The notes below the pieces were generated by a model. The model ran no database searches, had not been told where the DNA came from, and saw nothing but the letters and a program-made list of their open reading frames with translations. DNA of 64,000 bases from an uncultured virus (IMG/VR IMGVR_UViG_3300018878_000121) (Duplodnaviria > Heunggongvirae > Uroviricota > Caudoviricetes): positions 62,001 through 126,000 of IMG/VR virus record IMGVR_UViG_3300018878_000121; one strand, 5' to 3'. Every line of letters starts with the position of its first letter. Position 1 is the first letter of the stretch. Both the position numbers and the translations under genes were made by a program. This document shows, one piece after another, positions 1-64,000 of this stretch.

Positions 1-1
1 G

Positions 2-3000
2 GCTAATGCTACTGGTGAAAATGTTACAAAGATATCTGACCAATTAACTGCGGTTTGGAATAACTTTGATAATGGTACCAAGCCATTGGAATATTATGCT
101 GATGTTATGACTGCGTTAGGTGCGGCAACTGCTTCTAGTACTGATGAAATCGCTGAAGGTATTGAAAAGTTTGCTTCAATTTCTGAAATGATTGGTTTAA
201 GTTATGAGTATGCGGCTTCCGCGCTTACGACCGTAACAGATGTCACTCGTCAAAGTGCCGATGTAGTAGGTACTGCATTTAAAACGATTTTCGCACGTAT
301 TTAGGGTTTAAAACTTGGTGATACATTAGAAGATGGTACATCTTTAAATAAATACTCATAGGCTCTTGCTTCTGTTGGTATTTCTATTTTTGATTAGAAT
401 CAACAATTAAAAGATATGGATGATATCCTTGATGAGATGGGCGCTAAATGGTCATTACTTAGTAGAGACTAGCAAGCTGCGCTCGCGCAAACTGTTGCTG
501 GCGTAAGACAGTACAATCAGCTTGTATCTCTTATGAATAACTGGGATTTCTTTAAATAGAATGTAAATGTAGCAAAAGGTTCTGAAGGAACTTTAACTGA
601 ACAATCAGCTATTTATGAAGAAAGCTGGGAAGCATCTTTAAAGAGAGTTAGAGCTTCTGCTGAAGGTATTTATGATAGTTTAATTGATGAAGAATTTTTT
701 ATTAAGATTAATGATATTTTTGCTAAATTATTAGAAGGAATTAATGGAGCAATAGATGGTATTGGCGGATTTGAAGGAATTTTAAAAACTTTAGGTAGTG
801 TATTTATGTCTTATTTTGCTTCTAAAATGCCGAAAGCATTATCAGGCATAAGCAATACTTTTAGTATTATTACTGGAAAAGCTTTAAGAGATACTTAGAA
901 AATACAATAGGAAAGTATTAATAGTTTATCTAAAATGCGTCCTGATGCTACTAATGCTGAAAAAATTTAGCAAGAAGGATTGAAAAAAGTTGCTATTTTA
1001 AAGCGTGAATTAACTAATATTTCTAATAAATTAACTGAAGAAGAAAAAGAAGAAAATTAGAATAGAATATAGCAAACCGCAGATATTTATGCTAATGCTG
1101 CTGCCATTGAAAAAGAAGCGGCAGAATTAAGAAAACTTAATGAAGAAAAAATTAAAAGTTCTTCTAATCAAATTACAAACGAAGCTTTCGGATTTAGAGA
1201 AACTATTGCTGAAGATCAAAATCAAATAAATACATTAAGTTAGATATAGAATAGAACAAAATTAGATGATTCAAGATTAGATAAAGCTACTTCACGAGTT
1301 AATGAATTAACTGAGCAATTTTTTAAATTAAAAGATGCTATGGATGAAGTTATAGAATCTAAACAAATAGCTTTTGATAAAAAAGATTGGGAAGAATTTT
1401 CTAATATGGGAGAATTATTAGATTTTGATAGTAGAGAATCTAAAGAGTATTTCCAATATGTTGGAGAAGGAATTGATTAGTTAAAAGCAAAATATATTGA
1501 TTTTAGAAAACAAGAGTAGTAGTATGAATATTTAAAAAATAAAATAGATATTAATAAAGCAGCTTGGACTGCTCCTGATTTTAATTTATCTTTGGATGAA
1601 GCAAAAAATTCTATTTCACAATATTTAAGACAAATAGATGAATTAAAAAAATAGGGATTTGTTTAGTTAGATATAGATACAACAGAGTTGTAGTCAAAAT
1701 TGAAATCAACTGATGTAACTGTTGAGGATTTACAAAAATCATTTATTTCTTTTTTAAATAATTTATCAAATAAAGCTTCAAAAACTTCTACAAGTTTTTC
1801 AAAAGATGGCGATAAGATTCATAGTGCATTATTAAAAATTTTAACTCCTTTAATGGGTGATAAAAGTCAAGCTGAAAAAGCAATTGAAGGTCTGCGCACA
1901 AAATTAGCAGAATTAACAGAAGAAGAAATGGATTCTGTTTTACGCACAACTGGAATGTTATCGGAAAGAGTAGATGAACTTCCAAAACATGCTTATAAAG
2001 CCTCAGAAGCTATAATGGAACTTGGAAGTGCTTTAATGTCTTTAAATTCTTTTATGAATTCTGTTAGTAGTACTACTCAAATACTTGAAGATAATACTGC
2101 TTCTATGGCTGATAAAATAGGAGCTGTTGTTGGAGCAGCTTCTACTGGAATTTTTACTTTTAATTAGACTAAATAGGCAATGATTGCTGTTGTTGGAGCT
2201 GTAAGTAAATTTGCGGGAGCGGCAACTACAGCCGCCAAAAGTGGAGCTGCTTTATCGGGAATTTTAAGTAAAGGTTTAGCTGCTATTGGTGGCCCTACAA
2301 CTTTAATTATTGCAGGTATTACTGCAGCAATAATGGGGTTAGTTGGCTTTTTAGGTACTAAATCAGCTGAAGCTGAAAAAGAATTAGAAGAAATTGAAAG
2401 AAAAACAGAAGAGCTTAATAATAAAATTTCAGAACAGTATACAGAAATTGAAACTAATAATGAATTAATTGAGTCTTATGAAAAATTATTAAATACTTAT
2501 AAACTTACAGGTGAAGGAAAAGATTAGCTAGATATAAAAGCTAAAGAATTAGCTGAGGCTTTTAGAATTGAAGGATCGGCTTTAGCAACTTTAACTGGTT
2601 AGTATGCTGATTATGAAAATTTATTAAATAAAGCTAAAAATAAATCTTATAATAATGTTAATGAACAAATTAATTTAGTCCAAAATAAAAGAAATAGTAG
2701 TATAAAAGAATTTAATGATATTATTCAAGCTAAAAAGCATACTGATGATGTTGGGCATATAATGAGTAATCTTTCTTAGATTTCTTTATTTTCACTTAAT
2801 GATGTTAATCGTAATTATGGCACTAAAAATGAATCTTCAAACGGAGATATGGCTGCTTTTAGAATTATTGATGATTATTTAACAAAAAATAATTTAGGAG
2901 AAATTGGTAATAAAAATAGAAAAAATGGTACTATAATGACAGCTGAATTATTAGTTTCAGATATGGAAGAAGCTGTTAAGTTATTTGAATAGTTAGAAAA

Positions 3001-6000
3001 TGAATTATTACCACAAGTAAAAGCTGTTAGTAACGGTCAAGAGACTAAAGAATTTGAAGAAAAAATTAAAAGTGCTAGAGAAGTTTTGTCAAAATATGTG
3101 GCATCAGATTAGGAATTAAAAGGTTTAGAATTAGCTTATAGTTTTAAAGATAAAGATTTTGAATCATTTGAAGAATATAATAATTTAATAATTGAAACAG
3201 AAAATCGTTTAAAGAGCTGGGGATTTAGTACAAGTGAAATTGAATCTACAATTAATACTGCAATAAATTTAATTCCAGATTTAAAAATAAAACAATATGA
3301 AGAGTTAAGAGAAGTTGTAGAAACTTTATTATCTAATGGAGCTGGTAAAGGCATTACTGAAGGATTTTTAGGGCAATTATTTAGTGATGCTGAAAAAGGT
3401 GTTGGAATTTATGATAAATTAACTCTCGCTTCTTTAAATTGGTCAGTTTTAACAATTGATAATTGGGAGAAAGCTGCTAGTGCAGTTTAGAATTATACAA
3501 ATGCAATTAAAGATGCCACTAATGCTCAAGAATTAAGGGATAGTGCTAAAAATGCTTTATCTTTATTAGAAGATGGTTTAACTGAAAAAGAAGGCGAAGA
3601 GTTAAAAGGACTTATAGATTGGGGTAATGAAGAAAAAGGTATAGTTGAATATACTGAATTCTTAAAAATGAACCTTGAAGAGCAAAAGTCCTATTTGGAA
3701 GATTTTGCTAATATTAATTTATTTGAAAGATGGACCGATGAAATTCAAACTTCTAAAGATTTAATTGAATAGCAAAAATTACAGTTAGAAGATACAAAAA
3801 AAATATTAAAAAATGATTTATTATCTGTTTTAGATAGTGATGGTAGTTATCAGCAAGGTAATTACAGAAAAGTTTATGAATTATATGATTTAGATAAATG
3901 GTTTGAAAGTGAACAAGCTTTTGTTGATGCAATTTCTAACCCTAAAATGTTAGATAAATTGCTTAATAATCAAGATTTTCTTATTACTATTGGCATTGAT
4001 GAAGCTGAACTTATTCAAAATGCTGAAAATACTATTAATTCTGCTGAAGAATCTTTAGAATTAGAATTAAATACTACTCCATCTGAACATTCTATAAAAT
4101 ATTTATTAGATGAAATTGAATCTCTTGAAACAGAATTAACAGTTAAAGCAAATACTTTAGAAGCAGATGAAATCCTTGATGAATTATTAGATAGACAATA
4201 TCAATTAGATGTCCATGTTAATGCCGTTTTAGGTCAAGAACTTGATAAAAATTTAGAAAAGATAAAAAGTTTTAGTGATACTTTATCTCTAATTGGGGAA
4301 AATTATTAGGTTAGTGCAGATAATCTTCATGCTTTAGAAGCAGTAATTCCTGGAATTACTCAAAAATTAACTGTAAGTCAAGAAGGATTAATTTAGCTTC
4401 ATAAAACTGAGGCAATTGCGGCAATTGAAAATACTAAAGCAAATACAATTAGTTCAAAAACAAAAATTTAGAATCGTATTGATGAATTAAATGTAACAAA
4501 AACAGCTGCTGAAGCTGCTTAGAAAGCAATTCAAGCTGAAATAGATAAAAACTTAAAAGATGAAGAGACTCGTACTAATGCTGTTAATAAAATGGCTGAA
4601 ATTAGAGCCAATTATCAAAAAGCAACTAATGAAGGTGTAGCAGCAGATTATGCTAAAACATCAGCAGAAATGTCAGAAGATAGTGATGACAATATGGAAA
4701 ATGATGTTGAAAATGCTAGTATTTCCACAGCTGCTTATGTAGAAAAATTCATTGCTTTACATGCTAATACTGAAAACTATAAACAAGAATATTTAAAATT
4801 TGTTGAAACTATGCTTTTAGCTGATTAGGCTGCTTTAGCTGGAGATCCTGTAGCTTTAAGTGCTTTATTAGGTAATGTATAGGCTGTAAAAGATTTAGGT
4901 GGTACTGCAGAATAGATTGCTTAGGCAGAATTAGTAGCTAATGAAATGAAATTAACGGCTTCTGAAAAAGGGCAAGTTATCTAGTATAATGCTGCTATTG
5001 TTTAGAATAAAATCAATGATGAAGGCAAATTTGATTTTTCTGGTACGAGAAATGATGAAACTGGAAAAACAATAAAAGAATCTGAAGAAACGAAGAGAAA
5101 AACAGAAGATTATTTAAATAATTTAGCAAAAGAATATGCAAAATTAAATGAAGATACTGCTAACGAATTTTTACAAAATCACTATGATTATTATGGTTCA
5201 ATTATAACTTCTAGTGATGAAGCAATTGCTAAATTAAATATTGATTTAGCTGAAGAAACGGCAGCTCTTAATTCTTTAGATTAGATGATAGTAAATATAA
5301 AAAATGGAAAAAGTGCTACCGGAACCTCTTCACAATCTTCTGAAACTTTACAAGAAACAGTTAAAGAACATAACCCTTATCAAAATGTTGATAATACTAT
5401 TGAAGCTATTAATCTAAAATTAGAAGAATAGAAAGCTATAACTGAAAATTTAGAAAAAGGCACTGAAGAACATTTAGCATCTTTAGAAAATGAGCGCTTA
5501 TTAACAGCAGAAATTGGTAAATATCAACAAGAGAAACTTAATATTGCTGAAAATGAATTAGCTACTTTAGAATAGAAATTATCTCAATTTGGAGCAGAAT
5601 ATGACCCATTAACTAGAAAAATTGTTAATTATGATGAAATAGTTAATGCTAAAGCAAGAGAAGTTGATAAATTAAATAAAGAACTTGCGGCCGCTTCTGG
5701 TCCTGAAAAAGAAAGATTATAGGAGCAAGTAAATGCTGCTGAAAAGCTTTATAATAATGTTAAAGAGTTAGCTGATGAACATAGCAATACTGTTGATATT
5801 ATTAATGATACTACTACTGCTTTAAGAGAAAATGGTTAGGCTATTGAAGATAATATAAAAACACAGGAAGAGTTTAATAAAGAATTACAAAAAGCAAGAA
5901 AAGAAGTAGAAAAAACAAATAAAGAAATTCAAGAAACCATTGATAATCTTAAAGATGAAGTAGATATTTACCATCAATTAAATCATGAATTAGATAAGTA

Positions 6001-9000
6001 GAATGAAGAATTAGATAGATTAAGTAAATTAAAAGATTCTTTATATGGTGAAAATCATATAAAAGCAGCTAAATAGGAATTAGAAGTTGTAAAACAAACA
6101 TAGAAAACATATGAAGATTTACTTGATACTACATTAGATGACCTTGAAAATGCTATGGGTAAAGCTACTGTACATTTTGATACTAAAATTGTATATGATG
6201 AAGATGGAGCAATTTTAAATTATCAAGAGTTACAGGAAGAATTAGTTCGTAAAGCTGAAACAGCTGCTAATGATTTAACAGCTGCTAACATTCATTCTTT
6301 AACACTGCCTGAAGAATAGCGCGAGGAATATTTAAAACCATATCAAGATGCTTATGATAATGCTTTAGCTGCTTAGAAAGATGGATAGGATGCTATTAAT
6401 AAAGTTCATGATTTAAGAGATTAGGCTTATAATTATGGACAGCAAGCAAGAGATAGTTTCTATAAAGGTTTAGACCTTTAGGCTGAATTATGGGATTATA
6501 AATTTAATCTTTAGATTGAAATCAATGATAATGATTTGGAAGAATTAGAAAAGCAATTAGAAAAGATTGAAGATAAAGGCTATGAAATGTCTGAAGCAAT
6601 AGCTTTAATTAATACAGATTTTAGAAGTCTTTATGAAAATAATTATACATATTTACAAAGTGAAATTGATAATTTATAGAGTATGTATAGTGCTGGAGAA
6701 ATTACAGAAGAAGCATATATAGAAAGATTAAAGAAAATCCAAGAAGAAGCCAAAGAAGCAGCGAATGAACTTGAAGAACTTGATGAAAAAGTATATGAAT
6801 ATTATGGCATTACATTAGAGAAAGCTAATGAAGAATTAGAATTCTATATCAAGTAGATGGAACATGCAACTGAGGTATTAGACCACTATAAAAATATTAT
6901 TGAATTGGTTAATGGTGAATACGATTATGAGCGTTTAGGTATCGTTCTTGAGGGTTAGGCACATAATCTATAGAATGAAATGGAAGTTGCTGTTAAATGG
7001 TTTGAGACCTTAGATGCGGAAAAAGCTGCAATTGAAGCTGAGTTAGCTAATCCTGGCATATCTGATGAATAGCGTGAAAAATTAAAAGAAGCTTATGAAC
7101 CTATTTATGAAGCTTGGATGGAAGCACATGATGAAATGTTATCTAAAACTACTGAATGGGTTGAAGCAACTAAAGCAGTTATGGAAAATACTATGGCAAA
7201 AGCTGCTAGAGATTTAGAGATGTCTTTCACAGATGGCGTAGGTTTTGATGCCTTAAACGATTCTATGGATAGATTAAATGAATATTCTGATATTTATTTA
7301 ACTAAAACTAATCAAATTTATGAAGTTCAGAAAATGATGCGTACTGCTCAACAAGCCGCAGATAAAACCGACAATGCTTCATCTAAACAGAGATTGAAAG
7401 CATTTATGGACGAACTGGGAGATTTACAAGAGAAAAATAAATTAAGTAATCTTGAATTAGAAATTGCGCAAAAGAAATATGATTTACTTGAAGCACAAAT
7501 TGCTCTTGAAGAAGCTCAAAATGCTAAATCTACAGTTAGATTACAAAGAGATTCTGAAGGTAATTTTGGTTATGTATATACTGCTAATTAGGAACAAGTT
7601 GCTGAAGCTGAAACGCAAGTATATGAAGCAGAGCAAGAGTTATATAATTTAGCATTAGAATCTGCCAATGATTACGCATAGAAGCGTATTGAATTGCAGC
7701 AATCATTATATGACGATTTAGTTGAGTTAGAAGAAAATCGTGTTGCTGGTATGTATGCAACTGAAGAAGAATATAATAAAGCTCGTGAATAGCTGATTAA
7801 AGAATATAATGATTTATTTATTGCTTATGAGGATTAGTATAATTTAGCAATTGAAGCTGATGGTTATTTAAGAGTTTAGATTGCTGAAAGACATAATAAA
7901 CAACAATTATCTGATACTGTTGGATTTTTAGATGAATCCACATAGAATATTCTTGAAACAACTACATTACAGCAAGAAACATGGATTACTCATTTTGATA
8001 ATATTTTAGAAAAAACTCGTGGATGGCGTAATGATACCAATAGTGAATATGATTAGTCTGCTATTGATGCTTCTGAATGGTTAACAGCAACGCAAGGATA
8101 TTTGAAAACTTGTGAAGATTCTTATAAAACTTGGTAGACTACAGTTACTGAACAAAATAAATATGTTTAGGAAGCTTTAGTTCATACTCAGGGAGAAACT
8201 GATAAATTAACTACTGAAAGTGATGAATTAAAAACAGCTTTAATTGGTGAAGATGGAAATGGTGGTCTTGTAAAAGCTCTTGGAGATGAATTATAGAAAG
8301 TTAGAGAGTTAATTACAGAATATGCTTTACAAAGTAATGGATTAGATATTTTAGCTGAAAAATATGAATCTTTAAGAGGTCAAATTGATAGTTTAATTTC
8401 ATCAATTAATAGTATTCCTGATTGCGCTGAATGGTGTGTAAAAACATATGGAGATGGCGGAATGGGAGGAGGAGATACTGGAGGTAATTTCCCAGTTGAT
8501 CCTGACCCAGTTTTTTCATCTGATGATGATGATAGTAAATTTGGTTGTGGTGCTCATACTGCTACAACAGCAGATGATATTAAAGATACATCAATAACAT
8601 CAAATACTAATAAAAATTATGCTGTAGAATCTGCTAAATATTGGAAAGGTCAACAAAGTATTGGAGAAGCTGCTGCTAATTTAGGAATTTCTGTTAGTGA
8701 AATGAATAAAATAAATATGGCTTTAGCGGGTTAGACTGAAAATTGGAATGGTACTAAAATTTTCACTGAAGAATTTGCTGATTAGAATTTATCTGATGAT
8801 TATGAAAGAACTCAAAAAAGTGGATTTGATGAAATTATTAATAATCAACAATCTGCTGCTAATGTAAATAAATGGCTTATAGATGAAGGTATAGCAACTG
8901 GTGCCACAGGCATGTATACTGGGGCTTGGGGTCCAGAAGGTAGATTAGCGTTATTGCATGAAAAAGAATTAGTATTAAATAAAGAAGATACTAAAAATTT

Positions 9001-9235
9001 CTTACATGCAACCGATATTTTAAGAAGTATATCTGATGTAATAGATTTACAAGCTATGTCAAATCAATTTAATACTTTATCTGCTAGTATCTATTCTGGT
9101 TCTTCTGGAATATTAGAACAATCAGTTCATATAGAAGCTAATTTCCCGAATGTATCTGATAGGAATGAAATTGAAGAAGCGTTTAATAATCTTATTAATA
9201 CAGCTTCTCAATATGCGAATCGTAAAACTATATAA
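2..9235 (+). CDS. Tail tape measure protein (5'-truncated by the window, >3000 aa; TAG read as Gln)
   Basis: ORF fragments at 86, 1700, 2180, 3947, 4592, 7118, 8462 and 8912 share one frame; all but the last end in TAG, and the last ends in TAA at 9235. TMP-like N-terminal region (DVMTALGAATASSTDEIA...VGTAFKTIFARI), a hydrophobic Ala/Gly stretch near 2050-2360, long coiled coils, and a C-terminal ATGMYTG..GRLALLHEKELVLN motif. Not every codon between fragments was checked. Confidence 0.9.
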
Positions 9236-9240
9236 ATTAT

Positions 9241-9272
9241 AGGGGTCTGATAATTCAGACCCCTTATTTTTA
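9241..9272 (+). terminator. Rho-independent terminator after the tape measure gene
   Basis: AGGGGTCTGA-TAAT-TCAGACCCCT stem-loop followed by a T-rich tract. Confidence 0.85.
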
Positions 9273-9290
9273 TTGGACTAGATTTATTAG

Positions 9291-9319
9291 TTGACTTTAG
9301 CAAAAAATTAAGTTATAAT
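9291..9319 (+). promoter_or_regulatory. sigma70/sigmaA-type promoter
   Basis: TTGACT (9291-9296), 17-bp spacer, TATAAT (9314-9319), upstream of RBS AAGGAG and ATG 9347. Confidence 0.7.
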
Positions 9320-9346
9320 AGAATATGGAGAGAAAGGAGATTGGTT

Positions 9347-12300
9347 ATGTCAAATAAAAATCTTGGAGAACAATTGTGTGAAGCTGTTGATATAATTGCT
9401 AAAGCAAGAGTTGGCAGTGTAGCATATGACCAAACTATTATATGTACAATAACTAATGATACTTTAAAAGATAAAGGTCAATATAAAGTATCAAATGGTT
9501 CAGCTGAATTTGATGCTTATACTTCTAATACAGAATATCGTTCAGGAGACAATGTATATGTATCTATTCCAAGAAATGATTGGAATGAACAAAAATTTAT
9601 TATAGGTAAATATACTAATAAAGATACTGGTGAATATTTTGTATATCAAAATCCTTTTAATACATTAGTTGATATTACTGGCAATGTAATTAATGCTAAT
9701 GTTCCTACTAATGAAAGTGGATTAGTAGCTAATAATCCTAATGAAGAATATATTATTTTATGGTCTTATAATATAAATAATGAGGCTTTACGAAAAGAAA
9801 ATGGTAATATTTTTAGTGGATATACTAGATTAGGATTACAAGCATCTTTTTAGTCACTTATAAATCCTTTTAGTTATAAAGAATATGAAAAAAATGATGA
9901 TGGCAGTTTAAAACGCGATGAAGATGGATTATTAATAGTAAAGAATTAGGCTAATTCAAAAATTATTGATGGTGAATATGGTTTGCGGCTTCGTTTAAAA
10001 GTAACTCAAAACTAGACACTTAGTGAAGTTAAAAATGATGGTGCCGCAAATAAAGAGGTAATTTTTTATCTAAATACCGCAGATATGAATGGTAATCCAT
10101 ATAATTTTAATAATTTTTTCTAGCAAGAAAAAGTTTTTGATGTTTCTGAATATGAATCAATTCATTCAATTTAGATTGAATTTTATCAAATTAAAGATTC
10201 TTTCATTGATGCTTCTGGATATAAATTACCTTATTTGGATGAATGGGGAAATATAACTGCTCCAAATTTATATGTTAAAGATGTATATTTATGTCTTGGA
10301 TATGATACTAGCGAGTTTGATGATGAAATGATTAAAGTATATACTTTAGATACTTTAACATATTCAAGAAAAACAGAGCCCTTTATGGATAATGCTAAAC
10401 GAATTGATTTGCGTTGGATACATAAAATGCCAGATGGTTCATTTAAATCAATTACTAAAGCAGATGCCGCAAATTATAATTTTAAAATTTAGTGGTATAG
10501 ATATCAATTAGGTTCTCCATCATCTGACCAATATTCAGATAAAGAGTGGATTTGGTTATCTGACCAAGAAACAGAAAATGGAAAAAATTATTATACAATT
10601 TAGGATGAAGATTGGTTAAATAATAATTAGCAATATAAAGGTAGTGAAAAATATCCCGGTTTCTTTAACACTTGGTTAATTCCAGATGTAGCTTTAAGTA
10701 CGGAAATGGTTAAAGCAATTATATTTTTTAATGGAAAACCAATTAGAAGTAATATTGTTATTTTAACAAATGAAAATGAAGTTGTAAGTCGTCCAACAGT
10801 AGATGCTTTAGAAGCACTTACAATTCATTGTAATAATGGATTAGATGAAGCTGGGAATCCAATTTATTCTGAAAATTATTTAATTTATAATGAAGGTAAT
10901 GAATTAATTGATGAATCTTAGGCAAAACAACCACGGCAATTTGAATTAAAATTTGACCCAGAAGTTCCAACAGAAGATGATGAAACTGAAGGTTTAAAAT
11001 ATGCTAGATATGTGGAATGGCGCATTCCAAAAAAGAATACGATGATTGTAATGCCGCCAGATTATAAAGATAATAATGCTTTAGAAGATATTACAGACCC
11101 AAATTATTATATTATTAGACGTAATGGTGTTTTAAACGCAGATAATAAATATGTTGTTTATAACAAACAATCTTTTAGAATAGATAATTATTATTCTGCT
11201 GAAAAATCAAATAATACTGTTTAGTGTACTATTGAAAAAGAACCAAATACTTTTTATATAGCAACTGTTGATTTATTGTTTGGAGTTGCTGGTACTACTG
11301 GAACAGATACAACTTTAGTAATTAATTTTGATGATAGTAGTCTTGGAGCAATTGATTCTGCTATATCTGGTAATACAATTATTACTGCTAAATTATATGA
11401 TAGTGAAAATAAAGATATTACACAAACAGTTATTAATCAAGATTGTGTTTTTGAATGGAAATGGAAAGGTAAAGAAGAATATCCTCATGAAAAAATACAA
11501 ATACTTTCTCCGGAAGATTATTCAAATGAATTAAAAGAACAAGTACAAAAAAATCAATGCGTTATTAGTAATACAAATAATCTACCTTTAGAACTTAATG
11601 AATGGAATATTCTTTAGTGTACTGTTACAGGATGGCAAGATTATCCTTTAGTAGCTTATTTTGCTATTCCATTAAAAAGAGACCCTGATAATGCAGAAAA
11701 GCGCACTTTATTTATGGAGGGCGCCACAAGAATTATCTATGATTCTGCTGGTACGCCTTCTTATTATAAAAATCCATATAAATTATTTTATTCTGAAGAT
11801 ATGACAGGAGAAAATCAAGAAGGTGAAATAGAAACTATTAATCAAATTAATCAATATTTAGAAGATTAGGATATGATTAAAGATGATTATAGTATACGTT
11901 GGTAGCTTTCTTATCATCCAGATTTTTAGACTCTAAATTACTTACCTTCTATTGGAATTTCTAAAAATTATAATGATGGTTTTAATTATAATATTGGATT
12001 AAAAGCTATTAATGTATATGTTAAAGGTTGCGAAGATTATATTACAATTAATTGTATAGATAAAAATGGAACTATATTATGGTCTTAGCCTTTATTAATT
12101 TTACAAAATAAATATCCATCATCTATGCTAAATAAATGGGATGGTTCATTATCTATTGATGAAACGGAAAATGCTATTTTAGCAGCTAAAATTGCCGCAG
12201 GTAGTAAAGATTCTGAAAATAGATTTAGTGGTGTTATTATTGGTGATTGGGGCAATAAAAAAGAATATAAAGAAACTACTAATGCTTCTGTAGCGGAAAT

Positions 12301-14704
12301 TGGAGTTTATGGTTTTCATGAAGGAGCTATGAGTTTTGGTTTCAAAGAAAGTGGAAAAGCTTTTATAGGTAAAGATACTCGCGGACGTATTCATTTTGAT
12401 GGAAATGATGGTTCAATTTATTCTTCTGCTTGGATTGCTAATTCAGAAGATAATCATAGAGGATTGTATTTGGATATTGATGATGGTAATATTCAAATGC
12501 GATAGGAGTATGGTTCTGCAAATATAACCACCTTTATACAAGTACCTGTAAATACTATTAATTTTAAATCTAATATATATTATGCTTTTCAAGAATATAT
12601 ATTAAGTAAAGAAGGATATAGTGCCAGTAAAACTTATTATGAACCATATGGATATAAATTAGTTGATATTGAAGCCGGTGGATATGAACCTGGTATATAT
12701 TATAAAAGAATAGAATCTTCATCTACTACTGGTTCTGGTGATAATGCTGAAAATATTAAAATAACAGAATATGTTTTAGATAATGAATCTTTTAATCCAA
12801 CTAAAAATTATTATTATGTATCTGCTTTTAAAGAAAGTTCAGTGAGTGCTTCTTCTTATTAGATTAATAAATATTATATTAAACAAGAGCCAAATAAAGA
12901 TGAAGCAACAGGTCAAATTTTAATAAATTCATTGATTCCAAAAGAACAGACAACTTATTATAAACCTTTTTTAACTTATTATGAATAGACAGAAATTTCT
13001 CCTAATAAATATATTGATTTAGCAACTAGTTCTAATGAAACTGATTATAGAAACGTTTATCCTCTATCTATTGGATATGAAAAAAATGTTTATGAGCGTG
13101 CATTTAGAGTAAGTTGGGATGGAACTATTTATGTAGAAAATGGTGAATTTAATGGTGAAATTCATGCTACTTCTGGAACTTTAGGAGATTTGGAAGTAAC
13201 AGGAACGCTTATAGGTGGAACAATTGTTGGTGGTGATATTTCTGGTGCTTGGATTAGTGGTAGTACTATTGAAGGTAGTAGAGTATACGCTGATGATTTA
13301 ATCTGTTATAATGGTAATATTGCTGGTTGGCGCATTACTGAAAATTATTTAAGAAATAGTAATGGAACAATTGTTTTATATTCAGATGGTGAGCGTGGAG
13401 AATTGGCAAAATTTGGTGGATGGAAAGTTACTAAGCTTGGTTTTGAAAATCGTCTTGGAACTTATAAAGATGCGAATAATATTCGCACCACAAATAATTT
13501 TAGTTATTTAAAAGGCGGATTGATTAGTGGTAGTATTTTAGATACGCCATCTGGAGGTATGCTTTTAGCTGGTAAATTTAAATTAGCTTAGAGTTTAAGC
13601 CCTGGTTTTGATACTAATACTGGTATTGGAAATTATTTGCTTATTCCTGGCACTATTGGTGTTGTAATGTCTGATATTGAAACTAGTCCAGATGCACCAG
13701 AATATTATGGTATAGGATTAGAATATGGTGAACCTGTTAAATCTTAGATAAAAGCTACAGCTGTTAATGTTGGTATGCGTTATGGAGTTAATCAATCTAT
13801 ATGGATTACTGATAAAACAATCGGTTTAGCATCTAATGATGGTGATTTGTCATTACATTCAAAAGATACTATTCATGAATATTCAGCTACAAATGTTAAT
13901 ATTGGTGTAAAAACTGGTTCAGGTAATAATGTTGAGTTATATCCTTAGTTTGAATCTTATTATAATGGTGGATAGCAAACAGTAACATTAGGAATTTATG
14001 CCAATGATGCTATTACTATTGGTCCAGTAGAAAATGTAGGGGCTTCTTCTTGTAATTTAATTAGAATAGGAGAACAGTCTTTAACTATGGATATTGGAGC
14101 ATGGACTACTAATTTAAATATTGGATAGAATGCATAGAATATTAAAATAGGAGAATTTGCTAAAACTATCATAGAAATTGGTAGTTCGGTTCCAGAGATA
14201 AAACTTGGAAGTACTTCCACACCAAAAATAACTATTGGTAATACGGGAGCCGCTGTTACAATATAGAATAATTTGTTGACACCAAATTTATATATTACAA
14301 ATGGTTTTGAAGCTATTGATGGTAATTATGCTGGAACTATAGTTATGAATCCTTCAGGTTTTTAGTTATAGGGCGGTTCCTTTACTTTAGGAAAAGATGG
14401 AGCTTCTGTTAGTGGAAATATTTATTATAATGGTTCTATTAATCTTGAAAATGGATTTAATGTTACTAGTGGTTCAATAAATATTGGCGGCGGAGAAAAT
14501 GAAGCAATATTTGGTTCTATATATTATTCTGGTAGTGTTAATTTAGGTAATGGTTTATAGATAACTACTGGTGATTTAAATATTAAAGGTGGTAGTGCTA
14601 CTTTTGATAATAATTTAGAAGTAAAAGGAACTGTAACTATTGGAAGCGGATTGACGGTTGCGGAAGGAGCTACTGTTACTGGAGTTTATGCTACTTTATT
14701 ATGA
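9347..14704 (+). CDS. Large tail/tail-tip structural protein (~1785 aa, TAG=Gln)
   Basis: Fragments at 9341, 10235, 10706, 11012, 11276, 12125 and 13190 share one frame joined at TAG; TGA at 14702-14704. Directly follows the TMP; Gly/Ile-rich beta-repeat C-terminus (IKIG/IEIG/ITIG). Confidence 0.75.
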
Positions 14705-14714
14705 GGTATAATAT

Positions 14715-15626
14715 ATGGCAACAATGAGTAAAATGACTTTAATTAAACCTGTTGGTGATACAACAGTATCTTATGAAGGAGAATATATTAAAGATGAATA
14801 TGGAACAGAATCTAAATCATCAGCCTCTAGCGGAGATAGAGTAAGACGAGAAAGAAATTTTGTAGCACAACGAAAAGGACCTATAGATGAATGGGATGAT
14901 GGAACTACTGGAAATTATGCGCGAATTGAAGGTGGTAATGGCTCAGAAACCCAAACTTTATATGGAAGATATAGATATTAGTATAGAATTGGAAAATGGT
15001 ATTGGAAAATTACACAATCATCTGAATTTAACGATCGTACTGGTACAGTAAGTTCTTTAAATGAAATTCCAGATGATTATACAACAACTTCTAATGGTAA
15101 TAGATATACTTATACTTATACATGGGATTCTCGTACAATAAAAGATGGATATTGGAAAGATGATATAGATGAACCTTATGAAGATGAAAATGGAAATATT
15201 GTATAGCCAGAATGGATTGATACCAGCTATAAGGTTTATGATTGGGAGGAATATTTACAAATAGAAACATTAACTATTGATTGGGATTCTTGGACTCCAG
15301 AATATACAAAAGAAGATATGAGTGTAGATTTTTATCCGCGTCCTAAAGAATTTTATTTTATTAATTGTGAACCAGGAAAGCAATGGAGAGTTGATTTAGG
15401 TCTTTAGACTTTAATTACTAATATTTATGAATTTCAAGAATATGCTAATTAGTGGTAGGCTTGGAAAAAATAGGAGGAATATAGCAATACTCCATCATTT
15501 GATTCTCCACTTTCAGCTGCTAATATTAATTCAATTTATTCTTCTCTTGGTCATTCAGGAGGATATTCTTCAGGAAATGAAGTTAGAGCTAGTATATTTA
15601 AAGGATTGGAATCTATCATTAATTAA
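14715..15626 (+). CDS. Hypothetical tail-associated protein (303 aa, TAG=Gln)
   Basis: Read by hand through TAG codons from ATG 14715 to TAA 15624-15626; Trp/Tyr-rich. Confidence 0.75.
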
Positions 15627-15660
15627 TAAAAAAATAATTGAGATAAAGGAGATATATATT

Positions 15661-15834
15661 ATGACTTATGAAGATATTCAAATATTAGTAAATATTTATA
15701 ATACATTTTTAAGCGTTCATACATGTGGTGAAGATAGTTTTGCTATGACAGATTGTATGCGTGCTTTATATAAATTTATTGAAACTAAACAAAAGGAATA
15801 TATAGAAAAGCAAAAAGAGAATAAGGAGGCTTAA
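15661..15834 (+). CDS. Small hypothetical protein (57 aa)
   Basis: AAGGAG RBS before ATG 15661 (MTYEDIQILVNIYNTF...); ends TAA just before the next ATG. Confidence 0.7.
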   Translation: MTYEDIQILVNIYNTFLSVHTCGEDSFAMTDCMRALYKFIETKQKEYIEKQKENKEA

Positions 15835-15835
15835 T

Positions 15836-18082
15836 ATGAGCAAATTATATCCTCCAGTTATAGAGGGAATTATTCCAGCTTTTTATGCTAATGATGATGG
15901 GACAGCTAATTTAGTTGTCCCATTTTCTATGAATCCAACGGTTTCTTGGAATGAAGTTGGAAATATTAGATTACAATTAAAAACAGTTCAAAATTTAAAT
16001 ACTAGATTAGTTGATACTGGATATTATACAGATTATTCTCAAAAAGATAAAGTAATATTTTCTTTTACAGAGCAAGCAGTAAAAGAAAATTTAAATATTG
16101 GTTAGCATTATAAAGTATAGATAGCTTATCAAGATATTGATGGTGATGTCGGTTATTATTCTACTGTTGGTGTAACTAAATTTACAACAAAACCTACAAT
16201 ATATATTGAAAAATTAAATGAAGGAATAAAAAATTATCATCAGTATACTTATATTGGAGTATATTAGAATATTGATGATAAAACTGAAAAAGTTTATTCT
16301 TATGAATTTAATTTATATGATGAAAATGATAATTTAATTAAAGCATCTGGTGAATTAATTCATGACAATACTTAGAACACTTAGTTGGGTTCTTCTGAAG
16401 ATAAATTTGATATTATGAATGATTTAGAAGAAGATAAAATTTATTATTTGTAGTATAAAGTAACTACAATTAATGGATTAATTGAATATTCTCCTAAATA
16501 TAAAATTGTCCAAAAGTAGAGTATTAATGTAGATATTGAAGGTAAATTGACTGCGGAAATAGATAATGAAAACGGGTGTGTGCGATTATTTATTAATACT
16601 GATAATTCAGTAATTGGTGATTTTAGTATTTTACGCTCTAGTATTAAAGATAATTTTACTGAATGGCATGAACTATATAAATTTAGATTGTAGAGTCAAT
16701 TAACACATAGTTTAGAATGGATTGATTTTAATGTAGAACATGGTGTAGAATATAAATATGCTTTATAGCAATTTAATTTGCATGGAATAAAATCAAATAA
16801 ACAATTTTCTGTTAATATTATTCCATATTTAGAACATTCTTATTTATATGATGGTGAGCGTTAGTTAAAAATTAAATTTAATCCTAAAGTTTCTTCTTTT
16901 AAAGATATTTTATTGGAACAAAAAACAAATACTATTGGTGGTAAATATCCTTTTATTTTTAGAAATGGAAATGTTTATTATAAAGAATTTCCAATATCAG
17001 GATTAATTTCATATCAAACAGATGAAGATTTTTTCTTTATTAAGCAATAGGAAGAATATAACCCAGTAACTGATTTAACTTATGAAAATATTAATAATGA
17101 AAAAGATTTTAAACTTGAAGTATTAAAATGGTTAAATAATGGAAAACCTAAACTATTTAAGTCGGCAACAGAAGGTAATTATATCGTAAGATTAATGAAT
17201 GCGTCTTTGTCACCGACCGATTAGCTTGGCCGCATGCTCCATACTTTTAGTACAACTGCTTCTGAAATCGCAGATTATACATATAATAATTTATTAAAGT
17301 ATAATATTGCGAGAATAAAAAATCCTATTTATTAGAATCTTAATTGGAAAACTATTGATATTGCTACTGGATTAAGAGAAGATTATACTGTTAATTTTAA
17401 TGAAAAAGAAATGTTATCTTTATTAATTGAGGATGGAACCCCAGAAGATTTAATTTTAATTATAAATGGTTAGAATTATGGTGATGCTAATCCAAATAAT
17501 AATACATATATTGATAGTGACAGTAATGAAGTAGAAGAAGAAACTGATGATGGATTAGATGATTCACATGAAAATACTTGGGTTGAAGGTGTCGGCACTA
17601 ATAATTATGGTTTTATTGCTTAGTTAGATAAAAATGGTAAATATTATATAGATTTAAAAAACAATAATAAAATTACAGCAGTGCGTTTTATAGATAAATC
17701 AATTTAGCATAAAGGTTTATTAACATATGCTTATAATAATATTGAAAAAAGTAATTTTGATTCAATTATTGATTATAGTTTAGAAAGTTTTTCAAATTCT
17801 TATGAAAATTAGATTTATGATATAATATCTGAAATTGAAGATGAAAATACTACAATACAAAAAATTAATTATATTTATGCTACTGTAACTAGTTCCAATA
17901 GAGACACAACATTAAATTTTGATGGAAGAATAATTGATGTTAAAGATATTGGAGAATATAAGATGTATGATTTTGATAGAGTCAATTCTTTAATTTGCGG
18001 TGACGGACTTAGAGTTGATATTATGTGCGATATTCAAAAAGTTATTTATGAAGGAGGAGAAAATAATGAATCCTCTACTTGA
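15836..18082 (+). CDS. Tail/baseplate structural protein (~748 aa, TAG=Gln)
   Basis: MSKLYPPVIEG start; frame continues through TAG to TGA 18080-18082, overlapping the next ATG; lies within the tail module. Confidence 0.7.
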
Positions 18083-20876
18083 TAAAGATTTTTTAATTAA
18101 ATTAGATGAATAGATTAATAAAGAGGTTTATGTCAGATTAATTACAATGACATATGATGAAGAACCTCTTGAATAGATTGAAGGTGTAGCGACCGGAGGT
18201 TCTATTAATATTGATGGAACCTCTGCGGTCCGCCGCACTTGCTCTATTAGTTTAGTTACTAAAGAATTAAATATTAATTAGTTTTATTGGGGCTTGAATA
18301 ATAAGTTTAAAGTTGAAGTAGGATTATTAAATTTAATTGATACCAGATATCCTGATATTATTTGGTTCCCGCAAGGAACATATATAATTACTAATTTTAA
18401 TATTAATTATACTACTAATAATTTTACTATTAGTATTAGTGGCAAAGATAAAATGTGCTTATTAAATGGTGATATTGGTGGTAATTTAACAGCATCAATT
18501 GATTTTGGAGTTGAAGAATATGTAGATTTAAAAAATAATATTACATATTATAATCATATTCCAATTAAAGATATTGTGCGTGAAGCAGTCCATACATATG
18601 CTAGAGAGCCTTACCATAATATTATTATTAATGATTTAGATGAAACAGCTGTTGAACTCTTGGAATATCGTGGTGATACTCCTTTATATTTATTATATAA
18701 TGAAATAGCTGGTGTATATGAAAATTATATTTTAAATGGAGATACGCCTTGCTGGATATTATATGAAGATAATAGTGTTAGTGAAGAGATTACTTTAGCC
18801 ACAATTGAAAGTATTGGTGGTTCTTATGATTCTAGAGTAGAACTTGCCCCGGATGAAAGCCGAGGAAGTAGTATAATTTTTGATAGTAATAAATTTCCAA
18901 TATATAGAATTGCTAAAATAACATATGGTTAGACTGTTGGATATAGAGCAACTGATTTAACTTATGCTGGTGAATTAATTAGTAATACTGGAGATAGTTT
19001 GACTTCTATTTTAGATAAAATTATTCAAATGCTTGGTAATTATGAATATTTTTATGATTTGGAAGGTAGATTTACGTTTTAGAGAAAAAAGACTTATTTA
19101 CAAACTTCTTGGAATAATATAAAAAAAGTTGGTGATGAAGAATATGCGGATAGCGCAGCATATACTTCATCTACTATCTATAATTTTACCGATAACAAAT
19201 TAATCACATCTTTTTCTAATCAGCCAAATTTAACTAATTTAAAAAATGATTATTCTATTTGGGGAATGCGAAAAAGTATATCTGGTATTGATATTCCTAT
19301 TCATTATAGATATGCGATTGATAAAAAACCAAAAGCATATAGAAAAATTACAGTTACTGAAGAAGATATTAGTGGTTATAATGCTGATAACCCTGAAACG
19401 CCAATGAAACCTACAGAATGGGAAACAATAGAAAATGCGCAAGTTTATCTATCTAAAGATTATGATTGGCGTGAATTAATTTATCAAATGGCTTTAGATT
19501 ATTATGCTTATAATCAATTAGAGAATTTTACTGCTAAAATAATTGAAGCAAATAAAGATTATGCTAATGAAACTGGAAGCTATTTAGATGGTACTACTGG
19601 ATATGAATAGTATTATATTGATATATAGGGATTCTGGCGGCAATTATATGACCCACAGTATAATGACCATCCAGAATATATATTACATAAAGATGAAATA
19701 AATAATGAATTTAGTTTAGACGAAGAAAAACCTCTTTATACTGTTGGTCATTATGTTAGAGTTAATGAAGAAGATGTTATAGATAGAAATTAGGTATTTA
19801 CTTTATGGAAAAATTCAGAAACAAATAAATATGAATTACAACCATTATTAAATGTATATCCTATAGATTTTGAAGGTTCATTTAAAACAGATGAAGATGG
19901 TAATTATTTACCTTCTGATACTTTCTATATTGCGAATATAAATGGCACATTTTCACCTATTGCTTACGAAAAAAAACAATGGGTAGAGAAAGGCGAATTA
20001 TATATAAAAAATCCTAATCAAAATGAAACTGATACACGAGAATATATTTTATTAATTGATTCAATCTCTTCTATAGATTATCCTTTCTATGTATATAAAG
20101 ATAAAGAAGAGAAAGATGGTATATAGGTTGATTTAATGATAGATATTACCACAGAGGCAGATATTGAATTATAGTCACTTTATTATGATAGAGAGAGTAA
20201 AAAATATCAAAAATATTTAGTAAGAAATTATTTAGATATTAGTGGAACAAAAATTGTAGAAGGTTCTGTTCCTGATTATATTAAAATTAATTATTATGAA
20301 AAAGATGATAAATTTATTTCTAATGTAGATAATTCTGAAAAATATGGAGAATATAAAAATTGGAATAAAATGATAATTGATGAACCTTCATCTTTAAATT
20401 TTTGGTTTGATTTTTTAGATGCTGAAAGTGAATTAGGGAAATATTCAGTTTCAATGATTGGAGATAGGACAAAAGTTATAAATGATAATACAATAACTGC
20501 GATATATTTTAGAGAGGTTCCTAATTTAATATTTACTACTTATGAAGATTATAAGAAAAATAATTTAAAATTTATGTCTAGTTATTTACCAGTATTTGTT
20601 TAGAGTAATCTTGAAAGTTTGTTTAATATAAGCTCACAAGGTAAATCTGCAAAAGATGAATTAGATTAGTTACTTTATAATTATTCATATTGTATTGAAA
20701 ATATAACAATTCAGGCTTTACCAATTTATTATTTGACTCCGAATACAAGAATTTTTATTTCAGATAATGAAAGTCAGATTAATGGAGACTATATAGTTAG
20801 TAAAATTTCTCTTCCATTAACTTATAATGGAACGATGTCTATTACTGCGACTAAAGCTCCAAAACGATTGCTTTAA
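18066..20876 (+). CDS. Tail/baseplate hub-like protein (~936 aa, TAG=Gln)
   Basis: GGAGG RBS; fragments 18294, 19266 and 20370 in frame; GGSINIDGTSAVRRTCSISL and ISISGKDKMCLLNG motifs resemble siphovirus tail hub proteins; TAA at 20874. Confidence 0.7.
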
Positions 20877-20893
20877 TAGAAGGAGGAATTAAA

Positions 20894-21229
20894 ATGGCAA
20901 AAACTATTATGTAGTTTAGATATTATAATGAAACTGATAAAACAAAAAATTATCCAAAAAATTTAGCAAAATCGCAATTAACATAGGGAAGTGTTTTTAA
21001 AGATTATTTACCTTTTACATATATGAAAATTTATGCTCCTACTGGAACAAAATTTTTTTTAAATGGAAATAATAATTCTCCTATTTTGATTGGCACATCT
21101 GGAATATATGAATTAGACTTAGAAGGTATTGCTGAAATTACGAGTTTAAAATTTGATAATACTTCTATTGAGAATATTAACAATAATGAAAATAGTTATT
21201 TAACTATTGATGTTATTTGTAATAAATAA
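20894..21229 (+). CDS. Hypothetical structural protein (111 aa, TAG=Gln)
   Basis: AGGAGG RBS, ATG 20894, in frame with fragment 21023-21229. Confidence 0.75.
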
Positions 21230-21254
21230 AAATTATAAGAAAGGAAAATATTAA

Positions 21255-22283
21255 ATGGCAGATATTGTTTATAATTATGTAAAATTTATGCGCGGTACAC
21301 CTACTGCGTTTAAAAATCTTGCCTCTAAGAATAAAGATACTTTATACTTTATTCATGAAGAAGATGCTATTACTGGTTAGCTTTATATTGGTGATATTTT
21401 AATTTCTGATAATTTAGAAAATGATAGTAGTGCTATAGTTGCTAAATTATCTGATTTAGAAGATGTAAATATTACTGGTGTTATTGATAAACAAGTTTTA
21501 GGTTATGATGCTAATACTGGTAAATGGATTCCTGTAACTTTAGAACAAGCTATTGATGTTGCTCCAATGATTGGTGCGACTGCTGATACTGATGGTATTG
21601 AAGGTCTTGTTCCTGCTCCAAAAGCTGGAGATGAAGGAAAATTCTTGCGTGGTGATGGTACTTGGGCAGAAGCTTTAACAGAATCTGGTGAAACTATTAC
21701 TATCATTCAAGAAGATGTTTCTAATTTAAAAGAGCTTTTAGGAGCTCCTGCTTCTGAATCAGAAACAGCAACGGGTATTTATTAGATTTTAGATACAAAA
21801 GCTAATACTTCAGATGTTGCTAATTTAATTGCTGCTGAAGTAGCAAAGTTAGACCATTTAAAAAGAATAACTGTTAATTCTATTGACGATATAGATATTT
21901 CAGCTGAAAATGCTGAAGAATATATCTATATGGTTCCATCTAATGATTCAGAAGATAAAAATGCTTTTGAAGAATATATGGTAATTAATGGAAAACTTGA
22001 AAGATTAGGAACTTATTCTATTGGTTCAGTTGGTGAAGAAAATTTAATTAATGCTATTAACACTAACGAATTTGTTATTTCAACTGATGGAACAAAAACT
22101 TTAAATTTATTAGAAGTTCCAGCTACAAAAATCGTTGATTTAGAAAATAATTCTACTTTCACTGTTTTATAGACAGAAGTTGGTACATTAACCACTGAAT
22201 TAACATAGGTGAATACACGCGTAGCTAGTATTGAAGAAGCAATTGCTGAATTACAAGAAAATTCTTCTTGGGGTTCTATTTAA
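21255..22283 (+). CDS. Tail fibre-like protein (342 aa, TAG=Gln)
   Basis: KFMRG..TLYF..LYIG N-terminus; GLVPAPKAGDEGKFLRGDGTW motif typical of phage fibres; ends WGSI-TAA. Confidence 0.75.
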
Positions 22284-22308
22284 TTTAATATAAAGGAGAT
22301 AAAAAATT

Positions 22309-24438
22309 ATGGCTAACGTAATGTTTAAAAGAGGCCTATCTACTGTCCTTCCTTGGAATAATGCGCAAGATGGTACTTTTTATTTAACTAGTGATACTAA
22401 TAGATTATATGTTGGTAATGGTACAACTCTTGCTGAACTTAATCGTTATGTAAAAACCGTTCAAACAATTAATGATTTAAGTAATTTAAATGCTCATGAA
22501 AATGATTTTGCTTATATTCTTGATAAGAATATTTTAGCAGTATACGCACCAAATAAAGATAATTCTAATGTATTAGAATGGCATCAAGTAAATGTAAATA
22601 CTAATACTGATACTTCTGTTACTGAAGTTTCTTTTAGTGATGGTACTGTTGTTGATGCTACTGATGATAGAGAAAAATCTATTAAAATTGATATGACTTT
22701 AATCCAAAAGAATAAAGATGTTCTTACTGGGGTTACAAGTGATGCTGGTTCAATTACTCAATCTTTCTATATTCCAGCTTCTGCTTTCTCTACAATGGAA
22801 ACTAATGCTGCTGTTACTGCCACTGTAAATGTAAGTGATGGTGTAGCTACCATTAAAAATACTGGCACTGGAGCCGCAGGTGAAGGCTTTACTGTTAGTG
22901 GTGGTACTAATATTACTATTAGTGGAGATAGCGCTGGTATTACAATTACAAGTAGTGATACTACATATGATGTAAAAGTTGAAGGCACTGAAATTAGTTT
23001 AATTGATTCTAATGATAGTCAATCTATTACTAAAGTAAGTATTGTAGGCGATAATGATTGGATTGAGACTTCTAATGAAAATGGTAATATTAAAATTACT
23101 CATGCTTCTAAAGAAGTTTCTAAACCAACAGCAGTTAACGGAGGAGAGCTTACAGAAGATAAAAAGTTCACTGTAATTACTGGTTTAACTGTTGATGATA
23201 ATAATCATGTTACTGGTATTGCTACTACAGAATATGAAGCGAAAGATACAACCTATGCTCCTGAAATTGGTTTAAATAGTGATAAAGAATTATATGTGTC
23301 ATTAGTAAATCAAGATGATTTGATTTGGGATTCAGAATCACTTGATATTTCTCATAAAATTACTATTGATGGCCAAGAATATAACGTAAAACCTGGAGAT
23401 AATCTTGGTGAAATTTATTCTAAAGGTGAAATTGATAGACAATTAAAAGCACTTAATGGTATGACTTATAAAGGTGTGGTCAATAGTGAATCTGAACTTC
23501 CAGATGTTGCGCATATTGGTGATACTTATAAAGTTGGCACAGCTTTTGATATGTCAATTAATGGCATTACCATCAATCTTAAAGTCGGAGATTTATTAAT
23601 TGTTAATAATTCTGATGAAAATGATGATGGCCAAATAACTGCTGATATTGCATGGGATAGAATTGAATCTGGTGAAGCTGCTGATACTACTTATGATTTA
23701 ACTGCTACTAATAATACCATTACTTTAACTGATAGTCATGGTGCAGCAGATATTATTCCAGTTTCTGGCGATGAAATTATTACTTTAACTGCATCTGATA
23801 ATGAACTTATAGCAACTCATAAAGAATATGATGAAGCTACTGCCACTGATGGTGGTGACGAAACTATTAGTGCTGGTGGAACATTTACTGCTGTTACTGG
23901 TATTGCTACTGATGGTTTTGGTCATACTACTGGTTTTACTACTAAAGATTTTACTATTCCAGGAGCCGATAAAGTTACTGCTGATGCTTCTCTTGTAAAA
24001 CTTACTTTAAAAGATGCTAATGATGTTGAATAGGGTAGTATTGATTTAGATGCTGGTGCAGAATTAACTATTACTGGTACTTCTACTGATAGTAAAAATT
24101 TAGTAGCTACAATTGCTCATAATAAAGTAACTAAAAATAATACAACTGGAACTGTTGCTCCTGTTCATGGTACTGGAACATTTGATGTTGTTGAAAGTGT
24201 TACCTATAATGATTATGGTCATGTAACTGGTGTAAAGACTACAACAGTGACTCTTCCTGCTGAAACTACTTATTCAATTCATGGTGTGACTGCCGCAGAT
24301 AATGTTGCTACTTGGGAATTAAAGAATAATTCTGATGAAGTAATGGGTAATCCTATTGCAATTACTTCTAGTAGTTTAAAGGTTGCTACTAATGCTAGTT
24401 CCTAGGCTACTATTGAACTTGAATGGGGTTCATTTTAA
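22309..24438 (+). CDS. Tail fibre-like protein, Thr/Asp-rich with repeats (709 aa, TAG=Gln)
   Basis: 574-aa ORF extended through TAG at 24031 to TAA 24436; FKRG..DGTFYLTSDTNRLYVG N-terminus; repeated FT(V/A)(I/V)TG..(D/N)..GH(V/T)TG units; ends WGSF. Confidence 0.8.
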
Positions 24439-24498
24439 TAAATAAATTGGACAAATGATATTAGTTTCTTTGAAAGAAAATTGAAATTTAAAGAAGAA

Positions 24499-24535
24499 AA
24501 GGGATGAAGAATTAATTTCTTCATCCCTTATTTTA
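24499..24535 (+). terminator. Stem-loop, probable terminator or RNA-processing hairpin
   Basis: AAGGGATGAAGAA...TTCTTCATCCCTT followed by ATTTT. Confidence 0.7.
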
Positions 24536-24559
24536 ATTTGTGCGAAAGGAGAAATTAAT

Positions 24560-27500
24560 ATGGGAAACAATGCTGTTTTTCGTGTTGCTCGTGGATTAGA
24601 TGAAAAAATAAATCAATTACCGTATGATGATGGTAAAGTTTATTTTGCTATTGATACTAAAAAAATTTATTTAGATGCGAATGAACAAAGAACACCAATG
24701 GGTGGAAATACTGGTATTTATTATGGTAAAGCCGATTTTACTGGTGAAATTGGACCAACTTTTATCTTTAAATTTGAAGATATTGATGGTGATAATTTAC
24801 CTAATATTAATGATTTAATTTTAAATAGCGATGGTAGTTTCTATAAAGTTATATAGATTTTAAATGAAGATGGTGAAATCTTTACCGAAAAATTAACAAT
24901 TGCTGGTTCTGGTGGAGGAGGAGCTAATCCAGATGAACCTAGAGGAGAAATTAGTGTTGATATAAAATTTGATTCTACTGTAATTGTTGGTGAAAAAATT
25001 TTATTAAAAATTAAATTATTAGCAACAGATGCAGAGGGCCAAAATACTGGTGATGGCCGATATGAAATTAAATTATAGAATATATTAAAAAAGAGCGGTA
25101 CTTTAATTAATTCTGCAGGAGAAGATGAAGCTATTGAAAATTTAATTGATATTACTGATTTGTGTGTATTACCTGGAGATTATACTTTTAGAGTGAATTG
25201 CTATGCAGATACTGGTAATCTTGAACCTGAAGTAGTACCAAGAAACATTAAAATTAAAGTAGTTAATTTTACTACTACTTGGAATTATACAGATACTACT
25301 ATTAATAGTGTTTATTCTGATTTTACTATGACTTGGAGTACTAATGTTCAAGATGATAGTTATAGAGCTTATATTGTAATTGATGATATTTATCCTTTTG
25401 ATATTAAAGGAACTTCACTACATATTGCAAAAGAAAATTTAGCTGATTATGGTTTAAAACATGGCGCTCATAAAATTGAATTACAATCTTTCGCTAAATT
25501 TGGTAATAGTTTAACTGAAAAATCAAGTAATAAGATTATAAAAAATGTAATCTTTTATGATAATGATCCAAATATAACAAATTATATTATTGCTTGTGAT
25601 TTCTTTGAAACTAATGTATAGCAATATAATACAATTCAATTACCAGTAATGATTTATCATGCAAGTAATATAAATGGTACAGCAACAATTACATTTAAAA
25701 CAAATAATAAAGTAACTGAATTAACAAATTGTAAAAATTTAACTAAATATATTTTTACTTATACTCCAGATAAAGCAGGATTTATTCCATTACAATTTTT
25801 AAGTGGTGGAACGACATTAGATTTAAATTTAAATGTAGAAGCTTTAGATATTAATGTTCAAGAAGTTTCTGGTTATGAATTTAAATTTAAAGCAACAGAT
25901 TTTGCTAATGATGAAGAAGTTAAACAATGGACTTGTAAGAATAAGCAAATTGAATTTTCTGAAAATTTTGACTGGATTAATGGCGGTTTAAAAAATGGAG
26001 ATAATGATATCGGACCTTATTTTAGAATACAAGCTGGACATTGGATGAAAATTCCTTATAAACTTTTTGAAGAAGATTTAAAAAATACTGGTGCTTGTTT
26101 TAAAATGGTTTTTAAAGCTTATAATTGTAGAGATTATGATGCTACATTTATTAATTGTTTATCAAATGATAAAGGATTGGAAATGAAAGCATAGGGTGCT
26201 AATATCATATTAAATTCTAAAAAATCATTAAATACTCGTTATTGTGAAGATACATATATTGAATATGAATTTGATATATGCAAATTTAATGAATCTAATA
26301 GAAGTGACCAATATTATACAATTTGGTTAGATGGTATACCTGCCAATGTTGATAATATGGGTATTACAGATTCATTTTTACAAGCTAATGCGCAAGATTT
26401 AATTATTGGTTCAGAAGATTGTGATGTATTTATTTATTTAATTAAATTTTATAAAAAACATTTAACATTTAATGAACATTTATAGAATTTTATTATTGAT
26501 GTACCAAATGCTAATGAAATTTTATCAAGATATGTACGTAATGATATAATTCTTAAAGATTCTTATGGTAATGAATATATATCTCCTGAATTATTAGCTG
26601 AAAAAAATCCAGAATGTAATGTCTATTTGCTTGAAGTGCCATACATTCCAACTTCCAAAGATGATGTAAGTATTCCTAATCCAGATGATCCAAATAATCC
26701 TAATAAAGAATGTTGTACTTTTTCTCATTTAAAAGGTAGTAAAAATCATTTACGTGATTATAGTGGTGTTAAAGTACGCGCGCAAGGTACATCTTCAATG
26801 GACTATGGCATAGCGGCTTATAATATGGATATTAAATTTCCAGAAAAATGGAGTATGGATGAAGAAGCAATTCCAGTAAATTATATGAATATGAAAGTTA
26901 ATGTTGCTTCTTGTGAAGGAGCAAATAATGCTTTAAATCAAGAATGGTATAATAGATATTAGCCATATAAAACTCAAAAACGTTTAGCTAATAAAAATGC
27001 TCGTGATACAATGGAATTTAAAAATGGCGTTGTATTTATTAAAGATAATAATACAAGTACAAATAGTGCTCCAACAAATAATAATGCTTTTGTTGAAATT
27101 GAAGGATATGTAAATAAACCTTATCATCGTATGTATTCTATTTGTAATTTAGGTAATTCAAAAAAGAATATAGATGTATTCCATGGTCAAGGTAATTAGT
27201 ATGAGTGCTGTGTTGAAGTAAATGATAATAATACTAGCGGACAACGTATGGTTTCACTTAATGGTTTTTATGAAGCTAATAAAGACTTAGGTGTTGAAGA
27301 ACATGAAGTAGAATTAAATTTAAGTGATGATTTATTTGATGAAAACGGTTTTGTTAAACCAGGAGTTGATTGGGGAAAAACCTATGATGCCCAACTTGAA
27401 GGCAATGAAAATTTTACTGAAGAATAGAGATGGATTGATAATAAAATGCTATGGAATAATGCAATAATAAAAGAAGGTATTTATGGTTTTAGATATTGCA

Positions 27501-30500
27501 TTGATAAAGATGATTTTATTGCATCTGAAGAATTTCCTACTTATGATGATTATGAATAGGAAATTAGTAATAGATTTTTAAGATTAGTTAGATGGTTTGT
27601 AAAAAATAATCCTTCTCAAGCTACTAACGCTCCATTAGAAAATCCAATTGAATTTCCAACTTATATAATTAAAGGTATTAAAGAAACCGCTTATGCTAAC
27701 TATAATGCTACTGAAATATTAGCTGGTACAGAAGTTAAAGAAGGACTTACATTTACAGTAGATTCTTCTGCCTATAGAGTTGCAAAAATGCTTAGAGAGA
27801 GTGAAAATTATTTAATTTTAGACTCTATTTTCTATCATTATATTTTTATTGAACGACACAGTATGTTAGATAATGTTGCTAAGAACACGTTCTGGAATAC
27901 TGAAGATGGTATTCATTGGGAATTAACTAAAAACTATGATAATGATACAGCGGATGGAATTAATAATAGTGGACATTTAGCACTTGATTATGGCGTTGAA
28001 ATTATGGATAATACAACTGATGGAAAAGAAATATTTAATGCTAGACCTTCATCATGGTTACATTTCGCACACGGATGTTTATCATTAAGAGAAAAAATGT
28101 ATTCTGCATTATTTAATACAAAGGATGATACTAATGCTTGGTCTGCTAATAAATACTTAGAATTATTTGAAAGTTGGCAAAATGCTATTCCAGAAATTTG
28201 TTGGATTCAAGATTTTTATAGAAAATATTTTAGACCTAATGATATTTATGGTGATGCATCTTATTTAGCGCGTTTAGCGAGTGGTAAAAAAACACATCAA
28301 AGAAAATAGTATGAACTTTATCAAGAACAATATCTTGATTCTGAATATAAAACATGTGCTAGACGTGGTGAAGCTATTTCCTGGCGTTCTATGTAGCCAA
28401 GTGATCCTGAAATTATGATTGATAATAAATATGTTTTAGGAGCTACTGTAAAAATGTATGCTGATGGATATTTTGCTATGGCTCTTGCTAATGGAGCTGG
28501 TACAGAAGAATCTGTAAATATTCATATAAGAGGTAAAAAAGGTTAGTTAATTAATTTCTCAAAATCTTAGGAAACAAATTTTAATGATGCGACTTGTTAT
28601 ATATATGGTCCAAGTTTATATCAAGAATTTATTCATGCTGAATCAATATATCCTAGTTATATTACAGCTACAAATGCAACTAAATTAAGAAAATTTAGTC
28701 TTGAACCAATGTATAATAGTTAGAAAATTATGCTTAAAACTAGCTTATCTTTTGGAGATAATTTAGAAGAATTAATTTTAAAAGATTGTTTAAGTATTCT
28801 TGATGAAACTAGTGGAAAACCAACCAGTATTGACTTAAATTTAAAGAATTGTGTACGCTTAAAAAAGATTGATACAACTAATAGTACTTTATTTGCAAGT
28901 TATGAAATTGCAGATGGTGCTCCATTAGAAGAATTTTATATTCATCAACCAACTGGTTTATATTTATAGAATTTAAGATATTTAAATAAAAATAAATTCA
29001 ATATTGAAAATTATGATTCATTAACATCTATTTAGATTAATAATATTGATTATAATGATATTAATAGTATTGATATTTTAAATAATGTTTATAGACATAA
29101 TAATTCAATTATATATAATTTAGAAAATGTAAAATGGAAGTTTAATAATGAAGATAATATCACCGATACTAATATTCCACTATTGGATTATTTGTTAACT
29201 CAATCATTAGCAATTGCTGGCAAAACGAAAGCTTTATCTTTAACAGGTTCAGCAATTATACCATATGAAGCATATGATGGAATTAACTTATTAAGTTTAT
29301 ATGAAAAATATGGATTAGATTCTGGTGAAAAAGATAATACTTATCCAAATTTAATTTTAAATTTCCTTGATAATAATGAAAATTCTAGATTATATACTAT
29401 CAATATTGAAAATGGTGATGGTTAGATTGTTTGGACAAGATAGGTAGATAATTTTAATACATTAACAAATGAGATTTTATCCAATAGTGCTTTGGGAGCT
29501 TTTGACGCAACTGCTGCAATTGCTAAATCTTATAGCAATGAATTTGTTTATAATTTTGCCAATTCTTGGGAATATATAATTAATAATGAAATTAAACCTA
29601 TAGAACCATTAGATGAATAGGGAATGTATTAGTATTTAGATATGTCTAAATTATAGAATGTTAATGAATCTAATATTACTATTCGTCCAGTATATATAAC
29701 AGATACTCGTTATTATACAATTCAAATATATGATGTGTGGGGAGAAAAAATTCATGAAGCAAAAGTTGAATATTTAGCTTCTTTTGATGAAGTGCGTCCT
29801 CCAGTTCTTCCATTAATGAATGATTCTAATTTGGAATTAGAAAAGACATATTATTTAAAAGGATATGGAACTGTTAGAACTGATAATAGTATCATTAATG
29901 AACAAGATTGGAAAGCCACAGCTGATTTAATTTTATATACAAAATTTGAAGAAAAAAATGTATATGATATTGATTATTCTTCTTATTTAGATATAGATAC
30001 AACTGGTACTGTATTAAATGGTTTAAAGAAAAATAAAAATGATGAATATATTTATTAGGGGCAGAAAATTGTAATTCCAAAGTCTATTCAAACGATAGCA
30101 ACTAAGGCTTTTGGTTTTGAACAAAACGATAAAGCACAAAGTAGTAAAACTAATTTAACAAAAGTTTTTTTTGAAACAAATAGTAATTTAATGTATATTA
30201 ATAAAGCTGCTTTTGGTTATTCTAACCTTGAATATTTTGAATTTGTTAATTCTATTGAAAGAATTGGTGAACAAGCTTTTAGAGGATGTAATTTATAGGC
30301 TATTAATTATAATGGTATATTAAAATTACCAACTTCTTTAAAACAAATTGGTTAGCATGCTTTTAATAGTTCTTTCGGTTCAATAACATAGAATGTAGAA
30401 TTATTCGTGCAGATCCCATCAACTATTATAGAAATAGATAGTTATGGTTTAGCTCACTGGGGACCAATAAAAGCTGATATTGCTATTGGTTCTTCCAATA

Positions 30501-30712
30501 GTTTTTCTAATTTAAGTTTAGAAAAAACTCAAGGTGGAGTACCAATTATAAGTAGTAACTATGGTAATGATAAAGATATTTGTAATATTTATTTTTATAC
30601 TAAAAATTATAAAGATAATAGCATTATTAATGGTATTCTTATTGGTGAATTTTTTGATGATAAAAATTTAAGTAGTAATTATAATATTACTGTTCATTAT
30701 ATTGATTCGTGA
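24560..30712 (+). CDS. Giant virion/fibre protein with CotH-kinase-like domain and leucine-rich repeats (~2050 aa, TAG=Gln)
   Basis: Ten fragments in one frame joined at TAG, ending TGA 30710. Kinase-like motifs RAQGTSS...MKVN...MLDNVAKN...YDNDTADG; BspA-type LRR units near the C-terminus (IVIPKSIQTIATKAF, SIERIGEQAFRGC, LPTSLKQIGQHAF). Confidence 0.75.
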
Positions 30713-30721
30713 GGTAAGAAA

Positions 30722-30925
30722 ATGAAAAAAACAAAAATATATACTTATTTAGGTACAAATGGAACAATAACTTCTCCTATTCATTTAGAAAATATTTATA
30801 GTGTAGTAAAATATAATTTAATACCACAAGATGGTTATAAATTAACTAATGATGGTATTAATTTTTATAACTATAAAGTTATAAGTGAAAATGAATTAGA
30901 TCAATGGTATGAGGTTAAAGTTTAA
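30722..30925 (+). CDS. Small hypothetical protein (67 aa), possible fibre chaperone
   Basis: GAGG RBS, ATG, TAA stop; directly follows the giant fibre gene. Confidence 0.75.
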   Translation: MKKTKIYTYLGTNGTITSPIHLENIYSVVKYNLIPQDGYKLTNDGINFYNYKVISENELDQWYEVKV

Positions 30926-30977
30926 GGACAAAAATAATTAAAATAAATTATTTTAATTGCATATAATATAGAAATAA

Positions 30978-31017
30978 ATATTGATAGAGAATAATTTAAA
31001 TTATTCTCTATCAATAT
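30978..31017. repeat. Perfect 40-bp palindrome
   Basis: ATATTGATAGAGAATAATTT|AAATTATTCTCTATCAATAT is its own reverse complement. Confidence 0.95.
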
Positions 31018-31042
31018 AATTCTATAGAAAGGATGAATATAA

Positions 31043-32947
31043 ATGATTACAAAAGTAACGGAACAAAATTCTGTAAAATATCAAAAATTATTCAGAGAAG
31101 CTGAAGAATTATTAAAAAGTACTGGTACTGAAGATATTGTAGTTGGAGAAACAATTGACGATTTATATGAATATTTTATTGCTTTTCCTTCAATCTTAAA
31201 TGCGGCCGCTATTAAAGATGCTTCTGATGATAATAAAACTGGTGATCCTGAATATTACCAAAAGTATTTTACTATATTACCTTTAGATGAACCAGTATTT
31301 GAAATTAATGCTGATACTCGTGCGATTACAATTCCACAGCAATTTAAAAGTATTGGTGTAACTGGTGATAATATTGCGGAAATTGTTTTCTTTTCTATTG
31401 ATAGATTCTTTGATGCTGTTGATTTTGGTGCTCCTGAAATTGAAGCTGTAATTGAATGGCATCGTACTACCGGAGATAATCAAGATACTTATGTTGATAA
31501 AGCTTATATAAAAGAATTAACATTAAAAGAAAATAAAGTTTTAATTGGATGGGTTATTGATGAACGCATTACTGAAGAGCCTGGTACAATTGAATTTGCT
31601 GTAAGATTGGTTATGAAAGACGAAAAAAATGAAATTATTTATAGTTTTAGTACATCAGCAGCAAAAGTAAATATTAATAAAACACTTAATTTTTATCCAG
31701 ATGCTACTGAAATTGATAATACGGCGATTGCGCAAGTTAAAGCTCGTATTTTAGCAACTAATTCGCCTGATGTATCAAATGAAAATTCTTTAAATGCTCC
31801 AGCATATAATATTATAGAAGACGATGGTGATGAAATATCTACAAATATTGATTCTATGGTTGATGATGAAGGAAAACCATTAACATATTCTTATACTTCT
31901 ACTAATGATTTTTATGCCGATTTTAATGATGAAGATAATGCTTTAGTAGTAAATGTTAAAGCTAGAAGTACTAATGGTAATGGAGATGAACGTCTTCTTT
32001 ATCGTTGGTTTAAATGGAATGAAAATGATAAAAACTGGCAAGCTTATCCTATTGGAGCTGTTGAAGCAGTTGATGGAAATCAAACTATTATTGATTCTAT
32101 TGGTAAATTTAAATGTGTAGCAATAGATAATGTTGGTATTCGTAGAGCGACAAAAGATAGCCAAATTCTTCATATTCTTGGTCCATAGAAACCAGAAGTT
32201 AAAACTGCTGATGAAGGAGTTTATACTTCTATAATTTTAACCAATGAAGCAGATGGTATGGAATTAAATGTAAAACCAGGTCATGAAAATGATGTATTTT
32301 ATGTTGATAATTATGATATTAATAATAAAACAAAATTATCTTATGAATGGAAAAAGAGCAATAATCTTAATGATACTATTAAGATTGATATTGAAGATGC
32401 TTATGAACAAAAATATCAAGCAAAAGAAGAGGGCTATTATTATGGTTATGCTATAACTTAGCGTAATTTAAAAATTGAAACATCTGATGAAGCTAGTATA
32501 TATCGTGTAACTAAGCCTTTAATTCAACCTACTTTATAGTATACTGTATTAGGATTATAGAATGGTACTAATGGTAAAATTGGAGAAACTATTGAAATTG
32601 ATTTTAGCACTTATGATGATGAAGGCAATGTATTAACAACTTATGCTTATGATACAATTGATTATTAGTGGTATCGTTCTATGAATCAAAATCAAGGTGA
32701 TAGTAGTTATCAAAAAGTTGAAGATGAAGACTATAATCAAGGACATCTTACAGCTACTGATAGAAAAATTTTATTTACACCAAAAACTCCAGCAGCTTAT
32801 AGAATTAAATTATTGGTTAAACGTAATGGATAGAGTATTCCTGAAAAAGATTTTGATGAAAATGATTCATCCACTTGGCCAATGTTAAATCAATTATAGA
32901 CCAATGGAACTTATGATGAATTAACTATTTCAATGAGCATAGATTAA
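31043..32947 (+). CDS. BppU-like baseplate/receptor-binding protein (634 aa, TAG=Gln)
   Basis: FEINADTRAITIP..IGVTGDNIAEIVFFSIDRFFD...W.I...T..PGTIEFAVR pattern; Ig-like Y.W repeats downstream; reads through TAG to TAA 32945. Confidence 0.7.
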
Positions 32948-32969
32948 TCAATAAAGGAGGTTATAAGAT

Positions 32970-33584
32970 ATGATAACCAATCCGGTTGATTATTACAATA
33001 AAATATTATAGATAAAAGATTTAAATAAACCTCAATATGCGCTTTTGCTTCCAACAGATGAAACAATTTATGATATTGATTTATCTACAAGAGAAGTTAA
33101 AGCACCTAAATTTTTAAGTTTACACAAAGATCATTATGCGGAAACCATTTATTTTAAAGTTGATAGATTTTTTGATAATATGGATTTAGCAGATACAGTT
33201 TGTACTATTTAGTATGTAAATGATGGTGTAAAAAAACTTACAGGTGAAGCTGATGCGGGTCGCATTTATTTAGTACCATTTTTTGATATTTTTACATATC
33301 GTGATGACAATAAAATGCTTATTCCTTGGCAAATTAGTGGTTTAGTAGCTAGAGCTCCTGGTAATATAACCTTTTCATTTAGATTTTATAAATTAAATGA
33401 AACAGGAGATTTTATTTATTGTTTAAATACTTCTCCTGCTACAAGTAAAATTCTTAATGGATTAGATTTAAAACTTCCAGAAAATGATGAAGGTTATATG
33501 GAAGCAGGAATTGTAGATGATATTTATCATTAGATAGATATTGTGAGTAAAGCTACTGATTTATATTGGATTGAAGTTGAATAA
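32970..33584 (+). CDS. BppU-like protein, paralog of the preceding N-terminal domain (204 aa, TAG=Gln)
   Basis: AGGAGG RBS; YDIDLSTREVKAP..DHYAETIYFKVDRFFD...WQISG..A.APGNITFSFRF aligns by eye with the 31043 protein. Confidence 0.7.
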
Positions 33585-33588
33585 AAAT

Positions 33589-33617
33589 TTGACATAAATA
33601 AAAATTTATGTTATAAT
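33589..33617 (+). promoter_or_regulatory. Consensus sigma70/sigmaA promoter with extended -10 and an inverted repeat over the spacer
   Basis: TTGACA (33589-33594), 17 bp, TG-n-TATAAT (33609-33617); ACATAAAT-AAAA-ATTTATGT inverted repeat at 33592-33611. Confidence 0.85.
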
Positions 33618-33651
33618 AATATAAAAGAAAAGAAAGGTTAGGTATTTAATT

Positions 33652-33957
33652 ATGGCAACTACTTTAACAATTAATTATTCTGTAAATGGAGTAGAAAAGA
33701 ATCTTATATTAACTGAAATTACTAGATGTTCTGAAGATTTTAAATCTGAATATGTTTCTTTAAATATTTCTTGTAATGATATTGTTGAAAATAGTATTTT
33801 AGGTGAATTAATGAATTCTATAATTTCTGATATCATTTTTATAGAAGACTCTGAAACTACCACTTTTACTAATTATACTCGTCTTTATAATATTAATCGT
33901 TCTTATAAAGGTGAAGGTTCTTCTTTAACTTTTAATTTAAGAGAATATTTTAATTAA
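33652..33957 (+). CDS. Hypothetical protein (101 aa), first gene after the 33589 promoter
   Basis: ATG..TAA ORF with purine-rich RBS; no recognisable motif. Confidence 0.75.
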   Translation: MATTLTINYSVNGVEKNLILTEITRCSEDFKSEYVSLNISCNDIVENSILGELMNSIISDIIFIEDSETTTFTNYTRLYNINRSYKGEGSSLTFNLREYFN

Positions 33958-33993
33958 TTTATTAAATTAAAATGAATAAAGGAGGAATAATTT

Positions 33994-35163
33994 ATGGCAG
34001 CTGATGATAAAATATTAGCAACGTAGATTAGTACAAATTCTTCTTCCTGGTATCAAAGATTAAGAGCTATTTAGGCAAATAATAAAACAGGTATAGGCGG
34101 GTCTGCTTTATAGCAGACCGCCGACCCTGGTATCACTTCAGGAACGAAGATGACAGCAACACATATTAATAATTTTATTAATGCTTTAACAGCTTTAAAA
34201 TCAAATGTATTTTTAGCTTATGCGGATTGGACTAATTATACTCCTTCTACTGTTTCTAGTGGTGGAAAAGCTAATGCTTCTACTACATAGACTAAAATTA
34301 ATAATATGTTAACATCACTAGAAAGTATATGTAGTAATTGTTAGACATATAGTACAAATAGTTATTCTAATACTTGTTCAAATAATGCTACAACTAGTTA
34401 TTCAACCTATTCGGAAAGTATTGATAAATATAATTATTCTAATACATGTAAAACTACTTATAATTCCACAGAATCTACAAACTCTACTTGGAGTGAAAGC
34501 TGTAAAACAACTTCTAATAGTACTAATAGCTATTGTTCTGATGCTAATTGTAGCGCTTATAGCGAGAATGAAACTTGTGCAGAATTTTATGTTGGTAATA
34601 GCACTTATTCTACAGATAGCACTAGCTCAAATTCTACTTATGGAGTTGGAGATTCTACTTAGGCAACAGATGCTACTTCTGTTTGTGCTACTTTATCAAC
34701 TTATAATGATGAAATATCTTATAGTACAGATTGTAGTGATGGTTGTTGGGATTGTACTTTTCATTCTTATTGTCCTGCAGCTGAAGTAGCTACTTATAGC
34801 GTCGGAGAGTGTTCAACTAATGCTACTAATTCTGAAAATTCAACAGAAGGAGTTTGTAGCACTTGTAGTACTAATTCTACTGATTTTTATTGTAATGAAA
34901 ACTCTTGTACTGAACATACAAATAGAGGTACATATTCAAATCATTCACAATGTAGTACTTGTGGAAAAAACAGTACATATAATGATACTTGTCAAACTTG
35001 TGAGACTGATTCAACCACATCAAATACAACTTATACTTAGTCAAATTCTACATATACTAACACTAATGATGGTTATAGTACATATTCAAAAAAAGCTACA
35101 TATGGAACATATACTAATACAAGTGGTAATTCAACATATTAGACTTATACGGTAAAAAATTAA
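33994..35163 (+). CDS. Ser/Thr/Asn/Tyr/Cys-rich protein (389 aa, 22 Cys, 8 TAG=Gln); putative radical-SAM substrate
   Basis: AAGGAGG RBS; hand translation from MAADDKILATQ to YTVKN-TAA. About 110-aa Cys-free N-terminal region, then a low-complexity region with CxxC pairs and NST/NSTY repeats. Absent from the ORF track because of TAG codons. Confidence 0.85.
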
Positions 35164-35193
35164 TTGAAATGAGATAAAGGAGAAAATATTTTA

Positions 35194-36552
35194 ATGTTAC
35201 AAGATAGAGAAACAATTATTTTATATACTACAGCAGTATGTAATTTAAATTGTACTTATTGTTTTATTGATAAAAATCCAAGTTTAAAAAAGATAGATCA
35301 ATGGCTTGATGATAGTTTTTTAAAAACTCCAGATTATTATTTTGAATATGCAAAAAAAGCCGTTTTACAAGAAAAACTAAAAGAAGTATAGATTTGGGGT
35401 GGAGAACCTTTTTTGGGTATGCATAGAGCCTATGCAACAATAGATAAATTTATTAATTATTTTCCAAATTTAAAAAATTTTATGACTTCTACAAATTTTG
35501 TATCTCATTGTTTTTTTGAAGAATTTTATGGACTTCTTGATATTTTTAGAAAGCATCCAAATAGAAATTTTACATATAGTTTATAGTTATCATTAGATGG
35601 TGTAAAGGAAATAAATGATATTAATAGAGGTAATGGAGTTACTGATCGTTTTATTATTAATTTTGAAAAATTTGTTAAAGAATTACAAACTTTATTACCA
35701 AACAATTTAACATTAAAAATGCATTTAAAGCCCACTATTGATACAAATTCTTTGAAAAAATTATAGACTAAAGAACAAGTTTTTGAACAATTTATCTTTT
35801 TTGAAAGCTTCAATGAAGTATATTTGAAATATAATAAAAAAAATAATTTACTATTTTCACTTCCAATTCCTAATACAGCTTGCCCATCTCCTCATACTCA
35901 AGAAGATGGAATAATGTTTGCAAATTATTGTAAAATAACAAGAGAGCTTGAAAAAGAAAATAAAAATAATAAAATTTTTAAATTTTATAATAATATTACA
36001 AGCTTTACTCCAAGAAGAAAAATTCAATATGACAAACTTTCATTATCAGGATATTGTCAAGGTCATTGTGGTAATGGAAAAAGAGCTATTGGTCTTTTAC
36101 CTAACAATATGGTTTCTTGTTGTCATAATGGTTTTGTTGATTTGCTAGCTGAATATAAAAAGAATGTATTAACAAATAGTGAACATATGGATAATGTTAC
36201 TATTGAAAAAAGTTTATTTAAAAATAAACGTAATACTTTAATTTTCCCTTATGATAGTAAAGAATTTGAAATGTATCAAAAACAATTAGAAGTTTTTTAT
36301 CAAAATGATGATACTGCCAAAATTTCTAATTGTGCTTCTTTAATTAAATTATTGGCTGATTTTGAACAAATTGATAAAAAATATCAAGATAAAAAAGAAG
36401 CTGTTAAAGGTGCTTATTTTATTTTTAATACTACATCATATTGTGTTAGAGATAATTTAGGTGTGACTGGAAGCATCTATATGTATCCTGTTGGTTTAAT
36501 TAAATTATTGCTAAATGGAGCTAGAGAATATATTGAGGAAGGATGTAATTAA
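35194..36552 (+). CDS. Radical SAM protein 1 (452 aa, TAG=Gln), partial SPASM/Twitch-like C-terminus
   Basis: CNLNCTYC (CX3CX2C), IWGGEPF, QLSLDG; C-terminal CQGHC...LLPNNMVSCCH; fragments 35194 and 35824 in frame. Confidence 0.9.
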
Positions 36553-37941
36553 ATGGCAAAGTGTTTAAATTTTTAGGAAGAAAAAGATGTTATTTTATGG
36601 TCATTAATTAATGATACATTTGGAAGACTTTTTTCTAAAGAAAAAAAAGAAGATATTGAACATGATATGGGGTTAGAAATTTATATAACCCCTGAATGTA
36701 ATTAGAATTGTTCTTATTGTTATTTATGTAAAAATGGTGATGAACTTTATCCTAAAGAATTAAGAAATCCTACAATAATTTTAAATAATTTAAAAATTAT
36801 GTTAGATTATTGTATTGATAATAATTGGAATCCTGGAAGATTTGATTTTTTTTCTGGAGAAATTTGGGATACTGATTTAGGTTATAATGTTTTAAGCATT
36901 ACAGAAGAAGCAATAGAAAGAGGTTTTCACCCTAGACTAATTGTAATTCCATCAAATTTTAGTTTTATTTTAAATGAAGAAGCTAAAAATAGAGTTGAAA
37001 AATTTATGGAAAAATGTAGACAATTTAATATAAAGCCATGTTGGTCTTGTTCTAATGATGGTTTATTGTTAGATTTAGAGACAAGACCATTTAATTCAGA
37101 TGAATTAAATGCAAAAAAAGATACTGAAGATTATTATAAAAAATTATTTGAATTTTGTAAAAAATGGAATTTAGGTTTTCATCCAATGGTGGCAGCACAC
37201 GGAATTGAAAAATGGTCAGAAAATTTTTTATGGTGGATGTCAGAATTAAAGAAATATAAATTTGAAAGAAATTCTTCAATAATGTTTTTAGAAGTTAGAA
37301 ACGATGATTGGACAGATGATAAAATTTATCATTATTTAAAATATTTAAATACTAGTATTAATTATTTAAATGATGAATGTATTAATTTAAATACATTGTC
37401 TTTTGAAGATTATGTTAGAAAAACTAATAAAAATATTAAATACAATTATACACCTGTTATTTTAGAAAAATCAAGTTTATAGCCTGGATGCACTATTCAT
37501 AGATCTTTAGTTATTCGTTTAGGTGATTTAGCAATAGTTCCTTGTCATAGAACTTCTTATGAAGAATTTATTATAGGACATTTTAAAGTAGAGAATAATA
37601 AAATTATAGGAGTTACAGCTAAAAATATTCAAATAATGAATTAGGTATGGCTAAATAATATGAGTGGTAATGCTAAATGCACTAATTGTCCTTATAGCAA
37701 TTACTGTATGAAAGGATGTTATGGTTCTTAGTTTGAATCTACTGGAGAATTATTATATCCAATAGAATCAGTATGCAATTTATATAAAGCAAGAGCAATA
37801 TTTATTTTTTATAAATATTTAAAAATGGGTATTTATAGAGAAGATAATCCCGAGGATAAAAAATATTTTGATTTTATTCAATCAATTAAAGATACGAAGG
37901 AGTTTAAAAAATGGTACAAAATTGTTTAGGAATTGATTTAA
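36553..37941 (+). CDS. Radical SAM/SPASM protein 2 (462 aa, TAG=Gln)
   Basis: C-N-(TAG=Q)-N-C-S-Y-C motif, FSGE, SNDG; SPASM-type GC...GDLAIVPCH...CTNCPYSNYCMKGCYGS...VC; TAA at 37939. Confidence 0.9.
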
Positions 37942-38510
37942 TTAATATTTATGAAAATCTTATCATAAATGGATTAAATGTAGAATTAGCAAAAGATATT
38001 GAAAAATATTTGATTTATTTTTTAGACAATAACACTAATGAAAATTAGTTATTATTATATAATTTATTAAATATTTTAAAACGTCAATAGAATACATCAA
38101 TTCTTCTAAATTTTTTAATTCAAGAAGTTGAATTAAAGTTATTAAGATTAAGTTTTTCTAATAATGATATAAAAAATAATAAAGATTGTTATAATATTTC
38201 ATCTTGTCAAAAAAATGAATCTAAAGAAGAATTAAAGAAAATTTTAAAAGTAACTAATAAAGATTTATTCCCTCCAAAAGGGACTACAACTCGTATTATT
38301 AATAAAAGAAAAGAAGAAAATGAAGAACATGAATATGTTTTAGAGATAGATGATCAAGGTAATGTTTTAGAAATTTTAGAACATTATATAACAAAAAATG
38401 ATGCAGATTCTATTGATATATTAAATGATTCTCCTTTAAGCAAACTTAAAGAAAAATATCTTAAAGAAGATAAAGAAAATAATTCTTTAACAGAAAATGA
38501 TTTAGAATAA
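37911..38510 (+). CDS. Hypothetical protein (199 aa, TAG=Gln)
   Basis: AAGGAG RBS, ATG 37911 overlapping the end of rSAM2, two in-frame TAG, TAA at 38508. Confidence 0.7.
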
Positions 38511-39612
38511 TATTAATAATTTAAATATTTCTAAAATGGGATTAGGAATTATGCGTCATAATTCTAATCAACAATATACAAAACAACTAATAGAATATGC
38601 TTTAAATAATAAAATTAATTATTTTGAAGCTTGTGATTTCTATTTACAAAACGCTTGTGAAATACGTCTTGGGGATGCTTTAAAATAGCATCCTCGGACT
38701 TCATATAAATTATGTGATAAACTTCCATTATCTACAATTCCTTATTTTATTCAAAAAAATAAAAATTGGAATTTAAATGATTATTTTAATAATCAATTAG
38801 CAAAATGTAGAACTGATTATTTTGATGTTTATTTGATTTAGGCTTTAGATGAACGTAATTTTAATTACTTGGAAAAATATCAAATTATTGATTTCTTTTT
38901 AAAACAAAAAGAACAAGGAAAAATTAAATTATTGGGTTTTTCTTTTCATGGAAAAGTTGATATTTTAAAAAAATTATTAGAAATGAAATGTTGGGATATC
39001 GTTTAGTTTCAATTAAATTATTATGATTGGATTTTAGGTGAGGCGAAAGAATTATATTTTTTAACAAAAGAATATGATTTACCTATTATTACAATGGGAC
39101 CAACTAAAGGCGGATTATTAATAAATAATTTACCTAAAAAATCATTAGATAGATTAAAAGAAAACAATATTAATCCAGTCTATTTATGTTATTCTTTTTT
39201 AGAAACTTTAGACAACGTTAAAATTATTTTATCAGGAGCAGAAACTTATGAAATGATTAAAGATAATTTAAATTATTTTGAAAATGAATCTCATAAATTA
39301 ACTCCAGAAGAGTGGTAGCATATTAAACAAAATATTCAAGATTATCAAGAATAGAGTTTAATTCAATGTACGGGATGTCGTTATTGTGTTCAAAGATGTC
39401 CTGCTAATTTACCAATAGATAAAATTTTTAAAGAATATAATAATTTTATTCAATCTAAAGATTTATAGTCAAGAGAATTTTTATATTAGAATATTCATAG
39501 TTCTAACTCTACACAGAATTGTAAAAATTGTGGTCAATGTGTAAAAATTTGTCCGCAACATTTAAATATTCCAGAAATTTTTCATAAACAAATTTTCCCA
39601 GTAAGGAGATGA
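38497..39612 (+). CDS. Aldo/keto reductase-like protein with C-terminal 2x[4Fe-4S] domain (~371 aa, TAG=Gln)
   Basis: SKMGLGIMR, INYFE, DKLP, GKIKLLGFSFHG, QFQLNYYD, MGPTKGG; C-terminal CTGCRYCVQRCP and CKNCGQCVKICP. Start inferred from overlap with the upstream gene. Confidence 0.85.
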
Positions 39613-39616
39613 AAAA

Positions 39617-40027
39617 ATGGTAGTATCTGAATTAGTAGCTACAATTTTTCAAGTTTGTATAATTCCATTATTGGGTGTATTAACTACTTTTTTTGTAAAA
39701 TGGGTTAATTCCAAAAGCGCAGAAATCTCAAATAAAATTGATGATGAAACATTAAATAAATATTTAAATATGCTTACTGAAACAATTAATACTTGCGTTT
39801 TAGCAACCAATTAGACATATGTTGAAAGTTTAAAACAACAAGGAAAGTTTGATGCGGAAGCGCAGAAAGAAGCATTTAATTTAACTTGTTCAGCAGTAAT
39901 GGATATTTTAAGTGAGGACGCAAAAGAATATTTAACTTCTGCTATTGGAGATTTACAAATTTATATTACAAAGAAAATTGAAGCTGAAGTACATACAAAT
40001 AAAGTTACACCTTGTGTAAATCAATAA
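39617..40027 (+). CDS. Probable holin (LL-H-like, one N-terminal TM; 136 aa, TAG=Gln)
   Basis: Hydrophobic IFQVCIIPLLGVLTTFFVKWV; ATNQTYVESLKQQGKFD...IEAEV pattern; reads through TAG at 39812. Confidence 0.65.
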
Positions 40028-40036
40028 AATAAATAT

Positions 40037-40070
40037 AGGGGAACCTTTAGTATAATCTAAAGGTTCCCCT
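40037..40070. terminator. Probable bidirectional terminator between convergent genes
   Basis: AGGGGAACCTTTAG-TATAAT-CTAAAGGTTCCCCT, flanked by A- and T-rich tracts. Confidence 0.85.
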
Positions 40071-40084
40071 TATTTTTGTTTATA

Positions 40085-40789
40085 TTAAATTCTATTATAA
40101 GTAAGCCAACGTTCACGAATTAAATCATGAGATTTTTTGGGAAAATATAATACTTCATCATTTTCAAAAGTTAAATGGTCAGTATCAATAATCTTAATTT
40201 CACTTAAATTAATCAATAAACTTGGTGCTAAAAATAAAAATTGCGGATGTTGGTTCAATGGAGTTATTGCTTTTTCAAAAGATGAGCGCAATGACTAACC
40301 ATCAAACATTGTTCCATTTTTTAAATGATAACATAAACAACGTTTTACAATGTTAATATAATTAACTTGACTTGAGCGTATTCTTCTTTCACCTTCCGCA
40401 GTTTTAATTACCAAACTATCTTCTCTTATCTCTTTTTTAATTATATTAAATAATTCAAACAATTCTTCTTTTTCTATTGGTTTTAAAAAATAATGATCTG
40501 CATGCACTTTATAAGCAGGATAAGCGAGAGAAGGATCTTCTCCAATAAAAATAAAATAACTATTTGGGTCTATTTTATCCATGCGATGACTTAACTCATA
40601 TAGATTTTCTGATGAATCAGTGTCCATAATATAAACATCAAAACTTGCAGGAACAACAAGTAAATCTTCTGATTTATCAAAAATTGATACTTTTGCCACA
40701 GACTTAGATTCTATTAAATATTCTTGAATCATCTCACGCAATTCATTTAAATATGTTTTGTTGTCATCATAAATAGCAATAGAGAGCAT
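40085..40789 (-). CDS. LytTR-family response regulator (REC + LytTR, 234 aa, one TAG=Gln)
   Basis: IAIYDD..YIMD..YFLKP receiver domain; INYINIVKRCLCYHL and FLFLAPSLLINLSEI LytTR-like region; two fragments joined at TAG 40295-40297. Confidence 0.85.
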
Positions 40790-40824
40790 ATTTAAACTCC
40801 TCCTTTAAAATTTTTTACAATATT

Positions 40825-40853
40825 ATTATAACATAAATTTGTGAGAAAATCAA
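40825..40853 (-). promoter_or_regulatory. sigmaA-type promoter of the LytTR gene
   Basis: Minus strand TTGATT-17 bp-TATAAT with TG extension; shares AAATTTATGTTATAATAATAT with the 33589 promoter. Confidence 0.7.
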
Positions 40854-41101
40854 ATTTTTTTGTGTAAAAAGTGTAAAAAATTTTAATTTTTGAGTATTTG
40901 ATTTTTAAATTTACTTTTTGACATTCGGATTTTAAAAATAAAATTGTAATTTTGAAAAATTGAATAAAAATTGTAAGGATGAAAAATCAGACAAAAAATG
41001 TGTGAGTGTTTCTTGTTTAAAAATCTGAAACAATTTTTATATAGTAATGGAAGGGTAAGAGAAAAATAAAAAAAATGAATAAATACCTTGGAGGTGAATA
41101 T

Positions 41102-41578
41102 ATGAATTATCAATATAATCAGTAGCAGGTGAGTCCACCGCAGAATTAGACGACTCAGCAGTATTCTTACCAACGACAAGTTCCTTATACTTCTGGAACT
41201 TGGAATGCGAGAGTCAGACCGGTTTCTTCAATTGAAGAAGTAAGAGCATCTTCAATTGATTTTGATGGCTCAATTTTTTATTTCCCAGATGTTGCTAATA
41301 AAAAAATCTATACTAAATTTATTAATTTAGATGGCTCTGTGGCAATTAATGTATATGAGTTAAAAGAAATGCCAACAGGTTAGGCAGCAGATTCATCTTA
41401 CATTACAAGAGAAGAATTTGAAAACGTAATTATGTAGTTAAAAATGATGTATAATAATTCTTCTGCGCCTTCTACTCCAATAGAAGAATAGCAATAGGTA
41501 TAGTAGTAGATGAATAGTAATTAGTTTGCGGCACCACCCGCACAATAGCAACATAATGTTTCGCCATTACAATTTTAA
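41102..41578 (+). CDS. Gln-rich hypothetical protein (158 aa, 11 TAG=Gln)
   Basis: GGAGG RBS; RPVSSIEEVRASSIDFDGSIFYFPD..KKIYTK core; absent from the ORF track. Confidence 0.8.
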
Positions 41579-41591
41579 GGAGGTATGAAGA

Positions 41592-41837
41592 ATGGCACAA
41601 GTTGATCCGAGACAATTAATAGCTATGATTAGAAATGGTCAAAATCCTCAACAACTTATGTTAAGTGTTTTAGAGACGATGCAAGATACTCCTTTTGGAG
41701 CCAATTTATTGAATCTCGCTCGCAATGGTTAGACTGCGGAGATTGAAAAAATTGCTCGGAATATCACATCTCAAAGAGGTATGGATTATGATAAAGAGTT
41801 TAATGCCTTTAAACAATAGTTTTTTGGCTTTAAATAA
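41592..41837 (+). CDS. Hypothetical protein (81 aa, TAG=Gln)
   Basis: AAGGAGG RBS; MAQVDPRQLIAMIRNGQNPQQLM...; TAA at 41835. Confidence 0.8.
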
Positions 41838-41874
41838 ATAAAATATTTTTTTTAATTAAAGGAGGGTTTCTTTT

Positions 41875-42669
41875 ATGTTTAATTCTAATGGTTACAGTTT
41901 GGCAGATATCGTTGCCGCAACAGGTGGCGGTAGAGAGAATTGCGGCGGCTTCGGCGGCTGGGGCGGAGATGGATGGTGGATTATCCTCTTATTCTTGCTC
42001 TGGGGTAACAACGGCTGGGGCGGCAATCAAGGTGGACGTGGAACAGTTCGTGAAGAAATTGCTTATGGTTTTGATATGAACGGTTTAGAAAATAGCGTCC
42101 GTGGTGTTCAGCAAGGTATTTGTGATGGTTTCTATGCCATGAATACTGGTATGTTAAATGGATTTAGTAACATTCAAAATACTCTATGTCAAGGTTTCTC
42201 TGGTATCAATCAAGGTACAGCTCAGTAGACATTTGATTTATCTACTCAGTTACATGGTATGGCAGCTGATAATGCGGCTTGTTGCTGCGAAACTCAGCGC
42301 GCTATTGAAAGAGGATTTGCTGAAACCAACTATAACATGGCAACTCAAGCTTGCGATACTCGTAGAGCAATTGCTGATAGCACTCGTGATATTATTGACA
42401 GTAATAACGCAGGTGTTCGTTCTATTTTAGATTTCTTAACTCAGGATAAGATTGCTACTCTTACCGCAGAAAATCAGAGTCTAAAATTCGCAGCTTCTCA
42501 GGCAGCTCAGAACGCTTTCATTGCAGCTAATCAGGAAGCTCAAACCGCAGAACTTATTCGCAGACTTGATACCCCATGTCCTATTCCCGCTTATGTAGTT
42601 CCTAATCCTAATTGTTGCTATCCATCTTATGGATATGGGTATGGCAACACTGGATGCTGCGGTGGTTAA
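41875..42669 (+). CDS. Gly/Cys-rich membrane-anchored protein of unknown function (264 aa, one TAG=Gln)
   Basis: GWGGDGWWIILLFLLW TM segment, ACCCETQR, coiled coil, PIPAYVVPNPNCC...GCCGG tail; two fragments in frame. Confidence 0.85.
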
Positions 42670-42694
42670 TTAACAAAGGAGGTAAAAAATCTGT

Positions 42695-43114
42695 ATGGAA
42701 ATTATTGCTAATGCTTTATAGACAGTTCCAGCAAATCAGACTGTTTATTTCACAGATACCGCCGTATGCGGTGGCCCATCTATGACTCATAGAGCTGGTA
42801 GTGGTTTAATTACTCTTAGAGGAATTACTAATCAATGTAGAGCAAGATTCCGCATCACTTTTGGAGCAAATATTGCTGTTCCAACAGGAGAAACAGTTGG
42901 ACCAATTTCATTGGCTATTGCGATAGAGGGTGAACCTCTTCAAGCTACTATAATGATTGAAACACCAGCGGCTGTTGAAGAGTTCTCAAATGTTTCAAGA
43001 ACTACCTTTATTGATGTTCCTCGTGGATGTTGTGTAAGTGTAAGTGTAAGAAATGTAAGTGATATTCCAGTAAATGTACAAAACGCAAACTTAATTGTTG
43101 AACGTGTTGCTTAA
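42695..43114 (+). CDS. All-beta protein, possibly BclA C-terminal/C1q-like (139 aa, TAG=Gln)
   Basis: AAGGAGG RBS, ATG 42695; alternating beta-strand pattern (GLITLRG..FRITFGANI..ISLAIAI..NANLIVERVA). The fold assignment is an inference. Confidence 0.7.
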
Positions 43115-43132
43115 TGAAAGGAGGTCTTATAA

Positions 43133-43780
43133 ATGGAGAAAAGATTAGAACATATGAAAGAATCTTTAATGGCTTGCGTTGAAAGTCAATTAACTCATTT
43201 AGATACAGTTGATACTAAAGAATTAGGTGAAGCCATTGATATGATTAAAGACCTTGAAGAAGCAATCTATTATTGTACTATTACAAAAGCAATGAAGGAA
43301 CAGGATAAAGGAGAAAAAGAATCTCATAAATATTATCCAGTAATGTATAATAGAGATATGGATAGAGATATGGGAAAAATGTATTATGAAAACCCAAATT
43401 ATATGGGTGGTAATGATACAAAACGTCAATATTCATCTGGAAATGGAGGAGGCAACTCCTCCTCCATGAGTAATTCTTCTGGAAGCGGAGGAGGTAATTC
43501 ATCCTCTGGAAATACTGGTTCAAAACAATATAGTGAAACAGAATATAATTTAATGCGCGACCAGCGTGAAGGACGTAGTCCTCAGTCGCGCCGCATGTAT
43601 ATGGAATCAAAAGAAATGCATTCAGATAAAGCAACTCAAATGCGTGAATTAGAAACTTATATGCAAGAGTTAACTCAAGATGTAGTTGAAATGGTTGAAG
43701 GTGCAACTGTTGAAGAAAAGCAGTATTTAAGTAAACGAGTAGCAGCTCTTGCAAACAAATTGGCTCAATTAAATGATTAA
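43133..43780 (+). CDS. Hypothetical protein with Gly/Ser linker (215 aa)
   Basis: Intact ORF with AGGAGG RBS; ELGEAIDMIKDL helix and REGRSPQSRRMYME motif. Confidence 0.85.
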   Translation: MEKRLEHMKESLMACVESQLTHLDTVDTKELGEAIDMIKDLEEAIYYCTITKAMKEQDKGEKESHKYYPVMYNRDMDRDMGKMYYENPNYMGGNDTKRQYSSGNGGGNSSSMSNSSGSGGGNSSSGNTGSKQYSETEYNLMRDQREGRSPQSRRMYMESKEMHSDKATQMRELETYMQELTQDVVEMVEGATVEEKQYLSKRVAALANKLAQLND

Positions 43781-44117
43781 CATTAATGGTGAACAATGGA
43801 GAGTGTTTTTAACCTCTCCATTTCACCCTGCTTTAAAACGCAGTGATGGTGCTTATACTCTAGGATGCTGTGATGATGTAACAAAAACAATTTATATAAG
43901 TAATGATGTAAGTGATAAATATTTAAAAAAAGTTTTATGCCACGAACTCACTCACGCCGCAATGTTTAGCTACAACGTAGATTTGACTTATGAGCAAGAG
44001 GAAGTTCTCGCTGATATTATAGCAACATATGGATAGGAAATTATTCATATGGCAAATCTTCTCTTTAAGAGGTTAAAAGATGAAAGAGAAGAAGAAAGAA
44101 AAAATGGGAGTATCTAA
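43773..44117 (+). CDS. Small zincin-like metallopeptidase (HExxH; 114 aa, TAG=Gln)
   Basis: LGCCD..KTIYI..VLCHELTHA...EEVLAD; extended through TAG 44034 to TAA 44115. Confidence 0.75.
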
Positions 44118-44142
44118 TAATTTAGATACTCCCATTTTTTTT
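44101..44142. terminator. Bidirectional terminator where the two transcription arms converge
   Basis: AAAATGGGAGTATCTAA-TAAT-TTAGATACTCCCATTTT, with A and T tracts on either side. Confidence 0.85.
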
Positions 44143-44143
44143 G

Positions 44144-44581
44144 TTATATATTACAATCTCGTACTTCTAACTTCATCGCACTTTCATAATAATTTTTAGC
44201 TTGACCATTGCCGCCCAAAGAAGTATATAATTTATAAAATTCAGTTAATTGGTCATACTAGTCGGGAGTCATAAATCCTTGTCTAATAAATCCTTTGCAT
44301 AATTGAACTAAACGGAAACGATAAGAAGAAATAATTAAATTCATGTGATTCTTTTCTACTTGACCCACATTATAGATATAAGACCTTAATTCTTCAAGCT
44401 CCTATTGAATTGGTTCAATTTTACTGTCAATTGTTTCATTCAATTTGTCAGTCTCTTGGTCTGCTAAAAGCTTTTTATAATTTTTCATTTGACTATGCAT
44501 ATATTTACAAAAAGCTAAAGCACCAGCAGAAATTAAACCAAAAATAATTTCAATGAAATGTTCAGTTAAAAAAGCTAACAT
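44144..44581 (-). CDS. Single-TM membrane protein with YxxLGGNG motif (holin-like; 145 aa, 2 TAG=Gln)
   Basis: Hand translation MLAFLTEHFIEIIFGLISAGALAF...FYKLYTSLGGNGQAK; absent from the ORF track. Confidence 0.7.
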
Positions 44582-44647
44582 TATAACAAATCCCCTTTCT
44601 TAAAATTTTTTCTCACACTATATCAATTTTAAGTAAGGGGATTTTAT

Positions 44648-45139
44648 TTATTCAGACCAATCAAATGATTTTGCCTAAGAGTTTAGATACCAGTGACCAA
44701 TACATATTGCGTCACTTTCATCTTCTGTAGCTTGTTTATTATAAAGCGTTTTTATTAATAACTAAGCTTCTTTTTTCTACTCTGGACGAGTTCTACTTTT
44801 TATACCGATTTTACTTTTCCATACTGTAGCTAATACAGCTTCAACTGGTATATCTAATTCTACAATCAATTCATAAATAACACCAAATACTTCTGCTAAT
44901 GTTTTAAAGGTTTGAACATTTCCTGTTACATTAGATTGAAGTTGTATATCTTCCATTATAACTTTATTAATAGAATAAGTATCAATTAATTGATGAACAT
45001 TTTTTCTAATATTAAGCAATCTATCTCCTAAATCGGATTGATTACAAGTAAAATGTCCATAATCAATTAATTGATTATCTTCAAATATAGCATATCCAGT
45101 TATTTTAGAAGACTAATCTAAAGATAAGATTCTGCTCAT
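44648..45139 (-). CDS. RuvC-like Holliday junction resolvase (163 aa, TAG=Gln)
   Basis: ILSLD(Q)SSKITGYAIF, VIMED and EDESDAICIG acidic motifs; reads through 4 TAG. Confidence 0.8.
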
Positions 45140-45831
45140 ACTGATTCAAAAACATCTGCTTTTAATCCAAGAGAATTAAAAACATCAAGTAATTTTTCAT
45201 CAATTTTAATTTCGTTATTTAAATTAATTGATTGTAAAGAAGTAGAACCAAATCCGCCTGTTCGTAAGCCAATAGCTACATCATCTTCAATGGTATAATA
45301 AGGTTTAATAATTCCTTGACCAATAATATCTCCTCGTTTTAATTGAATATCAAATGGAGATAAATTAATTAATTGAAAGAAAATTTCACCTTCATTATCA
45401 GGATTATTATAATAATCAGCGTCAATAATACCAACTCCATTAGCAAGAATAAGCCAATATTTTAAAGGAGTAGAAGACCGCACGCTTAATTCAAGATAAG
45501 TATTTGGAAGTAATTCACATTTCATTCCAGTAGAAACTAAAGAAGGTTTAATTTTTGATGCTTTAGTAACAGCGGCAACATCTTCAAGAGTATAAGGTTT
45601 ACTCATCTTTTGCGCAAGCTCATATTCAGCCTTCTTCTTTTCTTCTGAGTCAATTACATTCTAATGTAATTGGAATAGTTCATATCTACCAAGCCAATTC
45701 AATTCTTCAGAACAAGATGGAATTATAATATCTTCAGCTACAACAAAATCATATCCAGCGCTCTGTTCTGTTTTTCTAATTGGTAAAGGTAAATCAATAT
45801 CATTAAATCTACTTACTTTTTCAAATTTCAT
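45136..45831 (-). CDS. dut: Trimeric dUTPase with internal insertion (231 aa, one TAG=Gln)
   Basis: SAGYDF, RSS, GIIDADYY, IGQG and RTGGFGST motifs; start extended to ATG 45831. Confidence 0.9.
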
Positions 45832-46076
45832 TATTCTACCTCATAATTAATATTAACAAAACTTATCGGGTCTTTTTCATCATTGAAATGTTTGTTTAAA
45901 GTAACTTTATACCAACTATCAATAACTGCACCTTTAGATTTTCTTTCTTTAAATTCACTAGAATATTTTGCTAATGAAAATTCAGTAGCATTCTTAGCTT
46001 CATCAATAATTTCTTTTACTTCATTTTCATTATCTACTCTATATACTTCAATTGTACTTACAAGATATTTTGACAT
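45831..46076 (-). CDS. Hypothetical protein (81 aa)
   Basis: Intact ORF, GAGG RBS, stop overlaps the dut start. Confidence 0.75.
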   Translation of the reverse strand: MSKYLVSTIEVYRVDNENEVKEIIDEAKNATEFSLAKYSSEFKERKSKGAVIDSWYKVTLNKHFNDEKDPISFVNINYEVE

Positions 46077-46077
46077 T

Positions 46078-46338
46078 TTAATTTACCTCAATATTAATTT
46101 TTTTAGTATTATAATTTTTTACATTATACATTTGAATATCTTCAATAAAACCTTCAAGATATCCTTCATTACCATATAGGTGAATATTGTATATATCATA
46201 TGTATAACAACTACTAACAATTACTTCTGCTAAATTATCAATAGTTGTTGAAGCTATTTCTCGCTTACCATTATCATCATAAATAAATATATACTAATCA
46301 GTATTAAATAAATTAACTGAACTAACAATATAACTCAT
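46078..46338 (-). CDS. Hypothetical protein (86 aa, one TAG=Gln)
   Basis: GGAGG RBS; MSYIVSSVNLFNTDQ...IEVN-TAA fills the gap exactly. Confidence 0.7.
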
Positions 46339-46339
46339 T

Positions 46340-46738
46340 TTATCCTCCATATGAAACCATTAAACCTTCACAATCAAATAAGCACATACATAAATTTTCA
46401 TCTTCATTTGTCCGCACCCAAATTTCAATTGTATCAGAAGCTTCCATATAATCAACAGTAATAATCTTACCAATATCTAAAGCGCAAGTAAGAACTGCTT
46501 TTCCTTTATTTTCAAAATCCGATTCGTTTGCTTTTGGATAGAAAATAGTATAATAAGAAATTTCTTTACATAAAAGCATTAAATTTGAATAATTTTTCAT
46601 TTTATCATTAATTAATTCAATATAAGGGTCTATATTATCTGCTATTGGAAGCTATGAAACAATAGATTTATTTAAATCATATAGATTCATAGAAATATTT
46701 CCATAATCTTTAGATTCTTTTTTTAAATTACACTTCAT
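46340..46738 (-). CDS. Hypothetical protein (132 aa, one TAG=Gln)
   Basis: AAGGAG RBS and ATG 46738, in frame with fragment 46340-46600. Confidence 0.75.
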
Positions 46739-46768
46739 TATTTATCTCCTTTTTTATTTTATATAATA

Positions 46769-46797
46769 ATTATATCATATTTTTTTATTTTTGTCAA
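46769..46797 (-). promoter_or_regulatory. Consensus sigmaA promoter
   Basis: Minus strand TTGACA-17 bp-TATAAT with TG extension. Confidence 0.85.
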
Positions 46798-47257
46798 GAT
46801 AAATAATACGTTGATTGCGGCTTCCTCTCATAGGAAGTGTAATGTCTCTTTCAGCTTCAATATAAGGTCCATCAATTAAACAAGTAATTAATTCTAAAAT
46901 TTCTTTTATATTTGGATTATGAGGTAAATCATCGTAAGTATACCCTGTCCATAAATAAATTTCTGTATCTGGTAATTTTTCTTTAACAGTTTTTATTACC
47001 AATAAAGTCAAAAAAGTATTTTCAGGACATAAAGGTTCTCCACCCAAAATACTTAAAGAACGCTTAATACCATTAGCTTGAAGAGCTTCAATTATTTCAT
47101 TAATTACATCAGTAGTAAATTCTAGTCCTCCGTCATAATCCCAAGTTTCGGGATTATGACAGCCAAGACAATGATGCGGACATCCTTGAGTATAGAAAGA
47201 AACTGATACACCAGTTGCCGCAGAAAAATCATTTTTAATTAAACCTGCATATCGCAT
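46775..47257 (-). CDS. nrdG: Anaerobic ribonucleotide reductase activating enzyme
   Basis: QGCPHHCLGCHNPETWD, LGGEP, DGPY..MRGSRNQR. Confidence 0.95.
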   Translation of the reverse strand: MRYAGLIKNDFSAATGVSVSFYTQGCPHHCLGCHNPETWDYDGGLEFTTDVINEIIEALQANGIKRSLSILGGEPLCPENTFLTLLVIKTVKEKLPDTEIYLWTGYTYDDLPHNPNIKEILELITCLIDGPYIEAERDITLPMRGSRNQRIIYLDKNKKI

Positions 47258-47886
47258 TATTCTTCCTCCTCTAAGTCTAAATCATGAACATCATCTGGAT
47301 TAGCTACTTCGTAATAAAATATACATCTACAACTGGGATGATATGGTGGGAGATTAACATCTTCATCTGGCGGATATTCTCCGCCTTCACACATATCACA
47401 TCCACTTTCAATTACTAATAAAGTAGCATTAATAGGTCTTTTATTTTTCTTTACTGCATTTTCTACATTTTTAGTTTCTGTATTTAAAATTCTTTCAAAT
47501 TTATAAACTAAATTATCTCTTATTTCTTTATAAGTTTTTTCTTTTAAAATATCTTGTCTTGTCTCTTCCCAAATTAAAGACAATCTATCTTGAATTGTTT
47601 TTCCATCTTCTTTATAAGTTAAATCAAAGATATTTTTGATATTAAATTCTTCTACTTCTTCATATAATTTTTCTATATATTTACTTGTAATAAGATATGT
47701 TTCAGTTAATGATTCATAAAATAAATCTTCAATTTTTTTATATGCTTTATCCCAAAGTTTAATATTAAAATTATTTGAATATTCTCTGACAGCTTTTAAA
47801 GATTTATTTATAATTTTTTCAAAATATTTATCTTTAGATTCGTCAATTAAATCTTCTAATTTAAGTATTTCTTTTCTGATACTCAT
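47257..47886 (-). CDS. MuF/gp7-like minor head protein domain protein (209 aa)
   Basis: ERILNTET...CDMC...PPYHPSCRC matches the MuF C-terminal pattern. Confidence 0.6.
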   Translation of the reverse strand: MSIRKEILKLEDLIDESKDKYFEKIINKSLKAVREYSNNFNIKLWDKAYKKIEDLFYESLTETYLITSKYIEKLYEEVEEFNIKNIFDLTYKEDGKTIQDRLSLIWEETRQDILKEKTYKEIRDNLVYKFERILNTETKNVENAVKKNKRPINATLLVIESGCDMCEGGEYPPDEDVNLPPYHPSCRCIFYYEVANPDDVHDLDLEEEE

Positions 47887-47891
47887 AACAA

Positions 47892-50183
47892 TTATCCATG
47901 TTTAACCCTTCGCTCTACCTCATCTTGTTTACCAAGGTTAAAAGCAGTTTTATAATTACCAGTTAAATAACCAGTAACTCTACGCAATTGTTGAATTTCT
48001 TTACTTCCGCATTCTGGACATTCATCATTAAATTCATCAGTATATCCGCATTTAAGACAAGTATCATTTGGAACATTTACTGCGAAATAAGGAATATCTT
48101 TATCCATAGCATAATTTACTAAAATTTCTAATGCCTCAAGATTATTTTTAATTCCACTATCCAATTCAACATAAGTAATACATCCAGCAGAAGAATAACA
48201 GGTTAATTGAGATTCAATATCAATTTTTTCAAATGGAGACATCTCTATCCACACAGGTACATGCATAGAATTAGTAAAGAATTCTTTATCGGAAACATTC
48301 TCAATTACACCATATTTATCTTTAAATTTCTTTAAAGCAGTATGACATAGGTTTTCCGCAGGTGAATAATAAACACCAAAATTTAATTTATATTCATTTT
48401 TAAATTGAGCACAACGAGTTTTAAACAATTCTTCAATTCGTTTTGCTAATTCCATTCCTTCTGGAGTAGTATGATTTTTTCCAATAAGAATTTGAAGCGT
48501 TTCAGCAAGACCTAATTGTCCAAGAGCAAGGGTACCATGCTTAAGAGCGGAACGTATTCCTTCTTCTGGAATATATCCTGCCATAAGTCCATTTTCATAC
48601 ATAAACTTAGCAGAATCAGGAGATTGACTACAAATCCATTCAAATCTTTCAATAAGCATATCTTTAGCATCATATATTGCTTTATCAAGAATTTCCATAA
48701 AAATATCTACAAGTTCAGTAGTATATTTATATTTATCTGTAAATTGATTTTCCCACTCTTCTTTTGCTTCCATGGCTAATGTAGGAAGAATAATTGTTAC
48801 AGGACAAATATTACCTCTACCATCTTTGAGTTGACCAAAACCATTAATATCCCAACCATTTGCTGTGCGGCATCCCATCGTTGAGAAATAAGTTCTTGGG
48901 TCATTAATATCATATCCAGCATTACCAGACCAATCAACATTTGCGTAATTGGGATATAGTCTTTGAGCGGTTGATTTTAAAGCCAATTGGAATAAATCAT
49001 AATTGGGGTCTCCAGGTTTACGATTTACACCTTTCATACATTGAAAGATTCCACAAGGGAAAATAGATGTTTTATGTAAAGCTCCAATACCTTCAATGGA
49101 TACTTCAAGCAAAGCTTTAGTCACCATTCTACCTTCTGGTAAAGTACAAGTACCATAATTAATAGAAGTAAATGGCAACTGATTGCCTGAACGAGATTGA
49201 AGTGTATTAAGATTATGATACATTCCTTCTACGGCTTGATGTGTTTCTTTTTTTGTTTCAAATAGAGCTGCTTGACTTAAATATTTATCAAGATTAACAA
49301 TATTACTAAAAGTGAAATCTTCATATTTAAGATTAAATTCTTTTAAATATTTTTCTTTATGATTTTCAACCCAATTATCTAATTCTTCATTTGGCATATC
49401 CAAAAGAGACAGAGCTAAAAATTCGTCAGTATGTTTTACATATTCTAATACATAATGTTTAAAAAATGATTTGCGTATATAAGGCACCATGGTCCAGTCA
49501 ATATGTGTCGCAGAAACACCACCAAATTGTTGTAAACTTTGTAATTGGAAAATAACCGCTACAAGCTGAAATGCTGTATTTACAGAACCTGCGGGACGCA
49601 CATCTGTTTGTCTGGTATTAAATCCTTTAGCAAGCAAATCATCAAAAGGAATAGATAAGCAATTATGTGAACCAACATAATAACTATTTAAGTCATGAAT
49701 ATAAATACGATTATTTAAATGATTTTCTCTTGCTTTTGGTGATACAATAAAATCTAATGCTAATTGTTTCGTGACCACATCTCCAGCTTCACCTGTGCGG
49801 CCTCCAAAAGATGCTTCATCTACATTAGCATTTTGGTTTTGGATATTTGTAGCATTTAATTTTTCTTTAACTGCGTCAATAAAATCATTTTCATAATGTC
49901 TAGCAACTTCTTTTTTATATCTATAACGAATATATTCTCTTGCTACATCACTGCGTTCAGAACGCATTAAATATTCTTCAACTTTATCTTGAACTTTTTC
50001 AACAGTAAATGGTTTATCTGAATTATGTACAGCATCTTTATAAATAGCTTCCGCTATATCAGCAGCTGTATCTGTTTCATAAAGTTTTCCATCAACTTCA
50101 AGAAAAGCTTTATTTATTGCGGTAATAATTTTACCTTTATTAAAAGGAACAAGTGTTCCATCTCTTTTATAAATTTGTACCAT
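47892..50183 (-). CDS. nrdD: Class III anaerobic ribonucleoside-triphosphate reductase
   Basis: ATP cone (YKRDG..FNKGKI), HIDW, MGCRT, CLKC..CPEC, RRVTGYL glycyl-radical motif. Confidence 0.97.
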   Translation of the reverse strand: MVQIYKRDGTLVPFNKGKIITAINKAFLEVDGKLYETDTAADIAEAIYKDAVHNSDKPFTVEKVQDKVEEYLMRSERSDVAREYIRYRYKKEVARHYENDFIDAVKEKLNATNIQNQNANVDEASFGGRTGEAGDVVTKQLALDFIVSPKARENHLNNRIYIHDLNSYYVGSHNCLSIPFDDLLAKGFNTRQTDVRPAGSVNTAFQLVAVIFQLQSLQQFGGVSATHIDWTMVPYIRKSFFKHYVLEYVKHTDEFLALSLLDMPNEELDNWVENHKEKYLKEFNLKYEDFTFSNIVNLDKYLSQAALFETKKETHQAVEGMYHNLNTLQSRSGNQLPFTSINYGTCTLPEGRMVTKALLEVSIEGIGALHKTSIFPCGIFQCMKGVNRKPGDPNYDLFQLALKSTAQRLYPNYANVDWSGNAGYDINDPRTYFSTMGCRTANGWDINGFGQLKDGRGNICPVTIILPTLAMEAKEEWENQFTDKYKYTTELVDIFMEILDKAIYDAKDMLIERFEWICSQSPDSAKFMYENGLMAGYIPEEGIRSALKHGTLALGQLGLAETLQILIGKNHTTPEGMELAKRIEELFKTRCAQFKNEYKLNFGVYYSPAENLCHTALKKFKDKYGVIENVSDKEFFTNSMHVPVWIEMSPFEKIDIESQLTCYSSAGCITYVELDSGIKNNLEALEILVNYAMDKDIPYFAVNVPNDTCLKCGYTDEFNDECPECGSKEIQQLRRVTGYLTGNYKTAFNLGKQDEVERRVKHG

Positions 50184-50253
50184 TAATAAATCCTCCGAAA
50201 ATATTAATTTGGGGCGACCCTATTATATTTAATAGTTGTTTTTTTATGGTTAA

Positions 50254-50808
50254 TTACTTCTGCCCAATGATGCTTAAAATTGTCTTTACGTTCTTCATTA
50301 AGTCTAATGTATTATCATTTTGTAATTCAATATATTCAAAAGGTAAATCTGAAAAATCTTTTTTATCAGTTCCATAACGTCTAACAATTTCATCAACATT
50401 TGGTTCATCTTCTCTATTTAATTGTCTTAAAAGTCTTTGTTTATCAGAAGCTTTTATATAAAAAATAGTTACATCAATTTGAGGGTCTGATAGTAAAAAT
50501 TCAACACGAGATGGGTCAAATACTCCTATATTTATAACATCTGAACGTAAACATTCATAATCAGTTCCATAAAACCAATCATTAAAAGTTGCCATTTCTA
50601 CTAATTCATTATTAATAGCTTTTTGCGCAAATTGCTCTGGTGTTATAAAATAGTAATTAATACCTTCAATTTCATTATCTCTACGAGGACGTGTAGTATA
50701 ACTAATAATAGAATGAACATCATTAGTATTTTCTAAAATCATTCTTAATAATGTATCTTTACCAGAACCAGATTGCCCAATTAAAGCAATTATTTTATAC
50801 TTCTTCAT
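50254..50808 (-). CDS. gmk: Guanylate kinase-like protein
   Basis: GQSGSGKDT P-loop, SYTTRPRR..E..G.NYYF, WFYGT. Confidence 0.85.
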   Translation of the reverse strand: MKKYKIIALIGQSGSGKDTLLRMILENTNDVHSIISYTTRPRRDNEIEGINYYFITPEQFAQKAINNELVEMATFNDWFYGTDYECLRSDVINIGVFDPSRVEFLLSDPQIDVTIFYIKASDKQRLLRQLNREDEPNVDEIVRRYGTDKKDFSDLPFEYIELQNDNTLDLMKNVKTILSIIGQK

Positions 50809-51025
50809 TTATGTCAATAGCCTCATCTTCATATTCATATTTTAATTGATTAGGTAATTCATTACGATAAAAAGTATATTTCCTTTTACAGGTAGGACAA
50901 AAATAAACATACTGTTCAGGATAAGTACATAAAACTTTACCAGTACTTTTTATTTCTTCATTACAATCTTCACAATAAAAGCTATCTATATAGATAGCTT
51001 TTACATATCGTCTTTTAATTTTCAT
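50795..51025 (-). CDS. Small zinc-ribbon protein
   Basis: CEDC...CPTC; likely start MKIKRR after a GGAGG RBS. Confidence 0.7.
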   Translation of the reverse strand: MKIKRRYVKAIYIDSFYCEDCNEEIKSTGKVLCTYPEQYVYFCPTCKRKYTFYRNELPNQLKYEYEDEAIDINEEV

Positions 51026-53522
51026 CTTCTTCAATTCCTCCTTGATAACGTTCCGAAGTTAATTTTAAATCAGTTTTATTTACAATTTCTTCAATTTTAT
51101 ACAACTGATGACCTGGCGTACTATTGTATTTTTTAACAATAAAATTATCTCCAGAACGAATACCCATAACCGCAATCATATTACCACGATTAAACCAAGA
51201 TTTTTCTACAATCTTTTTAGTTCCATCAGGATTTTTGATAGAAATTTGTTTATCAAATAAAGAAAAATATTCTTTTCTAAATTTAACTTCTACAACTCCA
51301 TGAGTTGTTAATAACGTTACTGTGCTTTTAACCTTATTTTTTGCTATACAGGTTCCGCAAATTTTATGAAGTTTAAACATATGAATTTCTTTTCCTCCAC
51401 GAGCAAACACTTGGTCTACTATTGGTTCTTCTGGCAAAGCAAAGAAATCAACAAATCCATATTTATTATGATTTACATCAATTAATTCATGTTCGTGATA
51501 ATAAAAACATAAAACTTCCATCTCCCAAGCAGAAATTGTACCTGAAGCATATTTCTCCCAATCTTCAAGAAAAACAGCATCATTTATTTTTACTAAGATT
51601 TCATCTTTATTTTCATTAATCCATGTTCTAAAAATATCCATCCAATTTTGATAAATTTTTTCCCATTGCTTAATATTCATAAAGAAAATTGTATCTTTTG
51701 TTATAATCAAATTATCACAATGTACTTCAATAAGAAAATTAATAGCTCTTTCATCTAATTTATATAATTCATTATTAAATTTACAAATTGCTTTTAAATA
51801 ACGATTAAATTCATATACTCTTCTTGCTAAAATTTGTTCTTCAGTTTCAGATGGAAGTAGATTATATTTAATTAATCCACCCATATTTTGTAGAGTAATT
51901 CTTTTTTTTCTATCGCAAGTTTCCCAAATATACCAAGCCATACAAGTTTTACGTTCCATCATATCATCAAAAGCTCCACCCTTAATCAATGAAATCATAG
52001 CTTGCTTGCCTGGATTTACTTTATTCAAAAAATCTCGCGGAGATACATAAGGTCTATGTTCAATGATAGATGCTACGACATCATCACCAACATTTAATAA
52101 TCCTTTTAAACCAAAAAGAATTCTATTGTTCTCAGCATCTGGCGCAAAGCCATATTTAGATTTATTAATATTTGCTAAACTAACTTTAATACCAGCAGCT
52201 TGAATATCACCAATAGCTTTCGCAATTTTACCATAATCAGTACTTGCGCCAGCTTCTTCATCAGTTGCGCCACTATTAACAATTAAACAAGCTGTATTCC
52301 AATAGATAGGATTAAATTTAGTTGCCAATAAAATTGTTTGAATACCAACAAATGAATAAGGTAATGAATGATTTAAACTAAAAGCATATCCAAGTTGTGG
52401 AGCGACCGCAACTTCCCAGACATAATCTGCTATATTAGAATTTCCAATTTTTTCATACACTTGCGCTTTTAATTCCGGAATTTTTGACATCTGTTTTTTT
52501 GCTACTATTTTACGAGCAGCGTTTGCTTCACCTAAAGTAAAATTAGCAACCTCCATCAAAATTTCCATCATTTGCTCTTGGATAGGACAGCAACCATAAT
52601 ATTTATCACAATGTTTATGCATTAACTCAATCATTTTTTCAGGCAAATGATTAAATTTCATTTCTTTATCAAAAATATTAATTCCTGATTTTTGAATGCG
52701 AGCATATCTATCTTGCTGACTTTCTTTACCTTTTTCAGACATAAGTCTCATCATAGCATTTGCGGCAGTCATCTCTAAAGGATTTTGTGGTTTAAGTTTT
52801 TTCGCAATTGCTAATCCAACACCACCACTAAACTGAAATACATCCAATATATCACCTGCGGCTAAATGATTCCAAATATAATTTTCAGATGTGTCAATTA
52901 TTTCTGGATGAATATATTTATTATAAGTTTCTCTTAAACCAATATTTTCAATTAAATTATCCTCATGTAACATTTCAAAACATTTAATAATTTTATCAGA
53001 AACTTCAGTTACAAGAAAATCATATTTAGTATCACCTGCTGCTTCCGCCGCATGTAAGTCAAAACAAGTAATTAAATCTCCATTTGGTGCTCTCATAAAA
53101 GATGCTGTATCAAATGGATTTTTATCATAAAGAATTACACCAGAAGCATGAATGCCACGTTTATTTACTAATCCCTCTATTGAAATGATAATATCAACCA
53201 ATCCAGGATATTGATTAACTTCTTTTATAAAAGTTGTAACTGGTTTTCTATCTTTTTCTTCATCACCATATAATACTTCTGAAATAGACCATAAAAATCC
53301 ACGTTCTTGAGGAATTAATGATGACATATATTGCGCTACATCTACATCTATTCCTTCTGGATATTCTTCACTTCTATAACCACGACAAGCTGTAAGAACA
53401 GCTGATTTAGTTCCTTCAGTTCCAAAAGTTGCTACCTGAACCAAACCAAATTCTCCACGTTCTTTACGAATTGCTTCAAAAATCGCTGGTCTTTTACTTG
53501 GAGCCAGGTCTATATCAATATC
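51015..53522 (-). CDS. dnaE: DNA polymerase III alpha subunit, exon 2
   Basis: Begins DIDIDLAP (catalytic DxD); GIHASGV, KYDFL, YAFSLNHS, FGLKGL; no TAG. Confidence 0.92.
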   Translation of the reverse strand, partial: DIDIDLAPSKRPAIFEAIRKERGEFGLVQVATFGTEGTKSAVLTACRGYRSEEYPEGIDVDVAQYMSSLIPQERGFLWSISEVLYGDEEKDRKPVTTFIKEVNQYPGLVDIIISIEGLVNKRGIHASGVILYDKNPFDTASFMRAPNGDLITCFDLHAAEAAGDTKYDFLVTEVSDKIIKCFEMLHEDNLIENIGLRETYNKYIHPEIIDTSENYIWNHLAAGDILDVFQFSGGVGLAIAKKLKPQNPLEMTAANAMMRLMSEKGKESQQDRYARIQKSGINIFDKEMKFNHLPEKMIELMHKHCDKYYGCCPIQEQMMEILMEVANFTLGEANAARKIVAKKQMSKIPELKAQVYEKIGNSNIADYVWEVAVAPQLGYAFSLNHSLPYSFVGIQTILLATKFNPIYWNTACLIVNSGATDEEAGASTDYGKIAKAIGDIQAAGIKVSLANINKSKYGFAPDAENNRILFGLKGLLNVGDDVVASIIEHRPYVSPRDFLNKVNPGKQAMISLIKGGAFDDMMERKTCMAWYIWETCDRKKRITLQNMGGLIKYNLLPSETEEQILARRVYEFNRYLKAICKFNNELYKLDERAINFLIEVHCDNLIITKDTIFFMNIKQWEKIYQNWMDIFRTWINENKDEILVKINDAVFLEDWEKYASGTISAWEMEVLCFYYHEHELIDVNHNKYGFVDFFALPEEPIVDQVFARGGKEIHMFKLHKICGTCIAKNKVKSTVTLLTTHGVVEVKFRKEYFSLFDKQISIKNPDGTKKIVEKSWFNRGNMIAVMGIRSGDNFIVKKYNSTPGHQLYKIEEIVNKTDLKLTSERYQGGIEEDEN

Positions 53523-54704
53523 CGTTTATTGGACTATATTTTTCATAATGACTTACTAAGAGCATTTTACTTCAGTCATTACTAGAACATCTTTCAGACG
53601 GTGCTTATCTCCGCCTTACATAAATAGTCTCTACACATTTAATCTTATTTTTCTATTTGTTTCCAATAATAGCCTTTATATAAAGTTCCATTTTTAATCG
53701 CTTTATCTAATTGAGTGTGTCCTTTCATTCCTAAGAATTGTAAGACTGCGGTTTTAGCATTAAATATTTGAATTAAATTGTAATTTTCATCATACATTTC
53801 AATTCGTTTTCCATTTAATGCTTGATTACCACTTTTACCATACATACCATTTTTTTCGCCAGCGGTTTTACCTTTACTATTTACAGACATTTTCTACTTA
53901 GACTCTTCTGTATGTTTTTTACCATACATTCCATTATTAGAACCTTTTGTTTTTTCACTCATTTTTTGTTTAAACTCTTCAGTTCTATAAGGAGAGTTGT
54001 CTCTTTCAAATTCTGCCCAATAAGATAAAAATGCTTTAGTTTTTTCACTATGGTATTTTCCATACATTCCATTATTCTTACCACGATTTACTTCACTTAA
54101 TTTTCGGCACAAAACTTCTTTTTCTTCTGGTGTATATCCTGCGGTAGTGTTTCCTCCACAACCGCCCTCATGAATATTATAAAACAATGGATTTGATGTG
54201 GCATTATATAAGGCAATAAATTGTTTTTCTTTTTCACTATTTTCTAAATCATTTTTAGAAACAAATAAAATGGACTTTGTAAAACAGTCTTTTCCATATT
54301 TGGCAATTTCTTTTTTCAATTCTTTTCCGCTGCCTAAATATGAATCATCTAATTCTCCATAATGTTTTCCGATATATTTCATACCATTTATATTATTAGT
54401 AGTTAAATAAATATAATGTTGTTTCATTTAAACAACCCCCTTTCATATATATTTAACTTTTAGAATTAGACAATGACCTGACTTTGTCCAAGATTTTTAG
54501 CACGGTATTCCCAATCTAACCTTTTTTAGGTCATAGGGTCTCTTAGTCAGTTGATTCGCATTTATATAACATAAATCTTATTTCGCTGATACCGTTAGCC
54601 TGCGGTTACTCGTCTCGCCGGTCGGATGACCGGGCCGCCGCAGACACCCATTAAGCAATGGTTAATGTTCTTTTTTTACAACTGCCCAATATCAATATTA
54701 GACT
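53523..54704 (-). mobile_element. Group I self-splicing intron in dnaE (1182 nt)
   Basis: Exon end CUGCCU pairs with intron GGGCAG (U.G at the 5' splice site); R-like GUAGAGACUA and S-like AAAAUAUAGUCC; terminal G; removal gives in-frame ERAELP|DIDID. Confidence 0.9.
53645..54427 (-). CDS. Intron-encoded GIY-YIG homing endonuclease with NUMOD3-like repeats (260 aa, one TAG=Gln)
   Basis: YIYLTTN..NGMKYIGKH, YLGSG, FYNI..GG; three G..NGMYGK repeats; two fragments joined at TAG 53894-53896. Confidence 0.88.
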
Positions 54705-56075
54705 AGGCAGTTCGGCTCTCTCTTTATTTAAAAATCTCCAATAAGGGAGACCCCAACGAATTGGGTCAAGTTGAGTAATACCAAGCAAATAATTTGAAAG
54801 AAAACCGGTCGCAGAACCTCGTCCAGGTCCAACAATTGAACCGCATTCCCAAAACAAATCAATATAATGTTTAAAAGTATTGAAATAAGCGAAAAGACAA
54901 TCATCAAGTTTTTCTCCAATAAACTTAATTACATCTGCCTCAATTTCAATACGATTAATATATTCTTCATTAAATAAATTTTTATTTATTAATTCTTGTA
55001 GACATTCATTAATCCAATATCTTTCTTGAGATTCATCAGATATTAAAAGTGATTTAATAATCGGCCAATTAGTATCTAATTCATCTTTTAATGAATTATT
55101 AATACCAAAATAAGATAAAGTTTTAGGATAATCTTTTACTTTTACTTTTGGAATAATTTGTTTTCTTTCAATTGAATAAAATTCAATTTTATTTTTTATT
55201 TCATTTGTATTATTTAAAATCCATTCTGAAATATCATCATCTTGATAAGCATATGTTAATAATTCTTTAGCTTCATTATAATCCATTAAACGAGCAAATT
55301 CATAAAATGAATCAACTTCTCGTTCTCCACCTTTAGAATTTAAATAAGCTTTATGAACCCATCTATCTTGACTTGTATAATAATGAGCATCAGTTCCTGC
55401 GACTAATTTAATTCCAAAAGATTGAGAAATAGAGTATAATTTTTTATTAACCAATACTTGGTCTTTTGTAGTTGCTGGGGCGCATTCTAAATAGAAATCA
55501 TCACCAAATAATTCAAGACAATAATTAATAAAATCAATTATTTTTGAATAATATACTTTCATTGTTTCCATGTCTTGAACTTCTTCAGCTAAACAAAATT
55601 GTAATAAATTTGATGATAATTCTCCACCAAGACAAGCTGTTGTAGCTATTAAATGTCCTTTATATTTATTAACAATAGTTGATAATTCTTTTTTTAAAAC
55701 TGGAACTCTTTCCATTTTTCTATCAACATATAAATTATACCAAGCTATTGAACTTAATTCTTTTAATGCCATATAACCAATTTTATCTTTGGCAATTAAA
55801 ATAAAGTGATAATATTTTTGACCACTACTTCTATCATCTGTTAAATAAATTTCATTACCAAGTGCAATTGTAAAATCTGGATTTGTCTCTCTCAATTTCT
55901 TAGCATATTGATTTACTTCCATGTGCGCAGATAAACATTCATGGTCTGTAATTGCTATACCGTTTAAACCCAATTCAATTGCTTTATCAATTAAATCTTT
56001 AGGTCTATTTATACAATCAAGTAAGCGAATATTTGAATACATTGTATGATTATGACAATTAAAATAACTGTTCAT
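54705..56075 (-). CDS. dnaE: DNA polymerase III alpha subunit, exon 1 (PHP domain)
   Basis: HNHTMYS, AITDH, GTDAHY, GPGRGSA, RFLNKERAELP. Confidence 0.92.
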
Positions 56076-56112
56076 ATATATTCACTCTCCATTTTTATTT
56101 TTTCATATAAAT

Positions 56113-56141
56113 ATTATACCATATTTTATATGAAAAATCAA
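56113..56141 (-). promoter_or_regulatory. sigmaA-type promoter upstream of dnaE
   Basis: TTGATT-17 bp-TATAAT with TG extension. Confidence 0.7.
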
Positions 56142-56332
56142 GTTGTATATTCTTGAAGTACAGAAGCTAATGTACGCCTAAAATCTTCATTTCTTTGAAC
56201 TCGTAATTTTAAATCATCCATTTCAGCTTTTTCTTTATCTAATTGTTTTGCCATAGCTAATAATGAATGAGCGGCTGCTTCTAAATCGCGAGCAGCTTGT
56301 GTTAAGTTTTTTGAAGTTTCGTTTTCATCCAT
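56138..56332 (-). CDS. Small coiled-coil protein (64 aa)
   Basis: Intact ORF with AAGGAG RBS. Confidence 0.7.
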   Translation of the reverse strand: MDENETSKNLTQAARDLEAAAHSLLAMAKQLDKEKAEMDDLKLRVQRNEDFRRTLASVLQEYTT

Positions 56333-56335
56333 AGA

Positions 56336-57526
56336 TTAACTACTCCTTATTAATACTAATTTATCTTTAGCTCTTGTGATTGCTGTATATAACCATTTTT
56401 GATGTTCTTCTTTATTGAATGGAAATCTTTCTTCAAATACTAAAACTTTATTCCATTCACTACCTTGTGCTTTATGACAGGTAATAGCATAAGCATATGC
56501 AAAATCATATGGTGGCTCTAAATCACAATTTTTATTTTTTTTCATTTTATATATTTCAATTGGAGTTAATGTTGAAGTATTATTAACTAAATAATTATAA
56601 TCAATTGGAATATTCATAAAAGTATCATCTTCAAAATCCATATGAGTCATCATATATTCAATTGGTGCCGTTCTAATATATCTAAATGTATATTTATTTT
56701 GTTTAAAAAAAGAATCTATTGTTCCAATAGAGCCATTTGTGAGTGGCCAATTTCCATTAGCAGAATAGAATTCCCAATGATTAGATAGACTGATAATCTT
56801 ATCTCCGACACATGGCTCTGGGCCATATCCCTTTTTTTCTCTAATAAAATTATTTATGTAATTTCTTGTATCATTAGTGGCGCAAAGAATTTGGTCTGCC
56901 CAATCATACATTCCAGTACAAATTTCGTTTTTAGAAAATAATTTTACTTGTTCTCCTAATGCTTGAAAGCTACTTAAAGGCTTACCCTCTCTTACATGCA
57001 TTGATAGTCTAATAATTTCACTATCTTGCGCTTGCCGCATAATTTCATCAAGAAAAATATGCGGATTATCTAATACATGATTATTGTCTTCTGGATTTAC
57101 AGGTGGTAACTGGCCGGGGTCGCCGCAAGCTAATACATATATTTTATGACTTAATAACAAATCCCACATAGGCTTAGGTAACATAGATACTTCATCAACA
57201 ACAATTACTTTATAAGCATCTTCTAAGTTTTTCCGTGGTTCATGAATAAACTTTCCACTTGGTAATTGTTTAGAATAATAAAGTAATTTATGCGCAGTAG
57301 TAGCATTATAGCATCCTTTTTGTTTAAGAACAGTAGCTGCTTTACCAGTAAAAGCTATATAACAAACTTCAGTTACTGGGTCTACTGGTAAAGCTGAAAT
57401 AATATATTTAATTAAAGTACTTTTACCACTACCAGCATATCCTGAAATTATAGTATATGGTTCTTTATCAAAATATCTTTTAATAGAAATAGTTAAACCT
57501 TCTGTTTGTTTATTTGTTAATATCAT
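56336..57526 (-). CDS. RecD/Dda-like SF1B DNA helicase
   Basis: GYAGSGKST, VVDEVSM, GDPGQLPPV, YAITCHKAQGSEW, LYTAITRA. Confidence 0.9.
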   Translation of the reverse strand: MILTNKQTEGLTISIKRYFDKEPYTIISGYAGSGKSTLIKYIISALPVDPVTEVCYIAFTGKAATVLKQKGCYNATTAHKLLYYSKQLPSGKFIHEPRKNLEDAYKVIVVDEVSMLPKPMWDLLLSHKIYVLACGDPGQLPPVNPEDNNHVLDNPHIFLDEIMRQAQDSEIIRLSMHVREGKPLSSFQALGEQVKLFSKNEICTGMYDWADQILCATNDTRNYINNFIREKKGYGPEPCVGDKIISLSNHWEFYSANGNWPLTNGSIGTIDSFFKQNKYTFRYIRTAPIEYMMTHMDFEDDTFMNIPIDYNYLVNNTSTLTPIEIYKMKKNKNCDLEPPYDFAYAYAITCHKAQGSEWNKVLVFEERFPFNKEEHQKWLYTAITRAKDKLVLIRSS

Positions 57527-57528
57527 TT

Positions 57529-57762
57529 TTAATCCTCTTTATTATTTACATGAGCATGTACTAATTGTTCTAAACAATTATAAAAGTGCATTTTTTGAGT
57601 TTCTGCTTGATTATGTTCTTGTTCATAATCATGACTACGCTCTGCTTTTAATCTAGCAACTTCGTCACAGAGAATAGCATATCTAAAATAAATGCTATCA
57701 AAACCAAAATCTAATCTATCTTTATATAAATTTTCTAATGCTTTTTCCTCTATTGTAATCAT
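57529..57762 (-). CDS. Hypothetical protein (77 aa)
   Basis: Intact ORF with AAGGAG RBS, coupled to its neighbours. Confidence 0.7.
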   Translation of the reverse strand: MITIEEKALENLYKDRLDFGFDSIYFRYAILCDEVARLKAERSHDYEQEHNQAETQKMHFYNCLEQLVHAHVNNKED

Positions 57763-58118
57763 AAGTTAAACTCCTTTATAAAATTTTCGTACCATTTATC
57801 AATTTGCTCAAAAATTTCTAAATCACTTTTTTCTTTTGGTTTCTCGGTCTCAGCTTCCAACACCGGCCGGAGCAATTTTTCCTCCATTAAATAGACAGTA
57901 TTCATTATATGGTCATATGTAAGCAATTTATTTTCAGTATCATTAATCCTAGCATCTAAATTTCTCACCTAATCTTCTATTGTGTCTATACGACCGTAAC
58001 GACCAAGTGCTTTAACTATATCTGTAACTTCATATAATGAAATTCTATATTTATCTTCAAATTGATTTTCAAACCATGTGAAATTATCTTCACCAAGCTT
58101 TATTTGAGTTTGTATCAT
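57759..58118 (-). CDS. Hypothetical protein (119 aa, one TAG=Gln)
   Basis: GAGGGG RBS, ATG 58118, in frame through TAG 57969-57971 with fragment 57759-57968. Confidence 0.7.
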
Positions 58119-58157
58119 AAATATATTTACCCCTCACTTATTATTATTTCTATATAT

Positions 58158-58186
58158 ATTATATCATATTTTTTTATAAAAATCAA
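58158..58186 (-). promoter_or_regulatory. sigmaA-type promoter
   Basis: TTGATT-17 bp-TATAAT with TG extension. Confidence 0.7.
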
Positions 58187-58212
58187 AAAGGGAAGATTTT
58201 ATTCTTCCCTTA
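58186..58212 (-). terminator. Terminator-like hairpin at the end of the lysozyme-like gene
   Basis: Minus strand AAGGGAAGA...TCTTCCCTTTTT. Confidence 0.6.
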
Positions 58213-59029
58213 CAAAATATTCATATGCTTTTAAAGCATTTGTTTTTCTTACAGAATAATAAGCAGAATTGCAACGTTCATAACTTTTAGCAAAAGCTAG
58301 TGCTACTTCTTGAGCATCTTGTAATGCTAAAAACTTTTCATATGAAAAATCTTTTTGATAAGCGCGCCCAAAAGTATTAATTTCATATTCAATAGTATCT
58401 CTTAAAAAATCACATTGCTCTTGTAAACTTCCACCCACAATAGAACTATAATATGTGGTATTCCATTGGCACATTCCATAATGAACTTTGCCACCATATA
58501 GCCAATATTGAATATCTAAAGTATTACCTCCAACTTCAGCCATTATATTTCCTAAAATACCAGCAATTACATAATTATTATATCCTAAATTTTTTAAATA
58601 TAACCAAATTTCTGTTGCTACTGGATAATCTGTTTTTCTTTCTAACCAGAAATTATAATCATTTGTATATTTAGTATATAATTCATGTGCTTCTTCCCAT
58701 TCTCTTTTGGCTAATTGAATAATTAAATGATTATCTTCATATCTAAGAGCCCGAGCCATTTCTGCCATTTGATGAGCAATTTCTTTTTTATCCTGATAGT
58801 AAGAAATTTTTGTTGTTAAAATTTCTAAATCATCGGTTTCAATATATTCATGTGGAATAGTTTTTTCTGTTGAATATACTGGTTCACATTCTTCAGCCGG
58901 TACATCAGCTACACAAGTTGAAACTGGTGATAATATAATTGGTTCATCAGCTTTAATTAAAGTAGTATTTGGATTTATGTGAAAGAAAATAGATAAAGTT
59001 AAAGTGAATACAATAATATATTTTTTCAT
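58199..59029 (-). CDS. Secreted/anchored lysozyme-like cell-wall hydrolase (phage tail lysozyme type; 276 aa)
   Basis: Signal-like MKKYIIVFTLTLSIFF; IAGILGNIMAE..YGMCQW..QEQCDF..FAKSYER motifs; AGGAG RBS. Confidence 0.75.
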   Translation of the reverse strand: MKKYIIVFTLTLSIFFHINPNTTLIKADEPIILSPVSTCVADVPAEECEPVYSTEKTIPHEYIETDDLEILTTKISYYQDKKEIAHQMAEMARALRYEDNHLIIQLAKREWEEAHELYTKYTNDYNFWLERKTDYPVATEIWLYLKNLGYNNYVIAGILGNIMAEVGGNTLDIQYWLYGGKVHYGMCQWNTTYYSSIVGGSLQEQCDFLRDTIEYEINTFGRAYQKDFSYEKFLALQDAQEVALAFAKSYERCNSAYYSVRKTNALKAYEYFVREE

Positions 59030-59067
59030 AATTTTTCTCCTAATATTTCTATTAGGTCTATCGTGTT

Positions 59068-60813
59068 TTAAAAATAGTATGTTTGTTTTCCTGTAATTTC
59101 GTAATCTTCTATAATAATTTGCGGACTTACAATACCATTCCAAATATTTCGCTCGCATTTGCCAACGATATTAATTGTTACACAACCTAAATTAGAATAT
59201 AAAGATTCATATTCTTCTTTAGACGACCTGAATTTAATTAAACTCATCCCATTTGGAAGTGTAATCTTTAGAGTAGGATTTTTATCTTCAGACATTAACT
59301 TTAAATTTTCATTATTAATTTTAATATTTTCAATCGCAATTAATGGTTCTTCTACTCCTTGACCCCAAATTGTTTTTAAGTTGGCTAATTCTAAAACATC
59401 ATTAACATTCATGTCATTATGATTAAAAATATAATCAACTTTATAACTAGGGATAAACTCAAAATCCTTTAAATTATCATTAGCATATTCAATAAACTTA
59501 TCAATTCTATCATTTGTAAAAGCGCATCCAAAGGCTTGAGCATGACCTTCCGCAAATTCGTCAAGATGGCTTGATATAATAAATTCTCTAAAATTATCAA
59601 ATTTAGAATTACTTAAACCTCTACCAGAACCTTCCCAAGAATTATCATCTTGTTCATTTAAAAGTAATACTGGCTTTTGATATTTAGACATTAATTGATT
59701 TGCGATTAAGCCTGTTAAATTCTTATCAATAGAATATTTTTTTGGTAATTGAATTACTAAAATTTTATTTTTTAAAAGATTTTGTTCTTGAATGAGATTT
59801 TCAATTATTTCCAAGCTCGTGTCTCTTGCTTTAGTTTGTCTATTTTTAATATTAGAGCAATTACGACAAGCTTGTTCTACCCTTGTCTCTGTTTGACCTT
59901 GACATCCACGCTTAGTTGAAGAAATCATTTTATAACCTAAATGGTCTAACATAGATTCAAATAGAATTAGCTTTTCATTTTGCGTGCCAACCCGAATGGT
60001 TGCGTTGACATAAGGAGCAATATAAAAAGCTATACCGAATGGTGTTAACTCACCTTTTAATGAAAAGGCTTGTTTATCTACCATTCCTTTAAAAAATGGA
60101 TTACGAACTTGTTTAATACCACATCTAATTAAATGTGTAGTTTCAAAATCTCGTAAATCCATCATATCTGCTACCATACCAAGAGCAACTAAATCAAGAA
60201 ATTGATTAGCATAATCTACATCTAAAAGTTCATCAATATATGAACAAAATTTATAAACCATACCAACACCAGACAGTGATTTTGTAGGATAATCACATAG
60301 TTGATTATTAATTACGCAGGCATCTTCACATTCATATTCAGCTTCATGATGGTCAATAACTAATACATCTATATTTTTAGATTTTAATTCTTTACATTCA
60401 TCATAGCTATTGGAACTAGAATCTGGAGCAATAACTAATTTAATGTTATTAGTAATAGTTTCTGGAATTATACCATGCTGTTTTCCAGTATGTAATCTAT
60501 AGTAGATATGATTTGACACAAAAGATGGAAATAAACAATTTAAATAGTTTATAAGAGCGGCAGCGCTTGTGAAGCCATCAGCATCACTATCTACTTGAAT
60601 CATTATATCATCATTTTGTGCTATATGTTTAATAAGCATTTTAGCTCCATTATTAATATTTTTAATTAAAGAAGGAGATAAAATGTCATTATCAGTTGTA
60701 TTGAGGTAATGCTATACCTCTGCCAGAGGAATTCCTCTATTTGTTAATACTCTCTATACCGCAGTTAATTTTATTTTTTGTGGAATAGATGAATCTATAA
60801 GCTTATATTCCAT
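59068..60813 (-). CDS. recJ: RecJ-like ssDNA exonuclease (DHH family; 581 aa, two N-terminal TAG=Gln)
   Basis: DSDADG, IDHH, LGMVADMM, GSGRG, GHAQAFG; start extended to ATG 60813 (AGGAG RBS; LTNRG motif). Confidence 0.88.
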
Positions 60814-60829
60814 ATTTATCACTCCTATT

Positions 60830-61132
60830 TTAATAGAAATTATAAGCAGTAAAAGGAGGAGCGCTTGTACTAGGTCTAATGATATTATGTCTTATTTCTA
60901 CTGGAATATTATTATCTATATAAGATATATTACATTTAACGCCACGACTTAATTCAGTAGCTTTTTTTACCATCCAGTAATCGCCATTAGTAAAATGTAC
61001 TTCATATTTATATTTATTACATTGTACATCTTCAATAATATTTTCACCATAATATCGTACATAACTGTCTATAATTTCAGTTAATTTATTACAAGCATAT
61101 TCAAATGTATTTCCCCAAACTATACCTTTCAT
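60830..61132 (-). CDS. Hypothetical protein (100 aa)
   Basis: Intact ORF overlapping the primase stop (ATGA). Confidence 0.75.
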   Translation of the reverse strand: MKGIVWGNTFEYACNKLTEIIDSYVRYYGENIIEDVQCNKYKYEVHFTNGDYWMVKKATELSRGVKCNISYIDNNIPVEIRHNIIRPSTSAPPFTAYNFY

Positions 61133-62229
61133 AAAATTATTCTCTCCTTAAACAATTGTAAAAATTTATCCATTCCTTCATCTATTGGACTTGCTTTATA
61201 ATTAGTTATCATATTTTTATCAAAAATAAATGAAATATTTACAAAATTCTTATATTTAGAATATAATTGTAATAAATTCTTTTTTAAGTGTTTAAATTCA
61301 TCATCGCCTATTTGTTGAAATTGTCTGTCAAAAGCAACAATAATTTCTTGCACTCCCATTTCTATTAATAATTGAATTTGATAAGATGAAATACTACTAC
61401 CACAACAAGAAACACTAATATCATTTTCTTCACCGAAATAAGAACGATATAAAAGATTAGATTTTTCGCCTTCAAACACAATAGCTTTTTTCATAATTTT
61501 AATATTATCTTTACTGTGATTTAAATTGTATAAATTCATTCCAAGAGGATGATTATATAACTGTTTATTAACTTTAATTGGCCTATATTTTCCATATCGT
61601 TCAGCATCATCGGCGCAAAGTGTGCGGCCGCGCAGCCCCACGAATCTATTATCTTTATCAAAATGAGGAATCGTGATTTGGTCGCCTCCTGGATAATAAC
61701 CAATACGAGCATTTTTCATTGTCTCTAAACTAATTCCTTCTTTAATCCAAGGACTAATTATTACATTATAATTAAATCTATCAAGAATATTATTATCATA
61801 TTCTTTTAAAATAATATTATTAGTTTTTAATTCAATTTCTTGAATTCGTTCATAATTAGAAAAATATTTCCAATCTTCTAAATCAGATTGATTATCTTCT
61901 TCTATAGAACCAGAAATACCAAATTTTTGAGCAATCCAACGAATAGCATCATTTAAATCAAATACTTGATTATGTTGAATTTTCATAATTTTTATAACTA
62001 ATTCAAAAATATCAAAATAAGCATCACAACCAGTATAACATTTAAATAAATTACTATTTTCATAATAATATAATTTTCTACTTCCTTCTCCGGGGTAATT
62101 ATGGCAAATGGTGGAGGATAAAATGCCAAAATTTGAATATTCTGGTTCTCCTCCCCATTCTTGTAATAAATCATATATATTATGAATTGTTAAATTATCT
62201 CTAATTTCATTCTTATCAAATACTATCAT
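61129..62229 (-). CDS. dnaG: DNA primase (Zn-binding + TOPRIM)
   Basis: ICHN...CYTGC zinc finger, IPH..VGLRGR, LYNL, VFEGEKS, VAFD. Confidence 0.85.
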   Translation of the reverse strand: MIVFDKNEIRDNLTIHNIYDLLQEWGGEPEYSNFGILSSTICHNYPGEGSRKLYYYENSNLFKCYTGCDAYFDIFELVIKIMKIQHNQVFDLNDAIRWIAQKFGISGSIEEDNQSDLEDWKYFSNYERIQEIELKTNNIILKEYDNNILDRFNYNVIISPWIKEGISLETMKNARIGYYPGGDQITIPHFDKDNRFVGLRGRTLCADDAERYGKYRPIKVNKQLYNHPLGMNLYNLNHSKDNIKIMKKAIVFEGEKSNLLYRSYFGEENDISVSCCGSSISSYQIQLLIEMGVQEIIVAFDRQFQQIGDDEFKHLKKNLLQLYSKYKNFVNISFIFDKNMITNYKASPIDEGMDKFLQLFKERIIL

Positions 62230-62402
62230 TAAAAAGTTAATACGCGGGTAACAGGTCTAAGAAGACCATATTGCTCATTGACTACCTTACAAAGATATTC
62301 ATTAGGACGCATTTTCTTATCAAGCCCATCACGACTTCTTAAAAGTTCCTTAGCTAATTCTTCAGGCATCTTATACTCAAAATAAGCATTCTTGTTTTCC
62401 AT
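62229..62402 (-). CDS. Small hypothetical protein (57 aa)
   Basis: GAGG RBS; MENKNAYFEYKMP...VLTF-TAA overlapping the primase ATG. Confidence 0.7.
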   Translation of the reverse strand: MENKNAYFEYKMPEELAKELLRSRDGLDKKMRPNEYLCKVVNEQYGLLRPVTRVLTF

Positions 62403-62416
62403 AATTATTACCTCTC

Positions 62417-63958
62417 TTATTCATTATATTCAAAAGCTGATTCTTCATCTAATTTAATTTTGATATCTTTCATATCTATTAATTCATAATCATATGAAGT
62501 ACAAAACATAGGTTGAATTCTACAACAACCCAAATCTGCTTTACACCATAAATAAACACCTTTATAACGTCCTCGTCTATTTTTATAAACAGACAATTTA
62601 ATTGTGGGTTTATCAAAAACATTAGTTGCTAAAATTGTTTCTAAAGCTTGAATATCTTCTTCTTTTACATTTAATAAAATCGCACCCACGTCAATTTTAT
62701 CGGCAATTGCTTTAGCACCTCTCAGTAATGTTTGGTCTGGAGTTTTTGATTCGGCAAAATCACCATTTAACTGCGTTGCTGACATAATAAACACTCCATA
62801 TTGATTACAAATATCTTTTAATCGTGTAGATAACATAAATAAAATATTATCTTCACGCAATTTAATACCGCCACTTCTTCGCGTTATTTCTTCAAGAATT
62901 TTTAAACTTGTATGAATATAGTCATGAAAAATATAATATACATCATGGTCACGAATATTTCTTTTAATTGTATTTTCTACATCTTTTAAAGAAAAATCTG
63001 GCAATTCTTCTACATAAAGTGGAGCATTAGATAAGATTTTAGCTGCTTCTAAAACCCTTTCTTCTTCATTACCATCATATTGACCATTTAAAATATGCTC
63101 TTCATTAACATTAGATATAAAAGCTAACATCATAGTTTGAACTTCTTCAAGTTCCTGTTCTGTTGTAATGAACAATACTGGTCTATTAACACCACAACTA
63201 ATCCATCCAAAAGATTCATCATAAATTTTATTACAAGCAATATAACAAGCATCAGCTATCATACTTCTTGTTTTTCCAACACCTGTAGCTGCTGAACGCA
63301 AATAAAATTTTTTTAATCTTGCTCCACGAGTAACTGTATTAATCAATGGTCCATATAATGGAACACCAACTTCTGGATGTTGTTTAAATTTATCAATCAA
63401 TTCAAAAATTCCATCGGCGGCTTGACTGGCTTCTCCATCACTATCATCCACATATTGAAGTCTAATATTATCAATTTTTTTATCAACTTGGTCAGCAATC
63501 TCTTCAAGATTTACATTATCCAACCAATCTTCTTGAATTTGTTTCTTTTTTACATCAAGAATATTATTTGGGTCATATAAATCAGAAATATCAATGCCGC
63601 AATTATCATAAGCTCTTAAAAGAGTGAACTTTTTTAATCTATTATAATAATAATCAAATGTTGAACTCATACAAGTTTCAGCAGCTTTTAAAATCCACTC
63701 TTCACCTTTTTGTTGTTTATATATTGCCGCACTTTTTGGTCTATTGGATAGAAAATCTGATATATTTTCTAATGTAATTTTTTTTGCTCCCAATTCATAA
63801 ATTTTATAAATTGCTCCAAAAATTATACGATGGAATTCATCTGGAAAATCTTCATCTGTAATAATATATTTATCAGTAAAATCTAAAATTTGCGGTGTAT
63901 TATATACACATCCAATTACTTGAATAATTGCTTGTATATCTACATATTGTGATGCCAT
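62417..63958 (-). CDS. dnaB: DnaB-like replicative helicase
   Basis: SAATGVGKT Walker A, FITTE, HDYIH, ATQLN, KNRRG. Confidence 0.88.
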   Translation of the reverse strand: MASQYVDIQAIIQVIGCVYNTPQILDFTDKYIITDEDFPDEFHRIIFGAIYKIYELGAKKITLENISDFLSNRPKSAAIYKQQKGEEWILKAAETCMSSTFDYYYNRLKKFTLLRAYDNCGIDISDLYDPNNILDVKKKQIQEDWLDNVNLEEIADQVDKKIDNIRLQYVDDSDGEASQAADGIFELIDKFKQHPEVGVPLYGPLINTVTRGARLKKFYLRSAATGVGKTRSMIADACYIACNKIYDESFGWISCGVNRPVLFITTEQELEEVQTMMLAFISNVNEEHILNGQYDGNEEERVLEAAKILSNAPLYVEELPDFSLKDVENTIKRNIRDHDVYYIFHDYIHTSLKILEEITRRSGGIKLREDNILFMLSTRLKDICNQYGVFIMSATQLNGDFAESKTPDQTLLRGAKAIADKIDVGAILLNVKEEDIQALETILATNVFDKPTIKLSVYKNRRGRYKGVYLWCKADLGCCRIQPMFCTSYDYELIDMKDIKIKLDEESAFEYNE

Positions 63959-64000
63959 TAAACATCATCCTCCTATTCTTCATCCAAAAACGTAAATAAT

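Follow-up and report, generated by a model that had tools for sequence, protein, structure and literature searches.

We analysed a stretch of 64,000 nucleotides (the window) from an uncultured Caudoviricetes virus whose 126-kb record is 71% complete and whose DNA was found in animal feces metagenomes. Its tail and tail-fibre module ends with a gene for a protein rich in Ser, Thr, Asn, Tyr and Cys, called the target gene here for the role proposed below, and genes for two radical-SAM enzymes (rSAM1 and rSAM2) follow. The features of the block are:

33589..33617, + strand: promoter-like site matching the consensus (TTGACA-17-TATAAT with TG), 35 nt 5' of gene A
33652..33957, + strand: gene A, 101-aa ORF
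33994..35163, + strand: target gene, 389 aa, with 8 in-frame TAG read as Gln and the ribosome-binding site aaaggagga
33994..34338, + strand: conserved N-terminal domain of the target (N-domain), residues 1-115, helical
34339..35124, + strand: hypervariable S/T/N/Y/C-rich body of the target, residues 116-377 (the region described in an earlier note on this DNA is 34321-35160)
35125..35160, + strand: conserved C-terminal tail of the target, ...Y-x-[YF]-x-V-[VTK]; the tails align across the family
35194..36552, + strand: rSAM1, radical SAM enzyme, 452 aa, 3 TAG (Pfam PF04055)
36553..37941, + strand: rSAM2, radical SAM/SPASM enzyme, 462 aa, 6 TAG (TIGR04085)
37911..38510, + strand: gene E, 199-aa ORF
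38497..39612, + strand: aldo/keto reductase (AKR) fused to a 2x[4Fe-4S] ferredoxin domain, 371 aa, 8 TAG (Aldo_ket_red E 7.5e-25, Fer4_9 E 9.7e-11)
39617..40027, + strand: holin (phrog_13712, E 1.1e-31)
40037..40070, unstranded: bidirectional terminator-like hairpin with a 14-bp stem and 7 GC pairs, which closes the block begun at 33589

The promoter-like site at 33589 is the sole 12/12 consensus match within 32900-40200, and together with the one strong terminator after the holin gene it frames the block. No RNA run was among the listed sequencing runs that carry the phage DNA. Contigs from four sequencing runs covered this AT-rich stretch patchily and noisily, with strain variation not readable.

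The region 34321-35160 can be read only because the phage reads TAG as Gln. Four in-frame TAG codons lie inside it and eight in the whole target gene; where these sites align with homologues, the homologues have Q (ATQIS, RxIQ), and in the late block long ORFs emerge only under TAG=Q. In-frame TAG codons are present in the target, rSAM1, rSAM2 and AKR fusion genes, as in the structural genes, and number 0 or 1 in most other ORFs. The target gene starts at ATG 33994, behind the aaaggagga ribosome-binding site, and not near 34150 or 34321; the extra N-terminus is common to its homologues.

On the + strand, 34321-35160 comprises 280 in-frame codons, of which 195 (69.6%) specify T (58), S (55), N (33), Y (27) or C (22). 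The earlier note had described such a composition from a hand translation, and its motif counts hold as well: the five CxxC pairs are CSNC, CWDC, CSTC twice and CQTC, and five of the ten NST tripeptides are NSTY. It had further reported frequent Tyr-Ser/Thr motifs and DNA that is not a simple tandem repeat. Both observations were borne out, with 16 Y[ST] against 10.9 expected (p=0.03) and just two tiny arrays found by TRF (30 and 19 nt, scores 39 and 31). The motif counts were compared with 5000 shuffles that kept the composition of these 280 residues. None of the shuffles reached the observed number of NST (10 vs 1.34 expected), NSTY (5 vs 0.13) or [ST]Y (21 vs 10.9), and [ST]Y[ST] was similarly in excess (13 vs 4.4, p=0.0004); therefore NST, NSTY and the residue preceding Tyr are far above chance. 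The excess of CxxC was modest (5 vs 1.63, p=0.016). The body codons mostly begin with A, T or G, have A, C or G as the middle letter and end in T, one step off AAT.

The target protein has no match in Pfam, NCBIfam or PHROG and belongs to an unnamed family of 62 clusters at E<=1e-3. Its members share a layout of a conserved helical N-domain of 115 aa, a hypervariable body of 104 to 325 residues and a short conserved C-terminal tail. W19, N71, A77 and N115 of the N-domain and V387 of the tail are nearly invariant among 54 sequences. Within a 213-aa subfamily, identity is 91.5% in the tail vs 82% in the body, and Cys and Asn are seen to replace each other. AlphaFold predicts the N-domain confidently, blocks 1-110 having pLDDT 73-96, and places its helices at 19-29, 55-70 and 95-110. 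This model has no significant fold match in BFVD (best E 0.14), and its best VIA match (Z 6.8) is to unrelated helical proteins, under the noise level of that tool for helical folds. A tblastn search of 50,697 phage records gave no match with the target, nor with the protein P0039. No relative was found in two scans of metagenome_contigs and an N-domain scan of genome_contigs, and viral_contigs had no match to a degenerate DNA pattern encoding the INNMLTSLE motif; relatives may be missed by such back-translated patterns because of TAG-encoded Gln. In the ESM Atlas, the clusters nearest to residues 1-125 of homologue P0001 are viral and without names, and the nearest Pfam-bearing cluster for the same query is PF27846 (rSAM target, Cxxx repeat; 0.83), which is a lead only. 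Kinship between the family N-domain and a CXXX-repeat protein encoded at one of the loci described below (L007) was considered and rejected (hhalign 0.2%). That CXXX-repeat protein has no Pfam match itself, in a Pfam copy apparently without PF27846.

Short motifs were then counted in 39 non-redundant bodies of the family against 500 shuffles. C-x-T (196 observed vs 71 expected), C-x-T-N (63 vs 9), C-x-x-N (87 vs 48) and NST[YFW] (84 vs 3.2) were all more frequent than in any of the shuffles, while the reverse order N-x-x-C was not enriched. The suggestion that selection acts on the peptide pattern is thus strengthened by a short-motif grammar that extends across the family. Three more specific expectations of the earlier note did not carry over from the one protein to its relatives. 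CxxC pairs are missing from 27 of 58 bodies; the spacing of Cys and Tyr is retained only in close relatives and cannot be aligned family-wide; and [YFW]-x-[NDST], the three-residue cyclophane motif with its third residue limited to N, D, S or T, occurs 385 times against 435 expected. At the level of sequence, what the family conserves is units of C-x-T-(N) and N-S-T-aromatic rather than CxxC pairs or a fixed Cys/Tyr spacing. The Cys content of the bodies ranges from 1.0 to 10.6% (median 5.5%), and is 0-2.2% in two proteins of locus L011. With a content so variable, thioethers cannot be the sole or universal modification in this family.

Both enzymes encoded downstream of the target carry radical-SAM signatures. 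rSAM1 belongs to the radical SAM superfamily (PF04055, 34 bits vs a cut-off of 29.5); its C16-x3-C20-x2-C23 is invariant in three lineages, as are C246, C292, C310 and C417, and it has no CX2CX5CX3C motif. rSAM2 is a radical SAM/SPASM protein that passes TIGR04085 (SPASM; 31.4 bits vs a cut-off of 27). Its C49, C53 and C56 and its 7-Cys SPASM set (C313, C331, C376-x2-C379-x5-C385-x3-C389, C408) are likewise invariant in three lineages; PF04055 gave no match to the rSAM2 of the window at E<=0.01. About 40 residues precede the cluster motif in rSAM2, and rSAM1 has no N-terminal extension. The two enzymes are divergent, and the nearest named families of both are RiPP maturases (PapB, SCIFF, DynA, YhhB, TIGR04463), all of them far under the membership cut-offs. 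For rSAM2 the scores were 36.8 bits with PapB NF047865 (cut-off 340, E 2.5e-9) and 32.5 bits with SCIFF TIGR03974 (cut-off 425, E 4.3e-8), from matches that cover only residues 242-415, the SPASM part. For rSAM1 they were 37.7 bits with DynA NF041298 (cut-off 450, E 1.2e-9), 29.7 bits with YhhB NF041707 (cut-off 445, E 2.9e-7), 31 bits with TIGR04463, the CrpC family (cut-off 525), and 25.9 bits with PapB NF047865 (cut-off 340), and the matches to DynA and YhhB cover only residues 7-178, the radical-SAM core. rSAM1 scored 24.4 bits with TIGR04115 (cut-off 350) and the rSAM2 of locus L002 scored 15.6 of 350; the score with the cyclophane maturase XyeB TIGR04496 was 16.2 bits (cut-off 450). PDB profile searches with rSAM1 and rSAM2 gave no match at E<=0.01, and no RiPP recognition element (RRE) was matched by Pfam or NCBIfam in rSAM1, rSAM2, gene A or gene E. 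At E<=1e-5 the rSAM1 family comprises at least 341 clusters, on contigs of up to 278 kb, and every one of the 120 listed has E<1e-147. By these profile scores and cluster counts the rSAM pair is a separate, large family. A single-protein search of viral_contigs returned no relative of rSAM1. rSAM1 had two matches in a phage database, H1 (locus L006) and H2 (locus L005), both of which were dropped; H2 is a SCIFF-type maturase on bacterial-looking DNA.

The association of the target with these enzymes was read in five independent phage or prophage lineages: the window, L002, L007, L010 (the same as L011) and L012. A family-type protein is encoded directly upstream of the same rSAM1 and rSAM2 in five of five. 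At the viral loci with a family member (the window, L002 and L007), rSAM1, rSAM2 and gene E lie directly downstream of it in three of three. When the search began from the enzymes, L010=L011 (31% rSAM2 identity) and L012 were found to carry an N/S/T/Y-rich low-complexity protein directly upstream; that of L012, a Clostridia MAG contig, matches the family N-domain (hhalign 86%, E 4.7e-6). For 10 of the 62 family clusters, the longest contig is exactly as long as that of one of the 120 listed rSAM1 clusters. The pair also stays with such a protein in surroundings that are otherwise different, L002 being an example. The remaining genes of the block are less constant. Gene A, which has no Pfam, PHROG or NCBIfam match, has a homologue in L002, in the ORF that immediately precedes the family member (BLASTP E 6e-9); no homologue was detectable at the corresponding position of L007, and the 116-aa ORF there in L012 does not align. 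Gene E has homologues at the matching position in L002 and L007, and the ORFs at its position in L011 and L012 show no detectable relation to it. Its model has an N-terminal four-helix domain (pLDDT 71-88), for which a fold search gave nothing at E<=0.001 (best PDB match E 0.08). The same AKR-ferredoxin fusion is found at the matching position in L007 and is absent from L002, L011 and L012. The cassette adjoins tail-fibre genes in four of the five lineages (the window, L007, L011 and L012), and a LamG-domain protein of L011 bears the same kind of tail as the family, ending FDGVV.

Since this protein rich in S, T, N, Y and C is always accompanied by its own pair of radical-SAM enzymes, we take it for a probable target, of the size of a protein, of the cross-linking chemistry that small peptide antibiotics are known for. 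The gene at 33994-35163, whose layout (a conserved N-domain, then a hypervariable body) would fit a RiPP precursor, would on balance encode a protein-sized RiPP-like substrate, in a late operon with its two dedicated radical-SAM enzymes and near tail-fibre and lysis genes. The earlier note had proposed the two neighbouring enzymes as the modifiers of this region, and that proposal stands in part: synteny in all five lineages and the family-wide motif grammar speak for it, and the CxxC pairs, the spacing and the cyclophane motif do not.

A second reading takes the target for a structural protein of low complexity that stays unmodified, such as a disordered whisker or part of a beta-solenoid fibre held by Asn/Ser/Thr ladders, disulfides or metal, with the enzymes acting elsewhere. 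Its place where the tail and tail-fibre module ends, the resemblance of a hypervariable body between conserved ends to receptor-binding proteins and the shared tail type of the L011 LamG-domain protein would all suit such a role. However, AlphaFold leaves residues 152-384 at pLDDT <50, so that the body is predicted to be unstructured beside a confident N-domain; it yields no solenoid, and the beta-solenoid or metal-binding alternative raised in the earlier note finds no support in the prediction. CxxC pairs are missing from 27 of the 58 bodies. To judge by sequence and by a habitat without oxygen, the protein lacks a signal peptide and would be made in a reducing cytoplasm. The rSAM pair is kept beside such a protein in every lineage read, whatever the neighbourhood. 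We regard an unmodified protein as unlikely.

A third reading is a classical RiPP precursor, in which the N-domain would be a leader to be cleaved off and the body would give rise to one or more small modified peptides, bacteriocin-like or signalling, freed at lysis. The layout of leader and iterated, hypervariable core agrees with this, as do the RiPP maturases that are the nearest named families of the enzymes, and long folded leaders occur in Nif11/NHLP-type precursors. Yet Pfam identified no protease or exporter in 33652-40027, and none was seen among the ORFs read flanking the cassettes of L002, L007, L011 and L012. No recurring cleavage motif is visible in bodies of 104-325 residues, and conservation of the last dozen residues argues that the whole chain matters. 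Release of small peptides is thus quite improbable.

The abundance of NST suggests a glycoprotein, with N-x-S/T sequons on a Ser/Thr-rich glycosylation scaffold. No tripeptide is more enriched than NST (110 occurrences vs 16 expected across 23 bodies), and L011 encodes a GT1-family glycosyltransferase ~600 nt downstream of its cassette. At the other four loci (the window, L002, L007 and L012), however, no glycosyltransferase lies in or beside the cassette; NST is missing from 6 of 58 bodies; and the aromatic residue conserved after NST in the family-wide count is not needed by a sequon. There is little chance that glycosylation accounts for the family. Finally, a diversity-generating retroelement (DGR) or similar targeted mutator would explain the N/S/T/Y/C/D/G codon set, the hypervariable body, its codons one step off AAT and the Cys/Asn swaps of the subfamily, and was rejected as hardly credible since the 126-kb record, 71% complete, contains no reverse transcriptase (RVT_1) and no template-like second copy of the body (best non-self blastn 61 nt at 72%), and the variable part of 300-1000 nt is far longer than known DGR variable regions.

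For a cross-linked substrate, the modification itself, the bonds formed, the division of labour between the enzymes and the destination of the product are inferred from synteny and motifs, and the following scheme is proposed. The target would be made late in infection, from one block with rSAM1, rSAM2, a small accessory protein, the NAD(P)H-type reductase-ferredoxin fusion and the holin. The N-domain, possibly with the product of gene E, would present the unstructured body to both enzymes in the cytoplasm of an anaerobic host; a feces habitat provides an anaerobic setting, which fits oxygen-sensitive enzymes. rSAM2 may abstract a hydrogen atom and bond the sulfur of each Cys to a carbon in a residue close by, in a ranthionine-type thioether to Thr at +2 or Asn at +3. 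rSAM1 may act at the N-S-T-aromatic units, where it could link the ring through a carbon-carbon or carbon-oxygen bond or alter a side chain in another way. Electrons for the clusters could come from the AKR-ferredoxin fusion. The substrate would end in a short conserved strand at its C-terminus, and the product presumably keeps its N-domain because the block is without a protease or exporter. The outcome would be a hypervariable polypeptide that bears many staples and resists proteases. It would most likely be carried on the virion as part of a fibre or whisker, and otherwise be freed at lysis. The target has no PHROG or Pfam match to virion or fibre proteins; its N-domain is weakly similar to part of one S74-chaperone fibre protein, encoded in L004 (hhalign 29-31%, E about 5e-4). 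We offer only tentatively, as a possibility that may well prove wrong, the fullest form of this reading, in which a hypervariable virion fibre or whisker that decides host binding is welded into shape by two radical-SAM enzymes ahead of its assembly, one of them with an undescribed reaction centred on the aromatic residue of N-S-T-aromatic. If true, it would mean an enzymatically carbon-cross-linked virion protein, and in gut phages a large, natural and fast-evolving display library of stapled peptides.

Cross-linking by radical-SAM enzymes is known mainly from small secreted peptides. For a full-size protein, the first archaeal case to be tested was published only in 2026 (PMC13692751). The late operons of gut phages described here pair a distinct set of two enzymes with a fast-evolving protein that bears its own short-motif grammar. 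If the protein is modified as proposed, phages would be applying the chemistry of natural products to proteins of their own, and a radical reaction new to science may come to light at the N-S-T-aromatic unit. The hypervariable body, framed by its conserved ends, would then offer a natural scaffold for stapled-peptide diversity and possibly a determinant of host range.

Among known systems, cyclophane and darobactin-type maturases work iteratively on aromatic residues in repeated short motifs, and YhhB and DynA, of the triceptide/darobactin/dynobactin type, are the best named matches of rSAM1, in the radical-SAM core only. They differ in that rSAM1 is without CX2CX5CX3C and that aromatic-x-[NDST] is not enriched in the phage substrates. 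The maturases of ranthipeptides and sactipeptides (PapB, SCIFF/CteB, QhpD) share the radical-SAM core and the 7-Cys SPASM with rSAM2, and QhpD modifies a protein subunit. PapB and SCIFF are the best named matches of rSAM2, yet at 33-37 bits vs cut-offs of 340-425. The CXXX-repeat system (TIGR04115) likewise places a non-repetitive N-part and a repetitive, Cys-bearing C-part beside a SPASM maturase. It differs by its strict CXXX period, whereas the target body is aperiodic, dominated by N, S, T and aromatic residues and without a CXXX period. A bona fide TIGR04115 copy (399 bits, cut-off 350) lies between a tail fibre gene and the target cassette in L007, so the membership test can succeed. In L004 and L007, phage peptide-type radical-SAM enzymes adjoin repeat-bearing proteins in or beside the tail-fibre module. 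A full-text literature search found no report of phage S/T/N/Y-rich or tail-fibre proteins modified by radical-SAM enzymes; radical-SAM genes are listed in marine phages in PMC12801897 and PMC5332604, whose available text does not name their substrates.

The closest tested analogue is CrpA/CrpC of Methanococcus voltae (Dieter et al. 2026, PMC13692751). CrpA is a 28.8 kDa protein with a leader-like N-terminus and a repetitive C-terminal region; CrpC, a SPASM radical-SAM enzyme encoded beside it, installs thioethers in which each Cys precedes its acceptor, C-X-X-Q/D (PMC13692751). The available text of PMC13692751, its supplementary homologue dataset aside, mentions no phage. CrpA/CrpC is archaeal and cellular, not viral, and has one enzyme with a predicted RRE, whereas the phage cassette has two and no recognisable RRE. 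CrpA contains at least 10% Cys in regular 17-residue repeats, in contrast to a median of 5.5% and no regular period here, and unlike CrpA the phage family has aromatic residues in N-S-T-aromatic units and a 115-residue N-domain. The two systems are alike in having a whole protein as substrate, a leader-like N-terminus, a repetitive C-part, a SPASM radical-SAM neighbour and low AlphaFold confidence in the variable part, and the enriched C-x-x-N of the phage bodies puts Cys before its candidate acceptor, as in CrpA (PMC13692751).

Under translation table 11, region 34321-35160 is broken up into short ORFs, and the frame translated in the earlier note contains in-frame TAG codons. When TAG is read as a residue, long ORFs fill the plus-strand block spanning the tape-measure gene through the holin. 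Because Gln stands at the window's TAG sites in database homologues (e.g. A-T-Q-I-S, R-x-I-Q), TAG=Q is, judged by these homologues, the right reading for the gene of interest, hereafter the target:

33994 (ATG) to stop 35161-35163, plus strand: target gene; 389 aa, 8 TAG; ribosome-binding site aaaggagga upstream
35194-36552: radical-SAM gene rSAM1
36553-37941: radical-SAM gene rSAM2
38497-39612: aldo/keto reductase fused to a ferredoxin domain (AKR-ferredoxin)

Region 34321-35160 is in frame with the target gene and corresponds to its last 280 residues. The complete order is gene A (101 aa), target, rSAM1, rSAM2, gene E, AKR-ferredoxin and holin, and TAG occurs in every gene of this block but gene A (two in gene E, one in the holin). 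A single perfect match to the promoter consensus upstream of gene A and a terminator-like hairpin (consensus match, 14-bp stem) downstream of the holin bracket the block. TAG recoding outside it is largely confined to structural genes. In the 126-kb record, TAG-rich ORFs are concentrated in the plus-strand late block (~44.5 to 101.6 kb; structural genes plus cassette). Beyond it, two ORFs on the minus strand (9.6-11.6 kb of the record) have seven TAG each, and the remaining ORFs of at least 200 aa have mostly none or one. The record opens with 17 tRNA genes, none of them a CTA-anticodon suppressor; since the record is 71% complete, a suppressor may sit in the missing part. The tape-measure gene (2-9235, open at the window's start) is 3306 codons long when followed through the full record, 78 of them in-frame TAG, and implies a very long tail for a phage whose estimated size is ~180 kb. 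A perfect 8-bp inverted repeat (34100-34119, ggtctgct ttat agcagacc) encoding G-S-A-L-Q-Q-T lies within the N-domain coding region of this 30% GC genome, and may have arisen by chance or act as a hairpin in regulation or pausing. The window's DNA occurs in animal feces metagenomes.

The earlier note's counts for the last 280 residues were confirmed: S, T, N, Y and C make up 69.6%, the five CxxC pairs are CSNC, CWDC, CSTC (twice) and CQTC, ten NST include five NSTY, and the DNA is not a simple tandem repeat (no real one by TRF; no second copy of the body, the S/T/N/Y/C-rich part, in the whole record by blastn). Among 5000 shuffles of the same 280 residues, none equalled NST (10 vs 1.3 expected), NSTY (5 vs 0.13) or [ST]Y (21 vs 10.9), and CxxC was enriched more modestly (5 vs 1.6, p=0.016).

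The target had no match in Pfam, NCBIfam or PHROG, and no recovered family protein carried a name or a Pfam domain. A phmmer search with a shorter form of the target against 1.84 billion representatives returned 17 proteins, a word-indexed search six, and a profile built from 19 sequences 62 family clusters at E<=1e-3. All members share three parts: a conserved N-domain of ~100-115 residues closing with L-x-S-L-E-x-I-C-x-N, a body of 104 to 325 residues that cannot be aligned across the family, and, at the C-terminus, a short conserved stretch, [YF]-x-V-[VTK]. AlphaFold (54 sequences) predicts a helical N-domain (pLDDT 73-96), whose model gave no significant match in fold searches, and assigns residues 152-384 pLDDT below 50.

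Motifs were counted in 39 non-redundant bodies (7163 residues, from a 54-row alignment) and compared with 500 shuffles. C-x-T (196 vs 71 expected), C-x-T-N (63 vs 9), C-x-x-N (87 vs 48), NST[YFW] (84 vs 3.2), [ST][YFW] (409 vs 271) and C-x-x-C (44 vs 22) all exceeded every shuffle; N-x-x-C was not enriched (56 vs 47), and [YFW]-x-[NDST] was depleted (385 vs 435). A separate count, with the domain boundary set by a regular expression (18 of 70 sequences dropped, 23 non-redundant bodies left), agreed: NST occurred in 18 of the 23 (110 vs 16 expected) and NSTY in 14 (47 vs 1.6). Across 58 rows, the median Cys content is 5.5%, with a range of 1.0-10.6% in family members and 0-2.2% in the two L011 proteins (see below); aromatic residues make up 4.7-16.4%, with Tyr and Phe exchanging between subfamilies; CxxC is absent from 27 of the 58 bodies and NST from six. 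Among 40 distinct close relatives forming a 213-aa subfamily (N-domain identity 93%, body 82%, tail 91.5%), Cys columns are mostly retained, seven being Cys in at least 37 sequences, and two exchange Cys for Asn or Phe. In this subfamily (P0033-P0067, P0078-P0091), column 126 is 18 C/19 N and column 199 is 27 C/8 F/4 N. Since Cys alternates with Asn at single body positions within this group, C-S-T and N-S-T resemble two exchangeable versions of a single unit, even though the swap requires two nucleotide changes. The earlier note had held that unconserved Cys/Tyr spacing among homologues would refute the idea of modification sites. Most Cys columns are kept within the subfamily and bodies are unalignable family-wide, so this refuting outcome is seen at long range and not at short range; the conserved feature, by these counts, is a set of short units and not a spacing.

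Both enzymes carry the radical-SAM cluster motif. rSAM1 passes Pfam Radical_SAM and has four further invariant Cys without CX2CX5CX3C; rSAM2 passes TIGR04085 and has the textbook 7-Cys SPASM set. Their best named matches are peptide maturases (DynA, TIGR04463 and YhhB for rSAM1, PapB and SCIFF for rSAM2) at 30-38 bits against cut-offs of 340-525, and profile search of solved structures matched neither. With scores so far under the cut-offs, both are placed by sequence within the superfamily, outside every characterised family. The rSAM1 family is large, with 341 clusters recovered at E<=1e-5 on contigs reaching 278 kb; every one of the 120 listed lies below 1e-147.

An S/T/N/Y-rich protein, rSAM1 and rSAM2 are linked in all five lineages compared. 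The 121-kb viral contig L002 has gene A, a family member, rSAM1 (59% identity), rSAM2 (50%) and gene E, and is rearranged beyond the cassette; the 51-kb viral contig L007, also TAG=Q, has a family member, both enzymes, gene E and AKR-ferredoxin. L010 and L011, recovered by rSAM2 search, are identical DNA and counted once: fibre proteins with LamG domains, then a LamG protein of 401 aa and a 174-aa S/T/N/Y/D-rich protein, precede homologues of rSAM1 (hhalign 99.6%) and rSAM2 (31% identity) and a 166-aa ORF. The contig L012 belongs to a Clostridia MAG and was recovered by rSAM1 search of genomes; on it, fibre-like genes and a 116-aa ORF precede a family member of 253 aa, rich in N/S/Y (hhalign 86%, E 4.7e-6), and this is followed by rSAM1, rSAM2 (hhalign 100%, E 1.5e-65), an ORF of 113 aa, another that is holin-like, and a GH25-SLH endolysin. 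Gene A is recognisable in two lineages, gene E in three and the AKR fusion in two. Indirect support for the target-rSAM1 linkage comes from equal longest contigs: at least 10 of the 62 family clusters share exactly this length (e.g. 55482, 32772, 24032, 23959 bases) with an rSAM1 cluster among the 120 listed, a lower bound as 341 exist.

Other genes accompany the cassette. Two late proteins are conserved in its neighbourhood here (41875-43114) and in L002 (3814-5001): one of 250-264 aa, Gly/Trp/Cys-rich and containing a hydrophobic stretch (phrog_16490, E 7e-57), and another of 139-141 aa (phrog_20016, E 5e-58). A 234-aa protein (40085-40789, minus strand; phrog_8810, E 2.4e-20), with a weak, below-cut-off response-regulator receiver match (PF00072, E 2e-4), is conserved in L002, where it lies on the minus strand (2130-2840) beside the cassette region. 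In L011, the LamG (concanavalin-like) protein (2968-4173) has a D/S/T/N/Y-rich C-terminal tail ending FDGVV and lies directly 5' of the free S/T/N/Y/D-rich protein and rSAM pair; a GT1-family glycosyltransferase (8319-9473) follows ~600 nt 3' of the cassette.

Since a long, predicted-unstructured, motif-bearing polypeptide always accompanies both enzymes, the simplest account is that the target would be a substrate of two peptide-type radical-SAM enzymes. Neither a protease nor an exporter was seen in the block here or among the ORFs inspected at the other four loci, and the C-terminal end is conserved; both points speak for the intact protein as the product. The SPASM enzyme rSAM2 would form thioethers, and the C-x-T-N orientation, with Cys ahead of the candidate acceptor, fits such chemistry. 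The N-S-T-aromatic unit is a more universal feature than C-x-T-N and is unmatched by known motifs; we tentatively assign it to rSAM1, which would act on it. Because fibre genes adjoin the cassette in four of five lineages and L011 has a LamG fusion, a virion fibre or whisker is our leading guess for the product's destination; homology searches gave no support for a fibre role, with no PHROG match for the target.

Phage radical-SAM enzymes beside Cys-repeat proteins, including a true TIGR04115 maturase, were seen directly in L004 and L007. L007 (3371-6256) encodes a 250-aa protein with textbook Cys-x-x-x repeats and a TIGR04115 maturase (399 bits, cut-off 350), between the cassette and a tail-fibre gene with a Gly-rich domain; two distinct rSAM substrate systems are therefore neighbours in one phage. 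The standard-code phage L004 (5998-9024) has, downstream of a 971-aa fibre gene, two rSAM/SPASM genes (PapB-like, 114 and 87 bits), then a 228-aa protein in which a run of CxCxxx repeats precedes an intramolecular chaperone domain (Peptidase_S74), a mark of trimeric fibres. Full-text literature searches found no paper on the target family, its motif grammar or the rSAM1/rSAM2 pair. The modification of whole proteins by radical-SAM enzymes has been described in a single archaeal study of 2026 (PMC13692751) and in earlier cases named there, QHNDH among them. Our reading of the target, with the whole protein as product, matches CrpA of that study (PMC13692751).
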